A stretch of 64,000 nt of DNA from an uncultured Propionibacteriaceae bacterium (lineage in GTDB: Bacteria; Actinomycetota; Actinomycetes; Propionibacteriales; Propionibacteriaceae): assembly GCA_938046585.1 (NCBI GenBank), contig CALIWR010000005.1, forward strand, positions 69,799 through 133,798, written 5' to 3'. Within the stretch, counting starts at the first letter, position 1; each line of letters opens with the position of its first letter. The notes beneath the pieces were generated by a model, which did not search any database, was not told the DNA's origin, and was given only the letters and a program-made list of their open reading frames with translations. The position numbers and the translations under genes were made by a program. Shown piece by piece: positions 1 to 64,000 of the stretch.

Positions 1-1
1 G

Positions 2-892
2 GGCCCGGGTGAGATCGCGATGTGCGAGAACGTCCGCTACGAGCCGGGCGAGGAAAGCAAGGACGAGACCGAGCGGCAGGCGCTGGCGGCGAGGTACGCA
101 GCCTTGGGTGAGGTCTTTGTCTCGGACGGTTTCGGCGTGGTGCACCGTAAGCAGGCCTCGGTGTACGACGTGGCGAGGCTGCTGCCGAACGCCGCTGGGA
201 ATCTGGTGGCCAAGGAAGTCGATGTCCTCGAGCAGCTCACCACTCGGCCGGCCCGGCCGTACGTGGTGGTCTTGGGTGGGGCCAAGGTGGCTGACAAGCT
301 GGCCGTGATCGACAACCTGCTCAAGGTCGCCGACACCCTCGTGGTCGGCGGGGGCATGGCGTACACCTTCCTGAAGGCCAAGGGTTACGAGGTGGGTGCC
401 TCGATCCTGGACGAGGCCAACGTCGAGACCTGCCGGGGTTACTTGGAGCAGGCCAAGGCCGCGGGCAAACAGCTGCTGCTGCCGGTCGATGTCCGGGTCG
501 CCCACGGGATGGACTTCGAGGCCCGGACCGTGACCGGCGAGGTCGAGGTGGTGGCCGCAGACGCGATCCCGGCCGACAAGATGGGCTTGGACATTGGCCC
601 GGCCACCGAGAAACTGTTCGGCGACGCGGTGCGCGGGGCCAAGACCGTTTTCTGGAACGGCCCGATGGGGGTCTTCGAGATCGAAGCCCTGGCCCAGGGC
701 ACCAAGGCATTGGCGACAGCGCTGGCCGAGTCGGACGCCTTTACCGTGATCGGCGGCGGCGATTCGGCGGCCGCAGTACGTCAGCTCGGTTTCGCTGACG
801 ACGCCTTCGGCCACATCTCCACCGGGGGCGGCGCCTCCCTGGAGTATCTGGAGGGCAAGACTCTCCCCGGGCTGGCAGTTCTGGAGGGCTGA
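2..892 (+). CDS. pgk: phosphoglycerate kinase, 5'-truncated at window edge (C-terminal ~295 aa)
   Basis: Frame is open from the window start. The translation ([53 protein letters not shown]) matches the conserved PGK hinge and C-domain motifs. It is followed 3 nt later by tpiA, as in the canonical gap-pgk-tpi operon. Confidence 0.9.
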
Positions 893-895
893 GCG

Positions 896-1675
896 ATGAC
901 GAAGCGGACCCCGCTGATTGCGGGGAACTGGAAGATGAACCTCAACCATGTTGAGGCCACCGGCCTGGTTCAGAAGCTGGCATGGACCTTGGCGGACAGG
1001 AAATACGACCCGGCCACGGTCGAGGCTGCAGTGATCGTGCCCTTTACCGACATCCGGACCGTACAGACCCTGATCGAGGCCGAGAAGTACCCGATCGCCT
1101 GGGGGGCTCAAGATGTCTCGGTGCATGCCTCGGGGGCCTACACCGGTGAGGTGTCGGTGGGCATGCTGGCCAAACTCGGCTGCCGGTATGTGGTGGTCGG
1201 GCATTCGGAGCGTCGTGAATACCATGGCGAGACCGACGAACTGGTCAACCAGAAAGCCAAGCAGCTCCTCGACGCCGCCCTCACCCCGATTATCTGCGTG
1301 GGGGAGCGGCTGGAGACCCGCAAAGCCGGCGACCAGGTCCCGTACGTGTTGGGTCAGGTCCGAGGCTGCCTGGCCGGCCTGACCGCCGAGCAGGTCGCTG
1401 ACCTGGTAATCGCGTACGAGCCGGTCTGGGCGATCGGCACCGGCGAGGTCGCCACCCCGGCTGATGCGCAGGAGGTCTGTGGGGCGATCCGCGGCTTCGT
1501 TGCTCAGGAACTGGGGCAGGCTGCTGCCGACGGGATCCGGATCCAGTACGGCGGTTCGGTGAAGTCGAGCAACACGGCCGACATCATGGCCCAGCCGGAT
1601 GTTGACGGCGCTCTGGTCGGTGGCGCCAGCCTGGATCCGGAGGAGTTCGCCCGGATCGTGCTGTATCAGGCCTAG
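896..1675 (+). CDS. tpiA: triosephosphate isomerase
   Basis: 259 aa with [16 protein letters not shown] and [11 protein letters not shown], the catalytic Lys/His/Glu-containing TIM motifs. The start is 3 nt after the pgk stop. Confidence 0.95.
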
Positions 1676-1691
1676 CCGGCAGGAAGATCGA

Positions 1692-1733
1692 AGGACCAGC
1701 CCGGCCCCGAGAGGTCGGGCTGGTCCGTTTCAG
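1692..1733 (+). terminator. candidate intrinsic terminator downstream of tpiA
   Basis: Near-perfect 14-bp inverted repeat GGACCAGCCCGGCC / GGTCGGGCTGGTCC with a 7-nt loop, followed by GTTTCAGATT. It starts 17 nt after the tpiA stop. Confidence 0.5.
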
Positions 1734-1770
1734 ATTCGGAAGGACCAATCACGTCCGTTACCATTGTCCG

Positions 1771-2037
1771 GTGAACTTGCCTGTGCCGTTGATCACCTGG
1801 CCTGTTTTCGGGGTCTCCATCGTGCTGCTGGTGACGAGCGTGATCCTGTCCCTGTTCGTGCTGCTCCATAAGGGCCGAGGCGGCGGCATGTCTGACCTGT
1901 TCGGTGGTGGCGTCTCCTCGTCGATGGGCGGGACCAGCGTGGCTGAGCGCAACCTGGACCGGATCACGATCATCATCGCTATCATCTGGTTGGCCAGCGT
2001 GATCACGCTGCTGATCTTCTACCGCTACGGCATCTGA
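1771..2037 (+). CDS. secG: preprotein translocase subunit SecG
   Basis: 88 aa with two TM helices flanking a Gly-rich loop (GGGMSDLFGGGVSSSMGG), the hallmark of SecG. It follows tpiA, as in other actinobacteria. Confidence 0.85.
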   Translation: MNLPVPLITWPVFGVSIVLLVTSVILSLFVLLHKGRGGGMSDLFGGGVSSSMGGTSVAERNLDRITIIIAIIWLASVITLLIFYRYGI

Positions 2038-2079
2038 CCGCAGTTTCACGTTCTACACGCAATAACAAGGAGTTCGACT

Positions 2080-2436
2080 GTGGTCGGAGGCAGTGCCATC
2101 CGCGGTAGCCGTGTCGGCGCCGGGCCGATGGGTGAAGCCGAACGGGGCGACGCCGCACCTCGATTGTACGTCTCGTACTTCTGCGCCAACATGCACGAGA
2201 CCCGCCCGGCTTTCGCTGCCGACGCGCAGGTACCGCTGGAATGGGACTGCCCCCGCTGCGGCCTGCCAGCGAACCTCGACTCTCAGAACCCGCCCCCGCC
2301 GCCGAGGATCCTGCCGTACAAAACCCACCTGGCCTATGTGAAGGAGCGTCGTAGCAGCGCCGAGGCCCGTACCATCCTGGAGGAGGCTCTGCAGGGGTTA
2401 CGGGCCCGCCGGGCCCGGGGCGAGGTGATCTACTGA
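2080..2436 (+). CDS. rbpA: RNA polymerase-binding protein RbpA
   Basis: 118 aa and alignable along its length to mycobacterial RbpA. Shared elements are the N-terminal RGSRVG, the central C-x-x-C (CPRCG) and the C-terminal sigma-interacting helix (RRSSAEARTILEEALQGLRARR). GTG start with AAGGAG 7 nt upstream. Confidence 0.8.
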   Translation: MVGGSAIRGSRVGAGPMGEAERGDAAPRLYVSYFCANMHETRPAFAADAQVPLEWDCPRCGLPANLDSQNPPPPPRILPYKTHLAYVKERRSSAEARTILEEALQGLRARRARGEVIY

Positions 2437-2474
2437 GGCCCGGTGAAGACCGGTCCCAGAAACAGCCGGCTCTG

Positions 2475-3324
2475 ATGCAGATCGGCGTCCATGACGCTTC
2501 ACGGCAGGGCTGGTTTCATCCCTGGCTGGACCTGGACGCGGTCCGGGCCGACTTCGACCAGATCGCCGATGTAGGCCTGGATCATGTTCGGCTGTTCCCG
2601 CTGGGGCCACTGCTGCCAATCCAGTCGGGGCCTGATCCGTGTCAGCGCCATCACCGATCTGGTCCGGGTCTGTGACGCTGCGGCCGGTCCAGCTTCGATT
2701 TCCTACCCAGCTGGGTGAGCACCTGGCACCGGCAGAATCTGCCCACCAGCCCGGACGCCGTCTGCGGTGAGGCCGCGCTGGTGATGGCCCTGCGCCAGCA
2801 CCCGGCGGTGACCGGGATCACGCTCGGCAACGAGCCCCCAGTTCGCGGCGGCGGTGGATCCACATCGGCACCCGGACCGGTCGGATGTGACCGTGACCGA
2901 GATCGACTACGGGTTCGAGCAGCTGCTAGGGCCGTTGCCAGCGGCCTGACGGGCAGCACCACCACAGTTTCGCCGACGACCTGTGGTTCGTCGGCGGCCA
3001 TCCCTTCACGCCGCGCCACGCCGTTATCTGGGGCGCCGCCACCACCGTCCACGCCTGGGCGTTCATGCAGGTGAGGCCACGCTTCGGTTCCGGGCACCCG
3101 GCCTTGGCCGGTTTCCCACCGTATCTGCTGGAATTGGCCCCCGGACCCGGACTGGAGACTGTGGTTGCAGGAGATCGGTGTCCCACGCAGCCACGTGCCC
3201 GATCCGGCCCAGTACCTCAGCGATGTCGTGGATGCCGTACTGGACATGCCCGGATTGGAAGGCCATCACCTGGTGGTGCAGCCACAACCTGGAGCGGGCC
3301 TGGAGTACACATTCGGCCTGTTGA
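2475..3324 (+). pseudogene. decayed glycoside hydrolase (GH5/clan GH-A-like TIM barrel) pseudogene, multiple frameshifts and stops
   Basis: GH-A-like motifs are spread over all three plus frames and separated by stops. They include WLDLDAVRADFDQIADVGLDHVRLFP, then LVMALRQHPAVTGITLGNEP with the NEP acid/base motif, then VTVTEIDYGFEQL, then a C-terminal segment PDWRLWLQEIGVP...YLSDVVDAVLDMPGL. No single intact ORF exists. Confidence 0.6.
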
Positions 3325-3534
3325 CCAGCGACAGGTAGCCGAGACCACAGGCGTTGATGCTCGCCGCACGACTACCCGAACTGCGGGCCGCGGCCTCGAC
3401 CAGCAGCACCACCAAGGCGGTGCTGGATTTTCCCACCGGCTACGAGACCGGTCAAGTACGCAGCATCACCGCCCCGACCGGGGACCTGTTCGCGGCCTGG
3501 GTGGACAAGTTCAGGTCCGCCGGCCCGGCTGCGA

Positions 3535-4263
3535 CTATAGCCGGCAGTGATGGAAGGGGAGCTGGCACGCGGCATCCGCGTCGACAAACCACAGCGTCCG
3601 CTCGACCCCCCGTACGTGGGAGGCCAGTGACGCCGGATCCCCGCCGAAGGTTCGCCCCAGGGCGTCTGCTCGGTCAGCCCCGGACGCGATCAGCCACACC
3701 TCCCGGCACCGGTTGATGGTGGTCAGCGACAGCGAAACCTGTTCAGCGGGCGAGACTGGGGCGTCCACCACCCCGACTGCCAGATTCGGGGTTGGTTCTG
3801 CCGACGGATGCCCTGGGTAGAGGGCCGCGACCTGGCCCTGCGCCCCCAGAGTCAGCAGGCAAATGTCGATCGTACGGCCCTCAATCTCTCGGGCGTAGCT
3901 AACCGCGGCTTCGGCTGGGTCGGGGGTGAGTTCCCGAGACGGCATCGGATGGGTCCGGGCCGGGTCTAGCGGGAAACTGCCCGCGAGCCGGCTTAGCGCC
4001 TGCAGCGACTGCCGCTGCGGGTCATCGGTGGCGACCAACGCGTCATGGGTCCACCACAACTCCAGCAGGCCCGTGTCCAGTTCGGATCCTGGCACCTGCT
4101 GAGCCAAACGCTCGTACGCAAGGTTGGCGACCTGCCCCCCGGTCAGGCAGAGCTCGGCCTTGCCGAATTCGTGTTGCAATTCAACCAACCGGGTGAGCAG
4201 ACTGCCAGCGACATCACAGGCGATCGCCTCAGCCGACGAATGTCGACGCAGCAGGCCCAGCAT
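3535..4263 (-). CDS. pgl: 6-phosphogluconolactonase
   Basis: 242 aa with ELWWTHD (the ELWWGDER-type motif) and a LTLGAQGQVAALYPGHP region typical of DevB/Pgl. It is the last gene of the zwf-opcA-pgl operon and overlaps the opcA stop. Confidence 0.85.
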   Translation of the reverse strand: MLGLLRRHSSAEAIACDVAGSLLTRLVELQHEFGKAELCLTGGQVANLAYERLAQQVPGSELDTGLLELWWTHDALVATDDPQRQSLQALSRLAGSFPLDPARTHPMPSRELTPDPAEAAVSYAREIEGRTIDICLLTLGAQGQVAALYPGHPSAEPTPNLAVGVVDAPVSPAEQVSLSLTTINRCREVWLIASGADRADALGRTFGGDPASLASHVRGVERTLWFVDADAACQLPFHHCRL

Positions 4264-5309
4264 CAGGGCTCACCGCTCTCAGAGTCGGCAGGCTGGGATC
4301 CTGCCGGTGCGGGTGCGCTTCGGTCCGAACGGCTGGTTGGTCTGGTGGTCCGGCTGCGTCGCCGGGGCGGGCCGTCAGGCTGCGTCGCCGGGATCTGCGG
4401 GGCCTGACCAGCCTTGGAGCGCTGCAGCAGGGTCTGTAGCGCCTCCTCGTAGATCTCGTCGGGATCCATCCGACGGATCTCCTCGGTCAGTAACTCGTTC
4501 ACGTCGCGGCGTTGCAGCGCGACCACTCGCCGTGGCTGGCCGGGGATCGAGTATGAGGCGGCAGAGCCGTCCTGCCGGGCTACGACGATCGGCCCGCCCA
4601 AAGTCTCCAGGCTCACTGATGTGATCCCCGGGCCGCTGGAGTTCTTCCGGGTCACCTCGACCCCGAGCCGGGCCTGCAACCAGGCGGCCATCAGATCGGC
4701 CGGTGCGTTCTGCCGAGCGGCACTCACCGAGGCCGACAGCACTCGGGTGGGGTGCTGGTCCAGGGCGGCCGCGAGCAGCGCCCGCCACAGGGTGAGCCGG
4801 GTCCAAGCCAGATCGGTGTCGCCGGGGGCGTGGTTAGCCGCCCGCAGCTGGAGCGCCTTCAACGGGGACGGGTCACCGGCAGCGTCCGTGATCCGGCGGC
4901 TGGCGAGCCTACCGAGAGTGTCCAGCGCCGGCTGGGCCGGGCAGGCCGCGGGCCACCAGATCACTACGGGGGAATCCGGCAGCAGCAGCGGCAGCACCGC
5001 CGAGTCGGCGTGCTCGCGCAGATCCCCCGACATCGACAACACGATCACCTCGCCGGGGACATCCTCGGCAAGGTGAATCTCGGCGTCCATCTTGGTGGTC
5101 CGAGACCCGGTGTTGACCACCAGGATCAACCGGCTGGGGTGCTCCCGGGCGGCGACCCGGGCCGCCTCGTACACCTTCGTGTAGGTCCGCTGTTCGGCGG
5201 CCACCAGCAGGGTCAGCACCATCCCGGAGGCGTTGCCTAAGTTACGGCGGGCCCGCAGCAGCGCGGCGGCGATCTCGGAGGATTGTGTGTCGGTGAGGTT
5301 GATGATCAT
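4263..5309 (-). CDS. opcA: glucose-6-phosphate dehydrogenase assembly protein OpcA
   Basis: N-terminus MIINLTDTQSSEIAAALLRARR...GMVLTLLVAAE matches OpcA. The ATG at 5309 is chosen because the longer ORF would overlap the zwf stop, and AGGACAG lies upstream. It sits between zwf and pgl, as in mycobacteria. Confidence 0.8.
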   Translation of the reverse strand: MIINLTDTQSSEIAAALLRARRNLGNASGMVLTLLVAAEQRTYTKVYEAARVAAREHPSRLILVVNTGSRTTKMDAEIHLAEDVPGEVIVLSMSGDLREHADSAVLPLLLPDSPVVIWWPAACPAQPALDTLGRLASRRITDAAGDPSPLKALQLRAANHAPGDTDLAWTRLTLWRALLAAALDQHPTRVLSASVSAARQNAPADLMAAWLQARLGVEVTRKNSSGPGITSVSLETLGGPIVVARQDGSAASYSIPGQPRRVVALQRRDVNELLTEEIRRMDPDEIYEEALQTLLQRSKAGQAPQIPATQPDGPPRRRSRTTRPTSRSDRSAPAPAGSQPADSESGEP

Positions 5310-5319
5310 CTGCTGTCCT

Positions 5320-6855
5320 TCACGGCCTGCGCCACATCCGGCCATCCCGGCGGATCATGTCCAGCCCCGATGGGGGACCCCAGGTACCCGCCGGGTAGGG
5401 TTCGGGGCTGTCGGGGAGACTGGCCCAATAGTCGAGGACCGGATCCAAGATCTGCCAGCCCAGTTCCACCTCCTCCTGCTGCGGGAACAGGGGCGGATCG
5501 CCGAGCAGTACGTCGAGGATCAGCCGTTCGTACGCCTCCGGTGAGGCCTCAGTGAAAGCTCCGCCGTACGAGAAGTCCATGCTGACGTCGCGGATCTCCA
5601 TCTGGGTGCCGGGCACCTTGGAGCCAAAACGGACGATCACTCCCTCGTCGGGTTGGATCCGCATCACGAGCGCATTACGGCTCAGATCCTCGGCATCTAG
5701 CGCGGTGAACGGGCTGTGTGGGACCTTCTTGAAACCGAGCGCGATCTCGGTCACCCGCCGCGGCAGCCGCTTGCCGGTCCGCAGGTAGAAGGGGACCCCG
5801 GCCCAGCGGCGGCTGTCGATGTCGACCCGGATCGCGGCGTAGGTCTCGGTATTCGAGGTGGCCCGGAAGCCTTCCTCTTCGACATAGCCGACGACCGGTC
5901 GGCCTCCAAGCCAGCCGGGGGCGTAGCGGCCGCGGGCTGTGTGCAGGTCGATCCGATCGGGCAGGGTGACCGCTGACAGCACCTTCTGTTTCTCGCGGCG
6001 CAGGTTGGTGGCATCGAATGAGACCGGCTCCTCCATGGCGGTCAGGGCCAACAACTGGAGCAGGTGGTTCTGAATCACGTCCCGGGCGGCGCCGATCCCG
6101 TCGTAGTAGCTGGCCCGGCCACCGACGCCGATCTCCTCAGCCATGGTGATCTGGACATGGTCGACATAGTGGTTATTCCAGATCGGTTCGAACATCTGGT
6201 TCGCGAACCGCAGCGCCAACAGGTTCTGAACCGTCTCCTTGCCCAGATAGTGGTCGATCCGGAACACCGCCTCGGGCGCGAAAACACCCGACAACACCCG
6301 GTTCAGCTCCCTGGCGCTGTCCAGGTTGTGGCCGAACGGCTTCTCGATCACCACCCGGCTCCAGCGTCCGCCGCGGGAGTCGGCGAACTGGTGCTTGCGT
6401 AACTGGTTGATCACCAGCTCGAACAGCCCCGGCGGGATCGACAGGTAGAAGGCGTGATTGCCGCCGGTGCCGTGCAGCTGGTCGAGCTCGGTGACTGTGG
6501 CATGGAGCCGATCCCAGGCGGTGTCGTCGTCCAGGTCACCGGGGACGAAACGAATCCCGTCTAACAACTGCCGCCAGACCTCTTCGCGAAACGGGGTCCG
6601 GGCATGGTCGCGGACCGAGTCGTGGACCAGCTGGGCGAAATCTTGGTCGGCCCAGTCTCGTCGGGCGAACCCCACCAGGCCGAAACCTGGCGGCAGCAGG
6701 CCTCGGCTGGCAAGGTCATAGACCGCGGGCATGACTTTCTTACGGGCCAGATCACCGGTAACCCCGAAGATCACCAGGACGCAGGGCGGCGCGATCTGAG
6801 GCAGTCGCCGGTCCCTCGGGTCCCGCAGGGGATTGGTGAGCTTCTCGTCCGGCAC
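5320..6855 (-). CDS. zwf: glucose-6-phosphate 1-dehydrogenase
   Basis: Contains VIFGVTGDLARKK (NADP-binding), RIDHYLGKE (active-site motif) and EKPFG. GTG start at 6855 is preceded by AAGGAGAGG and gives an N-terminus (VPDEKLTNPLRDPRDRRLPQIAPPCVLVIFG) that aligns with mycobacterial Zwf2. The upstream 44 codons of the ORF are rejected as an extension. Confidence 0.9.
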   Translation of the reverse strand: MPDEKLTNPLRDPRDRRLPQIAPPCVLVIFGVTGDLARKKVMPAVYDLASRGLLPPGFGLVGFARRDWADQDFAQLVHDSVRDHARTPFREEVWRQLLDGIRFVPGDLDDDTAWDRLHATVTELDQLHGTGGNHAFYLSIPPGLFELVINQLRKHQFADSRGGRWSRVVIEKPFGHNLDSARELNRVLSGVFAPEAVFRIDHYLGKETVQNLLALRFANQMFEPIWNNHYVDHVQITMAEEIGVGGRASYYDGIGAARDVIQNHLLQLLALTAMEEPVSFDATNLRREKQKVLSAVTLPDRIDLHTARGRYAPGWLGGRPVVGYVEEEGFRATSNTETYAAIRVDIDSRRWAGVPFYLRTGKRLPRRVTEIALGFKKVPHSPFTALDAEDLSRNALVMRIQPDEGVIVRFGSKVPGTQMEIRDVSMDFSYGGAFTEASPEAYERLILDVLLGDPPLFPQQEEVELGWQILDPVLDYWASLPDSPEPYPAGTWGPPSGLDMIRRDGRMWRRP

Positions 6856-6932
6856 GGCGCCCCTCTCCTTGGCTGTCTTCGCACAACCTACCGCCCTCCC
6901 CGCAGGGAGGATGGTGTCAGTGGGCGGGCTGG

Positions 6933-8138
6933 TTACAGAGCCGACCCTTTGCGGTACTGATCGTAGGAGACGTTCCAGTCGGTCCACCCGTTGCCGGTCT
7001 CCAGGCCACGTTTGGTGCCGGTCACCTCGATCAGGTCACCGACGCGGCAGTTCTGGAACAGCCAGGCGCCGTGCTCAGTGGAGACCCCGATACAGCCGTG
7101 GCTGACGTTGGCCTTGCCCTGACTGCCGACCGACCACGGGGCGGCATGGATGAACTCCCCGGAATCAGTCTCCCGCATCGCGTACCGGACATCGGGGATG
7201 TTGTAGTACTCCGGGCTGCCCGGTTCGATGCCGACCGAGTTGGCGTCCATCTTGAGGGTGGAGAATTTCTCCATCACGACCTTCTTGCCGCTGCGGGTCT
7301 CGAAACCGGGCTTGCCTCCGGTGATCGGGATGGTCCGAGCCGGGGCGCCGTCGATGACCACCGTCATCTGGTGGCTGGCGAGGTCGGCTTTGAGGATCAC
7401 CGAACGGGCGATGGTCATGGACCCGGACACCGACTTTTGCCCGTACCGGCCGTTACCGGCCGGGATCGAGTTGATGTCGATCTCGATGCTGACCTTGGTC
7501 CCCGGCTTCCATAGTTCCCGCGGCCGCCAGTGGGCCTCGGTGGAGGACAGCCAGTTCCAGGAACCCTCGGTTGCCGGGGTGGCGGTGACTCTCATGTGCT
7601 TCTGGAACGAGGCCCGGTCGGTGACCGGGACATCGAAACGTACCACCACCGGCATCGCGACCCCGACCGTGCCGCCGGAGGCGATCGTGGCGAAGACTTG
7701 CTGCTTGAGTGACAGGGCCTGGGTGGTGAACGTGGCGGTCCGACTGGTCGAGACCCCAGCGGTGCTCTGGCCCTGCATGGCGATCTGATAGGTCATCCCC
7801 GGCTCCAGCAGGCTGTTCGCGGTCCAGGTGGCGGCGTCTGGGGCCAGGGTGCCCTGCACGGTCTGCGGGCCAGCCTTCGGGTCGGTGTAGGTCATAGTGA
7901 CGGCGACCAGGGTCCCCTGGGTGGCGGTGACTGAAACCTTGGTATCGACCGGGACCTGAGCTCCCTCGGCGACATTGGGGGTCATCACTACCTCCGGCGG
8001 CGCGGCAGTCGAAGCGGCCGAGGCTGGACCGTCAGCCTCCGGCTTCGAACCGCCGGGGGTCTTCTGGGCACAGCCACTGACCGTGGCGGCGGTGCCGGCG
8101 CCCAACAGCGCCACCACCGTACGGCGGGAGAGCGTCAT
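6933..8138 (-). CDS. L,D-transpeptidase lipoprotein (YkuD domain, LdtMt2-like)
   Basis: Signal peptide with lipobox (TVSGC), two Ig-like N-terminal domains and a C-terminal catalytic motif HAAPWSVGSQGKANVSHGCIGVS (the His/Cys of the YkuD fold). Confidence 0.85.
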   Translation of the reverse strand: MTLSRRTVVALLGAGTAATVSGCAQKTPGGSKPEADGPASAASTAAPPEVVMTPNVAEGAQVPVDTKVSVTATQGTLVAVTMTYTDPKAGPQTVQGTLAPDAATWTANSLLEPGMTYQIAMQGQSTAGVSTSRTATFTTQALSLKQQVFATIASGGTVGVAMPVVVRFDVPVTDRASFQKHMRVTATPATEGSWNWLSSTEAHWRPRELWKPGTKVSIEIDINSIPAGNGRYGQKSVSGSMTIARSVILKADLASHQMTVVIDGAPARTIPITGGKPGFETRSGKKVVMEKFSTLKMDANSVGIEPGSPEYYNIPDVRYAMRETDSGEFIHAAPWSVGSQGKANVSHGCIGVSTEHGAWLFQNCRVGDLIEVTGTKRGLETGNGWTDWNVSYDQYRKGSAL

Positions 8139-8202
8139 CGTGACCTCCTAGGATTGGGTGCCGAGCCGGTCCAGTATCGCCTAGGACCGGCCGAGAAGTG
8201 TC

Positions 8203-9444
8203 TCACAGAGCGGACCCCTTCTTGAACTGCTCGTAGGTGATGTTCCAGTCGGTCCATCCATTGCCATTCTCCAAAGCCCGGGAACTGCCGGTGTAGACCA
8301 CCGGGTCGCCGACCTGAGTGTTGGCCATCAACCAGTCAGCGTTGTCGGTACTCATCCCGACACAGCCGTGACTGACGTTGCGCTTGCCCTGGGAGCCGAC
8401 CGACCACGGGGCGGCATGGATGAACTCGCCGGACTGGGTGACCCGCATCGCGTACTTGACGCCCTTGAGATCGTAGAACTCGGGGGAGTTCCGGTTGGTT
8501 CCGGTGGTGCCGGCGTTCATGTCCACTGCGTCCAGGCGCTCCATGATTACCTTGGTTCCCGAGCGGGTCTCGAAGCCCGACTTGCCGGCGGTGATCGGGA
8601 TGACTCTGGTCGGTTGCCCGTTCACGAGGTGGGTGGCGGTGTGAGCCGCCAGGTCGACGTTGATTTGGGCGGCCCGGCCGATGGTGAAACCGGCTCGCTT
8701 CGACTCCTGCCCGTACCGGCCATCACCAGCGTTAACCCCGTTCACGTCGATATTGATGTCCACCTGGGTGCCGGGCTGCCAGTAGACCTCCGGCCGCCAG
8801 TGGGCCTGCGTGTCTGAGATCCAACTCCAGGTGCCGTTCTGGGCCGGTGTGCTGGTGACGTGCATGTGGCGCTGGAAACTGGCCTTGTCCGCAATCGGCG
8901 TGTCGAAACTCACTACCACCGGCATGGCGACCCCCACGGTCTGCCCAGCGCCGATGATGTTGTAGACGAAGACCTGCTGCTTCAGGCTCAGCGGCGCTGT
9001 GGAGAAACTGACCGTCCTGCTGACCGGTTCGCCGGAGTTGGCGCTGGCCTGCACCACGGCCGTGTACGAGACCCCGGGCTCGAGCAAGCTGGCGGCGGTC
9101 CAGGTGGTCTGGTCGGCGGAGACCTCGCCCGCAACGGTCTTCTTCTCCGGGCGTGGGTCGGTCGAGGTCAAGCTGACCGAGGTCACTGTGCCGCCGCTGG
9201 CGACCGCCATGAAGCGGTGGTCCACCGGGACCTGGCCCCCGTCGCCCACGCTTGTGGTCAGGCTGAACGGGCCCTGGCTCGGGGTCGGCGACGAGACCGG
9301 TGACGGTGAAGTGTCTGTGGTCGCGGTGGAGGTGGCCGCCGGCGTCTGAGACACGGTGCCGGTGCCGCTGCAGGCAGCCACCAAGGCGACCAGGAGCACG
9401 ACAAACGGGACGAGGGCAATGCGTTGACGAGTAGCCGAGTTCAC
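8203..9444 (-). CDS. L,D-transpeptidase lipoprotein, tandem paralog
   Basis: Lipobox LVAACSG. Same architecture and catalytic motif (HAAPWSVGSQGKRNVSHGCVGMS) as the neighbouring gene. Visual alignment of the two translations suggests roughly 55-60% identity (not computed). Confidence 0.85.
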   Translation of the reverse strand: MNSATRQRIALVPFVVLLVALVAACSGTGTVSQTPAATSTATTDTSPSPVSSPTPSQGPFSLTTSVGDGGQVPVDHRFMAVASGGTVTSVSLTSTDPRPEKKTVAGEVSADQTTWTAASLLEPGVSYTAVVQASANSGEPVSRTVSFSTAPLSLKQQVFVYNIIGAGQTVGVAMPVVVSFDTPIADKASFQRHMHVTSTPAQNGTWSWISDTQAHWRPEVYWQPGTQVDINIDVNGVNAGDGRYGQESKRAGFTIGRAAQINVDLAAHTATHLVNGQPTRVIPITAGKSGFETRSGTKVIMERLDAVDMNAGTTGTNRNSPEFYDLKGVKYAMRVTQSGEFIHAAPWSVGSQGKRNVSHGCVGMSTDNADWLMANTQVGDPVVYTGSSRALENGNGWTDWNITYEQFKKGSAL

Positions 9445-9520
9445 AGGGGCCTCCTTGATGACCCTTCAAGTATCGGCTATGCGGGCGCCTTCGCGCCACA
9501 CGGTCCAGCCTCGGGAACGG

Positions 9521-10408
9521 TCACTTCACGGCGCCGGCGGTGAGACCGGAGACGATGTGCCTCTGCAGATAGAGGAACAGTGCCATCACCGGAATCGCGG
9601 CCAGGACCGCACCCGCTGTGAACACAGGGAAATTGGTGTTGAACAGCTGGGAGACGAACTGGTACAGCCCGACAGCCAGGGTCTGGGTACGCGGGTTGCC
9701 GCCCAGCACCACCGAGGCGATCACGAACTCGTTCACCGAGCTAATGAACGACAGCAGGCCGACCACGGCCAGGATTGGGGCCACCAGACGCAGGATGATG
9801 GTGAAGAAGATCCGGGCATGCCCGGCGCCGTCCACCCGGGCCGCCTCGTCCAGCGAGACCGGGATGGTGTTGAAGAAGCCGTACATGAGGTACGTGTTCA
9901 CGCCCAGCGCGCCGCCGAGGTAGACCATCACCAGGGCCACCCCGGAGCCCAGGCCCAGGATCGGCATCACATCGCCCAGCCAATTCAGCAGCAGGAAGAT
10001 CGCAACCATTCCCAAGATCTGCGGGAACATCTGGACCAGCAATAGGCTGAGCAGGCCGAGCCGGCGTCCGGTGAAACGCATCCGAGAGAAGGCGTACGCG
10101 GCCAGCGCCCCCATGAAGACGGTGCCGAGGGCGGAGCAGGTGGCGATCACCATGGTGTTGAGGTACCACAGCGCGTACGGTTGCGAGTCGTTGGCAAGCA
10201 GGAGCCGGTAGTTCTCCAGCGAGATGACCCGGAACAGACGGTTGGAGCCGGTGAGGGTCCCCGACGGATTGAACGAGGACGAGAGCACGAACAGCAGCGG
10301 GAAGACAGCGAAGACGGTGGCCACGATCCCCACCAGGTGACGCCACCCAGTGGTGACGAACCAGTGTCCGACGGACCGGCGACGTGGGCTAGCTGCGGTG
10401 GTCGACAT
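9521..10408 (-). CDS. carbohydrate ABC transporter permease (MalG/UgpE-like)
   Basis: Six TM segments with the EAA-type loop (LDEAARVDGAGHARIFFTII). ATG at 10408 overlaps the upstream permease stop (ATGA). The upstream ORF extension is rejected. Confidence 0.8.
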   Translation of the reverse strand: MSTTAASPRRRSVGHWFVTTGWRHLVGIVATVFAVFPLLFVLSSSFNPSGTLTGSNRLFRVISLENYRLLLANDSQPYALWYLNTMVIATCSALGTVFMGALAAYAFSRMRFTGRRLGLLSLLLVQMFPQILGMVAIFLLLNWLGDVMPILGLGSGVALVMVYLGGALGVNTYLMYGFFNTIPVSLDEAARVDGAGHARIFFTIILRLVAPILAVVGLLSFISSVNEFVIASVVLGGNPRTQTLAVGLYQFVSQLFNTNFPVFTAGAVLAAIPVMALFLYLQRHIVSGLTAGAVK

Positions 10409-11973
10409 CAGGACAACTCCTCCAGGGTCTTGGTCTGGCGGAAGCCCAGGTAGGAGACCACGCCGATGACGACAAAGATGATGATCGCGAATGCGCTGGC
10501 CAGGCCGTAGTCGCGCCCGGTGCCGGCGCCGAAAGCCACCTTGTAGACGAGCGAGATCAGCAGGTCGGTGGCGCCCGCGTCGATACTCGCCTCGGTGAAC
10601 CGCGGTCCGCCCCGGGTCAGCATGAAGATCAGGGTGAAGTTGTTGAAGTTGAAGGCGAACGACGAGATCAGCAGCGGCGCTAGCGGGATCATCAGCAGGG
10701 GCAGTTTGATGTTCCAGAAGGTCTGCAACGCAGATGCTCCGTCCATCCGGGCCGCCTCGGTCAACTCCTCCGGGATCGACTGTAGGGCACCGGTGCAGAC
10801 CAGGAACATGTACGGGAAACCAAGCCACAAGTTGACGATCAGCACCGTGGATCGGGCCAGCCAAGCGTTGTTAACCCAGTCCACGTGGGCGCCCCCGAGC
10901 AGGATCTCGTTGATGAAGCCGAATTCAGGGTTGAACAGGCCGCTCCAGATCAGTCCGGTCAGGAATGCGGGGAAGGCGTACGGCAGGATCATGATCGTCC
11001 GGTAGACCTTGCGGCCCCTCATCCGAGGGTCGTTGAACACGATCGCCAGGAACAGCCCGAGCGCGAAGGTAGCAAGGACCGACAAAAAGGCAAAGACGAA
11101 GGTCCAGACGGTCACCTTGAGCAGCGGGCCCCGGATCGACTGTTCCCCGAAAGCCTTGGCGAAGTTGGCGAAGCCCACGTTGATCTTCCAACCCGGCTCG
11201 ATCCGGCGGCCGTCGTTGGACACGTACGCACCGGTGCCGGTGTCGCGGTACACCGTCCCGTCCTTCGCGGTCATGGTGTCGGCTGCCCGGTCGTAGACCA
11301 CGGACGGTTGATAGAGGTAGGAGACCTGGCCAGTCTGGGTACGCAGGTAGCCCTTGGCCGGGTCGCTGCTGAGTGGGACCTTCAGCTCGGTCACCTGCTG
11401 CGAACGGGCCAGGATGTCGCCTAGTTGCAGGATCGTGAAGCCATCGGCCCGGATCGGGGCCCCGGTGATCCCCACCTCGGCCCCGGTGACTTCGCTCAGC
11501 GGATGGTTGGCGTCTCCGGCCAGAACCTTCTGGTCCTGGACCACCAGCATCCACAAGCCGCCATTCTTCTCCGCGATGGCGGTGGGGTATTCGGGTGAGT
11601 TCTCGACCCGCTCCTGGTTGTTGGCCTGGATCGCAGCGATCGCGTCGGCCTTGGTCGAGTTGTGTCCGTCGCTGTAGTTGGTGAAGGCCACGTAGGCCGA
11701 GTAGATCACGACGAAGATCTGGAAGACGAGCAGGAAGATCAGCCCGGGAGCCAGGTATTTGCCGGGCAAGAACCGATTCGGGACCAGGTAGATCACATTT
11801 ACCACCACGGTGGCCACCACTACGACGGCTAGGGCCGCCCATTCGGCGGCGGAAGCGAGTGCCATGGCGATGGCAACGGCGAAGGCGTCCACCAGGCCGA
11901 GCAGGACGATGCGGACCAGCAGGGTGGGAAGGGAGACGAAGCGCGTACCAGCGCTCGCTGGCTTGGTGTCCAT
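10408..11973 (-). CDS. carbohydrate ABC transporter permease with large periplasmic loop (MalF-like)
   Basis: 521 aa with N-terminal TMs, a ~200-aa hydrophilic loop and a C-terminal permease core (EELTEAARMDGASALQTFWNIKLP). Confidence 0.8.
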   Translation of the reverse strand: MDTKPASAGTRFVSLPTLLVRIVLLGLVDAFAVAIAMALASAAEWAALAVVVVATVVVNVIYLVPNRFLPGKYLAPGLIFLLVFQIFVVIYSAYVAFTNYSDGHNSTKADAIAAIQANNQERVENSPEYPTAIAEKNGGLWMLVVQDQKVLAGDANHPLSEVTGAEVGITGAPIRADGFTILQLGDILARSQQVTELKVPLSSDPAKGYLRTQTGQVSYLYQPSVVYDRAADTMTAKDGTVYRDTGTGAYVSNDGRRIEPGWKINVGFANFAKAFGEQSIRGPLLKVTVWTFVFAFLSVLATFALGLFLAIVFNDPRMRGRKVYRTIMILPYAFPAFLTGLIWSGLFNPEFGFINEILLGGAHVDWVNNAWLARSTVLIVNLWLGFPYMFLVCTGALQSIPEELTEAARMDGASALQTFWNIKLPLLMIPLAPLLISSFAFNFNNFTLIFMLTRGGPRFTEASIDAGATDLLISLVYKVAFGAGTGRDYGLASAFAIIIFVVIGVVSYLGFRQTKTLEELS

Positions 11974-12049
11974 GGGTTCCTTTACCGGGCTGACGGGTTG
12001 AAGGGGGAACCGTGGGTCCGCCCCGTACAGACGGACCCACGGTGCGGGA

Positions 12050-13291
12050 CTACGAGATCTTGCCCTGGACGGTATTGGCCATCTGAGTCCAGGCCGTGGC
12101 CGGGTCAGCTGCCTTACCGCTAATCAGAGTGGCTTCGGTGGTACCCCAGTCAGCCCAGACCTGGTCCATGGCCGGCACATTCGGCATCGGAACGCCGGTG
12201 AGGCCGATCTTGCCGAAGGCGGCCACATCCTTGTCGGCCTGGGCCGCCTCGAATGCGGCAGTCAGGGCCGGGGCCCGATTGCCGACCTTGTACAGCTCGG
12301 TCTGGACCTTCTCAGAGGCGATGTAGTTGAGCAGGAAGGTGTTCGCGGCGATCTGGTTCGGGCTCTTACTGGAAACGAAGAAACCATGGGATCCGACAAA
12401 GGGGGTCGCCGGATGCGACCCGGCGGCCGGGATCGGGTCGATCGCGTACGCGATGCCGGCCTGCTTGATGGCGGCCAGGTTCCATGGGCCGGTCAGGAAG
12501 TAGGGGGATGTCCCCTGCACGAACTGGTCCTTGGCGATGTCGGCGGAGACACTCAGATTGAGGACCTTGTCTTTGCCCCACTGCGCCAGCGCGGCGGCGA
12601 ACTGCTGACCGCCGGCATTGCCCATGGCCACGGTGCTTCCGTCGTAGGAGCCGTCCTCCTTGAGGGAGAAGACGGGTGCCCCGTACGAGGCCTGGAGCGG
12701 ATAAAGGTGGTAGGGATCCGCCGTCTTGGGGTCGAGCCCCACCAGCACCGGGTACTTGGCCTTGCCCTCGCTGACGGCGGTCTTGCCGGTGGCGACGAGG
12801 TCATTCCAGGTGGCGGGCGCAGTCGGGGCCAGGGCGGTGTTACGCAGCAGGGCGATGTTCTCGATCGAGTACGGGACGCCGTACACCTTGCCCTGGTAGG
12901 TCATCGCCTTGACCGTCACCGGCTGGAACGTGGAGGCTTTGTTGCCCAGTTCGACCGGGGCGACGACCCCGTTCTGCACCAGCTTGCCGGTCCAGTCGTG
13001 GGCGCCTATCAGGATGTCGGGGCCCTTGCCAGTCGGGATCTGGGTGATCGCTTCATCCCGGATCGTGGTGAAATCCTTGATGACCAGGTCGACCTTGACG
13101 CCGGTCTCCTTGGTGAACTGGGCGGCCACCTCCTGCAACACCGGCTGCCGGTTGGCGTCGATCCAGATTGTCAGCTGGCCCGTTAGGGCGGGCTTAGAGG
13201 ACGAGGCGCCGGCCGTGGAGGAGGTGGACCCACAACCGGTAAGGGCCAAGGCCGCCGAGGCGACGAGCGCGGCCACACCGAGAAGCTTCAT
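12050..13291 (-). CDS. sugar ABC transporter substrate-binding lipoprotein (family 1 SBP)
   Basis: MKLLGVAALVASAALALTGCGS signal and lipobox, then ~390 aa with periplasmic-binding-protein composition. It is first in a three-gene SBP-permease-permease operon. No ATPase gene is adjacent. Confidence 0.75.
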   Translation of the reverse strand: MKLLGVAALVASAALALTGCGSTSSTAGASSSKPALTGQLTIWIDANRQPVLQEVAAQFTKETGVKVDLVIKDFTTIRDEAITQIPTGKGPDILIGAHDWTGKLVQNGVVAPVELGNKASTFQPVTVKAMTYQGKVYGVPYSIENIALLRNTALAPTAPATWNDLVATGKTAVSEGKAKYPVLVGLDPKTADPYHLYPLQASYGAPVFSLKEDGSYDGSTVAMGNAGGQQFAAALAQWGKDKVLNLSVSADIAKDQFVQGTSPYFLTGPWNLAAIKQAGIAYAIDPIPAAGSHPATPFVGSHGFFVSSKSPNQIAANTFLLNYIASEKVQTELYKVGNRAPALTAAFEAAQADKDVAAFGKIGLTGVPMPNVPAMDQVWADWGTTEATLISGKAADPATAWTQMANTVQGKIS

Positions 13292-13473
13292 CGTTGAGTG
13301 GTGCCTTTCATGGGGATGCTCACCGACGGGGGACGTCGGCTCATCCCTTATCCAATCCCGGTTTCGGCGCACACACCACGATCTGACTGGCCTGGCTGAC
13401 AAAAAGTTACCAATTCGGTACTCTGCGGCCGCTAGCTCCCTGCTCCGCGCGTCGGGGAGGGGGCGTCAAGAAC

Positions 13474-13502
13474 GGGGTCGGCCCGGCACTCGGGCCGACC
13501 CC
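13474..13502 (-). terminator. hairpin downstream of hppA (candidate terminator)
   Basis: Perfect 12-bp inverted repeat GGGGTCGGCCCG-gcact-CGGGCCGACCCC, 25 nt after the hppA stop on the minus strand, followed on the transcript by GUUCUU. Confidence 0.5.
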
Positions 13503-13526
13503 GTCGGGGTGTTCAGATGGCGCGGA

Positions 13527-16091
<2,565 letters not shown>

Positions 16092-16183
16092 GATCGGGCA
16101 CACCTTACGGCTGGGACCGTGGTCTGGGGTTACGGGGGTCCCCAGTTGCCGTGGCTGGGCACGGGGAGGGCGGTCATCACCTG

Positions 16184-16795
16184 TCAGGCGTTGTTCCAGT
16201 CCAGCGGCCACCCCTTCTTCTCCAGCCGTCGGCGGACCCGTTCCAGGTCGGCATCAGCCGGCTTCTGGTGGATGTAGTCTTCAATCGCCGCGCTGACGTC
16301 GGCCGGAGTGGCGGGGGAGACCTTGGAGCGGCGCAGCGCCTTCGCGACCTGCTTGACCTCACTGCGAGTCAACCGACGCTGCAACAAGGCCAGCAACGGC
16401 AGGTAGTCGTGGGTGGGCACGCCCTCGGGGTATCCGGCCCGCAGCCAGCCGATTACCCGGGACAGGAAGGTGCCCTCGCTGGGTTCCTCATCGCTGTCAT
16501 CGGCCTCGGCCAGTGGCCACCCGCCGAGCGCTAACCGGGCCGAAACCCGGCGCAGGTCGTCGCCGCCGACAGACTGGTAGGACCGGGCGGCGAGCAGGCT
16601 GTTGATCTGGTTGCCGGGGACCGTGTTCCCGTGGGATAACCGACCTAGGTCAGGGGCGATGGCCCGTACCTCGTCCTCGGTGAGGCGGCGGCGCAACTGG
16701 TGGAGCAGGGCCGGATAATCCGCCTGCGGTACTCCGTCTGGGTAGCCGGCCCGGATCCAGCCGAGAACGCGAGCAGTGGCGGTGGGATCTGCCAT
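16184..16795 (-). CDS. DUF3349-family protein with internal tandem duplication
   Basis: 203 aa. Two ~45-aa repeats (VLGWIRAGYPDGVPQADYPALLHQLRRRLTEDEV and VIGWLRAGYPEGVPTHDYLPLLALLQRRLTRSEV) are separated by an acidic linker, a pattern typical of the actinobacterial DUF3349 family. Confidence 0.6.
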   Translation of the reverse strand: MADPTATARVLGWIRAGYPDGVPQADYPALLHQLRRRLTEDEVRAIAPDLGRLSHGNTVPGNQINSLLAARSYQSVGGDDLRRVSARLALGGWPLAEADDSDEEPSEGTFLSRVIGWLRAGYPEGVPTHDYLPLLALLQRRLTRSEVKQVAKALRRSKVSPATPADVSAAIEDYIHQKPADADLERVRRRLEKKGWPLDWNNA

Positions 16796-16797
16796 GG

Positions 16798-17097
16798 TCA
16801 GCCTTTCCTAGTCAACGTCGGGGTGGTGTGCTCAAACGAGACGTCGTAGCCGAACCCGAAGGCGACGATGTACGTAATGCCCAGGCCGATCGCGACGATG
16901 ACGATCAGGAAACAGACCCCTGCCAAGACTGTTCCGACCGGATGGGGGCGTTCCTGGCTGATCTCAGCGTCGCCGCCCTTGCCGTAGGCGAGGGCGCGGA
17001 CCCCCATGGCGAATACGTTGGGCAGGCCGGCTCCCAGTAGGAGCGAGGCCAGGAGCACTCGCCAGGCGCCCTCAAGGGCGAGGTAGACATTATTCAT
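16798..17097 (-). CDS. small two-TM membrane protein, translationally coupled to pit
   Basis: 99 aa with two hydrophobic helices. Its ATG overlaps the pit stop codon (ATGA). Confidence 0.5.
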   Translation of the reverse strand: MNNVYLALEGAWRVLLASLLLGAGLPNVFAMGVRALAYGKGGDAEISQERPHPVGTVLAGVCFLIVIVAIGLGITYIVAFGFGYDVSFEHTTPTLTRKG

Positions 17098-18296
17098 GAG
17101 GCTGCTCCCGTCGTGGATTTGTCCCAGTCCGCGTTGACGTTGTTGTGGTCGATGGGGGCTCGTTGGGAACGGTGCCACAGATACCCGGCCGAAGCCGCGA
17201 GTAGCAGGAAGATCGTTGTCGCCCCAGCCGCTCCACCGATCAGATGCCCGACCAGCCACATCAGGGCGCCGACCAAGCCGGCCGCGGGAAGCGTGATCAA
17301 CCAGGCCACGACCATCCGCAACGCCACTCCCCAGCGCACCTGGGCGCCCGGCGCCCCGACCCCCGAGCCGAGAATCGATCCGGTGGCGACATGAGTGGTG
17401 GACAGGGCAAAGCCGAGGTGGCTAGAGGCCAGGATGGTCGCCGCAGAAGCCGATTCGGCCGCCAGCCCCTGGGGTGAGCTGATCTCAACGAGCCCTTTGC
17501 CGAGAGTTCGGATGACCCGCCAGCCGCCGGTGTATGTGCCCAGCGCGATCGCCAACGCACAGGCCACCTTGACCCATAACGGGACCGAGGTGGTGTTGCT
17601 CCACTGTCCCGAGGCGATCAGGGCCAGGGTGATGACCCCCATGGTCTTCTGGGCGTCGTTGGTGCCATGTGCCAGCGACACTAGCGAGGCAGAACCGATC
17701 TGTCCCCACCGAAAGCCGGCCTCCCGATAGCTGTGGGCAACGCCAGAGGTGATCCGGAAGATCAGCCAGGTACCGACGGTCGACACGATCCCGGCGACGA
17801 TCGGCGAAGCCAGCGCGGGGAGGATCACCTTGCCCACCACCCCGTCGAGCTTGGTCCCGTCCCCGGCCCACTTGACCATGGACGGGCCGAGACCGGCCAT
17901 GGTGGCGCCAATCAAGCCGCCAAAGAGGGCATGGGAGGAGCTGGAGGGCAGCCCCAGCAACCAGGTCAGCAGATTCCAGACGATTCCGCCGACCAGGCCG
18001 GCCAGGATGATCAGCAGCAGGGTCTCTCCGCCACCGGCCAAGAGCGTGGGATCGGGGGCGCCGGTCGGGGTCTGGATCCGGATCACCGAGTTGGTGACGG
18101 TGAGGGCCACCTCGACCGAGAGGAAGGCGCCGATCAGGTTGAGGATGGCGGACAGGATCACCGCAGTCTTGGGTCGCAGGGCACCGGTAGCGATCGATGT
18201 CGCCATGGCATTGCCGGTGTCGTGAAAGCCGTTAGTGAAGTCGAACGCGATCGCGGTGATGGTCACCAGCGCGAGGATCAGGATCGCAGCTGTCAC
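17094..18296 (-). CDS. pit: inorganic phosphate transporter, PiT family
   Basis: 400 aa with N-terminal FDFTNGFHDTGNAMATSI and C-terminal LAHGTNDAQKTMGVI, the duplicated PiT signature motifs (GANDVANA-type). Confidence 0.85.
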   Translation of the reverse strand: MTAAILILALVTITAIAFDFTNGFHDTGNAMATSIATGALRPKTAVILSAILNLIGAFLSVEVALTVTNSVIRIQTPTGAPDPTLLAGGGETLLLIILAGLVGGIVWNLLTWLLGLPSSSSHALFGGLIGATMAGLGPSMVKWAGDGTKLDGVVGKVILPALASPIVAGIVSTVGTWLIFRITSGVAHSYREAGFRWGQIGSASLVSLAHGTNDAQKTMGVITLALIASGQWSNTTSVPLWVKVACALAIALGTYTGGWRVIRTLGKGLVEISSPQGLAAESASAATILASSHLGFALSTTHVATGSILGSGVGAPGAQVRWGVALRMVVAWLITLPAAGLVGALMWLVGHLIGGAAGATTIFLLLAASAGYLWHRSQRAPIDHNNVNADWDKSTTGAAS

Positions 18297-18480
18297 GGGC
18301 TCAGCCTGCCACCCGGACCGTGGTTCGGTGAAATGGGTCGCAGTCTGGCAGGATGAGAATCGCGGTATCGCTCAGCAGAGCTACCGGCGTATGGAAAGTT
18401 CTGCCAGCACGGCAGATCTGGTTGTCGAGAGGCTGTGCCGTGGTCCGGTGGTAGCGCCGGGTGGCGACGACAGCGATAGT

Positions 18481-18496
18481 CCGAGGGTGTCTCGGG
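18481..18496. promoter_or_regulatory. inverted repeat in divergent pit/sufR intergenic region
   Basis: CCGAG-ggtgtc-CTCGG palindrome ~50 nt upstream of the sufR GTG, with a nearby TTGACT -35-like hexamer (18512-18517). It is a candidate operator or promoter element. Confidence 0.25.
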
Positions 18497-18545
18497 TGAG
18501 GGTGCCCTTACTTGACTTGTCGCCCGTTTCGGAAAGACTGGCGTT

Positions 18546-19235
18546 GTGAAAACCCAGACCGCTGACCGGGCGCATTCCCAGGACGCGGACCTCGGGACCC
18601 GTGAGCGGGTGCTGGCATTGATCATGGAACGAGGCTCCGCGACGGCTGCTGGCTTGGCCCAGGTGCTGCAGCTGACGCCTGCCGCCGTACGACGCCACCT
18701 GGCCTCGCTGCAGGAGCAGGGACTGATCACCACCCGGGAACGCCGGTCGAACCAGGCTCGGGGTAGGGGGCGGCCGGCCAAGACCTATGTCGCCACAGAC
18801 AAAGGCCGGGCCGAATTTGGCGCCGCCTACGACACTCTCGCCATCGAGGTGCTGTCGTACCTCGCCGCGCAGAACGGGCCCGAGTCGATCGCCCAATTCG
18901 CCCGGCAGCGGATTGCCCAGTTGGAACAGCGGCTGGCCGGAGCGCTGCCCGATGTGGCGGTTGATCATGCGAGCCTGGCTGAGGCCTTGGCCGAACTGTT
19001 GACCGATGAGGGCTTCATGGCTCAGGTCCAACCCGTGGGCTCGGGTGAGCAACTGTGCCAGCACCACTGCCCGGTGGCCCATGTGGCGGCCCGGTTCCCG
19101 GAACTTTGTGCGGCTGAGACCGAGGCCTTCTCCCGACTGCTGGGGTCACACGTCCAGCGGCTGGCGACCATCGCCCACGGCGACGGGGTCTGCACTACGC
19201 ACATCCCTCGTCCGATCAGCAAGGAGACACCATGA
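18546..19235 (+). CDS. sufR: ArsR-family transcriptional regulator SufR (Fe-S assembly operon repressor)
   Basis: N-terminal winged HTH ([44 protein letters not shown]) and C-terminal Cys motif ([18 protein letters not shown]) for the [4Fe-4S] sensor. Located immediately upstream of sufB. Confidence 0.8.
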
Positions 19236-20674
19236 CCCAGACCCAGCCGACCGTCCCTGGCCTCGGCGGGACCCAAGATGAACATTTGGAGGCCCTCGGC
19301 ACGTACCGCTTCGGCTGGCACGACAGCGACGCCGCCGGAGCTTCGGCGCGACGTGGTCTCAATGAGGCGGTGGTCCGCGACATCTCGGCCAAGAAGAACG
19401 AGCCACAATGGATGCTGGAACGTCGGCTCAAGGCGCTGCGGATGTTCGACCGTAAACCGATGCCGACCTGGGCCGCTGACCTGTCGGAGATCGACTTCGA
19501 CTCCATTAAGTACTTTGTCCGCTCCACCGAGAGGCAGGCCTCCAGCTGGGAAGAGCTGCCGGCGGACATTAAGAACACGTACGACCGGCTGGGGATCCCC
19601 GACGCCGAGAAGAAACGTCTGGTAGCTGGGGTCGCTGCCCAGTACGAGTCGGAGGTCGTCTACCACAAGATCAACCAGGAACTTGAGCGGCAGGGCGTGA
19701 TCTTTCTCGACACCGACACCGGTCTGCGGGAGCATCCCGAGATCTTCGAGGAATACTTCGGGTCGGTAATCCCGGCCGGCGATAACAAATTCGCCTCCCT
19801 GAACACGGCCGTCTGGTCGGGGGGCTCTTTCGTCTACGTGCCCAAGGGTGCCCAGGTGTCGATCCCGCTGCAGGCATACTTCCGTATCAACACCGAGAAC
19901 ATGGGCCAGTTCGAACGGACCCTGATCATTGTCGACGAGGACGCCTACGTCCACTACGTCGAAGGCTGCACCGCGCCGATCTACAAATCTGATTCGCTGC
20001 ATTCGGCGGTGGTCGAGATCATCATCAAGAAGGGTGCCCGCTGCCGGTACACGACCATCCAGAATTGGTCGAGTAACGTGTACAATCTGGTCACCAAACG
20101 CGCCACCTGCGCGGAGGGCGCCACCATGGAATGGATTGATGGCAACATCGGTTCCAAGGCCACCATGAAGTACCCGGCGGTCTGGTTGCTGGGTGAGCAT
20201 GCTCGCGGTGAAACCCTTTCGATCGCCTTCGCTGGCGAGGGCCAGCACCAGGACACCGGGTCCAAGATGGTGCACGCTGCCCCACATACCTCAAGTTCGA
20301 TCGTGTCGAAATCTGTCTCCCGGGGCGGAGGTCGGACCTCATACCGAGGCCTGGTGCATGTCAACCCGGGAGCCCATCACGCGGCCAGCTCGGTGAAATG
20401 CGATGCATTGTTGGTCGACACCATCAGCCGTTCCGATACCTATCCCTACGTTGATGTCCGCGAGGACGATGTCTCCATGGCCCATGAGGCCACCGTTTCC
20501 AAGGTCTCCGAGGATCAGCTGTTCTACCTGATGAGCCGGGGGATGGGCGAGGACGAGGCGATGGCCATGATCGTGCGAGGTTTCGTCGAGCCGATCGCCC
20601 GGGAATTGCCGATGGAGTACGCGCTGGAATTGAACCGGCTGATCGAACTGCAGATGGAAGGGGCGGTGGGCTGA
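19232..20674 (+). CDS. sufB: Fe-S cluster assembly protein SufB
   Basis: 480 aa and alignable throughout to SufB (FxxKxxxP region, [14 protein letters not shown]-terminal beta-helix). Confidence 0.95.
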
Positions 20675-20675
20675 C

Positions 20676-21830
20676 GTGACGGCCACCAACAGCACAGACG
20701 CGGTCCGCCAGGCGGTGGAGACCGTCGAATCACACCTGCATCCGACCCCTTCCTGGTCACTCGCCGACCACCCAGTGCCGACCGGTCGGGAGGAGATCTG
20801 GCGGTTCACCCCGATCCGGCAGATCCGTCCCCTGCTCGACGACCGGTCCGGTGACCCCCTGGACTGGCAGATCCACTGCCCTGGCGCGGTCTCTAGCCGG
20901 GTGATTGGCAGCGTCGAGGCCCAGCAATTGGCCGCCGAAGCACCGGTCGACCGGGTCGCCGCGCTCGCGGCCCACCACGCCGGTAGCGCCCGGCTGGTGG
21001 AGATCCCGGCCGAGGCCGAGCTCGCTGAACCCGTCACCATCGACCTGACCGGCCAGGGGCGGCAGGCCTGGGGCCATCTGGTGGTCCAGGTTGGGCATCA
21101 CGCCAAAGCCACGATCATCCTCACCCACCAGGGCAGTGCCCGGTACGCCGCCAAGACTGACCTGTTGGTCGGCGACGGTGCCCAGGTCACCTTCGTCTCA
21201 GTGCAGGACTGGGCTGACGACAGCCTGCACGGCGCACAAAGCTCGGTACTGGTCGGGGTCGACGCTGCGGTCCGCACCGTGAGCATCACCCTGGGCGGGA
21301 AACTGGTCCGGATCGCTGAAACCGCCCGCTACCAGGGCCCGGGGGGGCGGCTGGAACAGCTCGGGCTGTACTTCGTGGACGCCGGCCAGCACGTCGAGCA
21401 CCGGCTCTTCGTCGACCACAACCAGCCCCGTACCGAGTCCGAGGTCGACTATCGCGGCGCCCTGCAGGGCGAGGGGGCCCACTCGGTGTGGGTGGGGGAC
21501 GTGCTGATCCGGAAAGTCGCCGAACAGATCACGACGTACGAGTCGAATAAGAACCTGCTGCTTACCGACGGCTGCCGCGCCGACTCGGTACCCAATCTGG
21601 AGATCGAGACCGGTGAGATCCACGGCGCTGGCCATGCTTCCACCACGGGGCGTTTCGACGACGAGCAACTGTTTTACCTGACCAGCAGGGGAATCCCCAC
21701 CGAGGAGGCCCGGCGACTGGTAGTCCGCGGTTTCTTCGCCACGATTATCGCCAAGATCGGAGCTCCCGAGCTTGAACAGCGGCTACTGGAGGTCGTCGAG
21801 GCCGAGCTGGCGAAGTCGGTGAGTGTATGA
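20676..21830 (+). CDS. sufD: Fe-S cluster assembly protein SufD
   Basis: 384 aa SufB/D-family beta-helix protein lacking the SufB N-terminal region, placed between sufB and sufC. Confidence 0.9.
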   Translation: MTATNSTDAVRQAVETVESHLHPTPSWSLADHPVPTGREEIWRFTPIRQIRPLLDDRSGDPLDWQIHCPGAVSSRVIGSVEAQQLAAEAPVDRVAALAAHHAGSARLVEIPAEAELAEPVTIDLTGQGRQAWGHLVVQVGHHAKATIILTHQGSARYAAKTDLLVGDGAQVTFVSVQDWADDSLHGAQSSVLVGVDAAVRTVSITLGGKLVRIAETARYQGPGGRLEQLGLYFVDAGQHVEHRLFVDHNQPRTESEVDYRGALQGEGAHSVWVGDVLIRKVAEQITTYESNKNLLLTDGCRADSVPNLEIETGEIHGAGHASTTGRFDDEQLFYLTSRGIPTEEARRLVVRGFFATIIAKIGAPELEQRLLEVVEAELAKSVSV

Positions 21831-22168
21831 GCCCCGAGCGAGTCTGCGCGGCAGCTGACTTGCCTGTCGGCAGCGTCGTCGCTGCCCAGGTGAACGGTGT
21901 CGACGTCGCTGTGGTCCACTGCGAGGAGGGCTTTTTCGCGGTCCACGACGAGTGCAGCCACGGCGCTGTTCCGCTGTCGGAAGGAGAGGTGGACGGCTGC
22001 CACCTGGAATGCTATCTGCACGGTTCCCGTTTCGATCTGATGACGGGCATCCCCGACCAACTGCCGGCTACCGAACCCATCACCACCTACCCCGTCCTGG
22101 TCGCCGGTGACGACCTCTTCGTCGACGTCGACCGACCGAACCGAACCACGTTGGAGAACAACGCATGA
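21827..22168 (+). CDS. Rieske [2Fe-2S] ferredoxin embedded in suf operon
   Basis: 113 aa with CSHG and CYLHG (CxH...CxxH Rieske ligands). It overlaps the sufD stop and the sufC start. Confidence 0.85.
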   Translation: MSPERVCAAADLPVGSVVAAQVNGVDVAVVHCEEGFFAVHDECSHGAVPLSEGEVDGCHLECYLHGSRFDLMTGIPDQLPATEPITTYPVLVAGDDLFVDVDRPNRTTLENNA

Positions 22169-22938
22169 CTGACCACAGCGGCCTGGTGATTACTGATCTG
22201 CACGCATCAGTGGAGACCGAGCAGGGCCCCAAACAGATCCTCAAGGGAGTCGACCTGACCGTACGGCCGGGCCAGATTCACGCCATCATGGGCCCGAACG
22301 GCTCCGGAAAGTCAACCCTGGCTTATGCCGTCGCCGGTCACCCGAAGTATCACGTAACCTCCGGATCTGTCCGCCTGGACGGAGTCGAACTGACCGAGCT
22401 CAGCGTTGACGAGCGGGCCCGGGCCGGCATGTTTTTGGCCATGCAGTACCCGGTAGAGGTTCCGGGGGTCTCGGTGGCGAACTTCCTGCGCAGCGCCAAG
22501 ACCGCGCTCAGCGGCGAGGCGCCCAAGGTCCGTACCTGGGTGAAAGAGGTCAATGCCGCGCTGGATCGGCTCCAGCTCGACTCGTCGTTCTCCTCCCGGT
22601 CGGTCAACGAGGGCTTCTCCGGCGGAGAGAAGAAACGACACGAGATCGTCCAGTTGGAACTGCTCAACCCCAAGGTGGCGGTGCTCGACGAGACCGACTC
22701 AGGCCTCGACATCGACGCCCTGCGCGTCGTCAGTGAGGGCGTCAACCGGTACGCCCAGCAGGGCGATCGGGGAGTGTTGCTGATCACCCACTACACCCGG
22801 ATCCTGCGCTATATCCAACCTGATGTGGTGCACGTCTTCGTAGACGGCCGGATCGTCGAGGAGGGCGGCAAGGAACTCGCTGACGGCTTGGAGATCGCCG
22901 GCTACGAGAGATACCTGAAGGCGGCGCAGGGCGCGTGA
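22165..22938 (+). CDS. sufC: Fe-S cluster assembly ATPase SufC
   Basis: Walker A GPNGSGKST, signature FSGGEKKR and Walker B VLDETDSGLD. Soluble ABC ATPase with no permease. Confidence 0.95.
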   Translation: MTDHSGLVITDLHASVETEQGPKQILKGVDLTVRPGQIHAIMGPNGSGKSTLAYAVAGHPKYHVTSGSVRLDGVELTELSVDERARAGMFLAMQYPVEVPGVSVANFLRSAKTALSGEAPKVRTWVKEVNAALDRLQLDSSFSSRSVNEGFSGGEKKRHEIVQLELLNPKVAVLDETDSGLDIDALRVVSEGVNRYAQQGDRGVLLITHYTRILRYIQPDVVHVFVDGRIVEEGGKELADGLEIAGYERYLKAAQGA

Positions 22939-24212
22939 ACCGGCCGACCTACGACGTCAATGCGGTACGTCAGGATTTCCCGATCCTGGCGCGCCGGGTC
23001 GGGTCGAATCCACTCACCTACCTCGACAGCGCCAACACCTCCCAGAAGCCGCAGTCGGTGATCGACGCGGTGGCCGAGCACTACCGCGACCATAACGCCA
23101 ACGTCGCCCGGGCCATGCATGCGCTGGGGATGGAGGCGAGCGAGGCCTACGAGGGTGCCCGGGCCGCGGTGGCCGCCTTCGTCGGTGCTGCCCGGCCAGA
23201 GGAGATCATCTTCACCAAAAACGCCTCGGAGGCGTTGAACTTGTGCGCCCACACCCTTGGCTCCAGCCTAAGGCCGGGCGACGAGGTGGTGATCTCGGTA
23301 ATGGAGCACCACTCCAACATCGTGCCCTGGCAGCTGGCCTGCCAGCGAACCGGGGCCACCTTGCGCTGGTTCGACATCACCGATGAGGGACGTCTTGATC
23401 TGGAGACCGCCGAACGAGAAGGACTGATCAACGACCGGACCCGGGTCGTGGCTCTGACCTGGGTGTCGAACGTCCTCGGTACGGTGAACCCGGTCCGTCG
23501 GGTGGCGGACTGGGCACACGCGGTGGGCGCAGTGATGGTGGTCGACGCTTCCCAAGGAGTGCCACAACTGCCGACCTCGGTCACGGAGCTGGGTGCGGAC
23601 CTGCTGGCGTTCACCGGCCACAAGTTGTGCGGACCGACCGGGATCGGGGTGCTCTGGGGCCGCCATGACCTGCTGGCTGATCTGCCGCCGTTCCTGGGTG
23701 GCGGGGAGATGATCGAGGTGGTCACGATGACCGGCTCGACGTACGCGCCACCGCCGCATCGCTTCGAGGCCGGGACCCCGCCGATCGCCCAGGCGGTCGG
23801 ATTGCAGGCCGCGGTCGGCTACCTGACCCGGCTCGGGATCGACCGGATCGCCGCCCACGAGTCCGAGATCACCCGGTACGCCCTGGACGGCTTGGCGACC
23901 GTCCCGGGGCTGCGGCTGCTCGGCCCGGGCGAGGTGGTCGATCGGGGCGGGGCGATCTGTTTCAGCCTGGCTGAGGTGCACCCGCATGACGTGATGCAAG
24001 TGCTGGATTCTCGGGGGATCGCGGTCCGCGGCGGGCACCATTGCGCCCGGCCGCTGCACGACCGGCTCCGGGTGCAGTCGAGCGTGCGGGTTTCACCGTA
24101 CCTGTACACCACCACCGAGGAGATCGATCGGTTGGTGGCGGCTTTGGAGCACACCGTGGCCTTCTTCACCGGGCGCCTATCGACCCCGAGCACCAGGCAG
24201 GCGCAGCTGTGA
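22935..24212 (+). CDS. sufS: cysteine desulfurase SufS (group II)
   Basis: 425 aa with the PLP-lysine region FTGHKLCGPTGIGVLWG and active-site Cys motif RGGHHCARP. Confidence 0.9.
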   Translation: MNRPTYDVNAVRQDFPILARRVGSNPLTYLDSANTSQKPQSVIDAVAEHYRDHNANVARAMHALGMEASEAYEGARAAVAAFVGAARPEEIIFTKNASEALNLCAHTLGSSLRPGDEVVISVMEHHSNIVPWQLACQRTGATLRWFDITDEGRLDLETAEREGLINDRTRVVALTWVSNVLGTVNPVRRVADWAHAVGAVMVVDASQGVPQLPTSVTELGADLLAFTGHKLCGPTGIGVLWGRHDLLADLPPFLGGGEMIEVVTMTGSTYAPPPHRFEAGTPPIAQAVGLQAAVGYLTRLGIDRIAAHESEITRYALDGLATVPGLRLLGPGEVVDRGGAICFSLAEVHPHDVMQVLDSRGIAVRGGHHCARPLHDRLRVQSSVRVSPYLYTTTEEIDRLVAALEHTVAFFTGRLSTPSTRQAQL

Positions 24213-24646
24213 GCGTCGAGCAGTTGTACCAGGAGATCATCCTGGAGCATTACCGCGCCAGGCATCACAGCGGGCTGCGGGAGCCGTACGACGTCGAAGT
24301 CCACCACGTGAACCCGTCCTGCGGTGACGAATTGACGCTGCGGGTGAGGTTGGACCAGGACCAGATCAGCGACATCTCGTACGACGGGGTGGGCTGCTCG
24401 ATCTCCCAGGCTTCGACCTCGGTAATGAGTGAACTCGTGGTCGGGGGCCCAGTGAGCCAGGCGTTGGAGCTGTACGACGGTTTTCAGCAGATGATCCAGG
24501 GCAAGGGCGAGGTGAGCCTGGACGAGGACCGGTACGGTGACGCTGTCGCCTTCGAAGGCGTGGCGAGGTTTCCGGCCCGGGTGAAATGCGCGATGCTCGC
24601 CTGGGCCGCGCTCAAGGATGCGCTGTTGCGCGCGTCTACCACGTAA
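24209..24646 (+). CDS. sufU: Fe-S scaffold/sulfur acceptor SufU (IscU-like)
   Basis: GTG start overlaps the sufS stop (GTGA). Contains HHVNPSCGDELTLRV and DGVGCSISQASTS (the three Cys) and a His in KCAMLAWAAL. The longer upstream ORF is rejected. Confidence 0.85.
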   Translation: MSVEQLYQEIILEHYRARHHSGLREPYDVEVHHVNPSCGDELTLRVRLDQDQISDISYDGVGCSISQASTSVMSELVVGGPVSQALELYDGFQQMIQGKGEVSLDEDRYGDAVAFEGVARFPARVKCAMLAWAALKDALLRASTT

Positions 24647-24655
24647 GGAGGACCG

Positions 24656-25063
24656 ATGACCGATTCGTCACCAGAGCCCCGCGATCCGCAGGGACGACCC
24701 TCGGACCTGGTGAGAGAACCGCTGCCCGGCACCCAGCAGGCCGGTCTGGCCTTCACTACTACGGTCGAGGATCTCGAAGAGGCAATGAAAGATGTCGTCG
24801 ACCCGGAGCTGATGGTGAATGTCGTCGACCTGGGCCTGGTGTACGGGATCCACCTTGACGAGGAGTACAACGCCACCATCGACATGACCCTGACCTCGCC
24901 GACCTGCCCGCTCACTGACCGGATCGAGTACGACACCCAGATGGCATTGCACGGGCTGGTGAACAGCGTCACCATCAACTGGGTCTGGATGCCGCCGTGG
25001 AGCCTCGAAAGGATCACCGAGGACGGGATCGAACAGCTGCGAGCGATCGGGTACAACGTCTGA
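24656..25063 (+). CDS. sufT: SufT / DUF59 (MIP18-family) Fe-S assembly protein
   Basis: 135 aa with a DUF59 core (VVDPELMVNVVDLGLVYGI...TLTSPTCPLTD). Last gene of the suf operon, as in mycobacteria. Confidence 0.8.
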   Translation: MTDSSPEPRDPQGRPSDLVREPLPGTQQAGLAFTTTVEDLEEAMKDVVDPELMVNVVDLGLVYGIHLDEEYNATIDMTLTSPTCPLTDRIEYDTQMALHGLVNSVTINWVWMPPWSLERITEDGIEQLRAIGYNV

Positions 25064-25543
25064 GACGGGGTCGATTCCAAACAAGCGGGCGCCACCGGCA
25101 CGGCCATCCGATGCCGCTCACGGCATCGTCCGGCGTGCTCGAGTGGATGAGACCGCCAGTGAATCGGTCGTTCCTGATCGGTAGGGCCACGTTCATGGGG
25201 GGTGGCCGCAATGGGCAACAAGGTGGTCGCTACTGTGGGTAGTGGGCGGCCAGACACTGGCGTCTTGCCGCCGCTTCATCATCTGACATCCGGGATCGAA
25301 GGTGCGTGTGGGGCTCGGCATCTCGGTACTCACAGCCAGAAACATCCCGGACAGGGAATGAGGGAGCACCCAGCAGGAAGCGCGGGCCGGCCCTGGGCGC
25401 CTACGATCACGGTGGGGACAGTGGCGGGCAGGATGTCCGCAGCCGGCTGTGCCCGCTACCACGAACGTGAGGAGCCGACCGTCGATGACCGTGCCAGCTA
25501 GCCTGTTCGCCCTTGCCCGGCCCGGCAAGGTAGGGGACCAGCG

Positions 25544-27448
25544 GTGAGCGGCCCGCTGCGGGTCGGGATCGTGGGTGGCGTCGCCCACGACACCTTCGCT
25601 CATCTGCCGGACGCAGCAGCGGAGAAAATCTTCTGGGTGGCGCGGCAGTCGTTGGCGAGCCCCTTGGCCTCACTCGATCCAGACCAGGTACCGCCACCGG
25701 CATTGGCGTCGCCGTGCCAGCGGGCGATGGTGCTGGCAGACCTGGCAGGGTCGTTGATCAGCACCATCGAGCGGCACGCATCCGAACTGGACCTGCTGCT
25801 GATCGACCTGTTCGACGAACGGTATGGGCTGGTCCGGACCCGTGACCAGGCACTACTGACCAGTTCAGACGAGCTTCGCCGTTGCGGGCTGCTGGAAGAG
25901 GTCGGAGTGGCGCAGGCCCTGCGACTCGGGTCGCCGGAACACCTGGACCTCTTCCGGCAGGGCTTGGACCTGCTTGTGAAGACCCTGACCCAGACTGGGC
26001 TGCGAGACCGGACCCTGTTGCTGGCCCCAGCCTTCGCCGAGGACCTACTGCCAGGGGCCGAGGTGGACCCGGCCGATGTGCACCGATTGCGTCGAGAGGC
26101 GCAAGAGTTCAACCGTCTCTACCCGGACTACTTGGCCGAAGTTGAATACCGGGGGATCAGCGTGCTACGGCTCGGCATCGACACCGTGCGAATGGACCCG
26201 GGGCATCCGGGTGGACTGAGCATCCTCCACTACCAGGATGCGACCTATCAGGCCCTGCTGGAGGCAATCCGGAATAAGGCTTCGGCCTTCGTCGACGGGC
26301 CCCTGCTGCGACAGACTGCCCTGGTGAACACAGCTCAGGACGTCTTCCTGGACCCGGCCGAGGAGGAGCCGTTTGTGGTCGGGGACGAGCCGCCCCGATC
26401 GGACCTCGACACCACGGACGACCAGCCGGGAGACGACCCACACCGGCTGGGGCTGCCGCAACCGCTGGAACCCGGGCCAGAAGAACCCGAGCTTGAGGCG
26501 CGTACCGGCCCCAGATCAGACCGGCCGGCAGAGACCGAGCAGCCCAGAGCACTGGTCTTGCTGCTGCACCGCTCGGGATCGGTGCCGTCGATCGGACCAG
26601 AGGATCTGCCAGCATGGGTTCGGATCGAATCCTGCGAGGTGGCCGAGCAGGATCCGGAGACCACCCCGGAGCCTGCCAGCCGGCTACGTGAATTGCTGAC
26701 CGAGTCGCGGCTGGCGCCTCACCAGGCCGTGGTGGTCGCGTCCGAGGCGATGGCAGTGACCGCAGTGGTGACCGCCTCCGGGGTGCCCCAGACCTCGGTC
26801 GTGGTGCTGCCAGAAGCGGAGGATCACCATGCCATGGGGCACCGGCTCGGGCACGTGGTAGCAGCCCTCCAGGTTCGCCCCCAACTCCCGTCCCTGCTCA
26901 TCTTCACCAGGCGGCGTAGCCCGTTCCTGCAGATCCTGTGGTGGCTGATCAGCTTGTATGAGGACCTATCAGCCCAGGCTCAACTGGGAACGGTGTCGAT
27001 CGAGGTCGTCGACCAGGAACGAGAGCCCGACCGGCAGCGGGCCCTGGCGGCGGTTACGCGGCTGCTGGGCCAGGCGCCCCCGCCGGACGAGATGCTGGAC
27101 GGCGCCAGCCTGCGACGACCCGAGCAGCTGGACGTGCTGGACCGTCAGACCCAGTGGGTGCTGCTACCGCCCGACATCCGGCACGTCCGGGTCACGGTCG
27201 TTACCTCCGAAGCCAGCCCGGCAGCCACGGTCCGAGTGGTGGCGGCCACGGCCCAGGCCCAGTCAGGGGCAGACACCCTCGGCAGGAACGCGTTGGCGCA
27301 TGAGGTCGACGTACCCGAAGGCGGCGGCTCGTGTCAGACCACGATCAGTAGTTCCGGGGCGGTGCTGCTGCGCGCGGTGGGGCTGAGCCGGACGGACGCG
27401 GCGCAGCCGCTCGCGGTGGACCGGGTCGACGTGGAACCGCTGACCTGA
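25544..27448 (+). CDS. large uncharacterised cytoplasmic protein, paralog A (two-domain, no recognisable catalytic motif)
   Basis: 634 aa. GTG start with GGTAGGGGA upstream. No signal peptide or TM. Paralogous over its full length to the convergent gene at 27473..29317. Confidence 0.6.
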   Translation: MSGPLRVGIVGGVAHDTFAHLPDAAAEKIFWVARQSLASPLASLDPDQVPPPALASPCQRAMVLADLAGSLISTIERHASELDLLLIDLFDERYGLVRTRDQALLTSSDELRRCGLLEEVGVAQALRLGSPEHLDLFRQGLDLLVKTLTQTGLRDRTLLLAPAFAEDLLPGAEVDPADVHRLRREAQEFNRLYPDYLAEVEYRGISVLRLGIDTVRMDPGHPGGLSILHYQDATYQALLEAIRNKASAFVDGPLLRQTALVNTAQDVFLDPAEEEPFVVGDEPPRSDLDTTDDQPGDDPHRLGLPQPLEPGPEEPELEARTGPRSDRPAETEQPRALVLLLHRSGSVPSIGPEDLPAWVRIESCEVAEQDPETTPEPASRLRELLTESRLAPHQAVVVASEAMAVTAVVTASGVPQTSVVVLPEAEDHHAMGHRLGHVVAALQVRPQLPSLLIFTRRRSPFLQILWWLISLYEDLSAQAQLGTVSIEVVDQEREPDRQRALAAVTRLLGQAPPPDEMLDGASLRRPEQLDVLDRQTQWVLLPPDIRHVRVTVVTSEASPAATVRVVAATAQAQSGADTLGRNALAHEVDVPEGGGSCQTTISSSGAVLLRAVGLSRTDAAQPLAVDRVDVEPLT

Positions 27449-27472
27449 GCCGACGCCGACACCAGCCTGTGC

Positions 27473-29317
27473 CTATAGGGCGGTCACGGTGAGGTCATTG
27501 ACCCGCGCCTCGGGAAGGTCGCCGCGGACCAAGGCGACCGCACGGACCAGGGTCCCGGCAGGAAGAGCGACGATCTCGTTGATCCGGGTCTCACCTGAGC
27601 CGACCGGAAGGAACCGGAACCAGCCGATCTGCGGATCCTCGGACTCGGCCAGGTGCGCCGAGGTGGCCTGCTGATGGTTCAGCCCGGCCGCCGCCACCGC
27701 GAGCAGCACCCCTCGGGCACTGCCCTCGGCGGCAGGCACCGACACTGTTGCGGTCACCCGGACCGCATGCCGCCCGGGCGCCGTGAGTACCCATCGTGGC
27801 TCGGTTTCCAACGTCAGGCTGCTGCCAGGGGCCACCAGGTGGTCCCCTCGCAGGGTGATGTGCGGGCGCTGAGCGTCGGTCAGCGAGGCCGTCTGATCCG
27901 TCAGCACCCAGGCAATGCTCTCGGCTGTACGAGACGGTTGCGGCAGCGGATGGATCACGACGCTCATGGTCCCGGCTCGTTCGGCGCCATCAGCCAAGTC
28001 GCCGAGACGGTCAACCAGCCACCACACCATGCTCAGAGCATCCGAGCCGCGGGTCGAGGTCAGCGACACCGTCGGCAGCCATGGCATCCGAGCCAGGACC
28101 TGTTCAACCTCGCCCAGCCCACGCGACAGTGTCGGCTCCTCGCCCTGGTGCGGCACGATGACCACCCGTGACCCCGGGACTTGTGCCGCGATCAGCACCG
28201 CCTTCGCCGCCAGATGATCAGGGGCCAACACCACAGCATCGCAAGGGCCCACCTTGAGCGCCGTCAGGGCGAGCACTAGGGTCTCGGCAGCGGACCGGGC
28301 TGCATCGACCGGTGTCGGCCCCTGCACGTCGAGCGCCAGCGCATGGCAACTGGTCGGCAAACCGGCCAGATCCACACTGGGTTCCGAATCCGGACCGTGC
28401 AGAACCAACACCAGGCTGCTGGCCGGATCTCGCCGCAGCACCTGCATGACGTGTCCCTGATCGTCGCGGAACCGGCCAAGCCGTCCGACACGGGCCGAGC
28501 CGAGCCGGTCAATCGGGGCAGCAGCGGCAGGTGGCCGCAGCGGCAGGGCAGTGGCGAAACTGGCCACCGCCCGACGAGCCGTCTCGTACACTGCGGGGGT
28601 GAAATGGTCGGCAGCCAACCCGCGAGGATGGTCGGGATCCATCCGGGTCTGCTCTGAGGTCAGCCGAAGACCGTTGATCCCGCGCTCGGCCAACGCGGCG
28701 AAATAGCGCTCGAAGACCGGGTTGGCGGTTAGCGCCATCCGGCGACAGTCAGCCAGAGCGACCACATCGGCGCGTAAGGCCCGGTCTGCTAGGACCGCCA
28801 GGTCCAGATTCAGGGCGAAGGTTCGTTCCACCAGGTGGTGGGCCTGCAATCGGGCCACCAACAGATCCAGCCCCGAACGGAACAGCTGAAAATGCTCTTC
28901 ACTGCCGAACGGGACCCGCCTGATCACATCCACGCCGTCCAACGCGCCTGACAAGTGCAGTTCGGACGACAACGTGAGCAGCCCGCCGCCGGCCAGGCGG
29001 GCTACGCCAGCCCGCTCGTTGCCGAGATCGATCACCAGCAGGTCCAGATCATCGCCGCGTTCGTCCACGAGGTCGAGCACCGAGCCACGGGCGTCGTCCG
29101 TGACGATGCTTGAATCGGCCGAGGAGAGCAGATCGAGCCGGTTTGGGTCCACCGGGCCGGTCAGGCTGGCCAGGGACTGGCCTGTGACCGTGAAATCGGT
29201 CTCGGCTGGCAGCGAGAAACCGTTCATGACATCAAGGCTGATACCACTGCCGTAGACGGCGAGGCGCAGCGGCACGACGCAAACCCTCCTTCCGAATACG
29301 GCGTTCGATGCGATCAC
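27473..29317 (-). CDS. large uncharacterised cytoplasmic protein, paralog B
   Basis: 614 aa. Shares blocks with paralog A: VTGQSLASLTGPVDP vs VARQSLASPLASLDP, LDLLVIDLGNERAGV vs LDLLLIDLFDERYGLV, GSEEHFQLFRSGLDLLVARL vs GSPEHLDLFRQGLDLLVKTL, TRMDPDHPRGL vs VRMDPGHPGGL, and a C-terminal VVLAPDHLAAKAVLIAAQVPGSRVVIVPHQGEEP vs VVVASEAMAVTAVVTASGVPQTSVVVLPEAEDHH. Confidence 0.6.
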   Translation of the reverse strand: MIASNAVFGRRVCVVPLRLAVYGSGISLDVMNGFSLPAETDFTVTGQSLASLTGPVDPNRLDLLSSADSSIVTDDARGSVLDLVDERGDDLDLLVIDLGNERAGVARLAGGGLLTLSSELHLSGALDGVDVIRRVPFGSEEHFQLFRSGLDLLVARLQAHHLVERTFALNLDLAVLADRALRADVVALADCRRMALTANPVFERYFAALAERGINGLRLTSEQTRMDPDHPRGLAADHFTPAVYETARRAVASFATALPLRPPAAAAPIDRLGSARVGRLGRFRDDQGHVMQVLRRDPASSLVLVLHGPDSEPSVDLAGLPTSCHALALDVQGPTPVDAARSAAETLVLALTALKVGPCDAVVLAPDHLAAKAVLIAAQVPGSRVVIVPHQGEEPTLSRGLGEVEQVLARMPWLPTVSLTSTRGSDALSMVWWLVDRLGDLADGAERAGTMSVVIHPLPQPSRTAESIAWVLTDQTASLTDAQRPHITLRGDHLVAPGSSLTLETEPRWVLTAPGRHAVRVTATVSVPAAEGSARGVLLAVAAAGLNHQQATSAHLAESEDPQIGWFRFLPVGSGETRINEIVALPAGTLVRAVALVRGDLPEARVNDLTVTAL

Positions 29318-29508
29318 AGACGCCGATCGTCAGGATACGGGTTTGATCGCCCTCGTTTTCGCAAGGGCTGGCTGCGGCGTTGAGTCCCCGTCCCCCTCAC
29401 GACGAGAAGATCCCGAGCGATGGTGGCCGGTTGGGGTGTTTTAGACCGGGTTCCCCATCGCCGCCGTCATTCCTGAGGAGATCAGGCTGGTGGGTTCTGG
29501 AACAATCG

Positions 29509-31116
29509 GTGCTCGTGCTCACGGTCAACAATCTGGAGGTCAGGGCGGGTGCCCGGCTGCTGCTGGAGCCGGTATCGTTCCCGGTCAACCCCGGCGACAA
29601 GATCGGGCTGGTTGGGCGCAATGGCGCCGGCAAGACCACCCTGACTCGGATCCTGGCAGGAGAAGGGATCCCGGCTGCGGGCACGGTCACCCGTACCGGG
29701 GCTGTCGGCTACCTGCCGCAGGATCCGCGGGCCGGGGACCTGGAGGTCCTGACCAGAAACCGGATCTTGTCGGCCCGCGGCCTGGACACGGTGCTGGAAC
29801 GGCTGGAGCGCTACTCGGTCGAGATGGCTGACGCCAAGAACCCGTCCGGCCAGGAGCGGGCGATGACCTCGTACGCCCGGGCCGAGGCTGAGCTGCTCGC
29901 CGCCGGCGGGTACGGCGCCGAAGCGGAGGCGGCCCGGATCGCAGCCAACCTGGGATTGCCGGAACGGGTCCTGAGCCAGCCGTTAGGAACCTTATCCGGG
30001 GGGCAGCGGCGCCGGGTGGAACTGGCGCGGATCCTGTTCTCTGGCGCCGACACGCTGCTGCTGGATGAGCCCACCAACCACCTGGACGCAGACTCGGTGG
30101 TTTGGCTGCGCGGCTATCTCAAGGATTATCCCGGTGGCCTGGTGATCATCTCCCACGACACTGCGCTGTTGGACATGGTGGTCACCAAGGTCTTCCATCT
30201 AGACGCCAACCGGGCCGTGCTGGACCAGTACGCGATGGGCTGGCAGGCGTACCTGGTGCAACGCGAGACCGACGAGAAGCGCCGCAAGCGGGAACGCGCC
30301 AACGCCCAACGCAAGGCCGAGCAGCTTCTGGCCCAGGCCGACAAGATGCGCGCCACCGCGACCAAAGCGACTGCAGCGCAGAACATGGCCCGCCGAGCCG
30401 AGCGGCTGTTGGCTGGGATGGCAGCCGAACGTCGCGCCGACAAGGTGGCCCAGATCCGGCTACCGGAACCGCTGCCGTGTGGCAAGACCCCGCTATCGGC
30501 CCGGGAACTGTCAAAGTCGTACGGTTCGTTGGAAGTCTTCACCGACGTCGACCTGACCATCGATCGCGGCGCCAAGGTGGTGGTGCTCGGGCTTAACGGC
30601 GCCGGGAAGACCACCCTGCTGCGGCTGCTGTCTGGGATCGAACCGCCCGACACCGGGGAAATAGTGGCCGGACACGGGCTGAGACTGGGGTACTACGCCC
30701 AGGAACACGAGACCCTGGATCCTGCCCGAACAGTCCTGCAGAACATGACTTCGGCCTCGCCGCATCTCGACGATACCCAGGTTCGCAACGTCCTCGGTTC
30801 GTTCCTGTTCACCGGTGACGACGTCGACAAGCCAGCCCGGGTGCTGTCTGGCGGTGAGAAGACCCGCCTGGCGTTGGCGATGCTGGTCGTCAGTTCGGCC
30901 AACGTCTTGCTGCTGGACGAACCCACCAACAATCTCGACCCGGCTTCCCGCGAGGAGGTGCTGGCCGCGATCCATACGTATCCGGGGGCTATCGTCCTGG
31001 TCACGCACGACGAGGGAGCGGTACACGCCTTGGAACCGGACCGGGTACTGCTGCTGCCAGACGGAGTGGAGGACCTGTGGTCGGCTGACTACGCCGACCT
31101 GGTCGGTTTGGCCTGA
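29509..31116 (+). CDS. ABC-F family ATPase (tandem nucleotide-binding domains, no TMD)
   Basis: Two Walker A motifs (GRNGAGKTT, GLNGAGKTT), two signature motifs (LSGGQRRRVELARIL, LSGGEKTRLALAML) and an inter-domain coiled-coil linker (KRRKRERANAQRKAEQLLAQADK). The start is placed at an in-frame GTG; the upstream TTG-initiated extension is doubtful. Confidence 0.85.
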   Translation: MLVLTVNNLEVRAGARLLLEPVSFPVNPGDKIGLVGRNGAGKTTLTRILAGEGIPAAGTVTRTGAVGYLPQDPRAGDLEVLTRNRILSARGLDTVLERLERYSVEMADAKNPSGQERAMTSYARAEAELLAAGGYGAEAEAARIAANLGLPERVLSQPLGTLSGGQRRRVELARILFSGADTLLLDEPTNHLDADSVVWLRGYLKDYPGGLVIISHDTALLDMVVTKVFHLDANRAVLDQYAMGWQAYLVQRETDEKRRKRERANAQRKAEQLLAQADKMRATATKATAAQNMARRAERLLAGMAAERRADKVAQIRLPEPLPCGKTPLSARELSKSYGSLEVFTDVDLTIDRGAKVVVLGLNGAGKTTLLRLLSGIEPPDTGEIVAGHGLRLGYYAQEHETLDPARTVLQNMTSASPHLDDTQVRNVLGSFLFTGDDVDKPARVLSGGEKTRLALAMLVVSSANVLLLDEPTNNLDPASREEVLAAIHTYPGAIVLVTHDEGAVHALEPDRVLLLPDGVEDLWSADYADLVGLA

Positions 31117-31167
31117 ACCAGGCGTACTCCGGCAAGATGATGTCTCACCAAGGAGGATTAGGTACGG

Positions 31168-31770
31168 ATGCGAAGGCTGATGCTGGGGGCGGGCATGGTG
31201 ATGGTCACCACGGGATGTGCTCTCACCACACCAGCGACCCCCACCGTGACTCCGACCGGGCCGACGTCATCGGTCTCCGCCACCCGACGATTCACCCTAG
31301 GATCGGACCAAAGCCCCTCGCCGGACGAAAGTTCTTCGTCAGAGGAGACACCGGAGGAGTCGACGACCTCGACCGCGGCAACGTCCGCGTCGAGCGGACT
31401 AGGGTCGACGGTGACACCAAAACGACTCGCCACCGTGAAACTGCCAGCCTCGGTCGGCGACTACCGAGCCCAGCAGCAGACCGGACAGACCGGGCAACAG
31501 TCCGTGACCTACGCCGTAACCGAGGCGCCCGCGGACCTGGTCATCGTGACGGTGATACCGGGGGCAGGCTCACCGACGTTGGGACCGGCCTACACGAATG
31601 CCAAGGTGTACGGGCCAGCGCTGTGCGGCTCAATCGACGCCGAGGGCACGGTCGGCGCGAGCTGCGTGCTGCCTCTCGACCATGGGGTGATCTTGATCTC
31701 CGGCTCCGGCTTCCAGAAGGTCGACCAGATGGCGCAGTTCGCCGGCCGGCTGTGGGAACAGGTGCCCTGA
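31168..31770 (+). CDS. lipoprotein of unknown function with Ser/Thr/Pro-rich linker
   Basis: AAGGAGGA RBS. Signal peptide and lipobox MVMVTTGCAL, a low-complexity S/T/P/E stretch, and a ~100-aa C-terminal globular domain. Confidence 0.65.
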   Translation: MRRLMLGAGMVMVTTGCALTTPATPTVTPTGPTSSVSATRRFTLGSDQSPSPDESSSSEETPEESTTSTAATSASSGLGSTVTPKRLATVKLPASVGDYRAQQQTGQTGQQSVTYAVTEAPADLVIVTVIPGAGSPTLGPAYTNAKVYGPALCGSIDAEGTVGASCVLPLDHGVILISGSGFQKVDQMAQFAGRLWEQVP

Positions 31771-31783
31771 CACCCGCCCGGGT

Positions 31784-32599
31784 TCAGATCGACCGTAGCT
31801 GCGTCACCTGGACCGCCACCTGATCGTGGACCGGCCCGGTCCCGGCGACGGCGCCGTGGAAGGCGTTCGGACCCATAGCGACTAGGTCAGCGACCTGGCC
31901 GGTGTCGAGATTTAGATCATGGCGCAGAACCTCGACGTGACCGGGCCGGAAATAGTCGGCCGCCGCGTCTGACCAGCGTTCTTGCTTGTCCGGTTCGATA
32001 TTGAGCAGGCCCAGGCGAGCGCGCAGCCCGGCTAGATGGTCGGGCAGGGGCAATACCACTACCAGCAGCCCACCGGGGCGCAGCAGCCGGTGAAACTCCG
32101 CCGGGTTCCGGGGCGCGAAAACCGAGCAGATCGCATCGACCGAACCAGTGCGCACCGGCAACCCACGCCAGGTATCAGCGACCACCGCGGCCAGCTGTGG
32201 ATGGGCACGCGCCGCGCGCCGAGCCGCTGCCACTGAGACGTCGCTGGCCACGCCCACCGTCTCGGGCAACGCGTCCAAGGCCCGGGCCAGGTAGAAACCG
32301 GTGCCGGCTCCCGGCTCCACCACCACTCGTGGGGCGGCATCGGCGACCAGTCTGGCCACCAGGTCGACCAGCGGGTCGTACGCGCCGCTGCCCAGAAACC
32401 GGTCCCGGGCGGCCAGCATCGGCGCCGTATCGGCATTGGCGGGCTGTGGCCCGCCGAGCAGGTTCAGGTAGCCCTGGCGGGCCACGTCGTGGCAGTGCCC
32501 GGCTGGGCACCGGACCGGCCTAGCGGTTAGGTCCAGGTCCCCGCCGCAAGCAGGGCAGATCAGCAGACCGGCCGCGGCTACGAGGTTCACAGGGCCCGC
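31784..32599 (-). CDS. class I SAM-dependent methyltransferase with N-terminal zinc ribbon (RlmA/RrmA-like 23S rRNA G-N1 methyltransferase)
   Basis: CPACGG...CPAGH zinc-finger followed by the SAM motif VVEPGAGTGFY and the post-I/II motifs. GTG at 32599 is chosen; the 5' ORF extension overlapping the SDR gene is rejected. Confidence 0.7.
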   Translation of the reverse strand, partial: AGPVNLVAAAGLLICPACGGDLDLTARPVRCPAGHCHDVARQGYLNLLGGPQPANADTAPMLAARDRFLGSGAYDPLVDLVARLVADAAPRVVVEPGAGTGFYLARALDALPETVGVASDVSVAAARRAARAHPQLAAVVADTWRGLPVRTGSVDAICSVFAPRNPAEFHRLLRPGGLLVVVLPLPDHLAGLRARLGLLNIEPDKQERWSDAAADYFRPGHVEVLRHDLNLDTGQVADLVAMGPNAFHGAVAGTGPVHDQVAVQVTQLRSI

Positions 32600-33339
32600 A
32601 TCGAGCCGCCGTCCACGGCGATCACCGAGCCATTGATGTACGAGGCCTTGGGCGAGAGCAGGAAGGCTGCCACGGCGCCGAATTCCTCGGGACGACCCAA
32701 CCGCCCCATCGGGATCGACGCCTCCTGCTCGCGTCGGGCCTGCTCCGGGTCCGGGCTGGCGCGGCGGAGCACCTGGAGCCGTTCGGTGTCGATCAGGCCG
32801 GGCAACATGGCGAAGGTCCGCCCACCTTGTGGCGCGATCTCGTCGCCCAGCTGCTTGACCAACATCGCCAGACCGGGCCGCAGCCCGTTCGAGATCGCCA
32901 TCGTGGCCAACGGGCTTTTTACCGAGGTCGACAGCACAAAACCCAGCACTGCCGCCGCAGCGGTCGTGGTAGCGGCCCGGGCCAGCCGCAGCGCCGGCAG
33001 GAAGACCGAGCCGAAACCGTCGAGCCATTCCTGGTCGGTGTTGCCGAGAACCTGTCCGCGCGGCGGACCGCCAACGCTGACCAGGGCCCCGTCCAGACGC
33101 CCAAACCGTTCCACGGCTAGATCGCAGGCCCGCTGTGGTGTGGTCGGGTCTGCAAGGTCAGCGGCCAGCGGGACCAGGGTGCCATCATGGTCGGCGGCCC
33201 AATCGTCCAGCACCTGCTGACGGCGGGCCACCGCCACCACCTGGGCGCCCTCGGCGAGTAGTGCCTCGCCGGTCGCCCGGCCCAGCCCGGCGCTGGCCGC
33301 AGTGACCACGTAGCAGCGGCCTCGTAGCTCAAGATCCAT
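32587..33339 (-). CDS. short-chain dehydrogenase/reductase (SDR)
   Basis: TAASAGLGRA (TGxxxGxG variant), and a C-terminal SPKASYINGSVIAVDGG typical of SDRs. 250 aa. Confidence 0.8.
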   Translation of the reverse strand: MDLELRGRCYVVTAASAGLGRATGEALLAEGAQVVAVARRQQVLDDWAADHDGTLVPLAADLADPTTPQRACDLAVERFGRLDGALVSVGGPPRGQVLGNTDQEWLDGFGSVFLPALRLARAATTTAAAAVLGFVLSTSVKSPLATMAISNGLRPGLAMLVKQLGDEIAPQGGRTFAMLPGLIDTERLQVLRRASPDPEQARREQEASIPMGRLGRPEEFGAVAAFLLSPKASYINGSVIAVDGGSMRAL

Positions 33340-33430
33340 CTGGCCTCCTCGACCTCCTCGGCCGGCCTTGGTGATCAGGTCGGCCCGTCCAACGAGCCTC
33401 GTGCTCCATGCGTACCAGGGCGGAGAGTGG

Positions 33431-34957
33431 CTAGGTGATGACTATCGCCTTTTCTGGGTCGCTGCTGCGCTCGACGTCAGGCAGGCCGTCGCGGACGATC
33501 CAGACCGTTACCGACAGCTTCTTGCCCCGGTCAGCGGCGGTTGGGACATACCAGCGTTGGGTTGCTCCTGGCACCGGCTTGCCGTCGATCTTCCACTGTT
33601 GGCGCATGTCCTTCACGTATGGGTACCAGCTGTTGGAGAAGGCCTGCGCCTTCGAGCCGACCGTGGCCGGACCGTTGAACTTGACCTCCGGCTGCCCCTC
33701 CAGGGCGGGAACCAGGATCTGGGCGCTGGTGCGGACCGCGGGGGCGGCCCCGGCCTGGGACGCGGTCACGCTCACCGACAGGTGATGGAAGACATCCGCC
33801 TGGCTGATCTGATAATCGGTCTTGGTGGCGCCGGGAATCGGCTGCCCGTCGCGTCGCCACTGGTAACTGATCGTCGCGGGAGCCGGGACGAAAGCCCGGT
33901 GGTGGACCTGAAGAGTAGAGCCGAGAGCCACCTTTCCCGTGATCGCAGGATTCGGGTGAGACGACCATCCGTCGACACCAGGCAGCTTCCAGTCGGGACG
34001 AGCGACAAAACTGAGTTCCCCCATGGGGATCTTCGTGATCGGCTCTTGTACCACCCCGCCTGGGGTCTTGGGGCCGTAGGAGTGGATTACCTGTTTGTTC
34101 CCGACATAGACCGCGGTGTGGTACACGTTGCCGAAGAAAGCTCCGGTGTTCTCATCTTTACCCTCGGGCCGTTGGCGAGAGAAGAACAGAATGTCCCCGA
34201 CGGCCAGCTGCTTAACCACCTCATTCGGATCCTGCGATGAGGGCAGCCACAACCGCTGGTTGTTCTGGAACCACAGCGCCAATCGGTTTGCGCCCACCAT
34301 CCGGGAGGTGCCTTGCTCCTTGCCGAAGTCAATCGCCGCCCCGACGACGGTATTCTGGTCTGCCACGTACGTCGTCGACGAGTAGCTGTACCCGTACAGC
34401 AGCATCGCCGCGAAGTTGCTGCAGGTGATCGGATACGGGGGCTGTTCTTTGTACAGCTTGTGCACCGGTTCTGCGGTCATCAACGGAGCCTTGCGCTTCG
34501 CATCCCAGATCAGATTCCTGCCCGCGGCCACGAAAGTCTGTGCCCGGGCAACGACGTCGTGGGTGGTCTGGTCTGGGGCGGCCGCCGCCGGCACGTCACG
34601 CCGCAACTGAGCCGGTACGGCGAAACGGCCGTTCTGGAGCGGGATCCCGATCCGCTGTAACGATGTCTCGGCGGGCGGCGAGTCCAGGATCTGGAAAAGC
34701 TGGGGGAAACCGTCGTTCCAGGTCGCGGACCCCCTGGTCCACACCAGACCCGGCAATGCGGTTGCCCGCTTGAGATCCTCGGGGGTGTCGAGGGACAGAA
34801 TCGGTTGGGTGGTGGACTGTGCGGCGGGAGAGGCCGAGACCGACGCCGTGCCGTTCGCGCCCGGTGTCCGTGCGATGACGGCCTGGGCGGAAACGGTAGC
34901 GACGCCGGCGCAGGTCAGCGTGATCCCCGTAGCGACAGCAATGATGAAGCGCTTCAT
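33431..34957 (-). CDS. secreted NlpC/P60-like (C40 peptidase-like) protein with two C-terminal Ig-like repeats
   Basis: Signal peptide (MKRFIIAVATGITLTCAGVATVSAQA), a central region with Cys and His candidates (ITCSNFAAMLLYGYSYS ... GNVYHTAVYVGNKQVIHS) and two tandem ~45-aa repeats (QWRRDGQPIPGATKTDYQISQADVFHHLSVSVTA and QWKIDGKPVPGATQRWYVPTAADRGKKLSVTVWI). Confidence 0.6.
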   Translation of the reverse strand: MKRFIIAVATGITLTCAGVATVSAQAVIARTPGANGTASVSASPAAQSTTQPILSLDTPEDLKRATALPGLVWTRGSATWNDGFPQLFQILDSPPAETSLQRIGIPLQNGRFAVPAQLRRDVPAAAAPDQTTHDVVARAQTFVAAGRNLIWDAKRKAPLMTAEPVHKLYKEQPPYPITCSNFAAMLLYGYSYSSTTYVADQNTVVGAAIDFGKEQGTSRMVGANRLALWFQNNQRLWLPSSQDPNEVVKQLAVGDILFFSRQRPEGKDENTGAFFGNVYHTAVYVGNKQVIHSYGPKTPGGVVQEPITKIPMGELSFVARPDWKLPGVDGWSSHPNPAITGKVALGSTLQVHHRAFVPAPATISYQWRRDGQPIPGATKTDYQISQADVFHHLSVSVTASQAGAAPAVRTSAQILVPALEGQPEVKFNGPATVGSKAQAFSNSWYPYVKDMRQQWKIDGKPVPGATQRWYVPTAADRGKKLSVTVWIVRDGLPDVERSSDPEKAIVIT

Positions 34958-35003
34958 CGACTGCTCCTGGTGGTGGACGGCCGAATCTGGCTGTTGGGCT
35001 GAT

Positions 35004-35077
35004 GCGTGCCCCGAGCCAAGCACGTGCTCGGGGCACCTGGCAAGCCTCGCTGGTGATTGGCCAGATCACCGGCTCCC
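35004..35077. promoter_or_regulatory. two palindromes in the divergent NlpC/P60-fabG1 intergenic region
   Basis: Perfect 11-bp inverted repeat GTGCCCCGAGC-n9-GCTCGGGGCAC (35004-35034) and a second near-palindrome GGTGAT-TGGCCA-GATCACC (35058-35077) between divergently transcribed genes. Confidence 0.35.
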
Positions 35078-35117
35078 AGCGCGGCACGACTCTCCCGCGG
35101 AGTGCCGGCGCGACCCG

Positions 35118-35858
35118 ATGTGGCTGTCACCCGCTAGGTTGGCCGACGTGAACCAGACACCGCGTACCGTGCTCGTGACTGGCGCCAGCAAAGGCATCGG
35201 CGCCGCCATCGCCTCTCACCTGGCCGTCGCTGGCCACCGGGTGATCGGAACCTACCGCTGCGGTGGCGTCCCGGACCGTGTGGTAGGGGTCCAGGCTGAC
35301 ATCACCGACCCGGTCCAGATCGAGGCCGCTTTCACGGCAGCTGAGGAGCACGGCCCGGTCGAGGTGCTGGTCTGTAACGCCGGAATCACCGCCGATACGC
35401 TGACTATCCGGATGTCTGACGAGCAGTGGGACCAGGTGATCGCCACCAATCTCACCGCATCTTTCCGACTGGCCCGGCGTGCCGTCCGGCCGATGATGCG
35501 GGCCCGGTACGGCCGGGTGATTTTCGTGTCCTCGGTGGTGGCGCTGATGGGTTCCGCCGGCCAGGTCAACTACGCCGCGTCGAAGGCTGGACTGATCGGC
35601 ATGGCCCGGTCCCTGACCCGTGAACTGGGGGGACGCGGGATCACCTTCAACGTGGTGACCCCCGGTTTCATCAAGACCGACATGACCGCGGTCCTGGACC
35701 CGGAGGTGGTCAAGGGATACCAGGCGCGGATCCCGGCGGGCCGGCTCGGCTCCGCCGCCGACGTGGCGGCTGCGGTCGAGTTCTTGGTGTCCGACCAGGC
35801 AGGCTATATCTCGGGCGCGGTGCTGCCGGTCGACGGCGGCCTGGGCATGGGTCACTGA
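35118..35858 (+). CDS. fabG: 3-oxoacyl-[ACP] reductase (MabA/FabG1-like)
   Basis: Alignable end-to-end with mycobacterial MabA: TVLVTGASKGIG, NAGI, catalytic S...YAASKAG, and a C-terminal ISGAVLPVDGGLGMGH identical in pattern to MabA's GAVIPVDGGMGMGH. ATG at 35118 gives the MabA-length N-terminus. Confidence 0.9.
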   Translation: MWLSPARLADVNQTPRTVLVTGASKGIGAAIASHLAVAGHRVIGTYRCGGVPDRVVGVQADITDPVQIEAAFTAAEEHGPVEVLVCNAGITADTLTIRMSDEQWDQVIATNLTASFRLARRAVRPMMRARYGRVIFVSSVVALMGSAGQVNYAASKAGLIGMARSLTRELGGRGITFNVVTPGFIKTDMTAVLDPEVVKGYQARIPAGRLGSAADVAAAVEFLVSDQAGYISGAVLPVDGGLGMGH

Positions 35859-35869
35859 GGAGGAGAACG

Positions 35870-36640
35870 GTGGGCATTCTGGAAGGCAAACGGGTCCTGG
35901 TCGCGGGGGTCACTCACACTACCTCGATCGGGTACGCCGTGGCGCAGGTCGCTCAGGCTGAAGGCGCGACGGTACTGGTGTCGAATTTCGGCCGGGCGCT
36001 GAGCCTGACCCGTCGGGTGGTGCAGCGGCTGGACCCGGTGCCACCGGTGCTGGAACTCGACGTCAGCAATGACGAACACCTGGCTGGTCTGGCAGACCAG
36101 ATCCGTGAACATCTGGACGGGTTGGACGGGCTGGTGCATTCGATCGCGTACGCCAACCCGGAGACCGCGCTCGGGGGACACTTCCTGGAGACCGAATGGG
36201 TCGACGTCGGGCAGGCGCTGCAGGTGTCGGCGTACTCCATGGCCTCCCTGGTGAGGGCCGCGAAACCGGTTCTGAGTGCGGGAGCCTCGGTGGTCGGCCT
36301 GACCTTCGACGCGAGCCTGAGCTGGCCGATGTACGACTGGATGGGGGTCGCCAAGGCGGCCCTGGAATCCACCTCGCGCTACCTCGCCCGCTACCTGGGA
36401 CCGGACCAGATCCGATCCAATATCGTCTCGGCCGGGCCGCTCGACACCCTGGCCAAGAAGGCCATCCCGGGGGTCGCCGACCTCGACGCTACCTGGGGTC
36501 AGCGGGCCGCCCTGGGCTGGGATCCGACCGATGCCGTTCCCACCGCGAAGGCCGTCGTGGCCCTGCTGTCGGACTGGTTCAGCAAGACCACCGGCGAGAT
36601 CATCCACGTCGACGGCGGGGTTCACTCCACCGGCGCCTAG
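35870..36640 (+). CDS. inhA: NADH-dependent enoyl-[ACP] reductase (InhA/FabI)
   Basis: 256 aa alignable to InhA (GKRVLVAGV, LELDVSNDEHLAGLA, VHSIAYA, catalytic Y...K region WMGVAKAALES, LLSDW...TTGEIIHVDGG). It lies 11 nt after fabG, the same two-gene arrangement as the mycobacterial mabA-inhA operon. Confidence 0.9.
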   Translation: MGILEGKRVLVAGVTHTTSIGYAVAQVAQAEGATVLVSNFGRALSLTRRVVQRLDPVPPVLELDVSNDEHLAGLADQIREHLDGLDGLVHSIAYANPETALGGHFLETEWVDVGQALQVSAYSMASLVRAAKPVLSAGASVVGLTFDASLSWPMYDWMGVAKAALESTSRYLARYLGPDQIRSNIVSAGPLDTLAKKAIPGVADLDATWGQRAALGWDPTDAVPTAKAVVALLSDWFSKTTGEIIHVDGGVHSTGA

Positions 36641-36661
36641 GGCCGGGGTAGGTTCATCGGC

Positions 36662-37456
36662 ATGACCGCTGTCGTCGAGATCGCCGAGGTCACGGTCCGC
36701 CGTGGCCAGTCACTGCTGCTGGACCGGATCGATCTGACGGTCTGCGAGGGGGACCGGTGGGTAGTGATCGGACCCAACGGCGCCGGGAAGACGACCCTGC
36801 TGCGGGTCCTCGCCACCCAGATCCACCCCACCTGCGGTGTGGCAGGGATCCTGGGTGAGGTCCTGGGCGCGGTCGACGTCTTTGACCTGCGGCCCCGGAT
36901 CGGGCTCGCCTCCTCGGCCCTGGCCGAGCAGATCCCGTATCAGGAACGGGTCGATGACGTGGTGGTCTCCGCTGCCCACGGGGTGGTTGGCCGCTGGAAG
37001 GAAGACTACGAGGACCAGGACTTCACCCGGGCCCGGGCCCTGATGGGGCTGCTGCGGGTGGACGGCCTGGGAGAGCGGACCTTCGGTACCCTGAGCGAGG
37101 GCGAACGCAAACGAGTCCAGATTGCCCGAGCCCTGATGACCGACCCGGAACTGCTGCTGCTCGACGAACCGGGAGCCGGGCTGGACTTGGCCGGGCGAGA
37201 AGCCCTGGTCGAGACCCTGACCGCGTTGGCCGAGGACCCGCAGGCCCCGACCTCGGTGATGGTCACCCACCATGTCGAGGAGATCCCGGCCGGGATCACC
37301 CACTGCCTGCTACTCAAAGCGGGTCGGGTGGTCGCGGCGGGGCCGATCCGCGAGACCCTGACCGCAGCCAACCTGTCGCGGACCTTCGATCTGCGACTTC
37401 TGGTCGACGAACGCGACGGCCGCTGGGTCGCACGAGCCGAACGTCACCAGGGCTGA
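36662..37456 (+). CDS. orphan ABC transporter ATP-binding protein (single NBD)
   Basis: Walker A GPNGAGKTT, signature LSEGERKRVQIARAL, Walker B LLLLDEP and H-loop MVTHH. No permease gene is adjacent. Confidence 0.8.
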   Translation: MTAVVEIAEVTVRRGQSLLLDRIDLTVCEGDRWVVIGPNGAGKTTLLRVLATQIHPTCGVAGILGEVLGAVDVFDLRPRIGLASSALAEQIPYQERVDDVVVSAAHGVVGRWKEDYEDQDFTRARALMGLLRVDGLGERTFGTLSEGERKRVQIARALMTDPELLLLDEPGAGLDLAGREALVETLTALAEDPQAPTSVMVTHHVEEIPAGITHCLLLKAGRVVAAGPIRETLTAANLSRTFDLRLLVDERDGRWVARAERHQG

Positions 37457-37459
37457 GTC

Positions 37460-37720
37460 ATGGACCTCAATCTCAACGACTGGCTGGGCCGTCACCTGTG
37501 GCTGCTGTGGTTGTTCCTGGCTGCTCTGTGCGTGGCGCTGGAGTTGTTGCGTCGAGACCGCTGGTACGCCACCTTGGCAGCCGCCGCCGGGATTACCGCG
37601 CTGCTGGCTTTGGCATTGGGGCGGCTGTGGTGGGCTCAGGTGCCGATCCTGGTGGTGTTGTTCGTGGTGGGTCTGCTCGTGCTGCGGCCCCGGCTGCGTC
37701 GTGGCGCGCCAGACTCCTAG
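37460..37720 (+). CDS. small membrane protein (2 TM), coupled to the preceding ABC ATPase
   Basis: 86 aa with two hydrophobic helices (LWLLWLFLAALCVALELL, VPILVVLFVVGLLVL). The start is 3 nt after the ATPase stop. Confidence 0.45.
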   Translation: MDLNLNDWLGRHLWLLWLFLAALCVALELLRRDRWYATLAAAAGITALLALALGRLWWAQVPILVVLFVVGLLVLRPRLRRGAPDS

Positions 37721-38715
37721 GGGAGGCCCGATGAGGGCTGGGCCGCTGCTTCACCCTGGCGGGCGTAGCGCCCGGCCAGCACCGAGCAGGCCATCAGCTG
37801 GATCTGGTGGAAGACCATCAGCGGTAGCACCAGCAGTCCGATCGGCATTCCTGCGAACAGCACCTGCGCCATCGGCAGCCCGGTGGCCATCGACTTCTTG
37901 GTCCCGCAGAACTGGATCGCGATCGCATCCTCCCGGTTGAAACCCAGTCGGCGGGCGGTGAACCAGGTCAGTGTCAGCATCAGCAACACCACCAGCAGAC
38001 AGACCACGACCAGCACCACCAGCTGGAACGGGGTCGTCCGCGACCACATCTGCTCCTCAACCCCCCGCGAGAAGGCCAGATAGACCACCATCACGATCGA
38101 TGCCTGGTCGACCAGCCGCAGCGGCGCTTTGTAAGTAGCCACGACATCAGCTGTCCAGCGGCGCGACAGCTGCCCCAGGCAGAAGGGCAGTAGCAGCTGG
38201 AGGGCGATATCGACGATCGCCGAGGCCCCCACCTGAACCCGGCCGGAGGTCGCCAACAGCACCATCACCAGGGTCGGGGTGAGCACCACCCCGAGCAGGT
38301 TCGAGGTTGACGAGCTGACGATCGCGCCCGCGACATTACCCCGGGCGATCGATGTGAAGGCGACCGCGGACTGGACCGTGGCCGGCACGGTCATCAGGTA
38401 CAGCAGACCGGTGTACAACTCGGCGGACAGGAGACGCGGCGAGAGCACCCCGAGCGCCAGCCCGACCACGGGAAACACCAGGTAGGTGAAAGCCAAGATG
38501 GTCAGGTGAAGCCGCCAGTGTGTGAGACCCACCAGCGCCTCGGATGGTTTCAGCCGGGCCCCGTACAGGAAGAACAACGCGAAGATCGCCACCGTGATCG
38601 CCCAGCTCAGCGCGGTCTGGGCGCTGCCGGTGGCCGGCAGAAAAGAGGCGACCACCGCCGCCACCACGATGGCGATCAGAAAACCGTCCGGCTTGAGCTG
38701 CCTCACCCACCCCAC
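37717..38715 (-). CDS. bile acid:sodium symporter (BASS/SBF) family transporter
   Basis: 332 aa with ~9-10 TM helices and the conserved FCGTKKSMATG and LLLPFCLGQL segments seen in BASS/ACR3-like carriers. Confidence 0.65.
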   Translation of the reverse strand: MGWVRQLKPDGFLIAIVVAAVVASFLPATGSAQTALSWAITVAIFALFFLYGARLKPSEALVGLTHWRLHLTILAFTYLVFPVVGLALGVLSPRLLSAELYTGLLYLMTVPATVQSAVAFTSIARGNVAGAIVSSSTSNLLGVVLTPTLVMVLLATSGRVQVGASAIVDIALQLLLPFCLGQLSRRWTADVVATYKAPLRLVDQASIVMVVYLAFSRGVEEQMWSRTTPFQLVVLVVVCLLVVLLMLTLTWFTARRLGFNREDAIAIQFCGTKKSMATGLPMAQVLFAGMPIGLLVLPLMVFHQIQLMACSVLAGRYARQGEAAAQPSSGLP

Positions 38716-38767
38716 CGTGAGCTCCTCTCGACCCGCACCAGGGTAGAGGCCCCGCTATCGTCAGCGG

Positions 38768-39559
38768 GTGAGCGTCGTTCAGCTGAGCAGTGTTGACGAT
38801 CCGCGCGCCGCGGACTATGTGGCTCTGCGGGAGGCAACGTTGCGCCGCCCGGGCGCTGACGCGGCCTTCATCGCTGAGGGTGAGCTGGTAATCCGCCGGG
38901 CCGTGGCTGCGGGTTACCAGCCGCGTTCGTTCCTGCTGGCTCCGCGCTGGGTGGAGCCGCTGCGCGAGGTCTGGCAGGGCTTCTCGGTCCCGGTACTGAC
39001 TGCCCCGGCCGCTACGATCGAGGCTCTCACCGGGTTCCACGTCCATCGCGGGGCCTTGGCCTCGTTCCGGCGTGAACAGCGTTGGACAGTTCCCGGCCTG
39101 CTGGCTCACTGCTCACGGCTGGTCGTGGCCCAGGATGTGGTCGACCACGCCAATCTGGGGGCGATCGCCCGGACCACCGCGGCCCTGGGCTGGGACGGGT
39201 TGCTGTTGAGCCCGGGTTCGGCTGATCCGCTGTACCGGCGGGCGATCAAGGCCAGCATGGGAGTGGTGCTCGGGCTGGCCTGGGCCCGAGCCCATGACAA
39301 CAGCCAGGTGCTGCGTGAGCTACGAACAGCCGGTTTCACCACTGTGGCGCTGGCCCTGAGCCCCGACGCCACCGACTTGGCCGAGGTGGCTCGCCAGGAT
39401 CTTGGGCGTCGGGCGATCTTGCTCGGCACCGAGGGACACGGTCTAAGCCCAGATTGGGTCGCGGCCGCCGATGTGGTGGCCCGGATCCCGATGGCGGCCG
39501 GGGTGGATTCGCTAAACGTGGCGGCCGCCGCGGCGGTCGCGGCCTACGTTCTGCGTTAA
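38768..39559 (+). CDS. SpoU/TrmH-family RNA 2'-O-methyltransferase
   Basis: C-terminal SPOUT knot motifs (LVVAQDVVDHANLGAIARTTAALGW, ILLGTEGHGLS, IPMAAGVDSLNVAAAAAVAAY). Confidence 0.8.
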   Translation: MSVVQLSSVDDPRAADYVALREATLRRPGADAAFIAEGELVIRRAVAAGYQPRSFLLAPRWVEPLREVWQGFSVPVLTAPAATIEALTGFHVHRGALASFRREQRWTVPGLLAHCSRLVVAQDVVDHANLGAIARTTAALGWDGLLLSPGSADPLYRRAIKASMGVVLGLAWARAHDNSQVLRELRTAGFTTVALALSPDATDLAEVARQDLGRRAILLGTEGHGLSPDWVAAADVVARIPMAAGVDSLNVAAAAAVAAYVLR

Positions 39560-39560
39560 A

Positions 39561-40031
39561 TCACTGGCCGACAGCCGCGGCGATCCCGTGGTAACGCTGC
39601 TCGCTCAGTAGCTGCCACGTGTCGATATGGCGGATCGTGACCCGAACGACCAGATCCGTGTCGAGGCTGACGACGTACAGCCGGCCCGGGATCTCGTCTC
39701 GGGTGGCGTTGCGGTTGATCTCGGCCAGCAGGTGCAGCAGCCGGGGAACCACCTCATGGGGGACCGGGTGGCTGACCAACGGATGTCGTGATCCGTCGGA
39801 GGTCAGCGCGGCCAGGGACCCGCTGTCGGTACGTCCGATCCCGACAACCGACTCCAACCAGACCGCACCGTGGGTCGTCACCAGGCACGCTGCCCGGCCG
39901 GCGATAGTGGCTCGAACCTGGGGTGGTGGCTCGTGATCGGCACTGGCCCGTGGCGTGGGTTCCGGTTCTGCTTGGCTCTGAGACACGTCGATGTCCTCCA
40001 TGTCCTCAATGGCTCGGCGGGGTCTGGCCAT
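39561..40031 (-). CDS. conserved hypothetical protein (possibly DUF3000-like)
   Basis: 156 aa, acidic N-terminus, no motifs recognised. It is kept as a gene because it fills a gap and lies on the same strand as def, 3 nt downstream of it. Confidence 0.4.
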   Translation of the reverse strand: MARPRRAIEDMEDIDVSQSQAEPEPTPRASADHEPPPQVRATIAGRAACLVTTHGAVWLESVVGIGRTDSGSLAALTSDGSRHPLVSHPVPHEVVPRLLHLLAEINRNATRDEIPGRLYVVSLDTDLVVRVTIRHIDTWQLLSEQRYHGIAAAVGQ

Positions 40032-40034
40032 GGC

Positions 40035-40640
40035 TCAACGACCCTCTCGCGCCGGGTCGAACGGGAGCTTGGGCGACACCGGCCAGTCTGGCGGGTAGCG
40101 GTAGGCCAGGCGTTCCTGTTTGCGGTCCAGGGATTTGCGTCGTCGCAGCGAGAGTCGATCACCGAAGACGATCCCGTTCAGATGATCTGTCTCGTGCTGT
40201 AGGCAACGGGCCAGCATGCCGGTCCCGATGACCTCGATCGGCTCTCCCTCAAGGTCTTGACCATGACAGACCGCATAGTCGGGTCGCGCCAGGGTCTCAT
40301 AAGCGCCGGGGAAAGACAAGCATCCCTCCTCGCCCTCCTCCAGGTTGCGAGCCCGGCCCTCAGGAAGGGTGACGACCGGGTTACAGACTGCCCCGACCCG
40401 GATGACGTCGTCGCCGTCAGCGCATGCGAAAACGAACATCGCGATGTCTCGCCCGATCTGGGTGGCGGCCAGCCCGACTCCCTGAGCCGCGGCCTGGGTC
40501 GCGAACATGTCCCGCGCCATATCCCGCAGCCCAGCGTCGAACGTTGTCACCGGGCGGGTCCTGGTGTGCATCACCGATTCGCCCCAGCGGGTGATCGGCA
40601 GGACCGAGCCACCCGTCGTCAGATCTCGGATGTCCATCGT
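40035..40640 (-). CDS. def: peptide deformylase
   Basis: The three Def motifs are present: GVGLAATQIG, EGCLSFPG and QHETDHLNG. The start is set at MDIRDL... to match the usual N-terminal length; the first ATG of the ORF is 13 codons upstream. Confidence 0.85.
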   Translation of the reverse strand, partial: TMDIRDLTTGGSVLPITRWGESVMHTRTRPVTTFDAGLRDMARDMFATQAAAQGVGLAATQIGRDIAMFVFACADGDDVIRVGAVCNPVVTLPEGRARNLEEGEEGCLSFPGAYETLARPDYAVCHGQDLEGEPIEVIGTGMLARCLQHETDHLNGIVFGDRLSLRRRKSLDRKQERLAYRYPPDWPVSPKLPFDPAREGR

Positions 40641-40803
40641 CCTCCCTCGTCCCGTTTCCCGAACCAGGCTATCGGCCACAGCGCCGTTGCGAAGCCATCA
40701 GATCATGATGTGCCCTCCGAATATTGGCAGCGGCCAGAACCTGGACCCGTGCCCGGCATCCGTCGACACGAATCCGGTAGGCCGCCGGCTGCGGCGGTAG
40801 CTG

Positions 40804-41739
40804 GTGTGCGAGCGGCAGACTGACCGGGTGAGCGAGCCACAAGTGTTGGGGGACCTGGTCCAGCGCTACCTGGACCATCTGCGTGACCGCGGCTACTCCG
40901 AGCACACCCGACGCGGCTATGCCCAGGACCTGGCCACGCTGGAAACTTTTTTGCGCCAGCAGGGGTGTACCAGCCCAGACCAGGTCGACCTGCGGACCCT
41001 GCGGGCCTGGCTGGCTGCCCAGACCGGGGCCAGCCGCGCCACCGTCCAGCGGCGGGCTTGCGGGGTCCGAGCTTTCTACGCCTGGGCTGTCCGCGCCCGG
41101 CTGGTGCCCAGCGATGCGGCCGCGGGCCTGCGGTCTCCGAAGACCCCGAAACGACTGCCGGCCACCATCACCCAGGCCGAGGCGGCCGAGATGCTGCGCT
41201 CGGCGATCGCCGTGGCCGCCGAGGATGATTCTGCGGTCGGTGCCCGCGATGTCGCGATCCTGGAGCTGTTGTACGCAGCTGGGATCCGGGTCAGCGAACT
41301 GTGCGGGCTCGACCTGGGAGACCTCGACCTGGCCCGGCAGGCGATCCGGGTCCTCGGCAAGGGCAACAAGGAACGCACTGTTCCGATCGGGAACCCTGCC
41401 CAGCGGGCCTTGGATGCCTGGCTGGCCCGCCGCCGGGAACTGGCCCGGCCCAGATCCGGACGGGCCGTCTTCATCGGGCAACGAGCCGGTGCCCGAATCG
41501 ACCCGCGGGTGGTGCGCCGGATCGTGCACCGGGCCCTGGGGTTGGTCGACGGTGCCCCTGACCTGGGCCCGCATGGTCTGCGGCACGCGATGGCGACCCA
41601 TCTTCTGGAAGGTGGGGCTGATCTGCGGACGATCCAGGAACTGCTCGGACATTCCAGCTTGGCGACCACCCAGCTCTACACGCACGTCACCACTGACCGG
41701 CTGCGGGCCGCCTACGCCCAGGCCCACCCCCGTGCTTAG
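40804..41739 (+). CDS. xerC: tyrosine recombinase XerC/XerD family
   Basis: N-terminal SAM-like core-binding domain and C-terminal catalytic residues (R...HxxR in GLRHAMATHLL, LLGHSSLATTQLYTHV with catalytic Tyr). The start is ambiguous: GTG 40804 or GTG 40828. Confidence 0.8.
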   Translation: MCERQTDRVSEPQVLGDLVQRYLDHLRDRGYSEHTRRGYAQDLATLETFLRQQGCTSPDQVDLRTLRAWLAAQTGASRATVQRRACGVRAFYAWAVRARLVPSDAAAGLRSPKTPKRLPATITQAEAAEMLRSAIAVAAEDDSAVGARDVAILELLYAAGIRVSELCGLDLGDLDLARQAIRVLGKGNKERTVPIGNPAQRALDAWLARRRELARPRSGRAVFIGQRAGARIDPRVVRRIVHRALGLVDGAPDLGPHGLRHAMATHLLEGGADLRTIQELLGHSSLATTQLYTHVTTDRLRAAYAQAHPRA

Positions 41740-41777
41740 GCCGTGGCCGACGATCTCGGCAGACACCCATCGGCGCA

Positions 41778-42683
41778 TCACCACAGACCAGTGGGGTCGA
41801 TCAGCTGCTGATTCACCCAGGCCTGGGCGTGCAGGTGGCAGCCGGTGGACATCCCGGTGGTGCCGACCGCTGCGATCACCTGGCCCCGAGCCACCCGGGC
41901 CCCGGCCCGGACCGCGAATGACTGGGCGTGGGCGTATCCAGTTACGACATGGCCTCGCGAGCCCGTACCGTGATCGACCAGGACCCGGTTGCCGTAGGCC
42001 CCGTCCCAGCCGGCCGAGACCACCACGCCATCGGCCCAGGCTCGGATCGGGGTCCCACAAGCAGCGCCGATATCAGCCCCGTCATGCAGCTTCCAGACCC
42101 CGGTTACGGGATGGCGCCGCATACCGAACGGCGAGGTGATCGGGCCATCAGCTGGGCGAGAGCTGCCCGAGCCGGCGACCTGGGCGGCCGTGACCGGACG
42201 CGGGGTGACGCCCCGTGGCAGCAGCCGAACCTGGGACGGTCCGATCAGCAACATCGGGTCCAAATACTCCTCGCCGGATCTCAGCCCCCAGTGCAAGCAG
42301 GCCGGAGCCGGACACGGATGTCCCGCCTCCAGCCGGGCGACCGGGTCTCCGGCCGCCACCTGGGTCCCGACTGCCACTGTCGCCGTCACCGGCTCGTACG
42401 TGGTACGGACCGTCCCGTGATCGATCACCAGCACGCCGCGTCCCGCGACCATCCCGGAGAACGAGATCCGCCCTGACGCGGCAGCGACCACGGTGGCACC
42501 GGGCTCGGCGGCGATGTCGACACCGCGGTGTCCCGAGCCCCACCGGACCTCGGGTGGGTCGTACGGTGTCACCACCGGCCCGGCCACCGGCAACCGGCCC
42601 CGGGGCAGGCCGACATCGCCTCGCGCCGGGGTTGCCAGGCTCAGGAACACCAGGGTCGCCAGGACAACCACAATTCGTCTCAT
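41778..42683 (-). CDS. secreted peptidase M23 protein with two LytM-like domains
   Basis: Signal peptide (MRRIVVVLATLVFLSLATPARG) and two M23 motifs (HRGVDIAAEPGATV...HWG and HDGADIGAACGTPI...GCHLHAQ). ATG 42683 is preferred over the upstream GTG. Confidence 0.75.
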   Translation of the reverse strand: MRRIVVVLATLVFLSLATPARGDVGLPRGRLPVAGPVVTPYDPPEVRWGSGHRGVDIAAEPGATVVAAASGRISFSGMVAGRGVLVIDHGTVRTTYEPVTATVAVGTQVAAGDPVARLEAGHPCPAPACLHWGLRSGEEYLDPMLLIGPSQVRLLPRGVTPRPVTAAQVAGSGSSRPADGPITSPFGMRRHPVTGVWKLHDGADIGAACGTPIRAWADGVVVSAGWDGAYGNRVLVDHGTGSRGHVVTGYAHAQSFAVRAGARVARGQVIAAVGTTGMSTGCHLHAQAWVNQQLIDPTGLW

Positions 42684-42998
42684 GCCTTCGACTATGGGCA
42701 GCGCCACCGGAATCGGACATTTCCACTGGGCAGCTGTGGATAACGCTCGGGGTCGTTCGGCGGCTGTGGACAGGTCACACCTCTGACGGCTTTGCCGGGA
42801 CCGGGCAGCGCTTGTACGCTATCGGCAGCGACCGGGCAACCCCGGTCGACTTCGCATGCCGACACACCGTGGTCGCACGGGTCGTCACCCAGAGGTCCCG
42901 GTCTCCGGGCGGGGACGGCGTCGGCGTCAGGCGGCATCGAACCGTTCGGTGCCGGGAGAACCTCGCGGCCGACGCCGGCCGTACAGAAAGGAACGGCC

Positions 42999-43850
42999 AT
43001 GGCCGTCGTCACCGCCCGCCAGCTGCTCGACAGCGGCGTTCACTTTGGGCACCAGACCCGTCGCTGGAACCCCAAGATGAAGCGCTTTATCTTCACCGAG
43101 CGCAACGGCATCTACATCATCGACCTGCACCAGTCGCTGACCTACATTGACCAGGCCTATGCCTACGTCAAGGACACAGTCGCCAAGGGCGGGCAGATCC
43201 TCTTCGTGGGCACCAAGAAGCAGGCCCAGGAGGCGATCGCCGAACAAGCCACCCGAGTCGGGATGCCGTACGTGAACCAGCGCTGGCTGGGTGGCATGCT
43301 CACCAATTTCCATACCATGGTGAAGCGGATCCAGCGGCTCAAGGAGCTGGAGGCGATGAACTTCGACGACGTCGCCGCCTCGGGGCTGACCAAGAAGGAG
43401 CTGCTGGGGCTGCGTCGCGAGAAAGACAAGCTCTCCAAGACCCTGGGCGGGATCCGCGACATGAGCCGTCCGCCGCAGGCGGTCTGGGTGATCGACACCA
43501 AGAAGGAGCACCTGGCCGTCGACGAGGCCCGCAAGCTGCGGATCCCCGTGATCGCGATCCTGGACACCAACTGCGACCCGGACGAGGTCGACTGGCCGAT
43601 CCCCGGCAACGACGACGCAATCCGCTCGGTCGGGCTGCTGACCCGGGTGATCGCCGACGCCGTCGCCGACGGGCTGGTGTCCCGCTCCGGGCACGGTGCG
43701 ACCGGTGAGAAGACCGAGGCCGAGCCGATGCCGGAGTGGGAGCGTGAGCTGCTCGCCGGCCAGGAGGCCGCAGCCCCCGAGCAGGCCCCTACCGGACAGC
43801 CGGCCGAGACCAACGCCGACCAGCCGGCGACCACCCAGACCACTAACTGA
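42999..43850 (+). CDS. rpsB: 30S ribosomal protein S2
   Basis: [27 protein letters not shown]... is the canonical S2 N-terminus. AAAGGAAC RBS. Acidic and Pro-rich C-terminal extension typical of actinobacteria. The 69-codon upstream ORF extension is rejected. Confidence 0.95.
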
Positions 43851-43880
43851 CCGACCCGTACCAGCGAGGAACACCAACGA

Positions 43881-44693
43881 ATGGCCATTACTGCCACTGA
43901 CGTCAAGAAGCTCCGGGACATGACCGGAGCCGGGATGATGGACGCCAAGAAGGCGCTCACCGACAGCGACGGAGACTTCGAAAAGGCTGTCGAACTGCTC
44001 CGGATCACCGGAGCCTCCAAGGCCGCCAAGCGTTCCGACCGCGAAGCCAGTAACGGCATCGTGGCTGCCAGCGGGCACGCCCTGGTGCAGCTAGGCGCTG
44101 AGACCGACTTCGTCGCCAAGAACGAGGAATTCGTCACCGCCGCCCAGCAGATCGTCGAGGCCGTCGACCAGGCCGGGGCTGACAGCGTCGAGGCCGCCTT
44201 GACGCTGAACCTGGCCACGGGCGAGACCGTCGCCGACCGGATCGCGGCCCTGGTCGCCAAGATCGGGGAGAAGATCGAGCTGGTCAAGGTCGCCCGCTTC
44301 GCCGGGCAGACCCAGACCTACCTGCACCACCGCAGCCAGGATCTTCCGCCTCAGGTCGGGGTGCTGGTCGAGTATCAGGGTGACGATGCTGACCTGATCC
44401 GTATGGTGACCATGCAGATCGCCTCCATGTCGCCGCAGTTCGTCTCGCGCGATGAGGTGCCACAGGAGACCGTCGCCAACGAGCGGCGGATCGCCGAGGC
44501 TGCTGCCCGTGAGGAGGGCAAGCCGGAGCAGGCGATCGCTCGGATCGTCGAGGGCCGAGTGGGTGCCTTCTTTAAGGATGTCTGTTTGGTGGACCAGCCG
44601 GCGATCTCGGACGACAAGCAGAGCGTCGGGACGCTGCTGAAGAAGGCCGGGATCACCGTCACCCGCTTCGTACGGTTCGCTGCAGGAGCCTGA
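43881..44693 (+). CDS. tsf: elongation factor Ts
   Basis: N-terminal UBA-like VKKLRDMTGAGMMDAKKAL and downstream dimerisation domains. Located immediately after rpsB. Confidence 0.95.
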   Translation: MAITATDVKKLRDMTGAGMMDAKKALTDSDGDFEKAVELLRITGASKAAKRSDREASNGIVAASGHALVQLGAETDFVAKNEEFVTAAQQIVEAVDQAGADSVEAALTLNLATGETVADRIAALVAKIGEKIELVKVARFAGQTQTYLHHRSQDLPPQVGVLVEYQGDDADLIRMVTMQIASMSPQFVSRDEVPQETVANERRIAEAAAREEGKPEQAIARIVEGRVGAFFKDVCLVDQPAISDDKQSVGTLLKKAGITVTRFVRFAAGA

Positions 44694-44757
44694 AACATCT
44701 AGAGTGCGGTGCGCCGCGACCCACGGGTTGCGGCGTACCGCCATGTAAGGAGGCACT

Positions 44758-45483
44758 GTGGACCAGGGGGAACGCCCGCACTACCGACGGGTGCTGCTGA
44801 AGCTGTCGGGGGAGGCCTTCGGCGGCGGCGGCCTGGGGGTTGACCCCGATGTGGTGTCCCGGATCGCCGGTGAGGTGGCTGCGGTCGCCCGCAGCGGGGT
44901 CCAGGTCGCGATCGTCGTCGGCGGCGGTAATTTCTTCCGCGGCGCCGAACTGCAACAGCGTGGCATGGAGCGGGCCCGGGCCGACTACATCGGGATGCTG
45001 GGCACCGTCATGAACTGCCTGGCCCTGCAGGACTTCTGCGAGAAGGCCGGGATCGACACCCGGGTCCAGACTGCGATCACCATGGGGCAGGTCGCCGAGG
45101 CATATGTCCCGCGCCGCGCCGTACGGCACCTGGAGAAGGGCCGGGTCGTGATCTTCGGCGCCGGCTCCGGAATGCCGTTCTTCTCTACTGACACGGTCGC
45201 GGCTCAGCGGGCCCTGGAGGCGGGTTGTGAGGTGCTGCTGATGGCGAAGCAGGGCGTCGACGGGGTGTACGACGCGGACCCGGCCATCGACCCGTCCGCC
45301 ACCAGATTCGGCGACCTCAGCTACGATGAATACTTGGCGCGCAACCTCAAGGTCGCCGATGCCACGGCGATCAGCCTGGCCCGCGATTTCGGACTGCCGA
45401 TGGTTTTCTTCAACCTAGATGTCCCCGGCAACATCGCCCGGGTGGTCTCGGGGGCTGCAATCGGTACCACTGTTCACGCCTGA
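44758..45483 (+). CDS. pyrH: UMP kinase
   Basis: [11 protein letters not shown] and [10 protein letters not shown] motifs; 241 aa. Confidence 0.95.
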
Positions 45484-45548
45484 GCTACCACCTCTGCTGG
45501 GTTGCTATACGGTCTACCCATCGCCCACCACACATGAAGGGACCACCC

Positions 45549-46106
45549 GTGACAGCCGAGATCGTCTCCAGTGCCGATACCAAGATGGACACGGCGGTCG
45601 ACTTCGCCCGCGAGGAACTCGCAGCGATCCGTACCGGGCGGGCCCACCCCGCCATGTTCCACAAACTCAATGCCGAGTACTACGGCACCCCGACCCCGCT
45701 GCAGCAGCTCGCTTCGTTCCAGGTGCCCGAGGCTCGTACCGTGCTGATCACCCCGTACGATCGCAGCGCGATGGCCGCCATCGAGCGAGCGATCCGGGAT
45801 TCTGACCTGGGGGTGAACCCGTCCAATGACGGCACCACGATCCGGGTGACGCTGCCGGTATTGACCGAGGACCGGCGCAAGGAGTACACCAAGCTTGCTA
45901 AGCACAAGGCCGAGGAGGGGCGGGTCGCGATCCGTAACACCCGCCGCCATGCCAATGACGCGATCCACAAGCTGGTGAAGGACAAGGAGGTGTCCGAAGA
46001 TGACGCCGCCCGCGCTGAGAAGCAGCTGGATACGATCACCAAGAAGCACACCGATGCCGTCGACGAATTGCTGAGGCACAAAGAGGCAGAGCTCCTCGAG
46101 CTCTGA
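45549..46106 (+). CDS. frr: ribosome recycling factor
   Basis: Alignable to RRF (IRTGRAHPAMF, YYGTPTPL, DLGVNPSNDG, LTEDRRKEY). GTG 45549 is preferred because of GAAGGGA 6 nt upstream and a canonical N-terminal length; the ATG at 45534 lacks an RBS. Confidence 0.9.
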   Translation: MTAEIVSSADTKMDTAVDFAREELAAIRTGRAHPAMFHKLNAEYYGTPTPLQQLASFQVPEARTVLITPYDRSAMAAIERAIRDSDLGVNPSNDGTTIRVTLPVLTEDRRKEYTKLAKHKAEEGRVAIRNTRRHANDAIHKLVKDKEVSEDDAARAEKQLDTITKKHTDAVDELLRHKEAELLEL

Positions 46107-46114
46107 AATTCGGC

Positions 46115-47020
46115 GTGAGTGATGACACCACCGGGCATCGTTCCCACCGGGACTTGGCCCGGGAACGGGTGGACCGGGTCAACGAGCGGGCCGGGCGGAA
46201 TCTGCCGGCAGCGGTGGGAGTGGCGGTCGGTCTGATCGGCTACGTGATCGTCACCCTGCTGTTCTTCAAGGCCGGCTTCATGCTGCTGCTGGCCGTCGGG
46301 ATGGTGCTGGGGTCGATCGAATTGCACCGGGTCCTCAGAGCCCAGGCGCAGATGACCTCGGCGGTGCTACCGATTTGCATCGGCACCGTGGCAATGGTGG
46401 CCGGCTCGTACCTGGCCCACGAGGGCGAGACCCTCTTCACCCCGACTACGGTGCTGATCATTGCGCTGGGGGTGACGGTGTTGGCGGCGCTGGCCTGGCG
46501 TCTGCCGGGCGGCTCGACCGGTTTCGTCCGGGACGTGGCGGCGAGCATGCTGACGATCGCTTATATTCCGCTGCTCGGTTCATTTCTGGCGCTGATGGTG
46601 GGCACCCCAAACGGCGGCTCGCGGATCACTACCACCATCCTCTGTGTCGCCGCCAGTGACACCGGCGGCTGGTTGGCCGGGGTGCTCTTCGGCAGACACC
46701 CGTTGGCGCCCAGGATCAGCCCCAAGAAGACCTGGGAGGGGTCGATCGGTTCGTTGCTGTTGTCGCTGGCGGTCGGAGCGGTAATGGCCCACCAGGTGCT
46801 GCGGATTCCGGTCGGGCTAGGTCTGGTCTTCGGGGCCGCCATGGTGGTTTTTGGCACCCTGGGGGACCTGGTCGAGTCCCAGCTGAAGCGGGATCTGGGA
46901 ATCAAGGACATGAGTCACTTCCTGCCTGGTCATGGCGGGGTGCTGGATCGGGTGGACTCGCTGCTGTTCGCCGCCCCGGTGGCCTGGGGCCTGCTGCACC
47001 TGATGGTGCCCGGTGGCTGA
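46115..47020 (+). CDS. cdsA: phosphatidate cytidylyltransferase
   Basis: Multi-TM protein with the CDS signature [11 protein letters not shown]...[30 protein letters not shown]. Confidence 0.9.
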
Positions 47021-48200
47021 GCCGGTACGGCTGCGGCTGGCAGCGCCGGCCCGAGGCAAACCACCTCGCCACTGGGCTGACCTGACCGTGGCCGAACGCG
47101 CTCCGGCGGTCGTCGCGGCCGGGCTGCCGAGGTTTCGCGCCCAGCAGCTGGCAACCCACTACTACGAGCACCTGTCGGTGGACCCGCAGACCTGGACCGA
47201 CCTGCCGAAGGACCAGCGCCAGACGGTCCGCGAGGTCTTCTTCCCGCCCCTGCTCAGCCACGTCCGGCAGGTCTCCTGCGACCGGGGAGCCACCGTCAAA
47301 ACCCTGTGGCGGCTTCACGACGGCAGCTTGGTCGAGTCGGTCCTGATGCGGTACGGGCTACGCCGCGACGGCAGCCCGGGCTCGAACGGGATCCGCAGCA
47401 CCCTATGCGTTTCCTCCCAGGCTGGTTGTGGCATGGCCTGCCCGTTCTGCGCCACCGGGCAGGGCGGGCTGCAGCGCAACCTGTCGGCCGCTGAGATCGT
47501 GGACCAGGTTCGGGCCGCGGCGGCGATCCTGGCCACCGGTGACCTGCCCGGGGGAGCGGGCCGGCTCACCAACGTGGTTTTCATGGGGATGGGGGAGCCG
47601 CTGGCGAATTATCGAGCCCTGATCACCGCCATACGAGCGATCACGACAGCGGTGCCGCAGGGGCTGGGGATTTCCGCGCGAGGCCTCACCGTGTCCACGG
47701 TAGGGCTGGTACCCAGGATCCGGCAGCTGGGCACAGAGGGGTTGCCGGTGACCCTGGCGGTGTCATTGCATGCCCCCGACGACGAACTGCGCGACAGTCT
47801 GGTACCGATCAACACCCGGTGGCCGGTGGCCCAGGTGGTGGATGCGGCCTGGGAATATGCCCGGACCAGCAGACGGCGGGTTTCGATCGAGTATGCCCTG
47901 ATCCGCGACATCAACGACCAGGCCTGGCGAGCCGACCGGCTCGCCGAGGTACTGGCCGCGCGAGGCGATTGGGGTTGGGCGCACGTCAACCTGATCCCGC
48001 TGAATCCGACCCCTGGTTCGAAGTGGACCGCATCGCGGCCCCAGGCCCAGGACGATTTCGTCCGACGCCTCGAGGCGCATCGGATCCCGGTCACCGTCCG
48101 CGACACCCGAGGCCGTGAGATCGACGGCGCCTGCGGCCAGCTCGCCGCCCGTCAGCGCGGTCAGGGCGCCGGGGATCGCGTACCGACGAACCCGGGCTAG
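47013..48200 (+). CDS. rlmN: 23S rRNA/tRNA m2A methyltransferase RlmN (radical SAM)
   Basis: [18 protein letters not shown] (CxxxCxxC radical-SAM cluster) and downstream Cys in the GMGEPLAN region. It overlaps the cdsA stop. Confidence 0.9.
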
Positions 48201-48263
48201 GGGCTGCTAGCTGCTAACCGTGGCAAGGGATGGGCCGCCCTCGCGAGCGTCAGTTCAGCGCGG

Positions 48264-51200
48264 TTGAATGGGTCCATGACACTCCAGCCCGCCGAAGTGT
48301 ACCTGCGACTTGCGCTGACCGGCCTGCCGGTCCCCGAGAACGCCGCCGAGACGGCGCACCTGATCGACCCGATCATCGCTCGGCAGCGAGAACTGAACCG
48401 GCGCCTGGCCGACCGGCTGTGCCCGGCCGACGCCCGGATCCAGCGTTTCTTGGATTCCTACTTCGAGGGGATCGACGAACGCCCGCAGCTGCCCCGGCGA
48501 AGCCTGGTGCTGGACTGTCCCGGGCTGGCCCGGACCCTCTCGCTGCCGGCCAACGCAGACGCTTTCACCTCACCGCTGTTGTCGAGCTACCGGCTCGCCA
48601 ACGGCGTGCTCCACAACCCGGCCAACGATCGGCGGACCACGGCCGGGGTCTTCCACATCAGCGAGGGCGGCAGCCCGATCCCTGACGACAAGCTGGCGGT
48701 GCCGCGTGAGGTCTTCGCCCGGATGCTGGTGAGGGCCTTCCAGCCCCCGGAGTCGGCGATGGAATTGCCGTACACGGCGGGGATGGCCGAGCCGGCCCGC
48801 TGTTTTGTGTCGCTTCTGCTGCGTCCCCTGGTGGTGCCGCAGGTGCCGGGCTATTCGCAGGCCAAGACCATGGAGACCAGGTTCATCGTCCCCGGCGGAC
48901 TGGTCGCCAACCTCGACTTCGTCGAGTCGGTCTTCGGTAACGCCGGCGACCCGTACCTGCCCGAGAATGACGCCACCCTCGACCAGGCCACCTTTACCGG
49001 CACCACCGGTTGCGTGATCCTGGCCCCGCATCTGACCCGGCTCACCAAGAAGGAACTGGGCCTGCCGCATATCGACCAGGCCACCGAGCGGCAGCGGCGC
49101 GACCAGATGTGCTGGTCTGACGAGGACGAGCTGTACAACAACGGCCAGGCCTTCAAATGCTGCGCCCGTGACGAGCGGGGCGTGATCGTCACCGTGATCG
49201 CCGACAACTACTTCGGCTACTGCAAGAAAGAGGTCAAGACCCAGCTGTCGTACTCGGCTAACTTGATCGGAGGTGTCGAGGAGGAACACTCCGGTGGCGC
49301 GGTGGTCTTTGCCTCGTACAACAACGGGCAGGAGTTTACCGAGCACACCCCGGACGGCTATCACCTGGATGATGTCGTGGCCCGCGACCCGGAACGTTTC
49401 GCCTGCCAGCCCGAAGGTCACGCCCTCGACCTGATGCAGCCGCGGATCGTGCTGGTCCCCGCCAACGCCACCTTCTCGCTGCGGACCCAGACCATCAGCT
49501 GGCCAGCGGCTGACGGGGTGGCCACGATCCAGCTGCGAGCCGACCGCAGCTACCTATCCCCAGTCGGTTTCCGTACCGAGATGCGTCAGATCGCGGCTGA
49601 CGGTAACCAGTGGAGCCTGATCTCGACCCAGCCGATGCCGACCACCTGCCACAAGCCGGCCACGGTGTCGGGCGGTGGCAAGTCCGAGATCAGCAAAGCG
49701 ATCTCGGATGCCATCATCCACGGCAACGCTTACACCGCCGACTACGACGCCGACATGGAGCAGGTGGCGGCGATCCTGGACGCGGACCTGTCCGGTCGGT
49801 TTAAGGACCCGGATCGGCGTACCGACACCCGGCCGATCCTGTCTGACCAGCGCTCGGTCGGCAGCGTGATCAAGCTGCTCACCCCAAGTTCGGTGGAGTA
49901 CACCGACGAGTACAACGACTGGCTGGCCTCGATCCCGCAGCACATCAAGGAACTGGTCTTTGTCATCAAGCGCTTCTACCGGCCCGAATGGGGAGCTGAC
50001 TGGCGCAGCCATTTCACCGTGGGGATCATGAACGGCCGCAAGGGCAACGCCCTTCGCCTGGATGGGGAACGGATCCAGGTCAACACGCTGCGGGTCGGCT
50101 TCGACGAGGACGGCTCTTGGCGGATCTTCGGGCTGCGGCACGACTTCAACCCGGCGATCAAGGTGCAGACCGAGGACGACATCACCGCCTCGATCGTGGC
50201 CCCGCCCGGTGCGGCCCGGACCTGGCCGACGGTCTCCCGCAAATTCGTCGCGAACTGCGAACAGCTGCTCTTCCAGCGTCCCGATGACGCCATCCACCGC
50301 GGCTACGACACCCAAGCCGAGCTGGACATCTCCCAGCCAGGCACCTTCCTGTCCAACTTCCAGCCGCTGGACCGCGACGACGCGATCGCGATGCGTGACG
50401 ACGCGATCGGCTACCACGCCTTCACCGAGCCGATGCGTCGCCTGATCGGACAGGTGGCCGACGGACAGGTCAGCGAAACCTATTTCGTCTCCTCAGCCAA
50501 TCCCCGGCTCGTCGGCGGCAAACCTTCGAAGAACCCCCGCTACCTGCAGCAGCGCCCGGACCTTTCCCATCCGGTGTCAACCGAGATCGCGGACGTCGCG
50601 GTGCACCTGCTGTGGCGGGTGCCGCTGTCGGAGCAGATCGCGCTGCCGGTGGACCTGGTTGCCGCCGGGCGGCGCAACAACCCGGCCGAACCGGGAGTGG
50701 CCCCGTTGTGCGCGTACAACCCGCTGCACTACATGGAACTGCCGGAGCTGTTCATGGAGTTCATCAGTTCGATGACGGGAAAGTCGCCCTCGACCACCGG
50801 CGCCGGCTCCGAAGGGGCCATGACCAAAGGCCCGTTCAACGCCATGCCCACGGTGTACGACTTGAACGCGGCGCTGCTGTCGTACGCGCTGACCGGCTAC
50901 GACGGCTGGCTGTCGGCAGCCGGCTATGTCGGGCCCAAGGTTCGCGTCGATCATGACGTCAGCCTGCTGGTGCCGGAAGTCTTCGCTCGGATGACAGCGC
51001 AGGAGCGCTCGGCTCAGGCCCTGATCGAGAACGGCTGTCTGGAACGGATCAGCGACATCACCTACCAGGGTCGCCTGGTCCGGGCCAGCCGGCTCGGCTA
51101 CCGGATGACCGCTCGGTTCGCCCGCTGGTACTTCGGTCGAATCTTCATGCATCCGCATGTGGTGTTCACCCCCGAAATGCTGGCCCCCGAGCTGCAAGAC

Positions 51201-51659
51201 CTGGAGGCCTACTGCGAATCGGTCGACACCATCGTCACCACTCACGAGCGGGTTGCCCAGGCCTACCTGCGCGACGGCTCGATCGAGCAGGCCTGCCCGC
51301 CGCTGCGGGCCCTGCTGGAGATCATGGCCCAGGGCCAGTCGCGGGAAGGCTGGGACCTCACCACGGCTGACTTCCGCCGGCTCTTCGAGAGGGACACCAT
51401 CCTGGCCAGCGACTGGTACGCGGCCCGGCTCGACTCGCAGCAGGACGCCGATGTGCGCCACATCGAGCGGGGGATCGCCACCATGGAGCACTTCCTGCAG
51501 CGGGAAGGCAATGAGGAGGCGGCCAGCCGGATCGGTCTGGAGCAGCGGCTGGCGCGTTCCCGTGACGAATTGCGGTGGCGCCGTTCGGCCGAGTACCGGG
51601 CACAACTGGTGGGTGCCCTGGGCCGGCAGCCGCTGGCGCTGCCGCCGGCTGGGTTCTGA
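48264..51659 (+). CDS. very large (1131 aa) uncharacterised cytoplasmic protein
   Basis: Single uninterrupted ORF with coding-like composition. No TM or signal peptide and no recognised catalytic family. Contains one P-loop-like stretch ATVSGGGKSE. The start is ambiguous: TTG 48264 or ATG 48276. Confidence 0.6.
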   Translation: MNGSMTLQPAEVYLRLALTGLPVPENAAETAHLIDPIIARQRELNRRLADRLCPADARIQRFLDSYFEGIDERPQLPRRSLVLDCPGLARTLSLPANADAFTSPLLSSYRLANGVLHNPANDRRTTAGVFHISEGGSPIPDDKLAVPREVFARMLVRAFQPPESAMELPYTAGMAEPARCFVSLLLRPLVVPQVPGYSQAKTMETRFIVPGGLVANLDFVESVFGNAGDPYLPENDATLDQATFTGTTGCVILAPHLTRLTKKELGLPHIDQATERQRRDQMCWSDEDELYNNGQAFKCCARDERGVIVTVIADNYFGYCKKEVKTQLSYSANLIGGVEEEHSGGAVVFASYNNGQEFTEHTPDGYHLDDVVARDPERFACQPEGHALDLMQPRIVLVPANATFSLRTQTISWPAADGVATIQLRADRSYLSPVGFRTEMRQIAADGNQWSLISTQPMPTTCHKPATVSGGGKSEISKAISDAIIHGNAYTADYDADMEQVAAILDADLSGRFKDPDRRTDTRPILSDQRSVGSVIKLLTPSSVEYTDEYNDWLASIPQHIKELVFVIKRFYRPEWGADWRSHFTVGIMNGRKGNALRLDGERIQVNTLRVGFDEDGSWRIFGLRHDFNPAIKVQTEDDITASIVAPPGAARTWPTVSRKFVANCEQLLFQRPDDAIHRGYDTQAELDISQPGTFLSNFQPLDRDDAIAMRDDAIGYHAFTEPMRRLIGQVADGQVSETYFVSSANPRLVGGKPSKNPRYLQQRPDLSHPVSTEIADVAVHLLWRVPLSEQIALPVDLVAAGRRNNPAEPGVAPLCAYNPLHYMELPELFMEFISSMTGKSPSTTGAGSEGAMTKGPFNAMPTVYDLNAALLSYALTGYDGWLSAAGYVGPKVRVDHDVSLLVPEVFARMTAQERSAQALIENGCLERISDITYQGRLVRASRLGYRMTARFARWYFGRIFMHPHVVFTPEMLAPELQDLEAYCESVDTIVTTHERVAQAYLRDGSIEQACPPLRALLEIMAQGQSREGWDLTTADFRRLFERDTILASDWYAARLDSQQDADVRHIERGIATMEHFLQREGNEEAASRIGLEQRLARSRDELRWRRSAEYRAQLVGALGRQPLALPPAGF

Positions 51660-51702
51660 TCGGCCGAGCCGCTCCAAGGCCTCAGAGGTCGAGCCGATCA
51701 GG

Positions 51703-51731
51703 TGGATCTGGGCGCCCGTCGGACGCCCAGA
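51703..51731 (+). terminator. hairpin downstream of the 1131-aa gene
   Basis: Perfect 10-bp inverted repeat GATCTGGGCG-cccgtcgga-CGCCCAGATC starting 44 nt after the stop. No U-tract follows. Confidence 0.3.
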
Positions 51732-51963
51732 TCTGAGCGCCTGCAGCAGCCAGGCCGCCAGGACGCTGGTCCAGTGGTTGCGTCCCGCCAGGTGCTGGTC
51801 GACCTTTTCCAGGATCTCAGTCTCGACGATCCTCGACAGCGGGGAGGAGCAGTCACGCGGATAGGCTGCTCGAGCCGCCGTGAGAGGAATGCCATGACTG
51901 ACGCTGGCAGCGCCCCAGAGGCGGTACCCTCAGCACGACACCCGGCCCTAAGGAGCACGACGC

Positions 51964-52344
51964 ATGTTGGACGTGGAACTGTCCCAGCTCGACAGCGCGG
52001 TCAGTGAACTGCAGGCGCAGCTGCGCGACGGCCTGGTCGCCGCCGACATCCTGGACCTGACCAGCGGCATCAGCCTGGCTGGGTTCAACGCGAACCCAGC
52101 TGCGACGGCGATGTTCCCGCTGATGGCCGACCAGATCAACAAGATGCTGGAGGGGATCGCCTACCCCGAGCTGAACCGGTTCTTCCTGCTCGATCTGCAC
52201 AGCGACCATTCCCTGGTCGTGGTCCGATCCGGCGACGACCTGTTAGCCACTTTGCTGATCGACAACACCAAGACCACACTCGGGGTACTGCTCGGCGTCG
52301 CGATCCCACGGGCCCTGGCCAATATTGACGCTGCCCGGCGTTGA
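51964..52344 (+). CDS. Roadblock/LC7 (MglB-like) domain protein
   Basis: 126 aa. AAGGAG RBS 7 nt upstream of the ATG. The pattern ILDLTSGISLAG...FFLLDLHSDHSLVVVRSGDDLLATLLIDNTKTTLGVLLGVAI parallels the MglB/Roadblock alpha-beta core (..DNRTSLGLVRLRI.. in MglB). Confidence 0.5.
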   Translation: MLDVELSQLDSAVSELQAQLRDGLVAADILDLTSGISLAGFNANPAATAMFPLMADQINKMLEGIAYPELNRFFLLDLHSDHSLVVVRSGDDLLATLLIDNTKTTLGVLLGVAIPRALANIDAARR

Positions 52345-52352
52345 ACCCAGCC

Positions 52353-53519
52353 GTGCGTGACGTCATCCTGCTCGGCTCGACCGGGTCGATCGGCACCCAG
52401 ACCCTCGATGTCGTCGGCCGTCACCGGGGCCGCTTCCGGATCGCGGGGCTGGCCGCCGCAGGTAGCCAGGTCGAGCTCCTGGCCGACCAGGTACGCCGCT
52501 TCGCGCCACCCGTGGTCGCTGTTGGTAGCGACCGGGCGGCGGCCCAGCTGCGGGCCCTGATCGGACCACAGACCACGATCTGGGCTGGTCCTGACGCCGC
52601 AACCCGGCTCGCCGGCTCCCGGTGCGATGTGGTGCTGAACGCCATCACCGGATCGGCCGGGTTGCTGCCCACCCTGGCTGCCCTGGCCGCAGGCACCACC
52701 GTGGCCCTGGCCAACAAAGAGTCGCTGGTGATTGGCGGTCGGCTGGTCACCGAGGCGGCTGCGCCCGGGCAGATCGTGGCCGTCGACTCAGAACACTCCG
52801 CCTTCGCCCAGGCCCTGCGAGCCGGACGGGCCGACGAAGTGCGCCGTCTGATCCTGACTGCCTCTGGCGGACCGTTCCGGGGACGTAGCCGGGCCGACCT
52901 AGCCGAGGTCACCTACGACCAGGCGATGGCTCACCCCACCTGGGCGATGGGCCGGGTGATCACGATCAACTCGGCGACCCTGGTCAACAAGGGACTGGAA
53001 CTGCTCGAGGCAGGGCTGCTGTACCAGACCCCACTCGACCAGATCACGGTGGTGGTACACCCCCAGTCGGTTGTCCACTCGATGGTGGAATTCTGCGACG
53101 GCTCCACCATCGCCCAGTGCTCACCGCCGGACATGCGGCTGCCGATCGCGCTCGGGTTGACCTGGCCGCAGCGTCTGCCGGACGCCGCCGCGGCCTGTGA
53201 CTGGACCCAGGCCGGTTCGTGGACCTTCGAGCCGCTCGACGCCGAGGCCTTTCCCGCCGTTGAACTGGCCCGGCGCTGCGGGATCGCCGGTGGCACTGCG
53301 CCAGCGGTTTTCAACGCCGTCAATGAGGTCTGCGTGGACGCCTTCTGCGAGCAGCGGCTGTCCTTCCTGGGGATCGTCGACACCGTAGCCGCGGTTGTCG
53401 ACGAGCACCTGGCCAGGCCCGACATAGACTCCCTGAGCGTCGAGGCGGTCCTCGCCGCCGATGCCTGGGCCCGCGACCGGGCCGTCCGGCTGACCAGCCG
53501 GCCGGTTGGAGAGGAGTAG
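52353..53519 (+). CDS. dxr: 1-deoxy-D-xylulose 5-phosphate reductoisomerase
   Basis: ILLGSTGSIGTQTLDV (NADPH-binding N-terminus), LANKESLV and SEHSA motifs. GTG 52353 gives a canonical N-terminus; the TTG at 52341 overlaps the upstream stop. Confidence 0.9.
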   Translation: MRDVILLGSTGSIGTQTLDVVGRHRGRFRIAGLAAAGSQVELLADQVRRFAPPVVAVGSDRAAAQLRALIGPQTTIWAGPDAATRLAGSRCDVVLNAITGSAGLLPTLAALAAGTTVALANKESLVIGGRLVTEAAAPGQIVAVDSEHSAFAQALRAGRADEVRRLILTASGGPFRGRSRADLAEVTYDQAMAHPTWAMGRVITINSATLVNKGLELLEAGLLYQTPLDQITVVVHPQSVVHSMVEFCDGSTIAQCSPPDMRLPIALGLTWPQRLPDAAAACDWTQAGSWTFEPLDAEAFPAVELARRCGIAGGTAPAVFNAVNEVCVDAFCEQRLSFLGIVDTVAAVVDEHLARPDIDSLSVEAVLAADAWARDRAVRLTSRPVGEE

Positions 53520-53520
53520 C

Positions 53521-54786
53521 GTGAACATCCTGCTGATGATCGTGGCCGCGATCGGGTTTTTCGTCCTGATCCTGGTCTCGATCGCGCTTCACGAAGTGGG
53601 GCATATGGTGCCTGCCAAGAGATTCGGGGTCCGGGTCTCGCAGTACTTCGTGGGCTTCGGCAAGACCATCTGGTCGAAACAGGTCGGGGAGACCGAGTAC
53701 GGGCTGAAACTGATCCCGCTTGGCGGCTATGTCCGGCTGGTGGGGATGTTCCCGCCCGAGTCGAAACGTCGTACCGGTCGGCTCGCCCAGATCGCTAACG
53801 AGGCCAGGGCAACCGAGTGGGAGACGATCACCCCCGACGACGTCCGCGATCAACGGCTCTTCTACCAGAAAAAGACCTGGCAGAAACTCATCGTGATGTT
53901 CGGCGGGCCGTTTATGAACATCCTGCTCGCCTACGGGATCTTTCTCGGCATCAACCAGTTCCACGGGCAACTGCAGTCGACGCTGCAGATCAAGTCGGTC
54001 GTTGCCTGCGTCACCGAAGCTCCTGCCGCCTGCGTCGAGTCGCCGGCCAAGGCCGCCGGGGCTCAGCCCGGCGACACGATCGTCGCCTTCAACGGGCAGC
54101 CGGTGTCGCGGTGGAGCGACCTGGTGACCCTAGTCCGGGCCAATGGCTCCGGCACCGTCCGGCTTACTGTGGACCGGGGCGGGCAGCGGATCGACCTCAC
54201 ACCGGTTCCCGGCGCGGTACGCACGATGGCCGCGCTCGACGACCCGACCAAAACGGTGGAGGCAGGTTTCGTCGGGGTGCAGCCGAACTCCGCCCTAGTT
54301 CGGGTCGGCCCGGTCCAGACCGCGATCGACATGTGGGACCTGACCCGCCAGAGCGTGGTGGCCCTGATCGGCTTCCCAGCTAAGGTCATCACCACCGCCT
54401 ACGACCTGGTCACCGGAAAACCGCGGGACGTGAACGGCCCGATTAGCGTGGTCGGGGCGTCTCGGGCGGCGGGGGAGATCGCCACCACCGAGCGCTTGAC
54501 CACTCAGTCCCGGATCGCGTCGTACTTTTCGCTGCTGGCCGGGGTGAACCTGTTTGTGGCGCTGCTCAATCTGGTGCCGCTGCTGCCCTTCGACGGCGGG
54601 CATATCGCGGGGGCGCTGTGGGAGGGGCTGCGTCGCGCGGTGTCTCGGCTGTTGCGCCGCCGCGACCCCGGCTACGTCGACACCGCCCGCTTGCTGCCGG
54701 TGGCGTATGTTGTAGGGGGTTTTCTGCTGTTCGCCGGCGCGGTGCTGATCGTGGCCGACATCATCAGTCCCGTCCGCATCTTCTAA
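53521..54786 (+). CDS. rip1: site-2 protease (M50 zinc metalloprotease Rip1/RseP) with PDZ domain
   Basis: HEVGHM (HExxH) in TM1, a PDZ region (GAQPGDTIVAFNGQPV) and LDG motif NLVPLLPFDGGH. GTG start with GGAGAGGAG RBS. Confidence 0.9.
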   Translation: MNILLMIVAAIGFFVLILVSIALHEVGHMVPAKRFGVRVSQYFVGFGKTIWSKQVGETEYGLKLIPLGGYVRLVGMFPPESKRRTGRLAQIANEARATEWETITPDDVRDQRLFYQKKTWQKLIVMFGGPFMNILLAYGIFLGINQFHGQLQSTLQIKSVVACVTEAPAACVESPAKAAGAQPGDTIVAFNGQPVSRWSDLVTLVRANGSGTVRLTVDRGGQRIDLTPVPGAVRTMAALDDPTKTVEAGFVGVQPNSALVRVGPVQTAIDMWDLTRQSVVALIGFPAKVITTAYDLVTGKPRDVNGPISVVGASRAAGEIATTERLTTQSRIASYFSLLAGVNLFVALLNLVPLLPFDGGHIAGALWEGLRRAVSRLLRRRDPGYVDTARLLPVAYVVGGFLLFAGAVLIVADIISPVRIF

Positions 54787-54801
54787 CGCATCAGGAGTCT
54801 C

Positions 54802-55953
54802 GTGGCTGCCGTCAATCTGGGGATGCCGAAGGTGGCCCCCCCCGTCCTCGCCCCTCGCCGCAAGACCCGACAATTGAAGATCGGCAAGGTGCTCGTGGGA
54901 GGCGACGCGCCGGTCTCGGTACAGTCGATGACCACCACCAAGACCACCGACATCAACGGCACCCTGCAACAAATCGCCGAGTTGACCGCCAGCGGCTGCG
55001 ACATCGTCCGGGTCGCCGTCCCCAGCCAAGACGACGCCGATGCGCTGCCGATTATCGCGAGGAAGTCACAGATCCCGGTAATCGCCGACATCCACTTCCA
55101 GCCCCGCTACGTCTTCACCGCGATCGAGGCCGGCTGCGCCGCGGTCCGGGTCAATCCCGGCAACATCAAAGCCTTCGACGACCGGATCGGCGAGATCGCC
55201 CAGGCCGCCAGCGAGGCTGGGGTGAGCCTGCGGATCGGGGTGAACGCCGGTTCGCTCGACAAGCGGCTGCTGGACAAGTACGGGGGCCCTACCCCGGAGG
55301 CGCTGGTGGAATCTGCCCTGTGGGAAGCCTCGCTGTTCGAGGAACACGGCTTCCGGGACTTCAAGATCTCGGTCAAACATCACGACCCGGTGGTGATGGT
55401 GCGGGCCTACGAACAACTCAGCGAACGGTGCGACTATCCGCTGCACCTGGGTGTCACCGAGGCCGGGCCGGCCTTCCAAGGCACCATCAAATCGGCGGTC
55501 GCCTTCGGGACCCTGCTGGCCCGCGGGATCGGCGACACGATCCGGGTCTCGTTGTCGGCGCCGCCGGTCGAGGAGGTGAAGGTCGGGGTCAAGATCCTGG
55601 AGGCACTGAATCTGCGCCCCCGGCACCTCGAGATCGTCTCCTGTCCTTCTTGCGGTCGGGCCCAGGTCGACGTGTACACCCTCGCCGAACAGGTCACCGA
55701 AGGCCTGCAGGGGATGGAGGTGCCGTTGCGGGTGGCGGTGATGGGCTGCGTCGTGAACGGCCCCGGCGAGGCCCGCGAGGCTGATCTGGGAGTGGCCTCC
55801 GGCAATGGGAAGGGCAAGATCTTCGTCCGCGGTGAGGTGATCAAAACAGTGCCCGAGGACCAGATCGTCGAGACCCTGCTAGCCGAAGCGAACCGGCTGG
55901 CCGAGGAAGTGGGCGAAATTGAGGGCAGCGCCCCGGTAGTCAGCGTCGTCTGA
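54802..55953 (+). CDS. ispG: 4-hydroxy-3-methylbut-2-enyl diphosphate synthase
   Basis: [10 protein letters not shown]-terminus and C-terminal [4Fe-4S] Cys triad (SCPSCGRA ... [10 protein letters not shown]). Confidence 0.95.
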
Positions 55954-56789
55954 TGCCCGGCACCATCCGTACCCTCACCAACGCTGACCTGACCGACGCG
56001 GTCAGGGTGTTGATCCAGCGCCCGTTCGAGAACGCCTTCGTCGCCTCCCGGGTGCGTGTCGGCGGGCTCGAAGCGTTCACGCTGGGTTGCGAGATGTGGG
56101 GCTACGAGGAAGACGGCCGATTGGTGTCGCTACTGCACCACGGCACCAACCTGGTCCCGATCAACGCCACGCCGGCCGCGCTGGACGCGTACTGTGCCGC
56201 GCTCGGCCCGGTCCGCTGCTGTGCCTCGATGGTAGGAGTCTCCGGCGAGGTACTCGGCCTGTGGGATCGGCTGGTGGACCGCTGGGGTAAACCCTGGGCC
56301 CAGCCCCGTGAGATCCGGCGCCACCAGCCGCTGCTGGCGTTGTCTGGCCCGCCCCGCGTCGCCCCCGATCCGCAAGTGATGCGGGTTGGTCTGGACCACG
56401 CCGACAGCTACTTCGAGGCGGCGGTTGCGATGTACACCGAGGAGGTCGGGGTCTCACCGCTGGACGGCTCGAACAGTTACCGCTGGTACGTGGAGCAGCT
56501 GATAAAACAGGGCCGGGCGATGGGAATCGTGGACCACGGCCGGGTGATCTTCAAGTCCGATGTCGGCTCGGCGACCACCGACGTCTGCCAGGTCGCCGGG
56601 GTATGGCTACGGCCGCAGCTGCGGGGGCAAGGCCGGGCCGTGGCCGCGATGGCAGCTGTCGTGGAACTGTGCCGTCAGGAATGGACCCACGTGACCCTGT
56701 ACGTGAACGACTTCAACATTGTGGCCCGCAAACTGTACCAGCGGGTAGGCTTCGAGCAGGCTGGGGAACTCGCCACGATCATGTACTGA
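55953..56789 (+). CDS. GNAT-family N-acetyltransferase (DUF4081 + acetyltransferase, Rv2867c-like)
   Basis: C-terminal acetyl-CoA motif LRPQLRGQGRAVAAMAAVV...LYVNDFNIVARKLYQRVGF. Immediately follows ispG (ATG overlaps the stop), as in mycobacteria. Confidence 0.75.
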   Translation: MPGTIRTLTNADLTDAVRVLIQRPFENAFVASRVRVGGLEAFTLGCEMWGYEEDGRLVSLLHHGTNLVPINATPAALDAYCAALGPVRCCASMVGVSGEVLGLWDRLVDRWGKPWAQPREIRRHQPLLALSGPPRVAPDPQVMRVGLDHADSYFEAAVAMYTEEVGVSPLDGSNSYRWYVEQLIKQGRAMGIVDHGRVIFKSDVGSATTDVCQVAGVWLRPQLRGQGRAVAAMAAVVELCRQEWTHVTLYVNDFNIVARKLYQRVGFEQAGELATIMY

Positions 56790-56803
56790 GCATCGACCGT
56801 CGT

Positions 56804-57313
56804 CTACCCGAAGATCACGGCCAGCAAGATGATCAGAGTTGGGAGCCCGAGGATGACTCCCAAGATCCCGAGCGTAATGCCCAGCCCCCGGCGTTTCTGC
56901 GGCTCGAAACCGAGGGCGCCCGCGGCGAACTGGTGAAACGGCGGGGCATACCAGAGGCGGATCTGCTGCCCCGGTTCCGGATTGAGGTTAATCTCTGCCT
57001 TACCGAAGGTGACCAGCCACTGCATGCTGATGCCCAGGTGCAGAGGACCGGCCGGCACCGGGATGGTGTTCAGGCCGTAGTTCAGGGTCCGGGGGAAACC
57101 GTTCAGGGTGGCCGAGGGCGGGACGATGCTGCTGCTCAGCATGCTGCCCTGCACTGTGAGCTGGATCACCGCCGGCTGGCTCGCCACATTCGCGTTCCCC
57201 TGCGGAAATCCCGGCTGCGGCTGAGGGGCGGGGCCCGGCTGGGGCTGCCCGTACTGCGGGGTTGGTGTGGGATTCGGCTGAGGCTGTTCGTACGGCTGCG
57301 GCTGGTAAGTCAC
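56804..57313 (-). CDS. proline/glutamine-rich membrane-anchored protein
   Basis: N-terminal PQP repeats (QPQPYEQPQPNPTPTPQYGQPQPGPAPQPQPG), a central globular segment and a C-terminal TM helix (GITLGILGVILGLPTLIILLAVIFG). Confidence 0.55.
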   Translation of the reverse strand: MTYQPQPYEQPQPNPTPTPQYGQPQPGPAPQPQPGFPQGNANVASQPAVIQLTVQGSMLSSSIVPPSATLNGFPRTLNYGLNTIPVPAGPLHLGISMQWLVTFGKAEINLNPEPGQQIRLWYAPPFHQFAAGALGFEPQKRRGLGITLGILGVILGLPTLIILLAVIFG

Positions 57314-57442
57314 GGGGGCTCATCTTAGAGGGCGGTGATCCTCAGCTAGTCCTGAGGCCAACGACAGGTTCTTCACAGGTAGGAACTGGATCGTTGGTAG
57401 GGAAATCGGGCCGCGGCCCATCGCTCACACCGAAGAGGAGAC

Positions 57443-58042
57443 ATGCCGGTGATCATCAAGAAGAAACTCGTTGTCGGCGCCGCAGCGCTGCTAGCCGGGG
57501 GTGGGATCGCGCTCGGGGTGGCGTCCATGGCCACCGCTGATCAAGCCGGCCCGGGGGCCGCGCACCCCAGCGCTGTCGCCGGCCGGGCCCACGCCCCGAA
57601 CCCGGATGGTTCTGGTCAGGTCGACGGCAAGGAAGGTCGTCCCCGCCATAGCGAGGTAACCGGTGAGGAGGCGACCAAGGTGGCGGCGGCGGTCACTGCG
57701 AAGGACTCGGCGGTCACGGTCGAGAAGGTCATGAAAGACGAGGACGGCTCCTACCATGCGCTGGGCACCAAGAACGGCTCCCGGGTTCACTACCAGGTAA
57801 GCGCTGATCTGGCCACGGTCACCGAGGCCGCTGATCGGGGCCCCGGCCGGGGCCAGCCGGCGAACGCGGACGAGACGGCCAAGGTCACCGCCGCGATCAC
57901 CGCAAAGTATCCGGGCGTGACCATCGACAAGGTGTCCAAGACCACCGACGGGTCGTTCCTGGCCCGGGGCACCAAGGACGGTAAGCGGGTCGGCTATCAG
58001 GTGAGTGCCGACCTGAACACCATCACGGAACGTACTCGATAG
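57443..58042 (+). CDS. secreted protein with two PepSY domains
   Basis: Signal peptide and two tandem repeats: [51 protein letters not shown] and [63 protein letters not shown]. Confidence 0.7.
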
Positions 58043-58164
58043 GCCTGCCTGGCCCGGCGGGGCCCCGTCCCCAGCGGCGGGGTTTCGCCGGGTGTGATGC
58101 GCCGAGCGGGTTGGCGGCAGTAGGCTCCTGCGCGATCAGAACCCGGCCGATGAAGGAGTCTCGC

Positions 58165-59952
58165 GTGGCCGTTACCAGGATGTCGCACCTCTTTGTCCGT
58201 ACCTTGCGGGAGGCCCCGGCCGATGCTGAGCTGCCGAGCCACCAGTGGCTGGTCCGGGCTGGCTACATCCGCCGGGCGGCGCCGGGGATCTATTCCTGGC
58301 TGCCGTTGGGGCTCAAAGTGCTAGCGAAGGTGGAGCAGATCGTACGGGAGGAGATCGAGGCGATCGGGGCCCAGGAGGTCCGTTTCCCAGCGCTGCTGCC
58401 GAAGGACCCGTATCAGGCTACCGGCCGCTGGGACGAGTACGGCCCGACCCTGTTCCGGCTGCAAGACCGCAAGGGCGCTGACCTGCTGCTCGGACCGACC
58501 CACGAGGAATTGTTCACGCTGCTCGTGAAAGACCTGTATTCCTCGTACCGGGATCTGCCGTTGATCCTGTACCAGATCCAGACCAAATACCGTGACGAGG
58601 CCCGCCCTCGGGCCGGGTTGTTACGCGGACGCGAATTCGTGATGAAGGATTCGTACAGCTTCGATCTGGACCCGGACGGGCTGGCGGCCAGCTACCAGCG
58701 CCACCGCGAGGCGTACATCAAGGTGATGGACCGTCTCGGCTTGGAGTATGTGATCGTCAAGGCCACCTCCGGCGCGATGGGCGGCTCGGCCTCGGAGGAG
58801 TTCCTGGCGGTCGCCGCGAACGGAGAGGACACCTTCGCCCGCTCACCCGGCGGATACGCGGCAAACGTGGAGGCGGTGGTGGTGAACCCGCCCGAGCCGG
58901 TCGACGCCAGCCAGGTCCCGGCCCCGACCCGTGTCACCACCCCGGAGGCGGGGACCATCGAGGCCCTGGTGACTGCGCTGAACGAGATGGCACCCCGCCC
59001 GGACCGGCCCTGGGAAGCAGGCGACACGTTGAAGAACGTGGTGCTGATGCTGCGTCACCCTGGCGGTCGCACCGAGCCCCTGGTGATCGGGCTGCCCGGC
59101 GACCGGGAAGTCGACCCGAAACGGCTAGAGGCGGCGGTTGCCCCGGCCGAGGCGGTGCCGTTCACCGACGCCGACTTTGAGCAGCATCCGCTGCTGGTGA
59201 AAGGCTACATTGGCCCAGCCGCCGGCGGCGCCCAGCTGTTGGGGGAGAAGGCCCCGGCCCGGATCCGGTACCTGGTCGACCCGCGGGTGGTCGAGGGCAG
59301 CGCTTGGGTGAGCGGCGCCAACGTCGTCGACACCCACCTGGTGAACCTGGTGATGGGCCGTGACTTCACCGCCGACGGCAGCATCGACGTCGCCGAGGTC
59401 CGCGCTGGGGATCCGGCCCCCGACGGCTCGGGGCCGCTGGAACTCGCCCGAGGGGTGGAGATGGGCCACATTTTCCAGCTCGGCACCAAATACGCCGAGG
59501 CGCTCGGGCTGCAGGTGCTGGACCAGAACGGCAAGCTCCGGACCGTGACCATGGGTTCGTACGGGATCGGGATCTCGCGGGCGGTGGCGATGGTCGCTGA
59601 GACCACCTGCGACGAACGGGGTCTGGCCTGGCCGCGGGCGCTCGCCCCGTACGACGTGGTGGTGTTGGTCGCTGGCAACGGCGAGCGACAGGTGGCGGAG
59701 GCCGAGCGGATCGCGTCGGAGCTGTCCGGAGCCGGGCTGGAGGTGCTGATCGACGACCGGAAGGCGTCGCCCGGGGTGAAGTTCACCGACGCCGAGGTGC
59801 TCGGGATACCGACCGCGGTCATCGTCGGCCGGGGGCTGGCCCAAGGCCTGGTCGAGGTCCGGGACCGAGCCTCAGGTGATCAGTGCGATGTCGCGCTCGA
59901 GGACGCGGTCAGATACGTGGTGGCCGCCGTTCAGGACGGATCCCACCGCTGA
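58165..59952 (+). CDS. proS: proline--tRNA ligase (bacterial-type, with editing domain)
   Basis: N-terminus [33 protein letters not shown]...YSWLPLGL matches ProS. Class II motifs are present (FRDE region [24 protein letters not shown]). GTG start with GAAGGAG 6 nt upstream; the 18-codon ORF extension is rejected. Confidence 0.95.
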
Positions 59953-59971
59953 GCGGCCCGGGCCCCGTGGC

Positions 59972-60337
59972 TTATCGCGGGGGTGCGGTGTTGACCCGCG
60001 GCGGTGGGCTGGCTGCCCAGGAATCCGGGACCGGCCCGACGTCTTCCCGGTCGGACCGGATCGTCCAGACCTGGCCCGGGCACAGCCGCTCCAGCCCGCC
60101 ACCGCCAGGCGAGCCGGCCCAGGACAGATCGCGTAGCTCACAGGAGGCGTCGGTGACTGCACTGACCGCCTCTCCCGGGAGCAGCCGGTAGCTCCAGAAT
60201 GTGTTCCCGGTGACCCAGGTCACCTGAACCTGAGTTGGAGAGTCATTCCAGACGTACGCCCGGGCCGGGGCGGCGCAGCCGGCAGTCCCGGCCGTCAGGG
60301 CGGCGGCCACCAGCGAAAACAGCAATGCCTTGCCCAT
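59972..60337 (-). CDS. small lipoprotein/secreted protein of unknown function
   Basis: MGKALLFSLVAAALTAGTAGCAAPA signal and lipobox, then a ~95-aa mature domain with two Cys. Convergent with proS. Confidence 0.5.
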   Translation of the reverse strand: MGKALLFSLVAAALTAGTAGCAAPARAYVWNDSPTQVQVTWVTGNTFWSYRLLPGEAVSAVTDASCELRDLSWAGSPGGGGLERLCPGQVWTIRSDREDVGPVPDSWAASPPPRVNTAPPR

Positions 60338-60485
60338 GACGTCACCCTAACTCACGAGCCGCGAGCTGGCTGGCGCCAGGCGAGCCGGCCTTCCAGACGT
60401 TTCTCCCTCTTGACAGGAGGCCGGCCGGCGGCAGAAGCTGATACCAGAGTCCTGGCAAGCCCGGGTTGGATTGTCGTGGAGGTGA

Positions 60486-60884
60486 CCATGTCTGTTTCAC
60501 GATCGGCTATCAAGACTGGCGCTATGCCTGTGTCTGACGTTCCCAGCCACTCCCGCGGATGCGGGCTGGTACCGGGAGCATCTCAACGGCGATCAAGGGG
60601 TCCATGCCTACGGTGCCGTGTACCTGAGTTTCGTCTACGCTGTGAACGAGGCTCACGTGCGCGTAACCAAGCCTCGTGGGCATGCTGGCTACTCGTGGGG
60701 AAGTGTCCAGTCGTATGGGCGAAGCGCAACGATAGAGAACCCTCACACGACTATCACGTCATACGTGTACACGAGAAAGTCTGCCTATTATGGCGCGGGA
60801 TCCGGGATTACCAAGGGCCAAGCATGTGTGGACATCCCGTTCTGGTTCGACAGCTGCAGTGAGGCAGATGTCGGTCCCGCGTAG
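60486..60884 (+). CDS. small secreted Tyr/Gly/Ser-rich peptide, candidate bacteriocin-like precursor; start/frame anomalous
   Basis: Frame 0 is open from 60486 and encodes ...RLALCLCLTFPATPADA|GWYREHLNGDQGVHAYG...YYGAGSGITKGQACVDIPFWFDSCSEADVGPA. The first segment is signal-peptide-like with an A-x-A site. Frame 0 has no ATG/GTG/TTG before M60618, only CTG 60492. Strong GGAGGTGA SD at 60478-60485. ATG 60488 is in the +2 frame. Local GC is ~55%. Confidence 0.4.
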   Translation, partial: PCLFHDRLSRLALCLCLTFPATPADAGWYREHLNGDQGVHAYGAVYLSFVYAVNEAHVRVTKPRGHAGYSWGSVQSYGRSATIENPHTTITSYVYTRKSAYYGAGSGITKGQACVDIPFWFDSCSEADVGPA

Positions 60885-61611
60885 AGCTGTCGGCAGCGAG
60901 CCGGGGCTGCGGTTTGAGGCAGTCAGCCACCGATATGGGCGGCGGGGGAGACCGGTCATCGACACTCTCTCGTTCGTGCTCCAGGTCGGGGTCACGGGTC
61001 TTGTCGGCGTCAACGGCGCCGGAAAGACCACCCTGATCCGGATGGCGGCCGGGGCGCTGGCCCCGTGGCGGGGAACAGTGTCCTGCGGCGACGCTGATCT
61101 GTACCGGGACCAGCGCCGCCGGGGCCTGTCTCGGATCGCCTGGATGCCGCAGACCGCGCTGTCAGTGCCGGGACTGACCGCTCACGAGCTCGTTACCTAC
61201 ACCACCTGGATGCGGGGCTGTTCGTGGACCGAGGCCCGTCGACGGGCCACGCAGGCCCTCGACGCGGTCGAGCTCAGCGCCCGCGCCAGCTCACGTACCG
61301 GTCGGCTCTCGGGCGGGATGGTGAGACGGGTTTGGCTGGCGCAGGCTCTGGCTGCCCAGTCGCAGGTGCTGCTGCTAGACGAACCCAGCACCGGGCTGGA
61401 TCCTCGGCAGCGGGCCACTATGGTCCGGCTGCTCGGGCAGATCACCGACCGCGTGGTGCTGCTGTCGAGCCACATCCTGGAGGACGTGGCCGAGCTGGCG
61501 GACCGGGTTCTGGTCCTGGACCAGGGCCGGATCGTCTACGACGGTGACCGCCCGGCCTGTCTGGACGCCGCCTGGTTCCAGCGCCAGACCGGGGCTGGGG
61601 GTGAGCCGTGA
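60868..61611 (+). CDS. ABC transporter ATP-binding protein
   Basis: Walker A GVNGAGKTT, signature LSGGMVRRVWLAQAL and Walker B LLLLDEP. ATG 60868 is preceded by GAGG and overlaps the 3' end of the peptide gene by 17 nt. The longer 5' ORF is rejected. Confidence 0.8.
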   Translation: MSVPRRAVGSEPGLRFEAVSHRYGRRGRPVIDTLSFVLQVGVTGLVGVNGAGKTTLIRMAAGALAPWRGTVSCGDADLYRDQRRRGLSRIAWMPQTALSVPGLTAHELVTYTTWMRGCSWTEARRRATQALDAVELSARASSRTGRLSGGMVRRVWLAQALAAQSQVLLLDEPSTGLDPRQRATMVRLLGQITDRVVLLSSHILEDVAELADRVLVLDQGRIVYDGDRPACLDAAWFQRQTGAGGEP

Positions 61612-62390
61612 GACCGCTGGGGCTGTGGCTGCGCAGCAGCTGGTGGCTGAGCCCGATGATGCTGCTGGCTTTCGGCTCGGGACTGCTGCGGGGCAGTGCG
61701 TGGCGGTGGGACTGGTCGTGGATGTTCTCCCTGGTCACCGGCTCCACCCTGCTGGCATCGCCGCTGCTGGCCACGGCGGCGGTGGTAGTGATGCTGCGCT
61801 CCTACCCGCGGGGGCTGCTGGACCTGACGAGCGTCACGCCCCGCGGCGGCTTGGTTCCGTTCCAGGCCGGGGCGGCGTTGTGGCTGCAGGCGATGCTCAG
61901 CTATGCGCTCTGCCTGGGGGTAGGCGCCTACTGGTGCCAACAGTACGAGGCAGACCAGCGCGGGCTGGTTCTGCCCTGGCAGTTGCTGACCGCCCCGGCG
62001 GCCTTGGCGGCTGCGGTGGCGCTGGGATTGCTGGTGGGACTGCTGGTGCGTTCGCCCTGGGCGGTTCCGGCGGTGACCGTCGGGCTGTTTCTCGGCCACC
62101 GTCCGCTGTACTGGACGTCGCTGCCTGAGCTGGTAACCCTCACGATGGCGACCGGGTCGATGGCGAATGCTGGATTCCGCCCGGCGCCTTCGCACCTGGC
62201 CGCCACGGTAGCGGTGAACCTGCTGCTGGCGCTGGCGGCCTGTGCGCTGCTGCACCGCTTCGGCCACCCGAGCGGGGCCCGGCCCCGACGCTGGCTGGTA
62301 ATCGCGGCGGCGCTCCTGGCGGCACTGCTCGTCGTGATGGGGTGGGGCTGGGGTGATGCCTACCAGCCGATCCCGGCATCACCGGCATGA
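61608..62390 (+). CDS. integral membrane protein (ABC-2-type permease-like, ~6 TM)
   Basis: 260 aa, highly hydrophobic, overlaps the ATPase stop (GTGA). Likely permease partner. Confidence 0.6.
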   Translation: MRPLGLWLRSSWWLSPMMLLAFGSGLLRGSAWRWDWSWMFSLVTGSTLLASPLLATAAVVVMLRSYPRGLLDLTSVTPRGGLVPFQAGAALWLQAMLSYALCLGVGAYWCQQYEADQRGLVLPWQLLTAPAALAAAVALGLLVGLLVRSPWAVPAVTVGLFLGHRPLYWTSLPELVTLTMATGSMANAGFRPAPSHLAATVAVNLLLALAACALLHRFGHPSGARPRRWLVIAAALLAALLVVMGWGWGDAYQPIPASPA

Positions 62391-62998
62391 TCTGGGTGGT
62401 GGCCCGGGCCCGGGGCCTGCTGATCTTCGCCGGGGTGCTGCTGGCCAGTGCTGTGGCGGCCTGGGTAGCTGGCCGGGTACAAGCCAACCTGCCGCTCGCC
62501 GACGGGCCCCGCTACCTGCGGCAGTACCTGGTGGCCTTCCTGCCGGCCGGGATGGGCCCGGCCCTACCCGACCGGCTGCCGGGGCTCTCGGCCACCTTGC
62601 TGCGGGAGCCGCTGCTGCGCCGCTGCACCCTGCTGCTCTACTGGGGTGGGCTGGGGCTTGTGCTGGGCCCGGGTTGGGTTTCTCGGCCCGGCCAGCTGAC
62701 GACGTACGAGATCATGACCTGCCTGGTGCTGGGGACGGTGGTGCTTGCCGTCACCGCCCGCTGGGGGGTCCACGGGGTGCTGGTCGGGCTGTTACTCGGG
62801 CTGGTCTGGATGCTGGCCGGGGATTCGATCGGAGTCGCGATCGGCTTTCCCGGTATCGCTTTCCAGCGCCCCGGCGACCCGGAGCTGGGCGTGGCCAGCC
62901 ACATCCCGGTCCTGCTGGGCGCCGCTGCGTTCGCGGCGGCTGCCGCCAGCGTCGGGCTACTGCGATCCACCCGTGTCGCCGCCGACGAGCAGGCCTGA
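62387..62998 (+). CDS. second integral membrane protein of the cluster
   Basis: 203 aa, ~5-6 TM, ATGA overlap with the preceding gene. Confidence 0.55.
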   Translation: MIWVVARARGLLIFAGVLLASAVAAWVAGRVQANLPLADGPRYLRQYLVAFLPAGMGPALPDRLPGLSATLLREPLLRRCTLLLYWGGLGLVLGPGWVSRPGQLTTYEIMTCLVLGTVVLAVTARWGVHGVLVGLLLGLVWMLAGDSIGVAIGFPGIAFQRPGDPELGVASHIPVLLGAAAFAAAAASVGLLRSTRVAADEQA

Positions 62999-63021
62999 GC
63001 TGCGCTGATTATCCTGACCGC

Positions 63022-64000
63022 GTGAGCAAAACCTGGCCGGGCGTACAAGGTGAACTCGCCCTGGCCGGGCTACGCGACGCGGACCCCACCGGCCTGCTCG
63101 CGCAGATCGACCGGATCATCGTCTGGGATCTGCCGCTGCGGACCCGCTTTCGAGGCCTGACCCGCCGCAATGGCCTGCTCCTGCACGGCCCCCTAGGCTG
63201 GGGCGAGGTCGCCCCTTTCTGGGACTATGACGCGCCGGCCAGCGCCCCTTGGCTCGCCGCCGGCCTAGAACAGGCGACGAGCGACCTTACGAGCCTGCCC
63301 GTACATCGCGCGCAGATCCCCGTCAACGTCACCATCCCTGAAGTCGATGGCGACACGGCTCGGGACCTGGTCGCCGCCGCTGGCGCGACCACCGCCAAGG
63401 TCAAGGTCGCCGGGTCCGACGACAGTCTCGCCGCCGACCTGGAACGGCTCGCCGCCGTACGCGCTGCGCTCGGACCGCAGGGACGGGTACGCATCGACGT
63501 CAACGGGGCCTGGGACCTGGCGACCGCCAAGACTCTTCTGCCGCGCCTGGACCGGGAGGCCGGTGGCCTGGAATACGTCGAACAGCCCTGCCGGGAGGTG
63601 ACCGAGCTCGCCGCCCTGCGGCGCGCCCTGGACATCCCGATCGCCGCGGACGAGGCCATCCGGCTGTCTGCGGACCCCGTGGCAGTCTGCCGACTGGGGG
63701 CCGCCGACATCGCGGTACTCAAGGTCGGGCCGCTGGGCGGGATCCGACGAGCCCTGGCCCTGGCCGAGAGACTGGGGCTGCCCGCGGTTGTCTCGTCTGC
63801 CCTGGACACGAGTGTCGGGCTAGGGGCGGGCGCTGTTCTCGCCGCCGCTCTACCCGATCTGGGATACGCCTGCGGTTTGGGGACCAGCAGCCTCTTGGCA
63901 GCGGATGTGGCGTTGCCGTCGGTCGTGCCGCGTGGCGGCTTGTTGCCGCTGCGACCGGTCGAGGTTTCGGAGCCGCTCCTCGCCGCCGCCGGGGCCGGCG
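63022..64000 (+). CDS. menC: o-succinylbenzoate synthase (enolase superfamily), 3'-truncated at window edge
   Basis: Translation aligns throughout with actinobacterial MenC: VWDLPLRTRFRG, TAKVKVAG, VRIDVNGAWD (Mg ligand), EYVEQPC, IPIAADEAIR, AVLKVGPLGG, VVSSALDTSVG. No stop occurs before the window end. GTG start is uncertain. Confidence 0.8.
   Translation, partial: MSKTWPGVQGELALAGLRDADPTGLLAQIDRIIVWDLPLRTRFRGLTRRNGLLLHGPLGWGEVAPFWDYDAPASAPWLAAGLEQATSDLTSLPVHRAQIPVNVTIPEVDGDTARDLVAAAGATTAKVKVAGSDDSLAADLERLAAVRAALGPQGRVRIDVNGAWDLATAKTLLPRLDREAGGLEYVEQPCREVTELAALRRALDIPIAADEAIRLSADPVAVCRLGAADIAVLKVGPLGGIRRALALAERLGLPAVVSSALDTSVGLGAGAVLAAALPDLGYACGLGTSSLLAADVALPSVVPRGGLLPLRPVEVSEPLLAAAGAG

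Follow-up and report, generated by a model that had tools for sequence, protein, structure and literature searches.

Between the suf operon and an ABC-F gene of an uncultured Propionibacteriaceae bacterium, two large and similar genes face each other tail to tail. This arrangement raises the question of what the two proteins do and whether they do it together. We analysed the genes, here called A and B, within a window of 64,000 nucleotides, i.e. the whole stretch of DNA under study.

A convergent pair of paralogous genes

The original prediction had described two convergent genes with 24 nt between their stop codons and with suf and ABC-F genes as neighbours. Both points were borne out: the stop codon of A ends at 27448 and that of B at 27473, sufR-B-D-C-S-U and a DUF59 gene lie upstream and an ABC-F gene lies downstream. 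The two-domain layout that it had proposed gives way to one of three domains (DUF6270, alpha/beta-hydrolase fold and beta-sandwich). The features of the locus are as follows:

25544..27448, plus strand: gene A, ORF with GTG start, 634 aa; DUF6270, linker, predicted alpha/beta-hydrolase-like domain and beta-sandwich
25544..26293, plus strand: DUF6270 domain of A, aa 1-250 (Pfam match aa 13-230)
26294..26548, plus strand: low-complexity Pro/Glu/Asp-rich linker of A, aa 251-335 (from the alignment; not in B)
26549..27088, plus strand: predicted alpha/beta-hydrolase-like middle domain of A, aa ~336-515 (by alignment to B; fold from B models)
27089..27445, plus strand: predicted C-terminal beta-sandwich of A, aa ~516-634 (by alignment to the all-beta region of B)
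27449..27472, no strand: spacer between the A and B stop codons, 24 nt, convergent
27473..29275, minus strand: gene B, ORF with corrected start, 600 aa; DUF6270, predicted alpha/beta-hydrolase-like domain and beta-sandwich
27476..27838, minus strand: predicted C-terminal beta-sandwich of B, aa ~480-600 (eight predicted strands)
27866..28483, minus strand: modelled alpha/beta-hydrolase-fold middle domain of B, aa ~265-470 (D353 at the elbow; D412 and H442 as candidate triad partners)
28541..29275, minus strand: DUF6270 domain of B, aa 1-245 (AF2 pLDDT mostly >93)

The longest ORF of gene B covers 27473..29317 on the minus strand (614 aa). We moved the start to the GTG at 29275 because the Shine-Dalgarno sequence GGAAGGAGG lies 9 nt upstream of it and because the orthologue and other gene calls begin there. 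The GTG of gene A is preceded by the Shine-Dalgarno-like AGGGGA, and a protein identical to A has been called in other assemblies. GC content by codon position followed the pattern of true coding sequence (GC1 > GC2 << GC3) in all sub-regions of both genes. Based on this pattern and on the dN/dS values given below, a pseudogene or spurious-ORF reading was rejected and both copies can be regarded as intact, as had been proposed. Neither transmembrane segments nor signal peptides were detected in A or B, in agreement with the predicted cytoplasmic location. Due to their convergent orientation, A and B are not co-transcribed. The 24-nt spacer contained no terminator-like hairpin, a promoter and terminator scan in and around it yielded nothing useful, and an Rfam search of 24500-29600 returned no match. 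A defence-system or phage origin was also rejected (no PADLOC match; only PHROGs hit at a non-significant E = 0.19), and an NCBIfam search with A and B gave no match.

Pairwise BLASTP aligned A and B over approximately their full length with 30% identity (192/641 aligned columns identical, E = 4e-40), close to the one-third that had been estimated. Identity was 37% in the N-terminal, 32% in the middle and 27% in the C-terminal domain. Judged by this alignment, the likeness is far above chance and A and B are true paralogues.

The N-terminal domain and its family

Both proteins match Pfam family PF19786 (DUF6270) well above its curated gathering threshold of 27.5 bits, A with 127.1 bits (E = 1.3e-36, aa 13-230) and B with 84.1 bits (E = 1.8e-23, aa 21-239 of the 614-aa ORF). 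The earlier view that neither half could be assigned thus does not hold for the N-terminal half. The original prediction had set against itself the case of one known family with an established function. The single family was found, DUF6270 for both genes, and the established function was not, with 'DUF6270 domain-containing protein' being the only annotation of A and B in every source. DUF6270 or PF19786 was mentioned in no paper of the literature searched.

We defined 33 near-invariant DUF6270 positions as those conserved in at least 90% of 70 family members; the family motifs read G-S-C-V-x-R-D, Y-x-A-R-Q-S-L-x-S, D-L-x-D-E-R-x-G and H-x-W-G-x-A-P-x-H-Y. Family members keep a median of 32 and a minimum of 27 of these positions, compared with 27/33 in A and 22/33 in B. 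A lacks S30, C31, R34, Y51, F82 and W266, while B keeps S30 and lacks C31, R34, Y51, R54, F82, Q83 and W266, so that five losses are common to both (C31, R34, Y51, F82 and W266). These losses are old and stable, since the orthologues share them. Most motif positions are kept in A and B, including Q55, S59, G121, T135, N229, Y235, G267 and Y278, and a polar set of D35, D114, E118, R119, H170, H264 and H272 is present in A, B and both orthologues. Further, retention is complementary, with A keeping the ARQS and DxxDER motifs and B the motif-I serine. Since C31 is 99% conserved in the family, its absence from A and B alike raises the possibility that both DUF6270 domains are non-catalytic.

Comparison with SGNH/GDSL proteins (PatB 7tjb, CJ0610C 8gr2) places the DUF6270 motif G-S-C-x-x-R-D at the beta1/alpha1 junction, where SGNH has GDS; at the end of beta1, B reads G-S and A reads G-G. 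Near the domain C-terminus a D-x-x-H is found in both (MDPDH in B, MDPGH in A). SGNH blocks II and III (G, GxND) could not be mapped onto the N domain of A and B, there was no GDSL Pfam match on their DUF6270 region, and an hhalign comparison of the DUF6270 profile with E. coli TesA, a weak and uninformative test as the TesA sequence was approximate, gave no match. In family member P0015, a weak GDSL-like match that stays under the Pfam gathering score falls in its own C-terminal region and does not overlap DUF6270.

In the library searched, the DUF6270 family comprises 1,128 clusters at 50% identity, and most members are standalone proteins of about 250 aa, each from a single gene. Fusion partners are Hepar_II_III, GT61, GT2, hexapeptide acyltransferase, sulfotransferase, FkbM methyltransferase and a GDSL-like domain, DUF6270 standing N-terminal to many different glycan-modifying domains. 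Among the larger sampled contexts, L004/5, L006, L011, L012 and L013 carry ABC-2 exporter, Epimerase_2, UDP-sugar dehydrogenase and GT4 neighbours, and in L008 a Hepar_II_III_C protein adjoins the DUF6270 gene. These observations give good support to placing DUF6270 in the cell-envelope glycopolymer pathways that depend on ABC transporters, in actinobacteria as well as in other bacteria, a setting that is an empirical association found here and not part of the Pfam definition. The suggestion that A and B homologues might lie in cell-envelope polymer loci therefore applies to the family at large, through its fusions and neighbours, but not to the A/B locus itself. While other members stand in glycan loci, the 64-kb window holds no glycan-biosynthesis gene; A and B have housekeeping neighbours (suf, ABC-F, PHO4, H+-PPase, rRNA methyltransferase and SDR-type reductases). 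As a result, the glycan link of A and B is drawn wholly from the family association.

Two DUF6270 domains also occur together elsewhere, either within one chain in the tandem proteins P0006-P0008, of which P0007 and P0008 have a degenerate second repeat, or as convergent neighbours in Pedococcus soli (L012). As in A and B, motif I and ARQS have often degenerated in one copy of these tandems and pairs. Unlike A and B, they have no hydrolase/beta-sandwich module, at least one of their copies has kept the Cys, and they lie in glycan loci.

The degeneration of second repeats, together with the absence of the 99% conserved Cys31, R34 and W266 from A and B alike, would fit a reading in which both are pseudoenzymes, i.e. 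binding or scaffolding proteins with hydrolase-like folds that have lost their chemistry in both domains. We consider this unlikely, as the polar core of seven residues listed above persists in all four sequences, and the middle domain offers arguments on either side.

The C-terminal module

The C-terminal half had been described as Rossmann-like. According to the models of B it is more precisely an alpha/beta-hydrolase fold, here without a cap, followed by a beta-sandwich; A was placed by alignment. The beta-sandwich of B was modelled as a block with pLDDT of ~44-85 and a dip at aa 532-540. In B, the nucleophile elbow is formed by a strand at 347-352 and a helix from 353, and the residues read A-P-D-H-L (A-G-D-H-L in the B orthologue). 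The corresponding columns are A-S-E-A-M in A and A-T-E-G-L in its orthologue. Compared with the consensus Sm-x-Nu-x-Sm, the nucleophile spot thus holds Asp in B and Glu in A, and the last position carries no small residue. D353 is a possible Asp nucleophile in B, while Glu as nucleophile at an alpha/beta-hydrolase elbow is, to our knowledge, without precedent. D412 and H442, the candidate triad partners, were placed by secondary-structure order alone, with aa 430-470 of B at pLDDT 45-65. Only B and the B orthologue have them; at the columns of the B triad His and acid, A and the A orthologue carry Asp and Pro and hence neither His nor acid. The candidate Asp-His-Asp set lies partly in this low-confidence region and is absent from A, which counts against the cooperative reading given below.

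Sequence searches placed this module apart. A Pfam search with the four C-terminal regions and their profile gave no alpha/beta-hydrolase or other match at E <= 10, and a PDB sequence search with the same queries gave none either; PDB searches with single sequences and the DUF6270 profile yielded nothing meaningful. The middle and beta-sandwich parts have no sequence relatives beyond A, B and their orthologues, and the module occurs in no other PF19786 member. The extensions that 42 other long DUF6270 proteins carry at their C-terminus showed no relationship to the A/B C-terminal profile by hhalign (all probabilities <=1%). Among the closest known systems are the small cap-less alpha/beta-hydrolases SOBER1 (6avv), P. 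fluorescens carboxylesterase (1auo), acyl-protein thioesterase 2 (5syn) and dienelactone hydrolase (2o2g), at only 9-15% sequence identity; the elbow residue is Asp in B and Glu in A instead of Ser or Cys. The capsule O-acetyltransferase SacC/CsaC of N. meningitidis serogroup A (6yuo) is a glycan modifier with an alpha/beta-hydrolase fold and no sequence similarity to A or B. SacC works with a Ser-His-Asp triad, which is absent from A and B.

Asp or Glu in place of the Ser nucleophile, the additional lack of His and acid in A and the missing Pfam hydrolase match again favour the possibility that both proteins are pseudoenzymes. On the other hand, D353, D412 and H442 are kept in B and its orthologue, and the low middle-domain dN/dS of B (0.076) would suit an active site, though it would suit a binding site too.

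Conservation of the pair and its possible joint function

A profile search that exhaustively covered 1.84 billion representatives returned the full A/B architecture from two genomes only, one being that of the organism of the window and the other a MAG of a related oral Propionibacteriaceae bacterium. Scanning GTDB representative genomes and JGI metagenomes for further members returned only these two, and when A, B and the C-terminal profile served as queries for word-indexed homologue searches, these found only the queries themselves and one orthologue each. Whether homologues occur as pairs had been raised by the original prediction, and the only other genome with this architecture has the same convergent pair, likewise placed between suf and ABC-F, with a spacer of 95 nt instead of 24 nt. 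A and its orthologue P0002 are 67% identical and B and its orthologue P0004 75%, both closer than the paralogues (30%), so the duplication is older than the species split.

Measured against the orthologues (dS ~0.8-0.9), A has a dN/dS of 0.38 and B one of 0.18, compared with 0.065 to 0.40 for neighbouring housekeeping genes. Both genes are under purifying selection. The middle domain is the most constrained part (0.22 in A, 0.076 in B), while the beta-sandwich of A reached 0.53. The disordered, acidic and Pro-rich linker of A is longer in its orthologue and only 39% identical to it.

The surroundings of the pair have changed between the two genomes. Flanking genes for PhzF, a 147-aa protein and an Epimerase_2 remnant were gained or lost, and tblastn of these genes of the relative against the window showed all three to be absent. 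The Epimerase_2 gene, truncated to its C-terminal half and adjoining the B orthologue, is the only glycan trace. This remnant, wholly lost from the window, the lack of remaining glycan genes nearby and the loss of conserved family residues might point towards a functionless relic of a decayed glycopolymer cluster once located between suf and ABC-F. We regard such a relic as very improbable, and the selection data already refute it for the most part: neither gene is disrupted in either of two genomes that stand a dS of ~0.8-0.9 apart, their dN/dS lies inside the housekeeping range, the codon-position GC pattern is preserved, B has a strong Shine-Dalgarno sequence, and the residue losses are common to the orthologues and hence old and stable.

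A service to Fe-S cluster assembly or to the ABC-F translation factor next door might be suggested by the position of the pair between the DUF59 gene, which ends the suf operon, and ABC-F in both genomes, with A on the same strand as suf. It is nevertheless hardly credible, given that A is separated from suf by 480 nt in the window and by two opposite-strand genes in the relative, that other DUF6270 proteins are tied to glycan loci and not to suf, and that the pair is missing from all other suf-bearing genomes searched.

The explanation we tentatively favour, while holding it short of probable, is that A and B cooperate and represent a branch, changed in function, of a family that modifies cell-envelope glycopolymers, acting as a hetero-oligomer with B as the possibly catalytic partner. 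Their common ancestor would already have shifted function, with loss of the invariant Cys of the family, one Arg, one Trp and two further aromatics and with gain of the lineage-specific esterase-like and beta-sandwich module, before it was duplicated. A and B would act jointly, most likely as a hetero-oligomer, on a cytoplasmic sugar-polymer or sugar-linked substrate. The more constrained and possibly catalytic partner would be B, which has kept the motif-I Ser and, in its hydrolase-like domain, a candidate Asp-His-Asp set; A would be the more relaxed, probably non-catalytic one. Cooperation is plausible in view of the strict co-occurrence, the tandem DUF6270 fusions and the second convergent pair elsewhere.

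Alternatively, A and B may be sub-functionalised and independent, each with its own substrate, their adjacency being a trace of the duplication. The absence of co-transcription, the room that 30% identity leaves for distinct specificities and the predominance of standalone DUF6270 proteins, with one copy in most sampled loci, are consistent with independence. We nonetheless judge it somewhat unlikely, since adjacency was kept in both genomes despite gain and loss of flanking genes, tandem fusions and another convergent pair exist, and A and B keep complementary motif residues.

The cooperative reading may be taken further, at an admittedly low probability, to an enzyme/pseudoenzyme heteromer combining a Cys-less DUF6270 variant, a lineage-specific Asp-nucleophile alpha/beta-hydrolase and a beta-sandwich, which would carry out a new cytoplasmic modification of a cell-envelope glycopolymer or glycoconjugate in human-oral Propionibacteriaceae. 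Taken alone, A and B are a lineage-specific pair that challenges no established idea. Within the family, which consistently accompanies ABC exporter, UDP-GlcNAc 2-epimerase, UDP-sugar dehydrogenase and GT4 enzymes in actinobacteria, they are a narrowly distributed derivative whose residue set has shifted and whose esterase-like module is an orphan, and they could show how such modules pair as active and degenerate subunits. If the enzyme/pseudoenzyme reading were true, the pair would offer a tractable entry point to the role of the whole DUF6270 family.

The A/B gene pair and its domains

Genes A and B lie tail-to-tail between the suf operon and an ABC-F gene, at the following window positions:

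25544..27448, + strand: gene A, ORF of 634 aa
27473..29317, - strand: gene B, longest ORF of 614 aa; true start GTG at 29275, giving 600 aa

Both ORFs and the 24 nt between their stop codons were found as originally predicted, and paralogy at about one-third identity was confirmed by pairwise BLASTP (30% over essentially the full length, E = 4e-40). Identity is 37% in the N-terminal, 32% in the middle and 27% in the C-terminal domain. In every sub-region of both genes GC1 is high, GC2 low and GC3 highest (genome GC content 66%), the signature of genuine coding sequence. Both proteins are acidic and have neither a signal peptide nor a transmembrane segment. A Shine-Dalgarno sequence, GGAAGGAGG, lies 9 nt upstream of the GTG at 29275, and the equivalent Pro-Leu-Arg-Leu is the start in independent gene calls and in B's orthologue from a related oral Propionibacteriaceae MAG (the relative); B's start was therefore placed at this codon. 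A 327-aa protein from another assembly (P0005) is a frameshifted B, with the N-terminal ~250 aa identical and out-of-frame sequence thereafter; the frameshift most likely arose during sequencing or assembly rather than marking a natural pseudogene. The neighboring ABC-F ORF (29380-31116, + strand; 578 aa from TTG as listed) probably reaches too far in the 5' direction, since its 533-aa orthologue points to a start near 29515 and thus to a ~240-nt divergent intergenic region shared with gene B.

In Pfam, both proteins match DUF6270 (PF19786) over their N-terminal ~240 residues (A: E = 1e-36, B: E = 2e-23). Beyond this domain, no match was obtained in Pfam, NCBIfam, PADLOC, PHROGs or PDB sequences. 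The predicted lack of any known function holds, the sole match being a known but uncharacterised family without published function. An AlphaFold2 model of B (input alignment of 74 sequences, mean pLDDT 81.6) contains the following domains:

aa 1-245: N domain, alpha/beta, very confident (pLDDT mostly >93)
aa ~265-470: second alpha/beta domain (pLDDT 65-85)
aa ~480-600: eight-stranded beta-sandwich (block pLDDT about 44-85)

Modeling the C-terminal 314 residues separately left the topology unchanged at lower confidence (pLDDT 66.7). An alpha/beta-hydrolase fold plus beta-sandwich hereby replaces the 'Rossmann-like' assignment first proposed for the C-terminal half. For the N domain, the SGNH resemblance first suggested stays a conjecture. 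In the model of B, the elbow consists of a strand (347-352), a turn and a helix from 353. At the elbow, B and its orthologue have Asp where A and its orthologue have Glu; H442 and the acid D412 occupy the other two topological positions in the B lineage only. With Glu at the elbow and no His or acid at the partner positions, A lacks a canonical Ser-His-Asp triad. Going by the order of secondary-structure elements, in a part of the model with low confidence, B might retain a candidate Asp-His-Asp arrangement. Further, the alignment shows an extra 85-residue Pro/Glu/Asp-rich linker in A that is absent from B.

Distribution and the relative's locus

An exhaustive profile search using A, B and their orthologues against 1.84 billion representative proteins yielded 1,128 proteins at E <= 1e-3. 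Among the best 150 of these 1,128, full-length matches were limited to A itself and the orthologue of B, and the remainder matched profile positions ~1-250 (the DUF6270 part) only; weak C-terminal-only relatives below about 100 bits may exist outside the matches listed. Searching with the C-terminal region alone in a word-indexed profile search returned only its own fragment. Across GTDB species representatives and JGI metagenomes, the pair was found in only two genomes, the window organism and the relative, an uncultured Propionibacteriaceae MAG. A human oral metagenome is the indicated source of an identical copy of A.

Whether homologues occur as pairs had been raised by the original prediction, and the relative indeed carries a matching convergent pair in the identical suf/ABC-F slot. 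A function linked to suf or ABC-F would be in keeping with this shared position and is the least probable of the readings considered here, its chance being slight; the immediate flanks differ between the two genomes. The relative has additional PhzF-family and 147-aa genes upstream and a truncated Epimerase_2 gene downstream, none of which is present in the window. Window positions 25064-25543, 480 nt without a convincing gene between the DUF59 (SufT-like) gene and A, correspond to the space holding the 147-aa and PhzF-family genes on the opposite strand in the relative; tblastn detected no remnant of either gene in this stretch and Rfam gave no match. The downstream gene is located in the relative's locus, L001:

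14219-14722, - strand: truncated UDP-GlcNAc 2-epimerase (Epimerase_2), between B's orthologue and ABC-F

It corresponds to no more than residues ~192-370 of an enzyme of ~390 aa and shares 40% identity with the epimerases from DUF6270 loci in Pedococcus and Ornithinimicrobium; it probably survives from an ancestral glycopolymer cluster.

DUF6270 partners and genomic settings

DUF6270 was present in 45/45 long proteins, and every recognisable partner domain is glycan-modifying: heparinase II/III-like, GT61, hexapeptide acyltransferase, GT2, sulfotransferase, FkbM methyltransferase and a GDSL-like domain. The heparinase II/III-like type is the commonest extension, with 25 of the 42 C-terminal extensions extracted and tested forming one cluster that includes heparinase-II/III matches. 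DUF6270 precedes the variable domain in most long proteins, including all ten studied in detail (10/10). Sampled loci of other DUF6270 proteins contain:

L004/L005: GT4 enzymes, sulfotransferase, Epimerase_2, ABC-2 exporter
L006 (Aestuariimicrobium soli): ABC-2 exporter, 1027-aa GT2, pyruvyl transferase, Epimerase_2
L008: tandem DUF6270 protein adjoining a Hepar_II_III_C protein
L011 (Ornithinimicrobium): ABC ATPase, Epimerase_2, DUF6270-heparinase-like fusion, GT4, UDP-sugar dehydrogenase
L012 (Pedococcus soli): GT4 enzymes, ABC ATPase, Epimerase_2, UDP-sugar dehydrogenase
L013: glycosyltransferases, UDP-sugar dehydrogenase

Epimerase_2 is the WecB/MnaA UDP-GlcNAc 2-epimerase family, and the UDPG_MGDP_dh family includes WecC/Cap5O-type UDP-ManNAc dehydrogenases. 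Based on these identities and the gene content, we infer that the sampled loci are ABC-exporter-dependent and serve ManNAc(A)-containing, teichuronic-acid-like cell-envelope polymers. The suggested link to cell-envelope polymers is supported for the family by its partners and loci but not at the A/B locus, as a gene content survey found no glycan genes in the window. The genes identified in the window are pgk, tpiA, pgl, opcA, zwf, two L,D-transpeptidases, a sugar ABC importer, H+-PPase and PHO4, together with suf, ABC-F, an RlmA-like methyltransferase, SDR-type reductases (adh_short family), pyrH and cdsA. The L,D-transpeptidases are adjacent paralogues (6933-8138 and 8203-9444, - strand), each with Big_10 followed by a YkuD catalytic domain. 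A 1131-aa ORF lies at 48264-51659 (+ strand). Long ORFs without a Pfam match (E <= 1e-5) lie at 33431-35023 (-), 40669-42060 (-), 42215-43150 (+) and 42927-44078 (-); several overlap opposite-strand ORFs, so that some probably represent spurious frames of the kind that high-GC DNA produces.

Divergence, selection and cooperation of A and B

Across 70 standalone DUF6270 members, 33 positions are at least 90% conserved. A keeps 27/33 and B 22/33 of these near-invariant positions (family median 32, minimum 27). Five losses are common to A, B and both orthologues: C31 (99% conserved) and R34 of the family motif G-S-C-V-x-R-D at the beta1/alpha1 junction, Y51, F82, and W266 of the H-x-W-G motif. 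B additionally lost R54 and Q83, and A lost S30. The polar core (D35, D114, E118, R119, H170, H264, H272) is retained in all four sequences. That A and B are pseudoenzyme scaffolds would suit the lost motif residues, less so this intact core, and appears unlikely. Being common to all four sequences, the five losses most simply predate the A/B duplication. The ancestor may thus already have been functionally shifted, plausibly on acquiring the hydrolase-like and beta-sandwich module, which BLAST and hhalign detected in no other DUF6270 protein. The pair belongs to DUF6270, with caveats, and carries an added lineage-specific module.

Nei-Gojobori dN/dS between window and relative was 0.38 for A and 0.18 for B (dS about 0.8-0.9), B being under tighter constraint; neighboring housekeeping genes ranged from 0.065 (sufB) to 0.40 (sufD). 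In both proteins, constraint is strongest on the orphan middle domain (A: 0.22, B: 0.076). These values indicate that selection keeps both genes, and mere relics, for all the motif losses, are very improbable.

Three proteins (P0006, at L008 449-1978, P0007 and P0008) are single-chain DUF6270-DUF6270 tandems. The second repeat of P0007 and P0008 is degenerate, having lost G-S-C (motif I) and A-R-Q-S, and their repeats resemble an active/degenerate pair. In Pedococcus soli (L012 9001-12199), a 793-aa protein with C-terminal DUF6270 lies tail-to-tail with a 250-aa standalone copy within the glycan locus. Further, A and B are strictly co-retained although their flanks changed. Together, these observations favor cooperation. 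That A and B are independent paralogues seems somewhat unlikely. We tentatively prefer a reading in which A and B cooperate and derive, with a shift in function, from a family that modifies glycopolymers. Cooperation would most likely take the form of a hetero-oligomer with B as the more constrained and A as the more relaxed partner. The pair is confined to two genomes, any activity it may have is putative, and it overturns no expectation; its analysis provides the first contextual handle on DUF6270.

Follow-up and report, generated by a model that had tools for sequence, protein, structure and literature searches.

Between rlmN and dxr, the 64,000-nucleotide stretch of DNA analysed here (the window), from an uncultured Propionibacteriaceae bacterium, holds an interval of 4 kb that had been read, from the sequence only, as an island carrying a giant orphan protein and its Roadblock partner. 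Both open reading frames (ORFs) are real and most of the features described in that reading are present; it is their identities and their supposed association that have to be revised. The features on which this review of the locus depends are as follows:

47013 to 48200, plus strand: rlmN, radical-SAM rRNA/tRNA methyltransferase, the left flank and last gene of the tsf-pyrH-frr-cdsA-rlmN block.
48264 to 51659, plus strand: large ORF of 1131 aa with a TTG start, a full-length pyrophosphate (PPi)-dependent phosphoenolpyruvate carboxykinase (PEPCK; EC 4.1.1.38).
49668 to 49688, plus strand: codons for SGGGKSE (residues 469-475), a PPi-PEPCK signature, identical in the alignment with the Actinomyces enzyme AiPEPCK.
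51660 to 51863, minus strand: pseudogene of a LOG/SLOG-cluster-4 "lysine decarboxylase-like" protein, recognized by tblastn, blastn, translation and alignment.
51705 to 51733, no strand assigned: GC-rich hairpin with 14-nt arms (93% complementary), 46 nt past the PEPCK stop and inside the gene remnant.
51950 to 51955, plus strand: Shine-Dalgarno sequence AAGGAG, 8 nt before the 126-aa gene's ATG and conserved in the closest relative (L001).
51964 to 52344, plus strand: 126-aa Roadblock/LC7-fold gene with an ATG start; the family lacks a Pfam model, and the gene opens the dxr-rip1-ispG operon in its clade.
52341 to 53519, plus strand: dxr (DXP reductoisomerase), whose L081 orthologue has the Pfam DXP_reductoisom domain.
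53506 to 56789, plus strand: rip1 (M50 site-2 protease), ispG (GcpE) and a DUF4081-GNAT gene, which complete the conserved operon.

The 1131-aa protein had been presented as a giant orphan with no family motif, a description that fails against proteins of solved structure. Searches of the PDB with phmmer returned 6k31_A (AiPEPCK of A. israelii; 1556 bits, E = 0) and 8e1u_A (the PPi-dependent PEPCK of P. freudenreichii; 1520 bits, E = 0), and residues 10-1123 align end to end and colinearly with chain residues 11-1150 of 6k31/8e1u. The protein is a PPi-dependent PEPCK. Pfam and NCBIfam scans of it gave no match, because InterPro, according to a 2020 review (PMC8100219), lacked a family for PPi-PEPCK; the review also gives the EC number (4.1.1.38) and the distribution of the enzyme. 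Its true start is likelier to be the in-frame ATG at codon 5 (48276) than the TTG, and Met residues are also present in the codon-5 start region of the L001 homologue. Genomic relatives of the protein numbered 209, the best 80 of which (61-90% identical) were used for all locus counts; the A. israelii DSM 43320 locus is 62% identical, the nearest homologues (68-90% identity) belong to the Propionibacteriaceae throughout, and the wider distribution is patchy and includes Betaproteobacteria.

The P-loop-like stretch reported near residue ~470 is indeed there: ATVSGGGKSE occupies residues 466-475, and the pattern xTVSGGGKSExSK was found in 80/80 of the homologous loci (best 80 of 209). PEPCKs bind the phosphoryl donor through a P-loop-like "kinase-1a" motif, and in the PPi-dependent class this donor is PPi. 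SGGGKSE is predicted to be the conserved P-loop-like phosphoryl-donor motif, with a putative role in PPi binding. In propionic-acid bacteria, PPi-PEPCK is known classically as PEP carboxytransphosphorylase; it catalyses PEP + CO2 + Pi <-> oxaloacetate + PPi, without ATP or GTP, and stores the energy of PEP in the form of pyrophosphate. From the 62% identity to the A. israelii protein we infer that the window enzyme would interconvert PEP and oxaloacetate with PPi/Pi, and any physiological direction of flux would likewise be a prediction from its relatives.

Downstream of the PEPCK gene, a hairpin followed by a 300-nt spacer had been described. The hairpin and a gap of 304 nt (51660-51963) do exist, but the gap is not empty: a degraded minus-strand LOG/SLOG-like gene lies within it. 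What is left of this gene are ~25 N-terminal and 43 C-terminal codons, joined across an internal deletion of ~930 bp, and its start codon is gone; with that much deleted and no start codon, the gene is dead. Positions 51791-51666 match aa 333-375 of a 376-aa protein of L001 by tblastn (56% identity, E 2e-8), and the remnant also matches the L081 and L085 orthologues. At the blastn breakpoints, window 51690-51778 corresponds to L001 12542-12633 and window 51787 onward to L001 13566 onward. The intact L001 protein has Pfam LDcluster4 and Lysine_decarbox matches. As to the hairpin, the fold to which it belongs scores z = -2.6 relative to shuffled sequences, and its bases are less palindromic in the L001 alignment. 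The scan for intrinsic terminators did not call it and the T-run is absent; lacking that run, it is therefore not a canonical intrinsic terminator, and may be either a terminator or an RNA-stability element.

The 126-aa gene beyond this gap is real, under purifying selection, and translationally coupled to dxr while having its own Shine-Dalgarno sequence: the dxr start overlaps its stop codon by 4 nt (TTGA). Every close homologue examined lies immediately upstream of dxr-rip1-ispG, either overlapping dxr or at a distance of <=10 nt, and relatives without PEPCK at the site keep the gene 5-10 nt upstream of this operon. On this spacing, co-transcription of the gene with dxr is probable. The link to dxr is limited to one narrow clade of 15 close homologues, and other members of the family that were looked up showed no such translational coupling. 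The product adopts an alpha-beta-beta-alpha-beta-beta-beta-alpha arrangement, the Roadblock/LC7 (MglB-like) fold, which bears out what had been proposed for it. Membership extends to the fold only, since searches by sequence gave no Roadblock match: a Pfam scan of the protein had no hit at E <= 1, PF03259 (Robl_LC7) matched 0/78 aligned family members (the 126-aa protein and 77 others), the family profile found no Roadblock chain in the PDB, and hhalign against a Robl profile, itself thin at 2 sequences, gave a probability of 2%. The protein thus represents a separate sequence family, with 317 representatives at 50% identity. Of its members, 67/153 are C-terminal domains of longer proteins, and all 8 such proteins scanned carry PATAN (7/8 as REC-PATAN); elsewhere a REC-PATAN gene directly adjoins a family member. 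In one further genome (L090), a 37%-identical member, a PF03029 small GTPase gene and a Robl_LC7 gene make up an operon.

What the 126-aa protein acts upon is suggested in part by this setting. Its specific targets could be proteins of its own operon, namely Dxr, IspG (both of the MEP isoprenoid pathway) or Rip1, which it would serve as adaptor or regulator instead of partnering a distant GTPase. Its invariable place directly before dxr-rip1-ispG in the close homologues examined would fit such a role, as would purifying selection, a conservation exceeding that of dxr (94% identity between the window and L001, against 85% for dxr) and the absence of a GTPase among those window ORFs that were scanned. 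Against it stands the narrowness of the clade in which the dxr link occurs, together with the fact that more distant members of the family lack a link to dxr and are found with REC-PATAN or small-GTPase/Roadblock genes; we hold the idea to be possible but tentative. More speculative still, and in our estimate rather doubtful, is a broader proposal in which the family would serve as the output or partner-binding domain of REC-PATAN regulators and small-GTPase modules, and would have been recruited in one Propionibacteriaceae clade as the coupled leader gene of dxr-rip1-ispG, linking it to the MEP pathway or to Rip1 proteolysis. If true, a Roadblock-type regulator tied to MEP isoprenoid synthesis or Rip1 proteolysis would be a new regulatory connection, one in which the PEPCK gene has no part.

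How the PEPCK gene came to lie beside rlmN is a separate matter. The adjacency is rare, occurring in only 3/80 PPi-PEPCK loci (best 80 of 209). PEPCK directly follows rlmN in the window and in two close relatives (L001 and L002), and has non-conserved neighbours in the other loci examined. The rlmN of the window has 82% identity to L001 (tblastn), and its syntenic homologue in L081 is called Radical_SAM. Placement of PEPCK at the rlmN-dxr site is confined to a small Propionibacteriaceae clade. PEPCK also sits beside rlmN in one Nanopelagicales MAG (L026), in convergent orientation, a recurrence that may point to the site being weakly preferred. Insertion into a conserved junction, as had been put forward, holds insofar as there is extra DNA between rlmN and dxr relative to some relatives; the junction itself shows no such conservation. 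Of five related genomes compared, four cover the interval in full, and its content differs in each; it is an indel hot-spot.

This variability, together with a position unlike that in 77/80 of the homologous loci and the patchy occurrence of PPi-PEPCK as far as Betaproteobacteria, might be taken to mean that the gene is a recently acquired foreign island, carried in horizontally by a mobile element. We consider this improbable. The GC content of both ORFs matches that of neighbouring genes, and GC3 (0.87 for PEPCK, 0.83 for the 126-aa gene) is likewise native. No tRNA genes were found in the 64-kb window, no significant direct repeats flank the interval, and Rfam elements were absent; neither integrase nor transposase adjoins PEPCK, the only integrase-family gene found being XerC-like and 6.5 kb upstream, beyond rpsB-tsf. 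None of the marks of a genomic island (atypical composition, repeats, a border tRNA or integrase) was therefore observed. Moreover, the closest homologues all stem from the same family, and the window shares the rlmN-PEPCK arrangement with L001 and L002, at a nucleotide divergence of 13-25%; it therefore predates their split.

The pairing of the large gene with the Roadblock gene, and with it a novel signalling or defence module that would have entered the rlmN-dxr interval as one piece, is refuted by the gene neighbourhoods. In its favour, the two genes share a strand in the window and are only 304 nt apart, the Roadblock fold is genuine, and relatives of the 126-aa family are found in signalling contexts. 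Conserved linkage among homologues, the survey on which the sequence-only reading had staked this pairing, was not found: in 79/80 PEPCK loci (best 80 of 209) no small-gene homologue lies within 6 kb, and in the single locus that has both (L001) they are separated by 4.4 kb holding a GH2 glycosidase, an MFS transporter and the LOG-like gene, with the 126-aa homologue again abutting dxr. Conversely, the small gene stays directly upstream of dxr in L081-L086, where there is no PEPCK at the site. No gene family accompanies PPi-PEPCK in >9/80 loci of the same neighbour survey, and in the window an opposite-strand pseudogene stands between the two genes. The 126-aa gene is linked to dxr and not to PEPCK. 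Because the large protein belongs to a metabolic enzyme class of solved structure and the small gene to the dxr operon, the proposed module does not exist, and the chance we would still allow it is very small. Smaller still is the chance that the 1131-aa protein works as a P-loop NTPase, be it ATPase or GTPase, with the Roadblock protein as its GAP-like regulator, for although GGGKSE is Walker A-like (GxxGKS) and invariant, it sits in a protein aligned throughout with depositor-named PPi-dependent PEPCKs, the PEPCK "kinase-1a" motif with PPi as donor would account for the P-loop-like stretch, and the two genes lack genomic linkage.

The reading we prefer, with a probability of roughly 0.88, is that the 4-kb interval comprises three unrelated items, a PPi-PEPCK gene, a LOG/SLOG-like remnant and the Roadblock gene of the dxr operon, and not one module. 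Under this reading, a housekeeping PPi-PEPCK gene has come to sit beside rlmN in a small Propionibacteriaceae clade, the apparent spacer is accounted for by a wrecked opposite-strand LOG/SLOG-like gene, and the 126-aa protein heads the dxr-rip1-ispG operon. Like other Roadblock proteins, it is most likely a small dimeric protein-binding or regulatory subunit, and its partner in this organism would be encoded elsewhere than nearby. An H+-pyrophosphatase gene (H_PPase, 13530-16253) in the window fits the conservation of energy as pyrophosphate by PPi-PEPCK, and the two enzymes together mark this uncultured organism as one with a pyrophosphate-based energy economy, as expected for the group. The locus also illustrates how a long protein without a Pfam or NCBIfam match may be mistaken for an orphan when a search against sequences of solved structures settles its identity. 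Of modest interest, a Roadblock-fold family that has no Pfam model, is fused to REC-PATAN elsewhere and is coupled to dxr here may merit a domain definition.

Measured against characterised PPi-PEPCKs, the window enzyme is of similar length (1131 aa, against 1153 in A. israelii and 1131 aa in P. freudenreichii), and its source organism belongs to the same bacterial family as that of the classical propionibacterial enzyme; genomic position, directly after rlmN, is the sole difference. The LOG/SLOG-cluster-4 remnant (PF18306, PF03641) aligns with both termini of a 373-376-aa orthologue that is intact in L001, L081 and L085, where it lies divergently upstream of the 126-aa gene. The 126-aa protein shares fold and size with MglB of M. 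xanthus and T. thermophilus, the Streptomyces conservon protein CvnB (3kye, 3leq), Asgard Roadblock proteins and LAMTOR/Ragulator, but is only 13-18% identical to these members of Roadblock/LC7 (PF03259). Unlike in the MglB and CvnB systems, its surroundings are PEPCK, the LOG remnant, dxr, rip1 and ispG, and neither a GTPase of mglA/cvnD type nor a cvnA kinase or a DUF742 gene lies close by; the four-gene actinobacterial conservon operon cvnABCD (CvnA kinase, CvnB Roadblock, CvnC DUF742, CvnD GTPase) is thus not what is seen here, and it had rightly been observed that kinase and GTPase genes are missing, none being present among the part of the window ORFs scanned, which likewise held no PATAN or REC gene. 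In sequence, the protein is related to the REC-PATAN (DUF4388) response regulators, for whose C-terminal domain the literature looked up offered no description of function. In these proteins Pfam places REC and DUF4388 ahead of a C-terminal domain of ~120 residues to which the 126-aa protein is homologous over its full length (E 1e-22 to 1e-12), and tblastn with one of them (L089) matched the window gene at E 3e-12; the window protein differs from them in standing alone.

The 1131-aa protein encoded between rlmN and dxr, which the sequence-only reading had taken for an orphan, is by homology an ordinary orthologue of a known and structurally characterised enzyme of central metabolism, the pyrophosphate (PPi)-dependent PEPCK. 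Both ORFs described in that reading, the hairpin and the 304-nt gap between the ORFs are all present at the locus, which is laid out as follows.

Features of the rlmN-dxr interval in the window (ORFs and flanking genes as given by the ORF list)
47013-48200, rlmN, the flank before the large ORF
48264-51659, plus strand, large ORF of 1131 codons
51660-51863, minus strand, degraded LOG/SLOG-cluster-4 ("lysine decarboxylase-like") gene, reduced to about 25 N-terminal codons joined to 43 C-terminal codons
51705-51733, hairpin, inside the LOG-like gene remnant
51964-52344, plus strand, small ORF of 126 codons
52341-53519, dxr, the flank after the small ORF

Scans of the 1131-aa protein with Pfam-A and NCBIfam returned no match, because no InterPro family existed for PPi-PEPCK (PMC8100219), and its orphan appearance presumably stems from these empty scans. 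A phmmer search against PDB sequences aligned residues 10-1123 colinearly with two chains, 6k31_A ("AiPEPCK"; 1556 bits, E = 0) and 8e1u_A ("PPi-dependent PEPCK"; 1520 bits, E = 0). The assignment rests on these PDB molecule names and on a review in which the enzyme is equated with PEP carboxytransphosphorylase (EC 4.1.1.38) and its propionibacterial history and patchy distribution are described (PMC8100219). With each species represented by a single genome, 209 relatives were found, the best 80 of which are 61-90% identical and come mostly from Propionibacteriaceae, followed by Actinomyces and Rhodocyclales (Accumulibacter, Propionivibrio); identity to the A. israelii DSM 43320 locus is 62%. 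The stretch ATVSGGGKSE does occur, at residues 466-475, but what had been read as the lone P-loop-like motif of an orphan belongs to an invariant family signature, xTVSGGGKSExSK, found in 80/80 PPi-PEPCK loci. It is the colinear alignments, the relatives and this signature that mark the protein as an ordinary PPi-PEPCK orthologue. A novel family is ruled out, the empty domain scans being a database gap from which the sequence-only finding largely arose, and the large gene adds a new orthologue to a known enzyme. As in propionibacteria, the predicted enzyme would make oxaloacetate by carboxylation of PEP, conserving PPi, or would run the reverse reaction. The same window holds a gene for an H+-translocating membrane pyrophosphatase (13530-16253, minus strand; Pfam H_PPase, 595 bits), which fits a PPi-based economy. 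Near it lies a PHO4 phosphate transporter (17097-18371), and together with PPi-PEPCK the pyrophosphatase gene points to an energy economy based on pyrophosphate.

The 126-aa gene belongs to the dxr operon and not to PEPCK. The window's 11 local proteins were compared by tblastn with 80 PPi-PEPCK loci of other genomes, each with 6-kb flanks. Among these, rlmN precedes PEPCK in the same orientation only in the two closest relatives, L001 (PEPCK 90% identical) and L002 (75%), and a homologue of the 126-aa gene occurs near PEPCK in L001 alone (1/80), where it overlaps dxr 4.4 kb downstream of PEPCK. Between the two in L001 are genes for a 599-aa family-2 glycoside hydrolase (GH2), a 437-aa polytopic membrane protein that is MFS-transporter-like as judged from sequence, and, on the minus strand, a 376-aa LOG/SLOG-cluster-4 protein. 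All-against-all clustering of flank ORFs placed any given neighbour family with PPi-PEPCK in at most 9 of the 80 loci, and this reflects genus-level synteny only. At the loci of close homologues of the 126-aa protein that we looked up (P0014, 66% identity; P0008, 74% identity; L081-L086), the gene always sits 5-10 nt upstream of dxr-rip1-ispG-GNAT, with a LOG-like gene divergent on its other side, and no PEPCK gene is present in these contigs. In the window its coupling to dxr is tight, its stop codon overlapping the dxr start (TTGA), and it has an AAGGAG Shine-Dalgarno of its own that is kept in L001. As such, the two-gene module of a giant protein with a Roadblock partner is not real. A perfect 15-nt inverted repeat (52077-52091, GGCTGGGTTCAACGC; 52338-52352, GCGTTGAACCCAGCC; 246 nt apart) has one arm within the 126-aa coding region and the other over its stop codon and the dxr start; only a core of 6-7 nt (TCAACGC / GCGTTGA) recurs in L081, L085 and L086, where its positions match, and L001 has none of it. 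In the mRNA this repeat could keep the dxr start covered for as long as the 126-aa gene is not being translated, or it may be due to chance.

Comparison with related genomes also removes the conserved junction into which the pair was thought to have been inserted. Between the upstream block (tsf-pyrH-frr-cdsA-rlmN) and the downstream block (dxr-rip1-ispG-GNAT), the interval holds PEPCK, the LOG remnant and the 126-aa gene in the window; ABC, PEPCK, GH2, MFS, LOG and the 126-aa gene in L001; ROK, LOG and the 126-aa gene in L081; and a different gene set in L085, where there is no rlmN within 8 kb. Of the L001 genes, GH2 and MFS are missing from the window, as is the ABC-ATPase gene, which in L001 stands between rlmN and PEPCK. 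The interval is a hot-spot of gene gain and loss, and nothing in it stays the same apart from the 126-aa gene with dxr after it. There are two copies in L002 (4389 and 5903-5929) of the final 27 nt of rlmN (window 48122-48148), one at the rlmN end and the other, 96% identical, about 70 nt upstream of PEPCK; the copies flank about 1.5 kb absent from the window and may be an insertion or duplication footprint.

The spacer between the two genes is itself a product of such loss. In L001, L081 and L085 an intact LOG-like orthologue of 373-376 aa lies upstream of the 126-aa gene in divergent orientation, and the last 43 residues of these proteins match the window's minus strand at 51791-51666 (56% identity, E 2e-8). 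By blastn, window 51690-51778 corresponds to L001 12542-12633, the 3' end of the LOG-like gene, and window 51787 onward to L001 13566 onward, its 5' end together with intergenic DNA; the window has accordingly lost about 930 bp of the gene body. The deletion junction is in frame (RIVETEILEKVDQHLAGR joined to NHWTSVLAAWLLQALRSGRPTGAQIHLIGSTSEALERLGR), but the remnant keeps no start codon. A translated remnant was rejected: ahead of 51677 its frame offers no start codon, and it then continues into DNA antisense to PEPCK. A promoter and terminator scan found no sigma-70-like promoter and did not call the hairpin as a terminator.

A recent foreign island is the less favoured account of the PEPCK placement. 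The site bears no signature of a mobile element: there is no tRNA in the 64 kb, no recombinase adjoining PEPCK, no Rfam match in 47800-52600 and no flanking repeat beyond short chance-level matches. GC content is unremarkable, with GC3 of 0.87 for the large gene and 0.83 for the 126-aa gene against 0.83-0.86 in neighbours. Genomes whose nucleotide sequences differ by 13-25% have the placement in common, and the closest homologues of this PEPCK belong to the same bacterial family; both observations favour a relocation that took place long ago inside the lineage. In a Candidatus Nanopelagicales MAG (L026, 6001-10585), a 66% identical PPi-PEPCK adjoins rlmN-cdsA-frr-pyrH-tsf convergently, which looks like an independent recurrence in a different order. 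Elsewhere in the window, ORFs 33434-35065 (-), 56807-57319 (-), 61605-62995 (+) and 63268-63819 (-) have coding-like GC3 (0.80-0.87) and no Pfam family at E <= 1e-5, and a 648-aa protein with an N-terminal DUF6270 domain (25502-27445, plus strand; 127 bits) is encoded downstream of suf Fe-S cluster genes.

The 126-aa ORF is a real gene, as indicated by its homologues, dN/dS of 0.08-0.31 and GC3 of 0.83. All 15 close homologues are 126 aa long except one of 121 aa, whose alignment covers 59% of the query, and the 14 full-length ones were aligned. AlphaFold2 gave an unusable model with the 15 close homologues (pLDDT 51) and needed a deeper alignment of 78 sequences, with which pLDDT reached 93.6 and pTM 0.85. 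The predicted topology is alpha-beta-beta-alpha-beta-beta-beta-alpha, and Foldseek matched the model to MglB (TM 0.74-0.77, E 1e-7). The Roadblock/LC7 (MglB-like) guess was thus right as to fold, and the gene product is, by its modelled structure, a divergent member of the known Roadblock superfamily. At the sequence level the family appears separate from Robl_LC7: Pfam and NCBIfam scans of the protein found no match, Pfam Robl_LC7 matched neither it nor the other 77 aligned members, phmmer against PDB gave only chance-level actin and FtsZ matches, the family profile found no Roadblock chain in PDB (its sole match being a spurious designed WD-repeat), and hhalign against a canonical Roadblock alignment, a two-sequence template too thin to settle the matter, was not significant.

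Searched with a profile, 1.8 billion cluster representatives yielded 317 relatives. Among 153 classified, 69 consist of the domain alone (about 124 aa), and in 67 it forms the C-terminal end of a longer protein; PATAN/DUF4388 is present in all eight of the latter that were scanned, seven being REC + PATAN response regulators and one having PATAN alone. In one relative the domain precedes a dCache domain. The family has no Pfam model, and we found no description of this C-terminal domain in the literature on PATAN with Roadblock or on DUF4388. A Roadblock-fold family of this kind, with a clade-specific coupling to dxr-rip1-ispG, is the lead worth keeping. The 126-aa protein would be a Roadblock-type subunit that forms dimers and serves in binding or regulation. 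Either a small GTPase encoded elsewhere or one of the proteins of its own operon could be its partner; as the sequence-only reading had stated, no GTPase or kinase gene is found among the window ORFs scanned. Two loci with more distant relatives were informative, further contexts being uninformative. In L089 a REC-PATAN gene lies directly upstream of the homologue, with canonical Robl_LC7 and V4R genes nearby. L090, a 68%-GC metagenome contig whose context suggests the small-GTPase partner, carries a four-gene operon (1240-3437) downstream of a XerC-like recombinase gene, in which the homologue (37% identical) is accompanied by a 243-aa protein with no Pfam match, a 187-aa small GTPase (PF03029 / Roc / Ras-like, 33.7 bits) and a 141-aa canonical Robl_LC7 protein. 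This operon resembles a conservon from which the kinase is missing and in which Roadblock proteins of two kinds occur.

Follow-up and report, generated by a model that had tools for sequence, protein, structure and literature searches.

The window, a stretch of 64,000 nucleotides from an uncultured Propionibacteriaceae bacterium, contains between proS (58111-59952) and a MenC-like enolase-superfamily gene (from 63022) a divergently transcribed gene for a probable lipoprotein, the remains of a gene for a small secreted protein, and genes for an ABC ATPase and two membrane proteins, TM1 and TM2 (Table 1). The earlier note had described an ABC ATPase followed by two translationally coupled polytopic membrane proteins, and this description holds: the ATPase matches PF00005, and the genes are joined by 4-nt start/stop overlaps at 61608-61611 (ATPase/TM1) and 62387-62390 (TM1/TM2). 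The ATPase most likely starts at the ATG at 60868, the start also called in the conspecific locus L007, and this ATG overlaps the stop codon of the upstream peptide frame (60882-60884) by 17 nt. The overlap between a small ORF and the ATPase gene is thus present as proposed, but the reading frame of that ORF is broken. Next to the cassette there is no gene for a regulator, a second peptide or processing.

Table 1. Coordinates of genes and sequence features at the secreted-protein/ABC locus (window positions).
Feature	Position	Strand	Basis or remark
Probable lipoprotein, 121 aa, divergent	59972-60337	-	Signal peptide then Cys, two further Cys
TTGACA, -35-like hexamer	60410-60415	+	Sequence; kept in L013 and L002
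Shine-Dalgarno GGAGGTGA	60478-60485	+	Sequence; aligns with L013 and L002 counterparts
Rest of secreted-protein gene, frame 0, probable pseudogene	60486-60884	+	Open frame without canonical start
Ancestral ATG (60488-60490) and signal-peptide n-region MSVSRSAIKT...	60488-60520	+	Frame 2; aligns with L013
55-bp segment deleted in L007 (conspecific)	60652-60706	+	Second out-of-frame lesion of peptide gene
ABC ATPase, 247 aa, DrrA/ABCA-like (ABC-2 class) NBD	60868-61611	+	PF00005, E 6e-25
TM1, polytopic membrane protein, 260 aa, about six predicted helices	61608-62390	+	Unannotated family
TM2, membrane protein, 203 aa	62387-62998	+	Unannotated family

The ATPase has a nucleotide-binding domain (NBD) of the ABC-2 / type V exporter class (DrrA/ABCA). 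Its best NCBIfam match is to the DrrA subfamily (135 bits, E 2e-39, short of the 312-bit cut-off), the further top matches are to PQQ-ABC, NodI and similar models, all under their curated cut-offs, and the nearest solved structures are the NBDs of ABCA4/3/7/1 (E 1e-39 to 7e-44). Neither TM1 nor TM2 has a match in Pfam, NCBIfam or the PDB; specifically, no ABC2_membrane-type Pfam model matched any of six TM1 homologues at E<=10 or the window TM2 at E<=1. TM1 homologues (28-99% identity) always come after the ATPase, and TM2 has an invariant P-L-x-D-G-P-R motif past its first helix. The two membrane proteins have no detectable relationship to one another by hhalign (probability 0.2%), and an AF2 model of TM1 from a four-sequence alignment (pLDDT 44) was too poor for a fold search. 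The lipoprotein matches nothing in Pfam or NCBIfam, and PADLOC gave nothing meaningful for it, TM1 or TM2. Its homologues adjoin the cassette in L002-4, L005/L013 and L011, the last in a different genomic context; it accompanies the cassette in four lineages and two different genomic contexts, and is a candidate fifth component of the module.

The earlier note had presented the secreted-protein gene as an intact small ORF, but its start codon and its body lie in two different frames, which the note had joined. The ATG at 60488, in frame 2, falls in the alignment on the start codon of the intact L013 gene (L013 4879-5286, mature residues 29-135). The signal-like hydrophobic stretch LALCLCLTFPATPADA is in frame 0, as are the A-D-A at its end (to 60563) and a mature domain of 106 aa (60564-60881) that ends at the TAG at 60882-60884; the Tyr/Gly/Ser/Thr-rich mature region with two Cys is thus present as described, in frame 0. 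A frame-0 product would include GWYREHLNGDQGVHAYGAVY... and a frame-2 product MSVSRSAIKTGAMPVSD.... The distance from the ATG to the last codon of A-D-A is 76 nt (3x25+1; 84 nt in L013), and the break falls within or just past the segment encoding the ancestral n-region. A net +1 break, placed after the retained Shine-Dalgarno sequence and ATG but ahead of the signal peptide's hydrophobic core, cuts the start codon off from the remainder of the gene. Frame 0 opens directly past the TGA at 60483-85 and holds no ATG, GTG or TTG before the GTG at 60618, itself inside the mature domain, and the only non-canonical starts ahead of that domain are CTG codons at 60492 and 60516. Current gene calls recover only an 88-aa fragment from GTG 60618 (P0001).

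With no canonical start, and with off-frame ORFs frequent here (for example a 150-aa frame-2 ORF at 60410-60862), the peptide ORF might be taken for a spurious open frame of high-GC DNA. Its conservation refutes this and leaves the idea a negligible chance: at least seven other lineages have homologues, 24-59% identical and in the same gene order, that carry both a proper start and a signal peptide, and pN lies well under pS. Measured against L013, pN/pS of the window ORF is 0.41, near that of the neighbouring genes (0.31-0.48), and the gene has been under long-term purifying selection. The intact homologue in L005/L013 is 135 aa long and 52-59% identical to window frame 0, depending on the region compared. 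By these comparisons the peptide represents a real, conserved family of proteins with predicted Sec signals. The precursors are 135-143 aa long with a canonical A-x-A signal peptide in all members, the mature proteins are 106-115 aa (about 11.5 kDa), and all share a C-terminal Cys-x9-Cys loop, GKACVD[IV]P[FW]WFDxC.

This family is small: the billions of proteins covered yielded about eight clusters. A search of 1.84 billion representatives returned five true peptide matches, and further members came from another search; a 709-aa repetitive protein (P0007) from the representative search was discarded as a low-complexity false positive. No family member matched Pfam, NCBIfam, PADLOC or the PDB, a tblastn search of PLSDB plasmids with the peptide gave no match, and a literature search on formosin and lactococcin 972 turned up nothing that bears on the family. 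The predicted fold is an all-beta, generic beta-sandwich of low confidence (the best of five models has pLDDT 64, the rest are below 40), and the model matches only generic Ig-like or carbohydrate-binding-module-like beta-sandwiches. The arrangement had been likened earlier to lactococcin-972-type clusters, and here the searches went against it: the window peptide had no Pfam match, PF09683 included, at E<=1, none of the eight peptide members matched bacteriocin families at E<=10, and the peptide profile matched no PDB sequence at E<=10. Membership in the lactococcin 972 family is effectively refuted, and a cluster of that type is highly improbable at this locus.

Several observations suggest that the secreted-protein gene in the window is a pseudogene inactivated by the frameshift. 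Four independent assemblies of the species (the window, L001, L007 and L014) carry exactly the same break, and L007 has in addition lost 55 bp of the gene, the sole indel across 6.1 kb of aligned sequence. Within the species, SNPs in the peptide ORF are nonsynonymous and synonymous in a ratio of 5:2, whereas six genes nearby together have 7:20 (Fisher one-sided p=0.038); SNP density is 1.9% in the ORF and 0.55% in those genes (3.4-fold; Poisson P=0.006). Rescue by programmed frameshifting or transcriptional slippage was considered and ruled out: the sequence has neither a slippery nor a homopolymer motif, and frame 2 has no stop close to the break.

The gene could instead still be functional, starting at CTG 60492 with the aid of the Shine-Dalgarno sequence GGAGGTGA and yielding a product M/L-FHDRLSRLALCLCLTFPATPADA followed by GWYRE.... 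Frame 0 is stop-free for 131 codons past this CTG, a GGAGG lies 9 nt upstream of it, and the leader so made would combine an n-region charged by D, R and R with a hydrophobic core and the A-D-A. In addition, all four assemblies share the break as a fixed feature, and three of them carry no further stops. However, initiation at CTG in bacteria is rare and weak, and a strong ATG, better spaced and aligned to the start codon of the intact L013 gene, lies 4 nt upstream. The hydrophobic core would also be shorter than in L013, no slippery or homopolymer site could restore the frame, and the excess of nonsynonymous polymorphism and the out-of-frame deletion in one strain also speak against it; we consider such a start improbable. 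Since some low-level initiation at CTG 60492 could still occur, inactivation is probable rather than proven. In annotation the peptide ORF should be handled as a pseudogene. Initiation at the ATG at 60488 would yield an unrelated 124-aa frame-2 product whose stop at 60862 lies 5 nt before the ATPase ATG, and downstream coupling would therefore survive.

The local dip in GC% content reported in the earlier note is real. In 200-nt windows across 60400-60900 GC falls to 0.565-0.62, with flanks at about 0.69-0.75, and among 400-nt windows of the 64 kb (mean 0.666, sd 0.030) the one in the peptide ORF ranks second-lowest (0.5825). The ORF has GC 0.585 and GC3 0.65, as against a GC3 of 0.80-0.88 in the neighbouring genes. 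Several other low-GC spots in the 64 kb, such as 19351-20750, are equally deep. The TTGACA and the Shine-Dalgarno sequence lie where they had been placed. TTGACA is retained in L013 and L002 despite otherwise diverged intergenic DNA, and the alignment pairs the Shine-Dalgarno sequence with AGGAGGAG in L013 and GAGGAGGG in L002; a promoter scan at TTGACA found no complete sigma-70 promoter and no matching -10.

Gene context could be read in seven lineages, the window included, and every one of them has the order peptide, ATPase, TM1, TM2; in each a signal-peptide-bearing small protein lies directly upstream of the ABC genes, the window's copy being the frameshifted one. A lack of peptide conservation in homologous cassettes would have marked the ORF as spurious; the peptide is conserved and lies directly upstream of the cassette in each of these lineages, and that objection fails. 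Loss is one-directional among the loci examined: a cassette without the peptide occurs, the peptide without the cassette never does. The closest relative (68%), of the L002-4 lineage, has kept the lipoprotein and ABC genes and lost the body of the peptide; at the site of the peptide gene there remain 122 bp with TTGACA, a Shine-Dalgarno sequence, an ATG and a mini-ORF of 11 codons, its stop overlapping the start codon of the ATPase. Public metagenomes contain a series of alleles: intact (in one species), frameshifted (fixed here), frameshifted and deleted (in one strain), and excised with a leftover mini-ORF.

The distribution of the peptide family is extremely rare and patchy. With a TM1 profile, a GTDB genome scan found a single species, represented by a MAG of an uncultured member of the Propionibacteriaceae, and a metagenome scan added four loci, counts that are underestimates as each scan used a single degenerate pattern. 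Carriers of the module are high-GC contigs, and two of them are labelled taxonomically, as MAGs of Propionibacteriaceae and of Actinomycetia. In L008 the cassette follows an IS256-type transposase, and in L013 the whole cassette has a GC content of 0.59-0.64 between flanks of 0.70-0.75, both hints that it is mobile.

Taken together, the sequence comparisons point to a rare five-gene module comprising the lipoprotein, a Sec-exported protein, an ABC-2-class ATPase and two unrelated membrane proteins; it appears to be undescribed so far, and four of the five proteins lack annotation. The secreted protein may be an antagonistic, bacteriocin-like factor exported via Sec, with the ABC complex, perhaps together with the lipoprotein, shielding the producer's envelope from it, in parallel to LanFEG/LanI and to the ABC-like orf2 of the propionicin T1 locus, for which immunity has been proposed. 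Sec export makes an ABC pump unnecessary for secretion, and protection is therefore the likely role of the ABC proteins. With the peptide gene inactivated and the pump intact, the host would most likely be a non-producer that keeps a protective cassette. That the window holds such a module, with toxin dead and immunity retained, is a proposition to which we give an even chance; as only the ATPase matches a described family, it draws on gene architecture and evolutionary pattern. The bacteriocin/immunity-like architecture seen in the earlier note is in this sense the best reading, the peptide being real and linked to the cassette, but the likeness to lactococcin 972 clusters does not extend to family membership.

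The pump might alternatively export a lipid, glycolipid or small molecule, with the secreted protein and lipoprotein as extracytoplasmic partners (for example a carrier, an acceptor or a wall-associated factor); lineages that no longer have the secreted protein would then simply have dropped a dispensable accessory. ATPases of the ABCA/DrrA class usually export lipids or small molecules, and the kinship of this one with DrrA/NodI-type families and the NBDs of ABCA lipid transporters speaks for such a role and against a toxin. The same can be said of the net charge, which is about zero in half of the peptide family members, unlike in many cationic bacteriocins, and of the low-confidence peptide model with its generic Ig-like or carbohydrate-binding-module-like resemblances. 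Two further points weigh against the toxin reading: no gene for regulation, a second peptide or processing adjoins the cassette, and the two membrane proteins show no detectable paralogy. Host-like GC of the cassette and a stable proS-adjacent site in three related lineages also fit an envelope function. The strict linkage of peptide and cassette, the loss of the peptide only, the extreme rarity and patchiness of the family, and the adjacent IS and GC anomaly elsewhere are nonetheless better suited to an accessory competitive trait, and we regard an envelope or export role as rather unlikely.

Returning to toxin and self-protection, a broader proposal is offered tentatively, with somewhat less than even confidence: that the secreted protein is the first of a so far undescribed bacteriocin family, Sec-dependent beta-sandwich proteins of ~11-12 kDa with a disulfide loop and with a new type of immunity machine (an ABC-2 ATPase, two novel membrane proteins unrelated to each other, and a lipoprotein), restricted to Propionibacteriaceae-like actinobacteria, in which producers are becoming immune non-producers. 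If a toxin and its immunity are indeed involved, Propionibacteriaceae-like bacteria would have both a bacteriocin family and a form of ABC-based self-protection that are new, and the set of alleles would be a compact natural example of a bacteriocin lost while immunity stays.

The module can be compared with several known systems. Lactococcin 972 is a Sec-dependent, unmodified beta-sandwich bacteriocin encoded beside ABC-type immunity genes, and the fold predicted here resembles it only generically; peptide size, the putative disulfide loop here, the membrane partners and the ATPase subfamily all differ. Lactococcin 972 clusters pair one large multi-pass 'bacteriocin-associated' membrane protein with an Lcn972-group ATPase; at this locus there are proteins of 260 and 203 aa with no NCBIfam match, and the Lcn972-group model is outside the top 25 matches of the ATPase. 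DrrAB/ABCA-type (ABC-2, type V) transporters resemble the module in an NBD nearest DrrA, NodI and ABCA and in separate, translationally coupled ATPase and membrane genes; they differ in that the ATPase here falls under every curated cut-off and the membrane subunits lie outside described families, and DrrAB-type loci lack the conserved upstream secreted-protein gene that the module has.

LanFEG/LanI systems, which protect lantibiotic producers from their own product, resemble the module in having one ATPase, two membrane-protein genes and a small lipoprotein beside the gene for a secreted peptide, an antimicrobial one in their case. The ATPase is of the same broad ABC-2 class (TIGR03740, E 1e-27) but reaches 97 bits where the model's cut-off is 309.75, and TM1 and TM2, with no detectable relationship and no match to an ABC-2 membrane model, do not look like a LanE/LanG-like paralogue pair. 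The locus, set between proS and the MenC-like gene, has no lanthipeptide precursor or modification enzymes, and its peptide uses Sec. Propionicin T1 (pctA and orf2) of Propionibacterium thoenii is an unmodified bacteriocin with a typical Sec signal peptide and an ABC-like gene close downstream, for which immunity was proposed instead of export because Sec already covers secretion (PMC5756557). It differs in a cationic mature peptide of 65 aa and a single ABC-like protein downstream, whereas in the module the mature proteins are 106-115 aa long and are accompanied by an ATPase encoded separately from the two membrane proteins, and by a lipoprotein; compared by arrangement rather than sequence, the two share the bacterial family, a Sec signal peptide and an ABC gene downstream.

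The locus comprises a probable lipoprotein gene and, divergent from it, a secreted-peptide gene followed, as the earlier note had read, by genes for an ABC ATPase and two membrane proteins, TM1 and TM2; the last three are joined by 4-nt start/stop overlaps. The TTGACA hexamer and the Shine-Dalgarno (SD) sequence also lie where that note placed them; scanning for promoters detected no complete sigma-70 site near the hexamer. The reported drop in GC is likewise present, reaching 0.565-0.62 over 60400-60900 in 200-nt windows; among 400-nt windows across the 64 kb, only one has a lower GC than that of the peptide region (0.5825 against a mean of 0.666, sd 0.030), and similar dips occur elsewhere. 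The peptide frame has a GC of 0.585 and a GC3 of 0.65, and neighbouring genes have a GC3 of 0.80-0.88. The module is bounded downstream by an enolase-superfamily gene (MenC/o-succinylbenzoate-synthase-like; 63022-64000, plus strand) that begins 24 nt past TM2 and exits the window; a minus-strand double-ABC ATPase takes its place in L002, from the nearest other species, and in L013, from a lineage with an intact peptide gene. Two further genes encode a 199-aa protein that has a signal peptide and an internal sequence repeated twice (57443-58042, plus strand) and a 169-aa protein, rich in Pro/Gln, whose C-terminus forms a hydrophobic anchor (56804-57313, minus strand); Pfam gave nothing significant for either, the sole match (E 0.009) being below the cut-off.

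Features of the module locus in window coordinates
Feature	Position	Strand	Basis
Divergent lipoprotein gene, 121 aa	59972-60337	minus	ORF; its start bounds four plus-strand features reaching 62998
TTGACA	60410-15	plus	read in sequence
SD GGAGGTGA	60478-85	plus	read in sequence
Secreted-protein-like sequence	low-GC stretch within 60400-60900	plus	translated frame 0
ABC ATPase	ORF 60790-61611, most likely start ATG 60868	plus	start chosen by gene caller in conspecific L007
TM1, 260-aa membrane protein	61608-62390	plus	ORF
TM2, 203-aa membrane protein	62387-62998	plus	ORF

The peptide gene of the window is very probably a frameshifted pseudogene. The codon served by the SD, ATG 60488, is in frame 2, whose product (MSVSRSAIKTGAMPVSDVPSHSRGCG...) is an Arg/Cys-rich off-frame sequence ending at TGA 60860-62, whereas frame 0 carries the signal-like stretch (...LSRLALCLCLTFPATPADA) as well as the mature domain (GWYREHLNGDQ...CVDIPFWFDSCSEADVGPA); the intact small ORF of the earlier note had spliced the two frames by eye. 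Frame 0 is closed upstream by TGA 60483-85 and has no ATG, GTG or TTG before GTG 60618, which sits 18 codons inside the mature domain. ATG 60488 through the final A-D-A base (60563) spans 76 nt (3x25+1), as against 84 nt in the intact L013 orthologue; DNA alignment of the two matches up the -35 hexamer, SD and ATG, and leaves the window 8 nt shorter within the signal-peptide hydrophobic core, so that a genuine frameshift separates the start codon from the remaining coding sequence. A word-indexed search with the peptide returned only P0001, a fragment of 88 aa called in this same species. Ribosomes at ATG 60488 would read the frame of a 150-aa ORF (60410-60862, plus strand, TTG start) that includes this codon, and its stop falls 5 nt ahead of the ATPase ATG; coupled translation of the pump would therefore survive the lesion.

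Three other assemblies of the species (L001, L007 and L014, 99-99.6% identical to the window) share its start region exactly, and thus the frameshift is not an assembly error. L007 further lacks 55 bp (window 60652-60706), the sole indel across 6.1 kb aligned. SNPs pooled from these assemblies, each against the window, are nonsynonymous to synonymous 5 : 2 in the peptide ORF and 7 : 20 in six neighbouring genes (Fisher one-sided p = 0.038), at densities of 1.9% and 0.55% (Poisson P = 0.006); the ATPase has 0 and 6. Such a pattern fits a gene that died recently and is no longer constrained as before; diversifying selection would be expected to give a similar ratio in the peptide ORF. Four of its five nonsynonymous SNPs fall within 14 nt (60697-60710), at the 3' edge of the segment missing from L007 and in a loop that is variable in the family alignment. 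Between window and L013 peptides, pN/pS is 0.41 (pS saturated), inside the 0.31-0.48 range of neighbouring genes, and the peptide frame has therefore evolved under purifying selection through the greater part of its past. Expression from CTG 60492, which would keep the window gene alive at a low level, seems quite improbable.

Searched exhaustively with phmmer, 1.84 billion cluster representatives gave six matches at E<=0.001, including P0007, which was rejected as a repetitive false positive; a profile search extended the family by P0010-P0012. All true members are 135-143 aa long. Their leader opens with positive charge at the N-terminus, continues through a hydrophobic core and closes on an A-x-A site (AQA or AHA); Tyr/Trp/Phe, Ser/Thr and Gly abound in the mature part, which measures 106-115 aa. 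Each member has exactly two cysteines, both of them in a loop conserved as G-K-A-C-V-D-[IV]-P-[FW]-W-F-D-x-C. No source checked names any member; the peptide family is undescribed, and four of the five module proteins are in no described family.

Wherever context is readable, the order is peptide, ATPase (233-247 aa), TM1 (254-260) and TM2 (193-203): in L005/L013/L015 (Actinomycetia / uncultured Propionibacteriaceae MAGs), in the further metagenomic loci L008-L010 (ATPase intact in L008), L011, L012 and L016, and on the contig of the peptide match P0009. Upstream of peptide-ATPase-TM1 that contig (JGI 3300075153) has a cut 137-aa gene, a 200-aa gene and a 135-aa gene of no assigned family, possibly the tail of a second cassette in tandem and a further small protein. 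By taxonomy most loci are high-GC metagenomic contigs, and counts from both collection scans are lower bounds, since a single degenerate pattern undercounts relatives.

The cassette of ATPase, TM1 and TM2 occurs without the peptide in L002-L004, and no peptide gene at a locus with readable context lacks the cassette; loss is therefore one-directional. L002-L004 (TM1 68% identical) still carry the genes for lipoprotein, ATPase, TM1 and TM2 next to proS, as the window does, the peptide gene's place holds only 122 bp, and tblastn found no trace of the peptide in them. We infer that these 122 bp are the stump of an excised peptide gene. In L002 they contain, all within 9113-9212, TTGACA (9113-9118), GAGGAGG, ATG 9175 and an 11-codon mini-ORF, MPGPGAAVQVR, whose stop TGA (9208-9210) shares base 9210 with the start codon of the ATPase, and which looks like a remnant kept for translational coupling. 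Four lineages (window species, L002-4, L005/L013 and L011) have a homologue of the divergent lipoprotein beside the cassette; in L011 a gene other than proS lies upstream, and so the lipoprotein seems to travel with the cassette. That the conserved module is real we regard as almost certain.

The earlier note had taken the drop in GC as a sign of horizontal acquisition. In the window the compositional oddity is limited to the peptide gene. GC3 of the ABC genes is host-like, and synteny links these genes to two diverged relatives; the 2.7 kb as a whole is therefore no recent islet there. In L013 (about 4800-7400; also L005 and L015) the whole four-gene cassette has GC 0.59-0.64 and GC3 0.65-0.74, with flanks at 0.70-0.75 and an adjoining lipoprotein gene of GC3 0.81. 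Low GC across the cassette in L013 versus the peptide gene alone in the window possibly reflects allelic replacement or uneven amelioration. In L008 an IS256-type transposase gene (PF00872; 31-1311, minus strand) directly precedes the cassette, ~210 bp upstream of the peptide gene, and no lipoprotein gene lies beside it; the L011 and L012 cassettes have other genomic contexts. The L013 composition, the transposase and these contexts suggest that the module does move.

The ATPase is an ordinary ABC nucleotide-binding domain (NBD; PF00005). Its closest models, the DrrA subfamily and NodI-type, match below every curated cut-off and its closest solved structures are ABCA lipid-transporter NBDs, likenesses that place it in the ABC-2 class. 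TM1 has about six predicted helices, and TM2 about four to five with an invariant PLxDGPR motif; neither matched a family in Pfam, NCBIfam, PADLOC or the PDB, and comparison of the two detected no relatedness. Structural models of the module proteins were weak.

Intact members all have a Sec-type leader, and the module shows tight or overlapping gene junctions, strict linkage, asymmetric loss, rarity and patchiness. Sec would export the secreted protein, in which case the ABC complex would be unneeded for secretion and its most economical role would be shielding the producer from its own product; the lipoprotein may be a co-factor in this protection, exposed at the surface. The window organism would then be a former producer turned immune non-producer, its pump translation still coupled through the ATG 60488 frame. 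We give this toxin/immunity function nearly even chances. The main rival, which we hold to be rather unlikely, is an envelope or export system with the secreted protein as a dispensable extracytoplasmic partner. For propionicin T1, Sec-dependent and from propionibacteria, a protective role has been argued likewise for the downstream ABC-like orf2 (PMC5756557).

A specialist would find little unexpected in the architecture as such; the alleles, which run in series from intact to excised, lend themselves to testing whether the toxin is lost while immunity is kept. Of the bacteriocin/immunity-like architecture claimed earlier, the arrangement stands, and the likening to lactococcin 972 (Lcn972) does not extend to membership: the module fails sequence and architecture tests for the Lcn972 family, and for LanFEG as well. 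In its predicted workings it is alike to the propionicin T1 and Lcn972 loci, Sec-dependent bacteriocin loci with ABC immunity, and it resembles LanFEG/LanI in gene arrangement and in inferred protective role.
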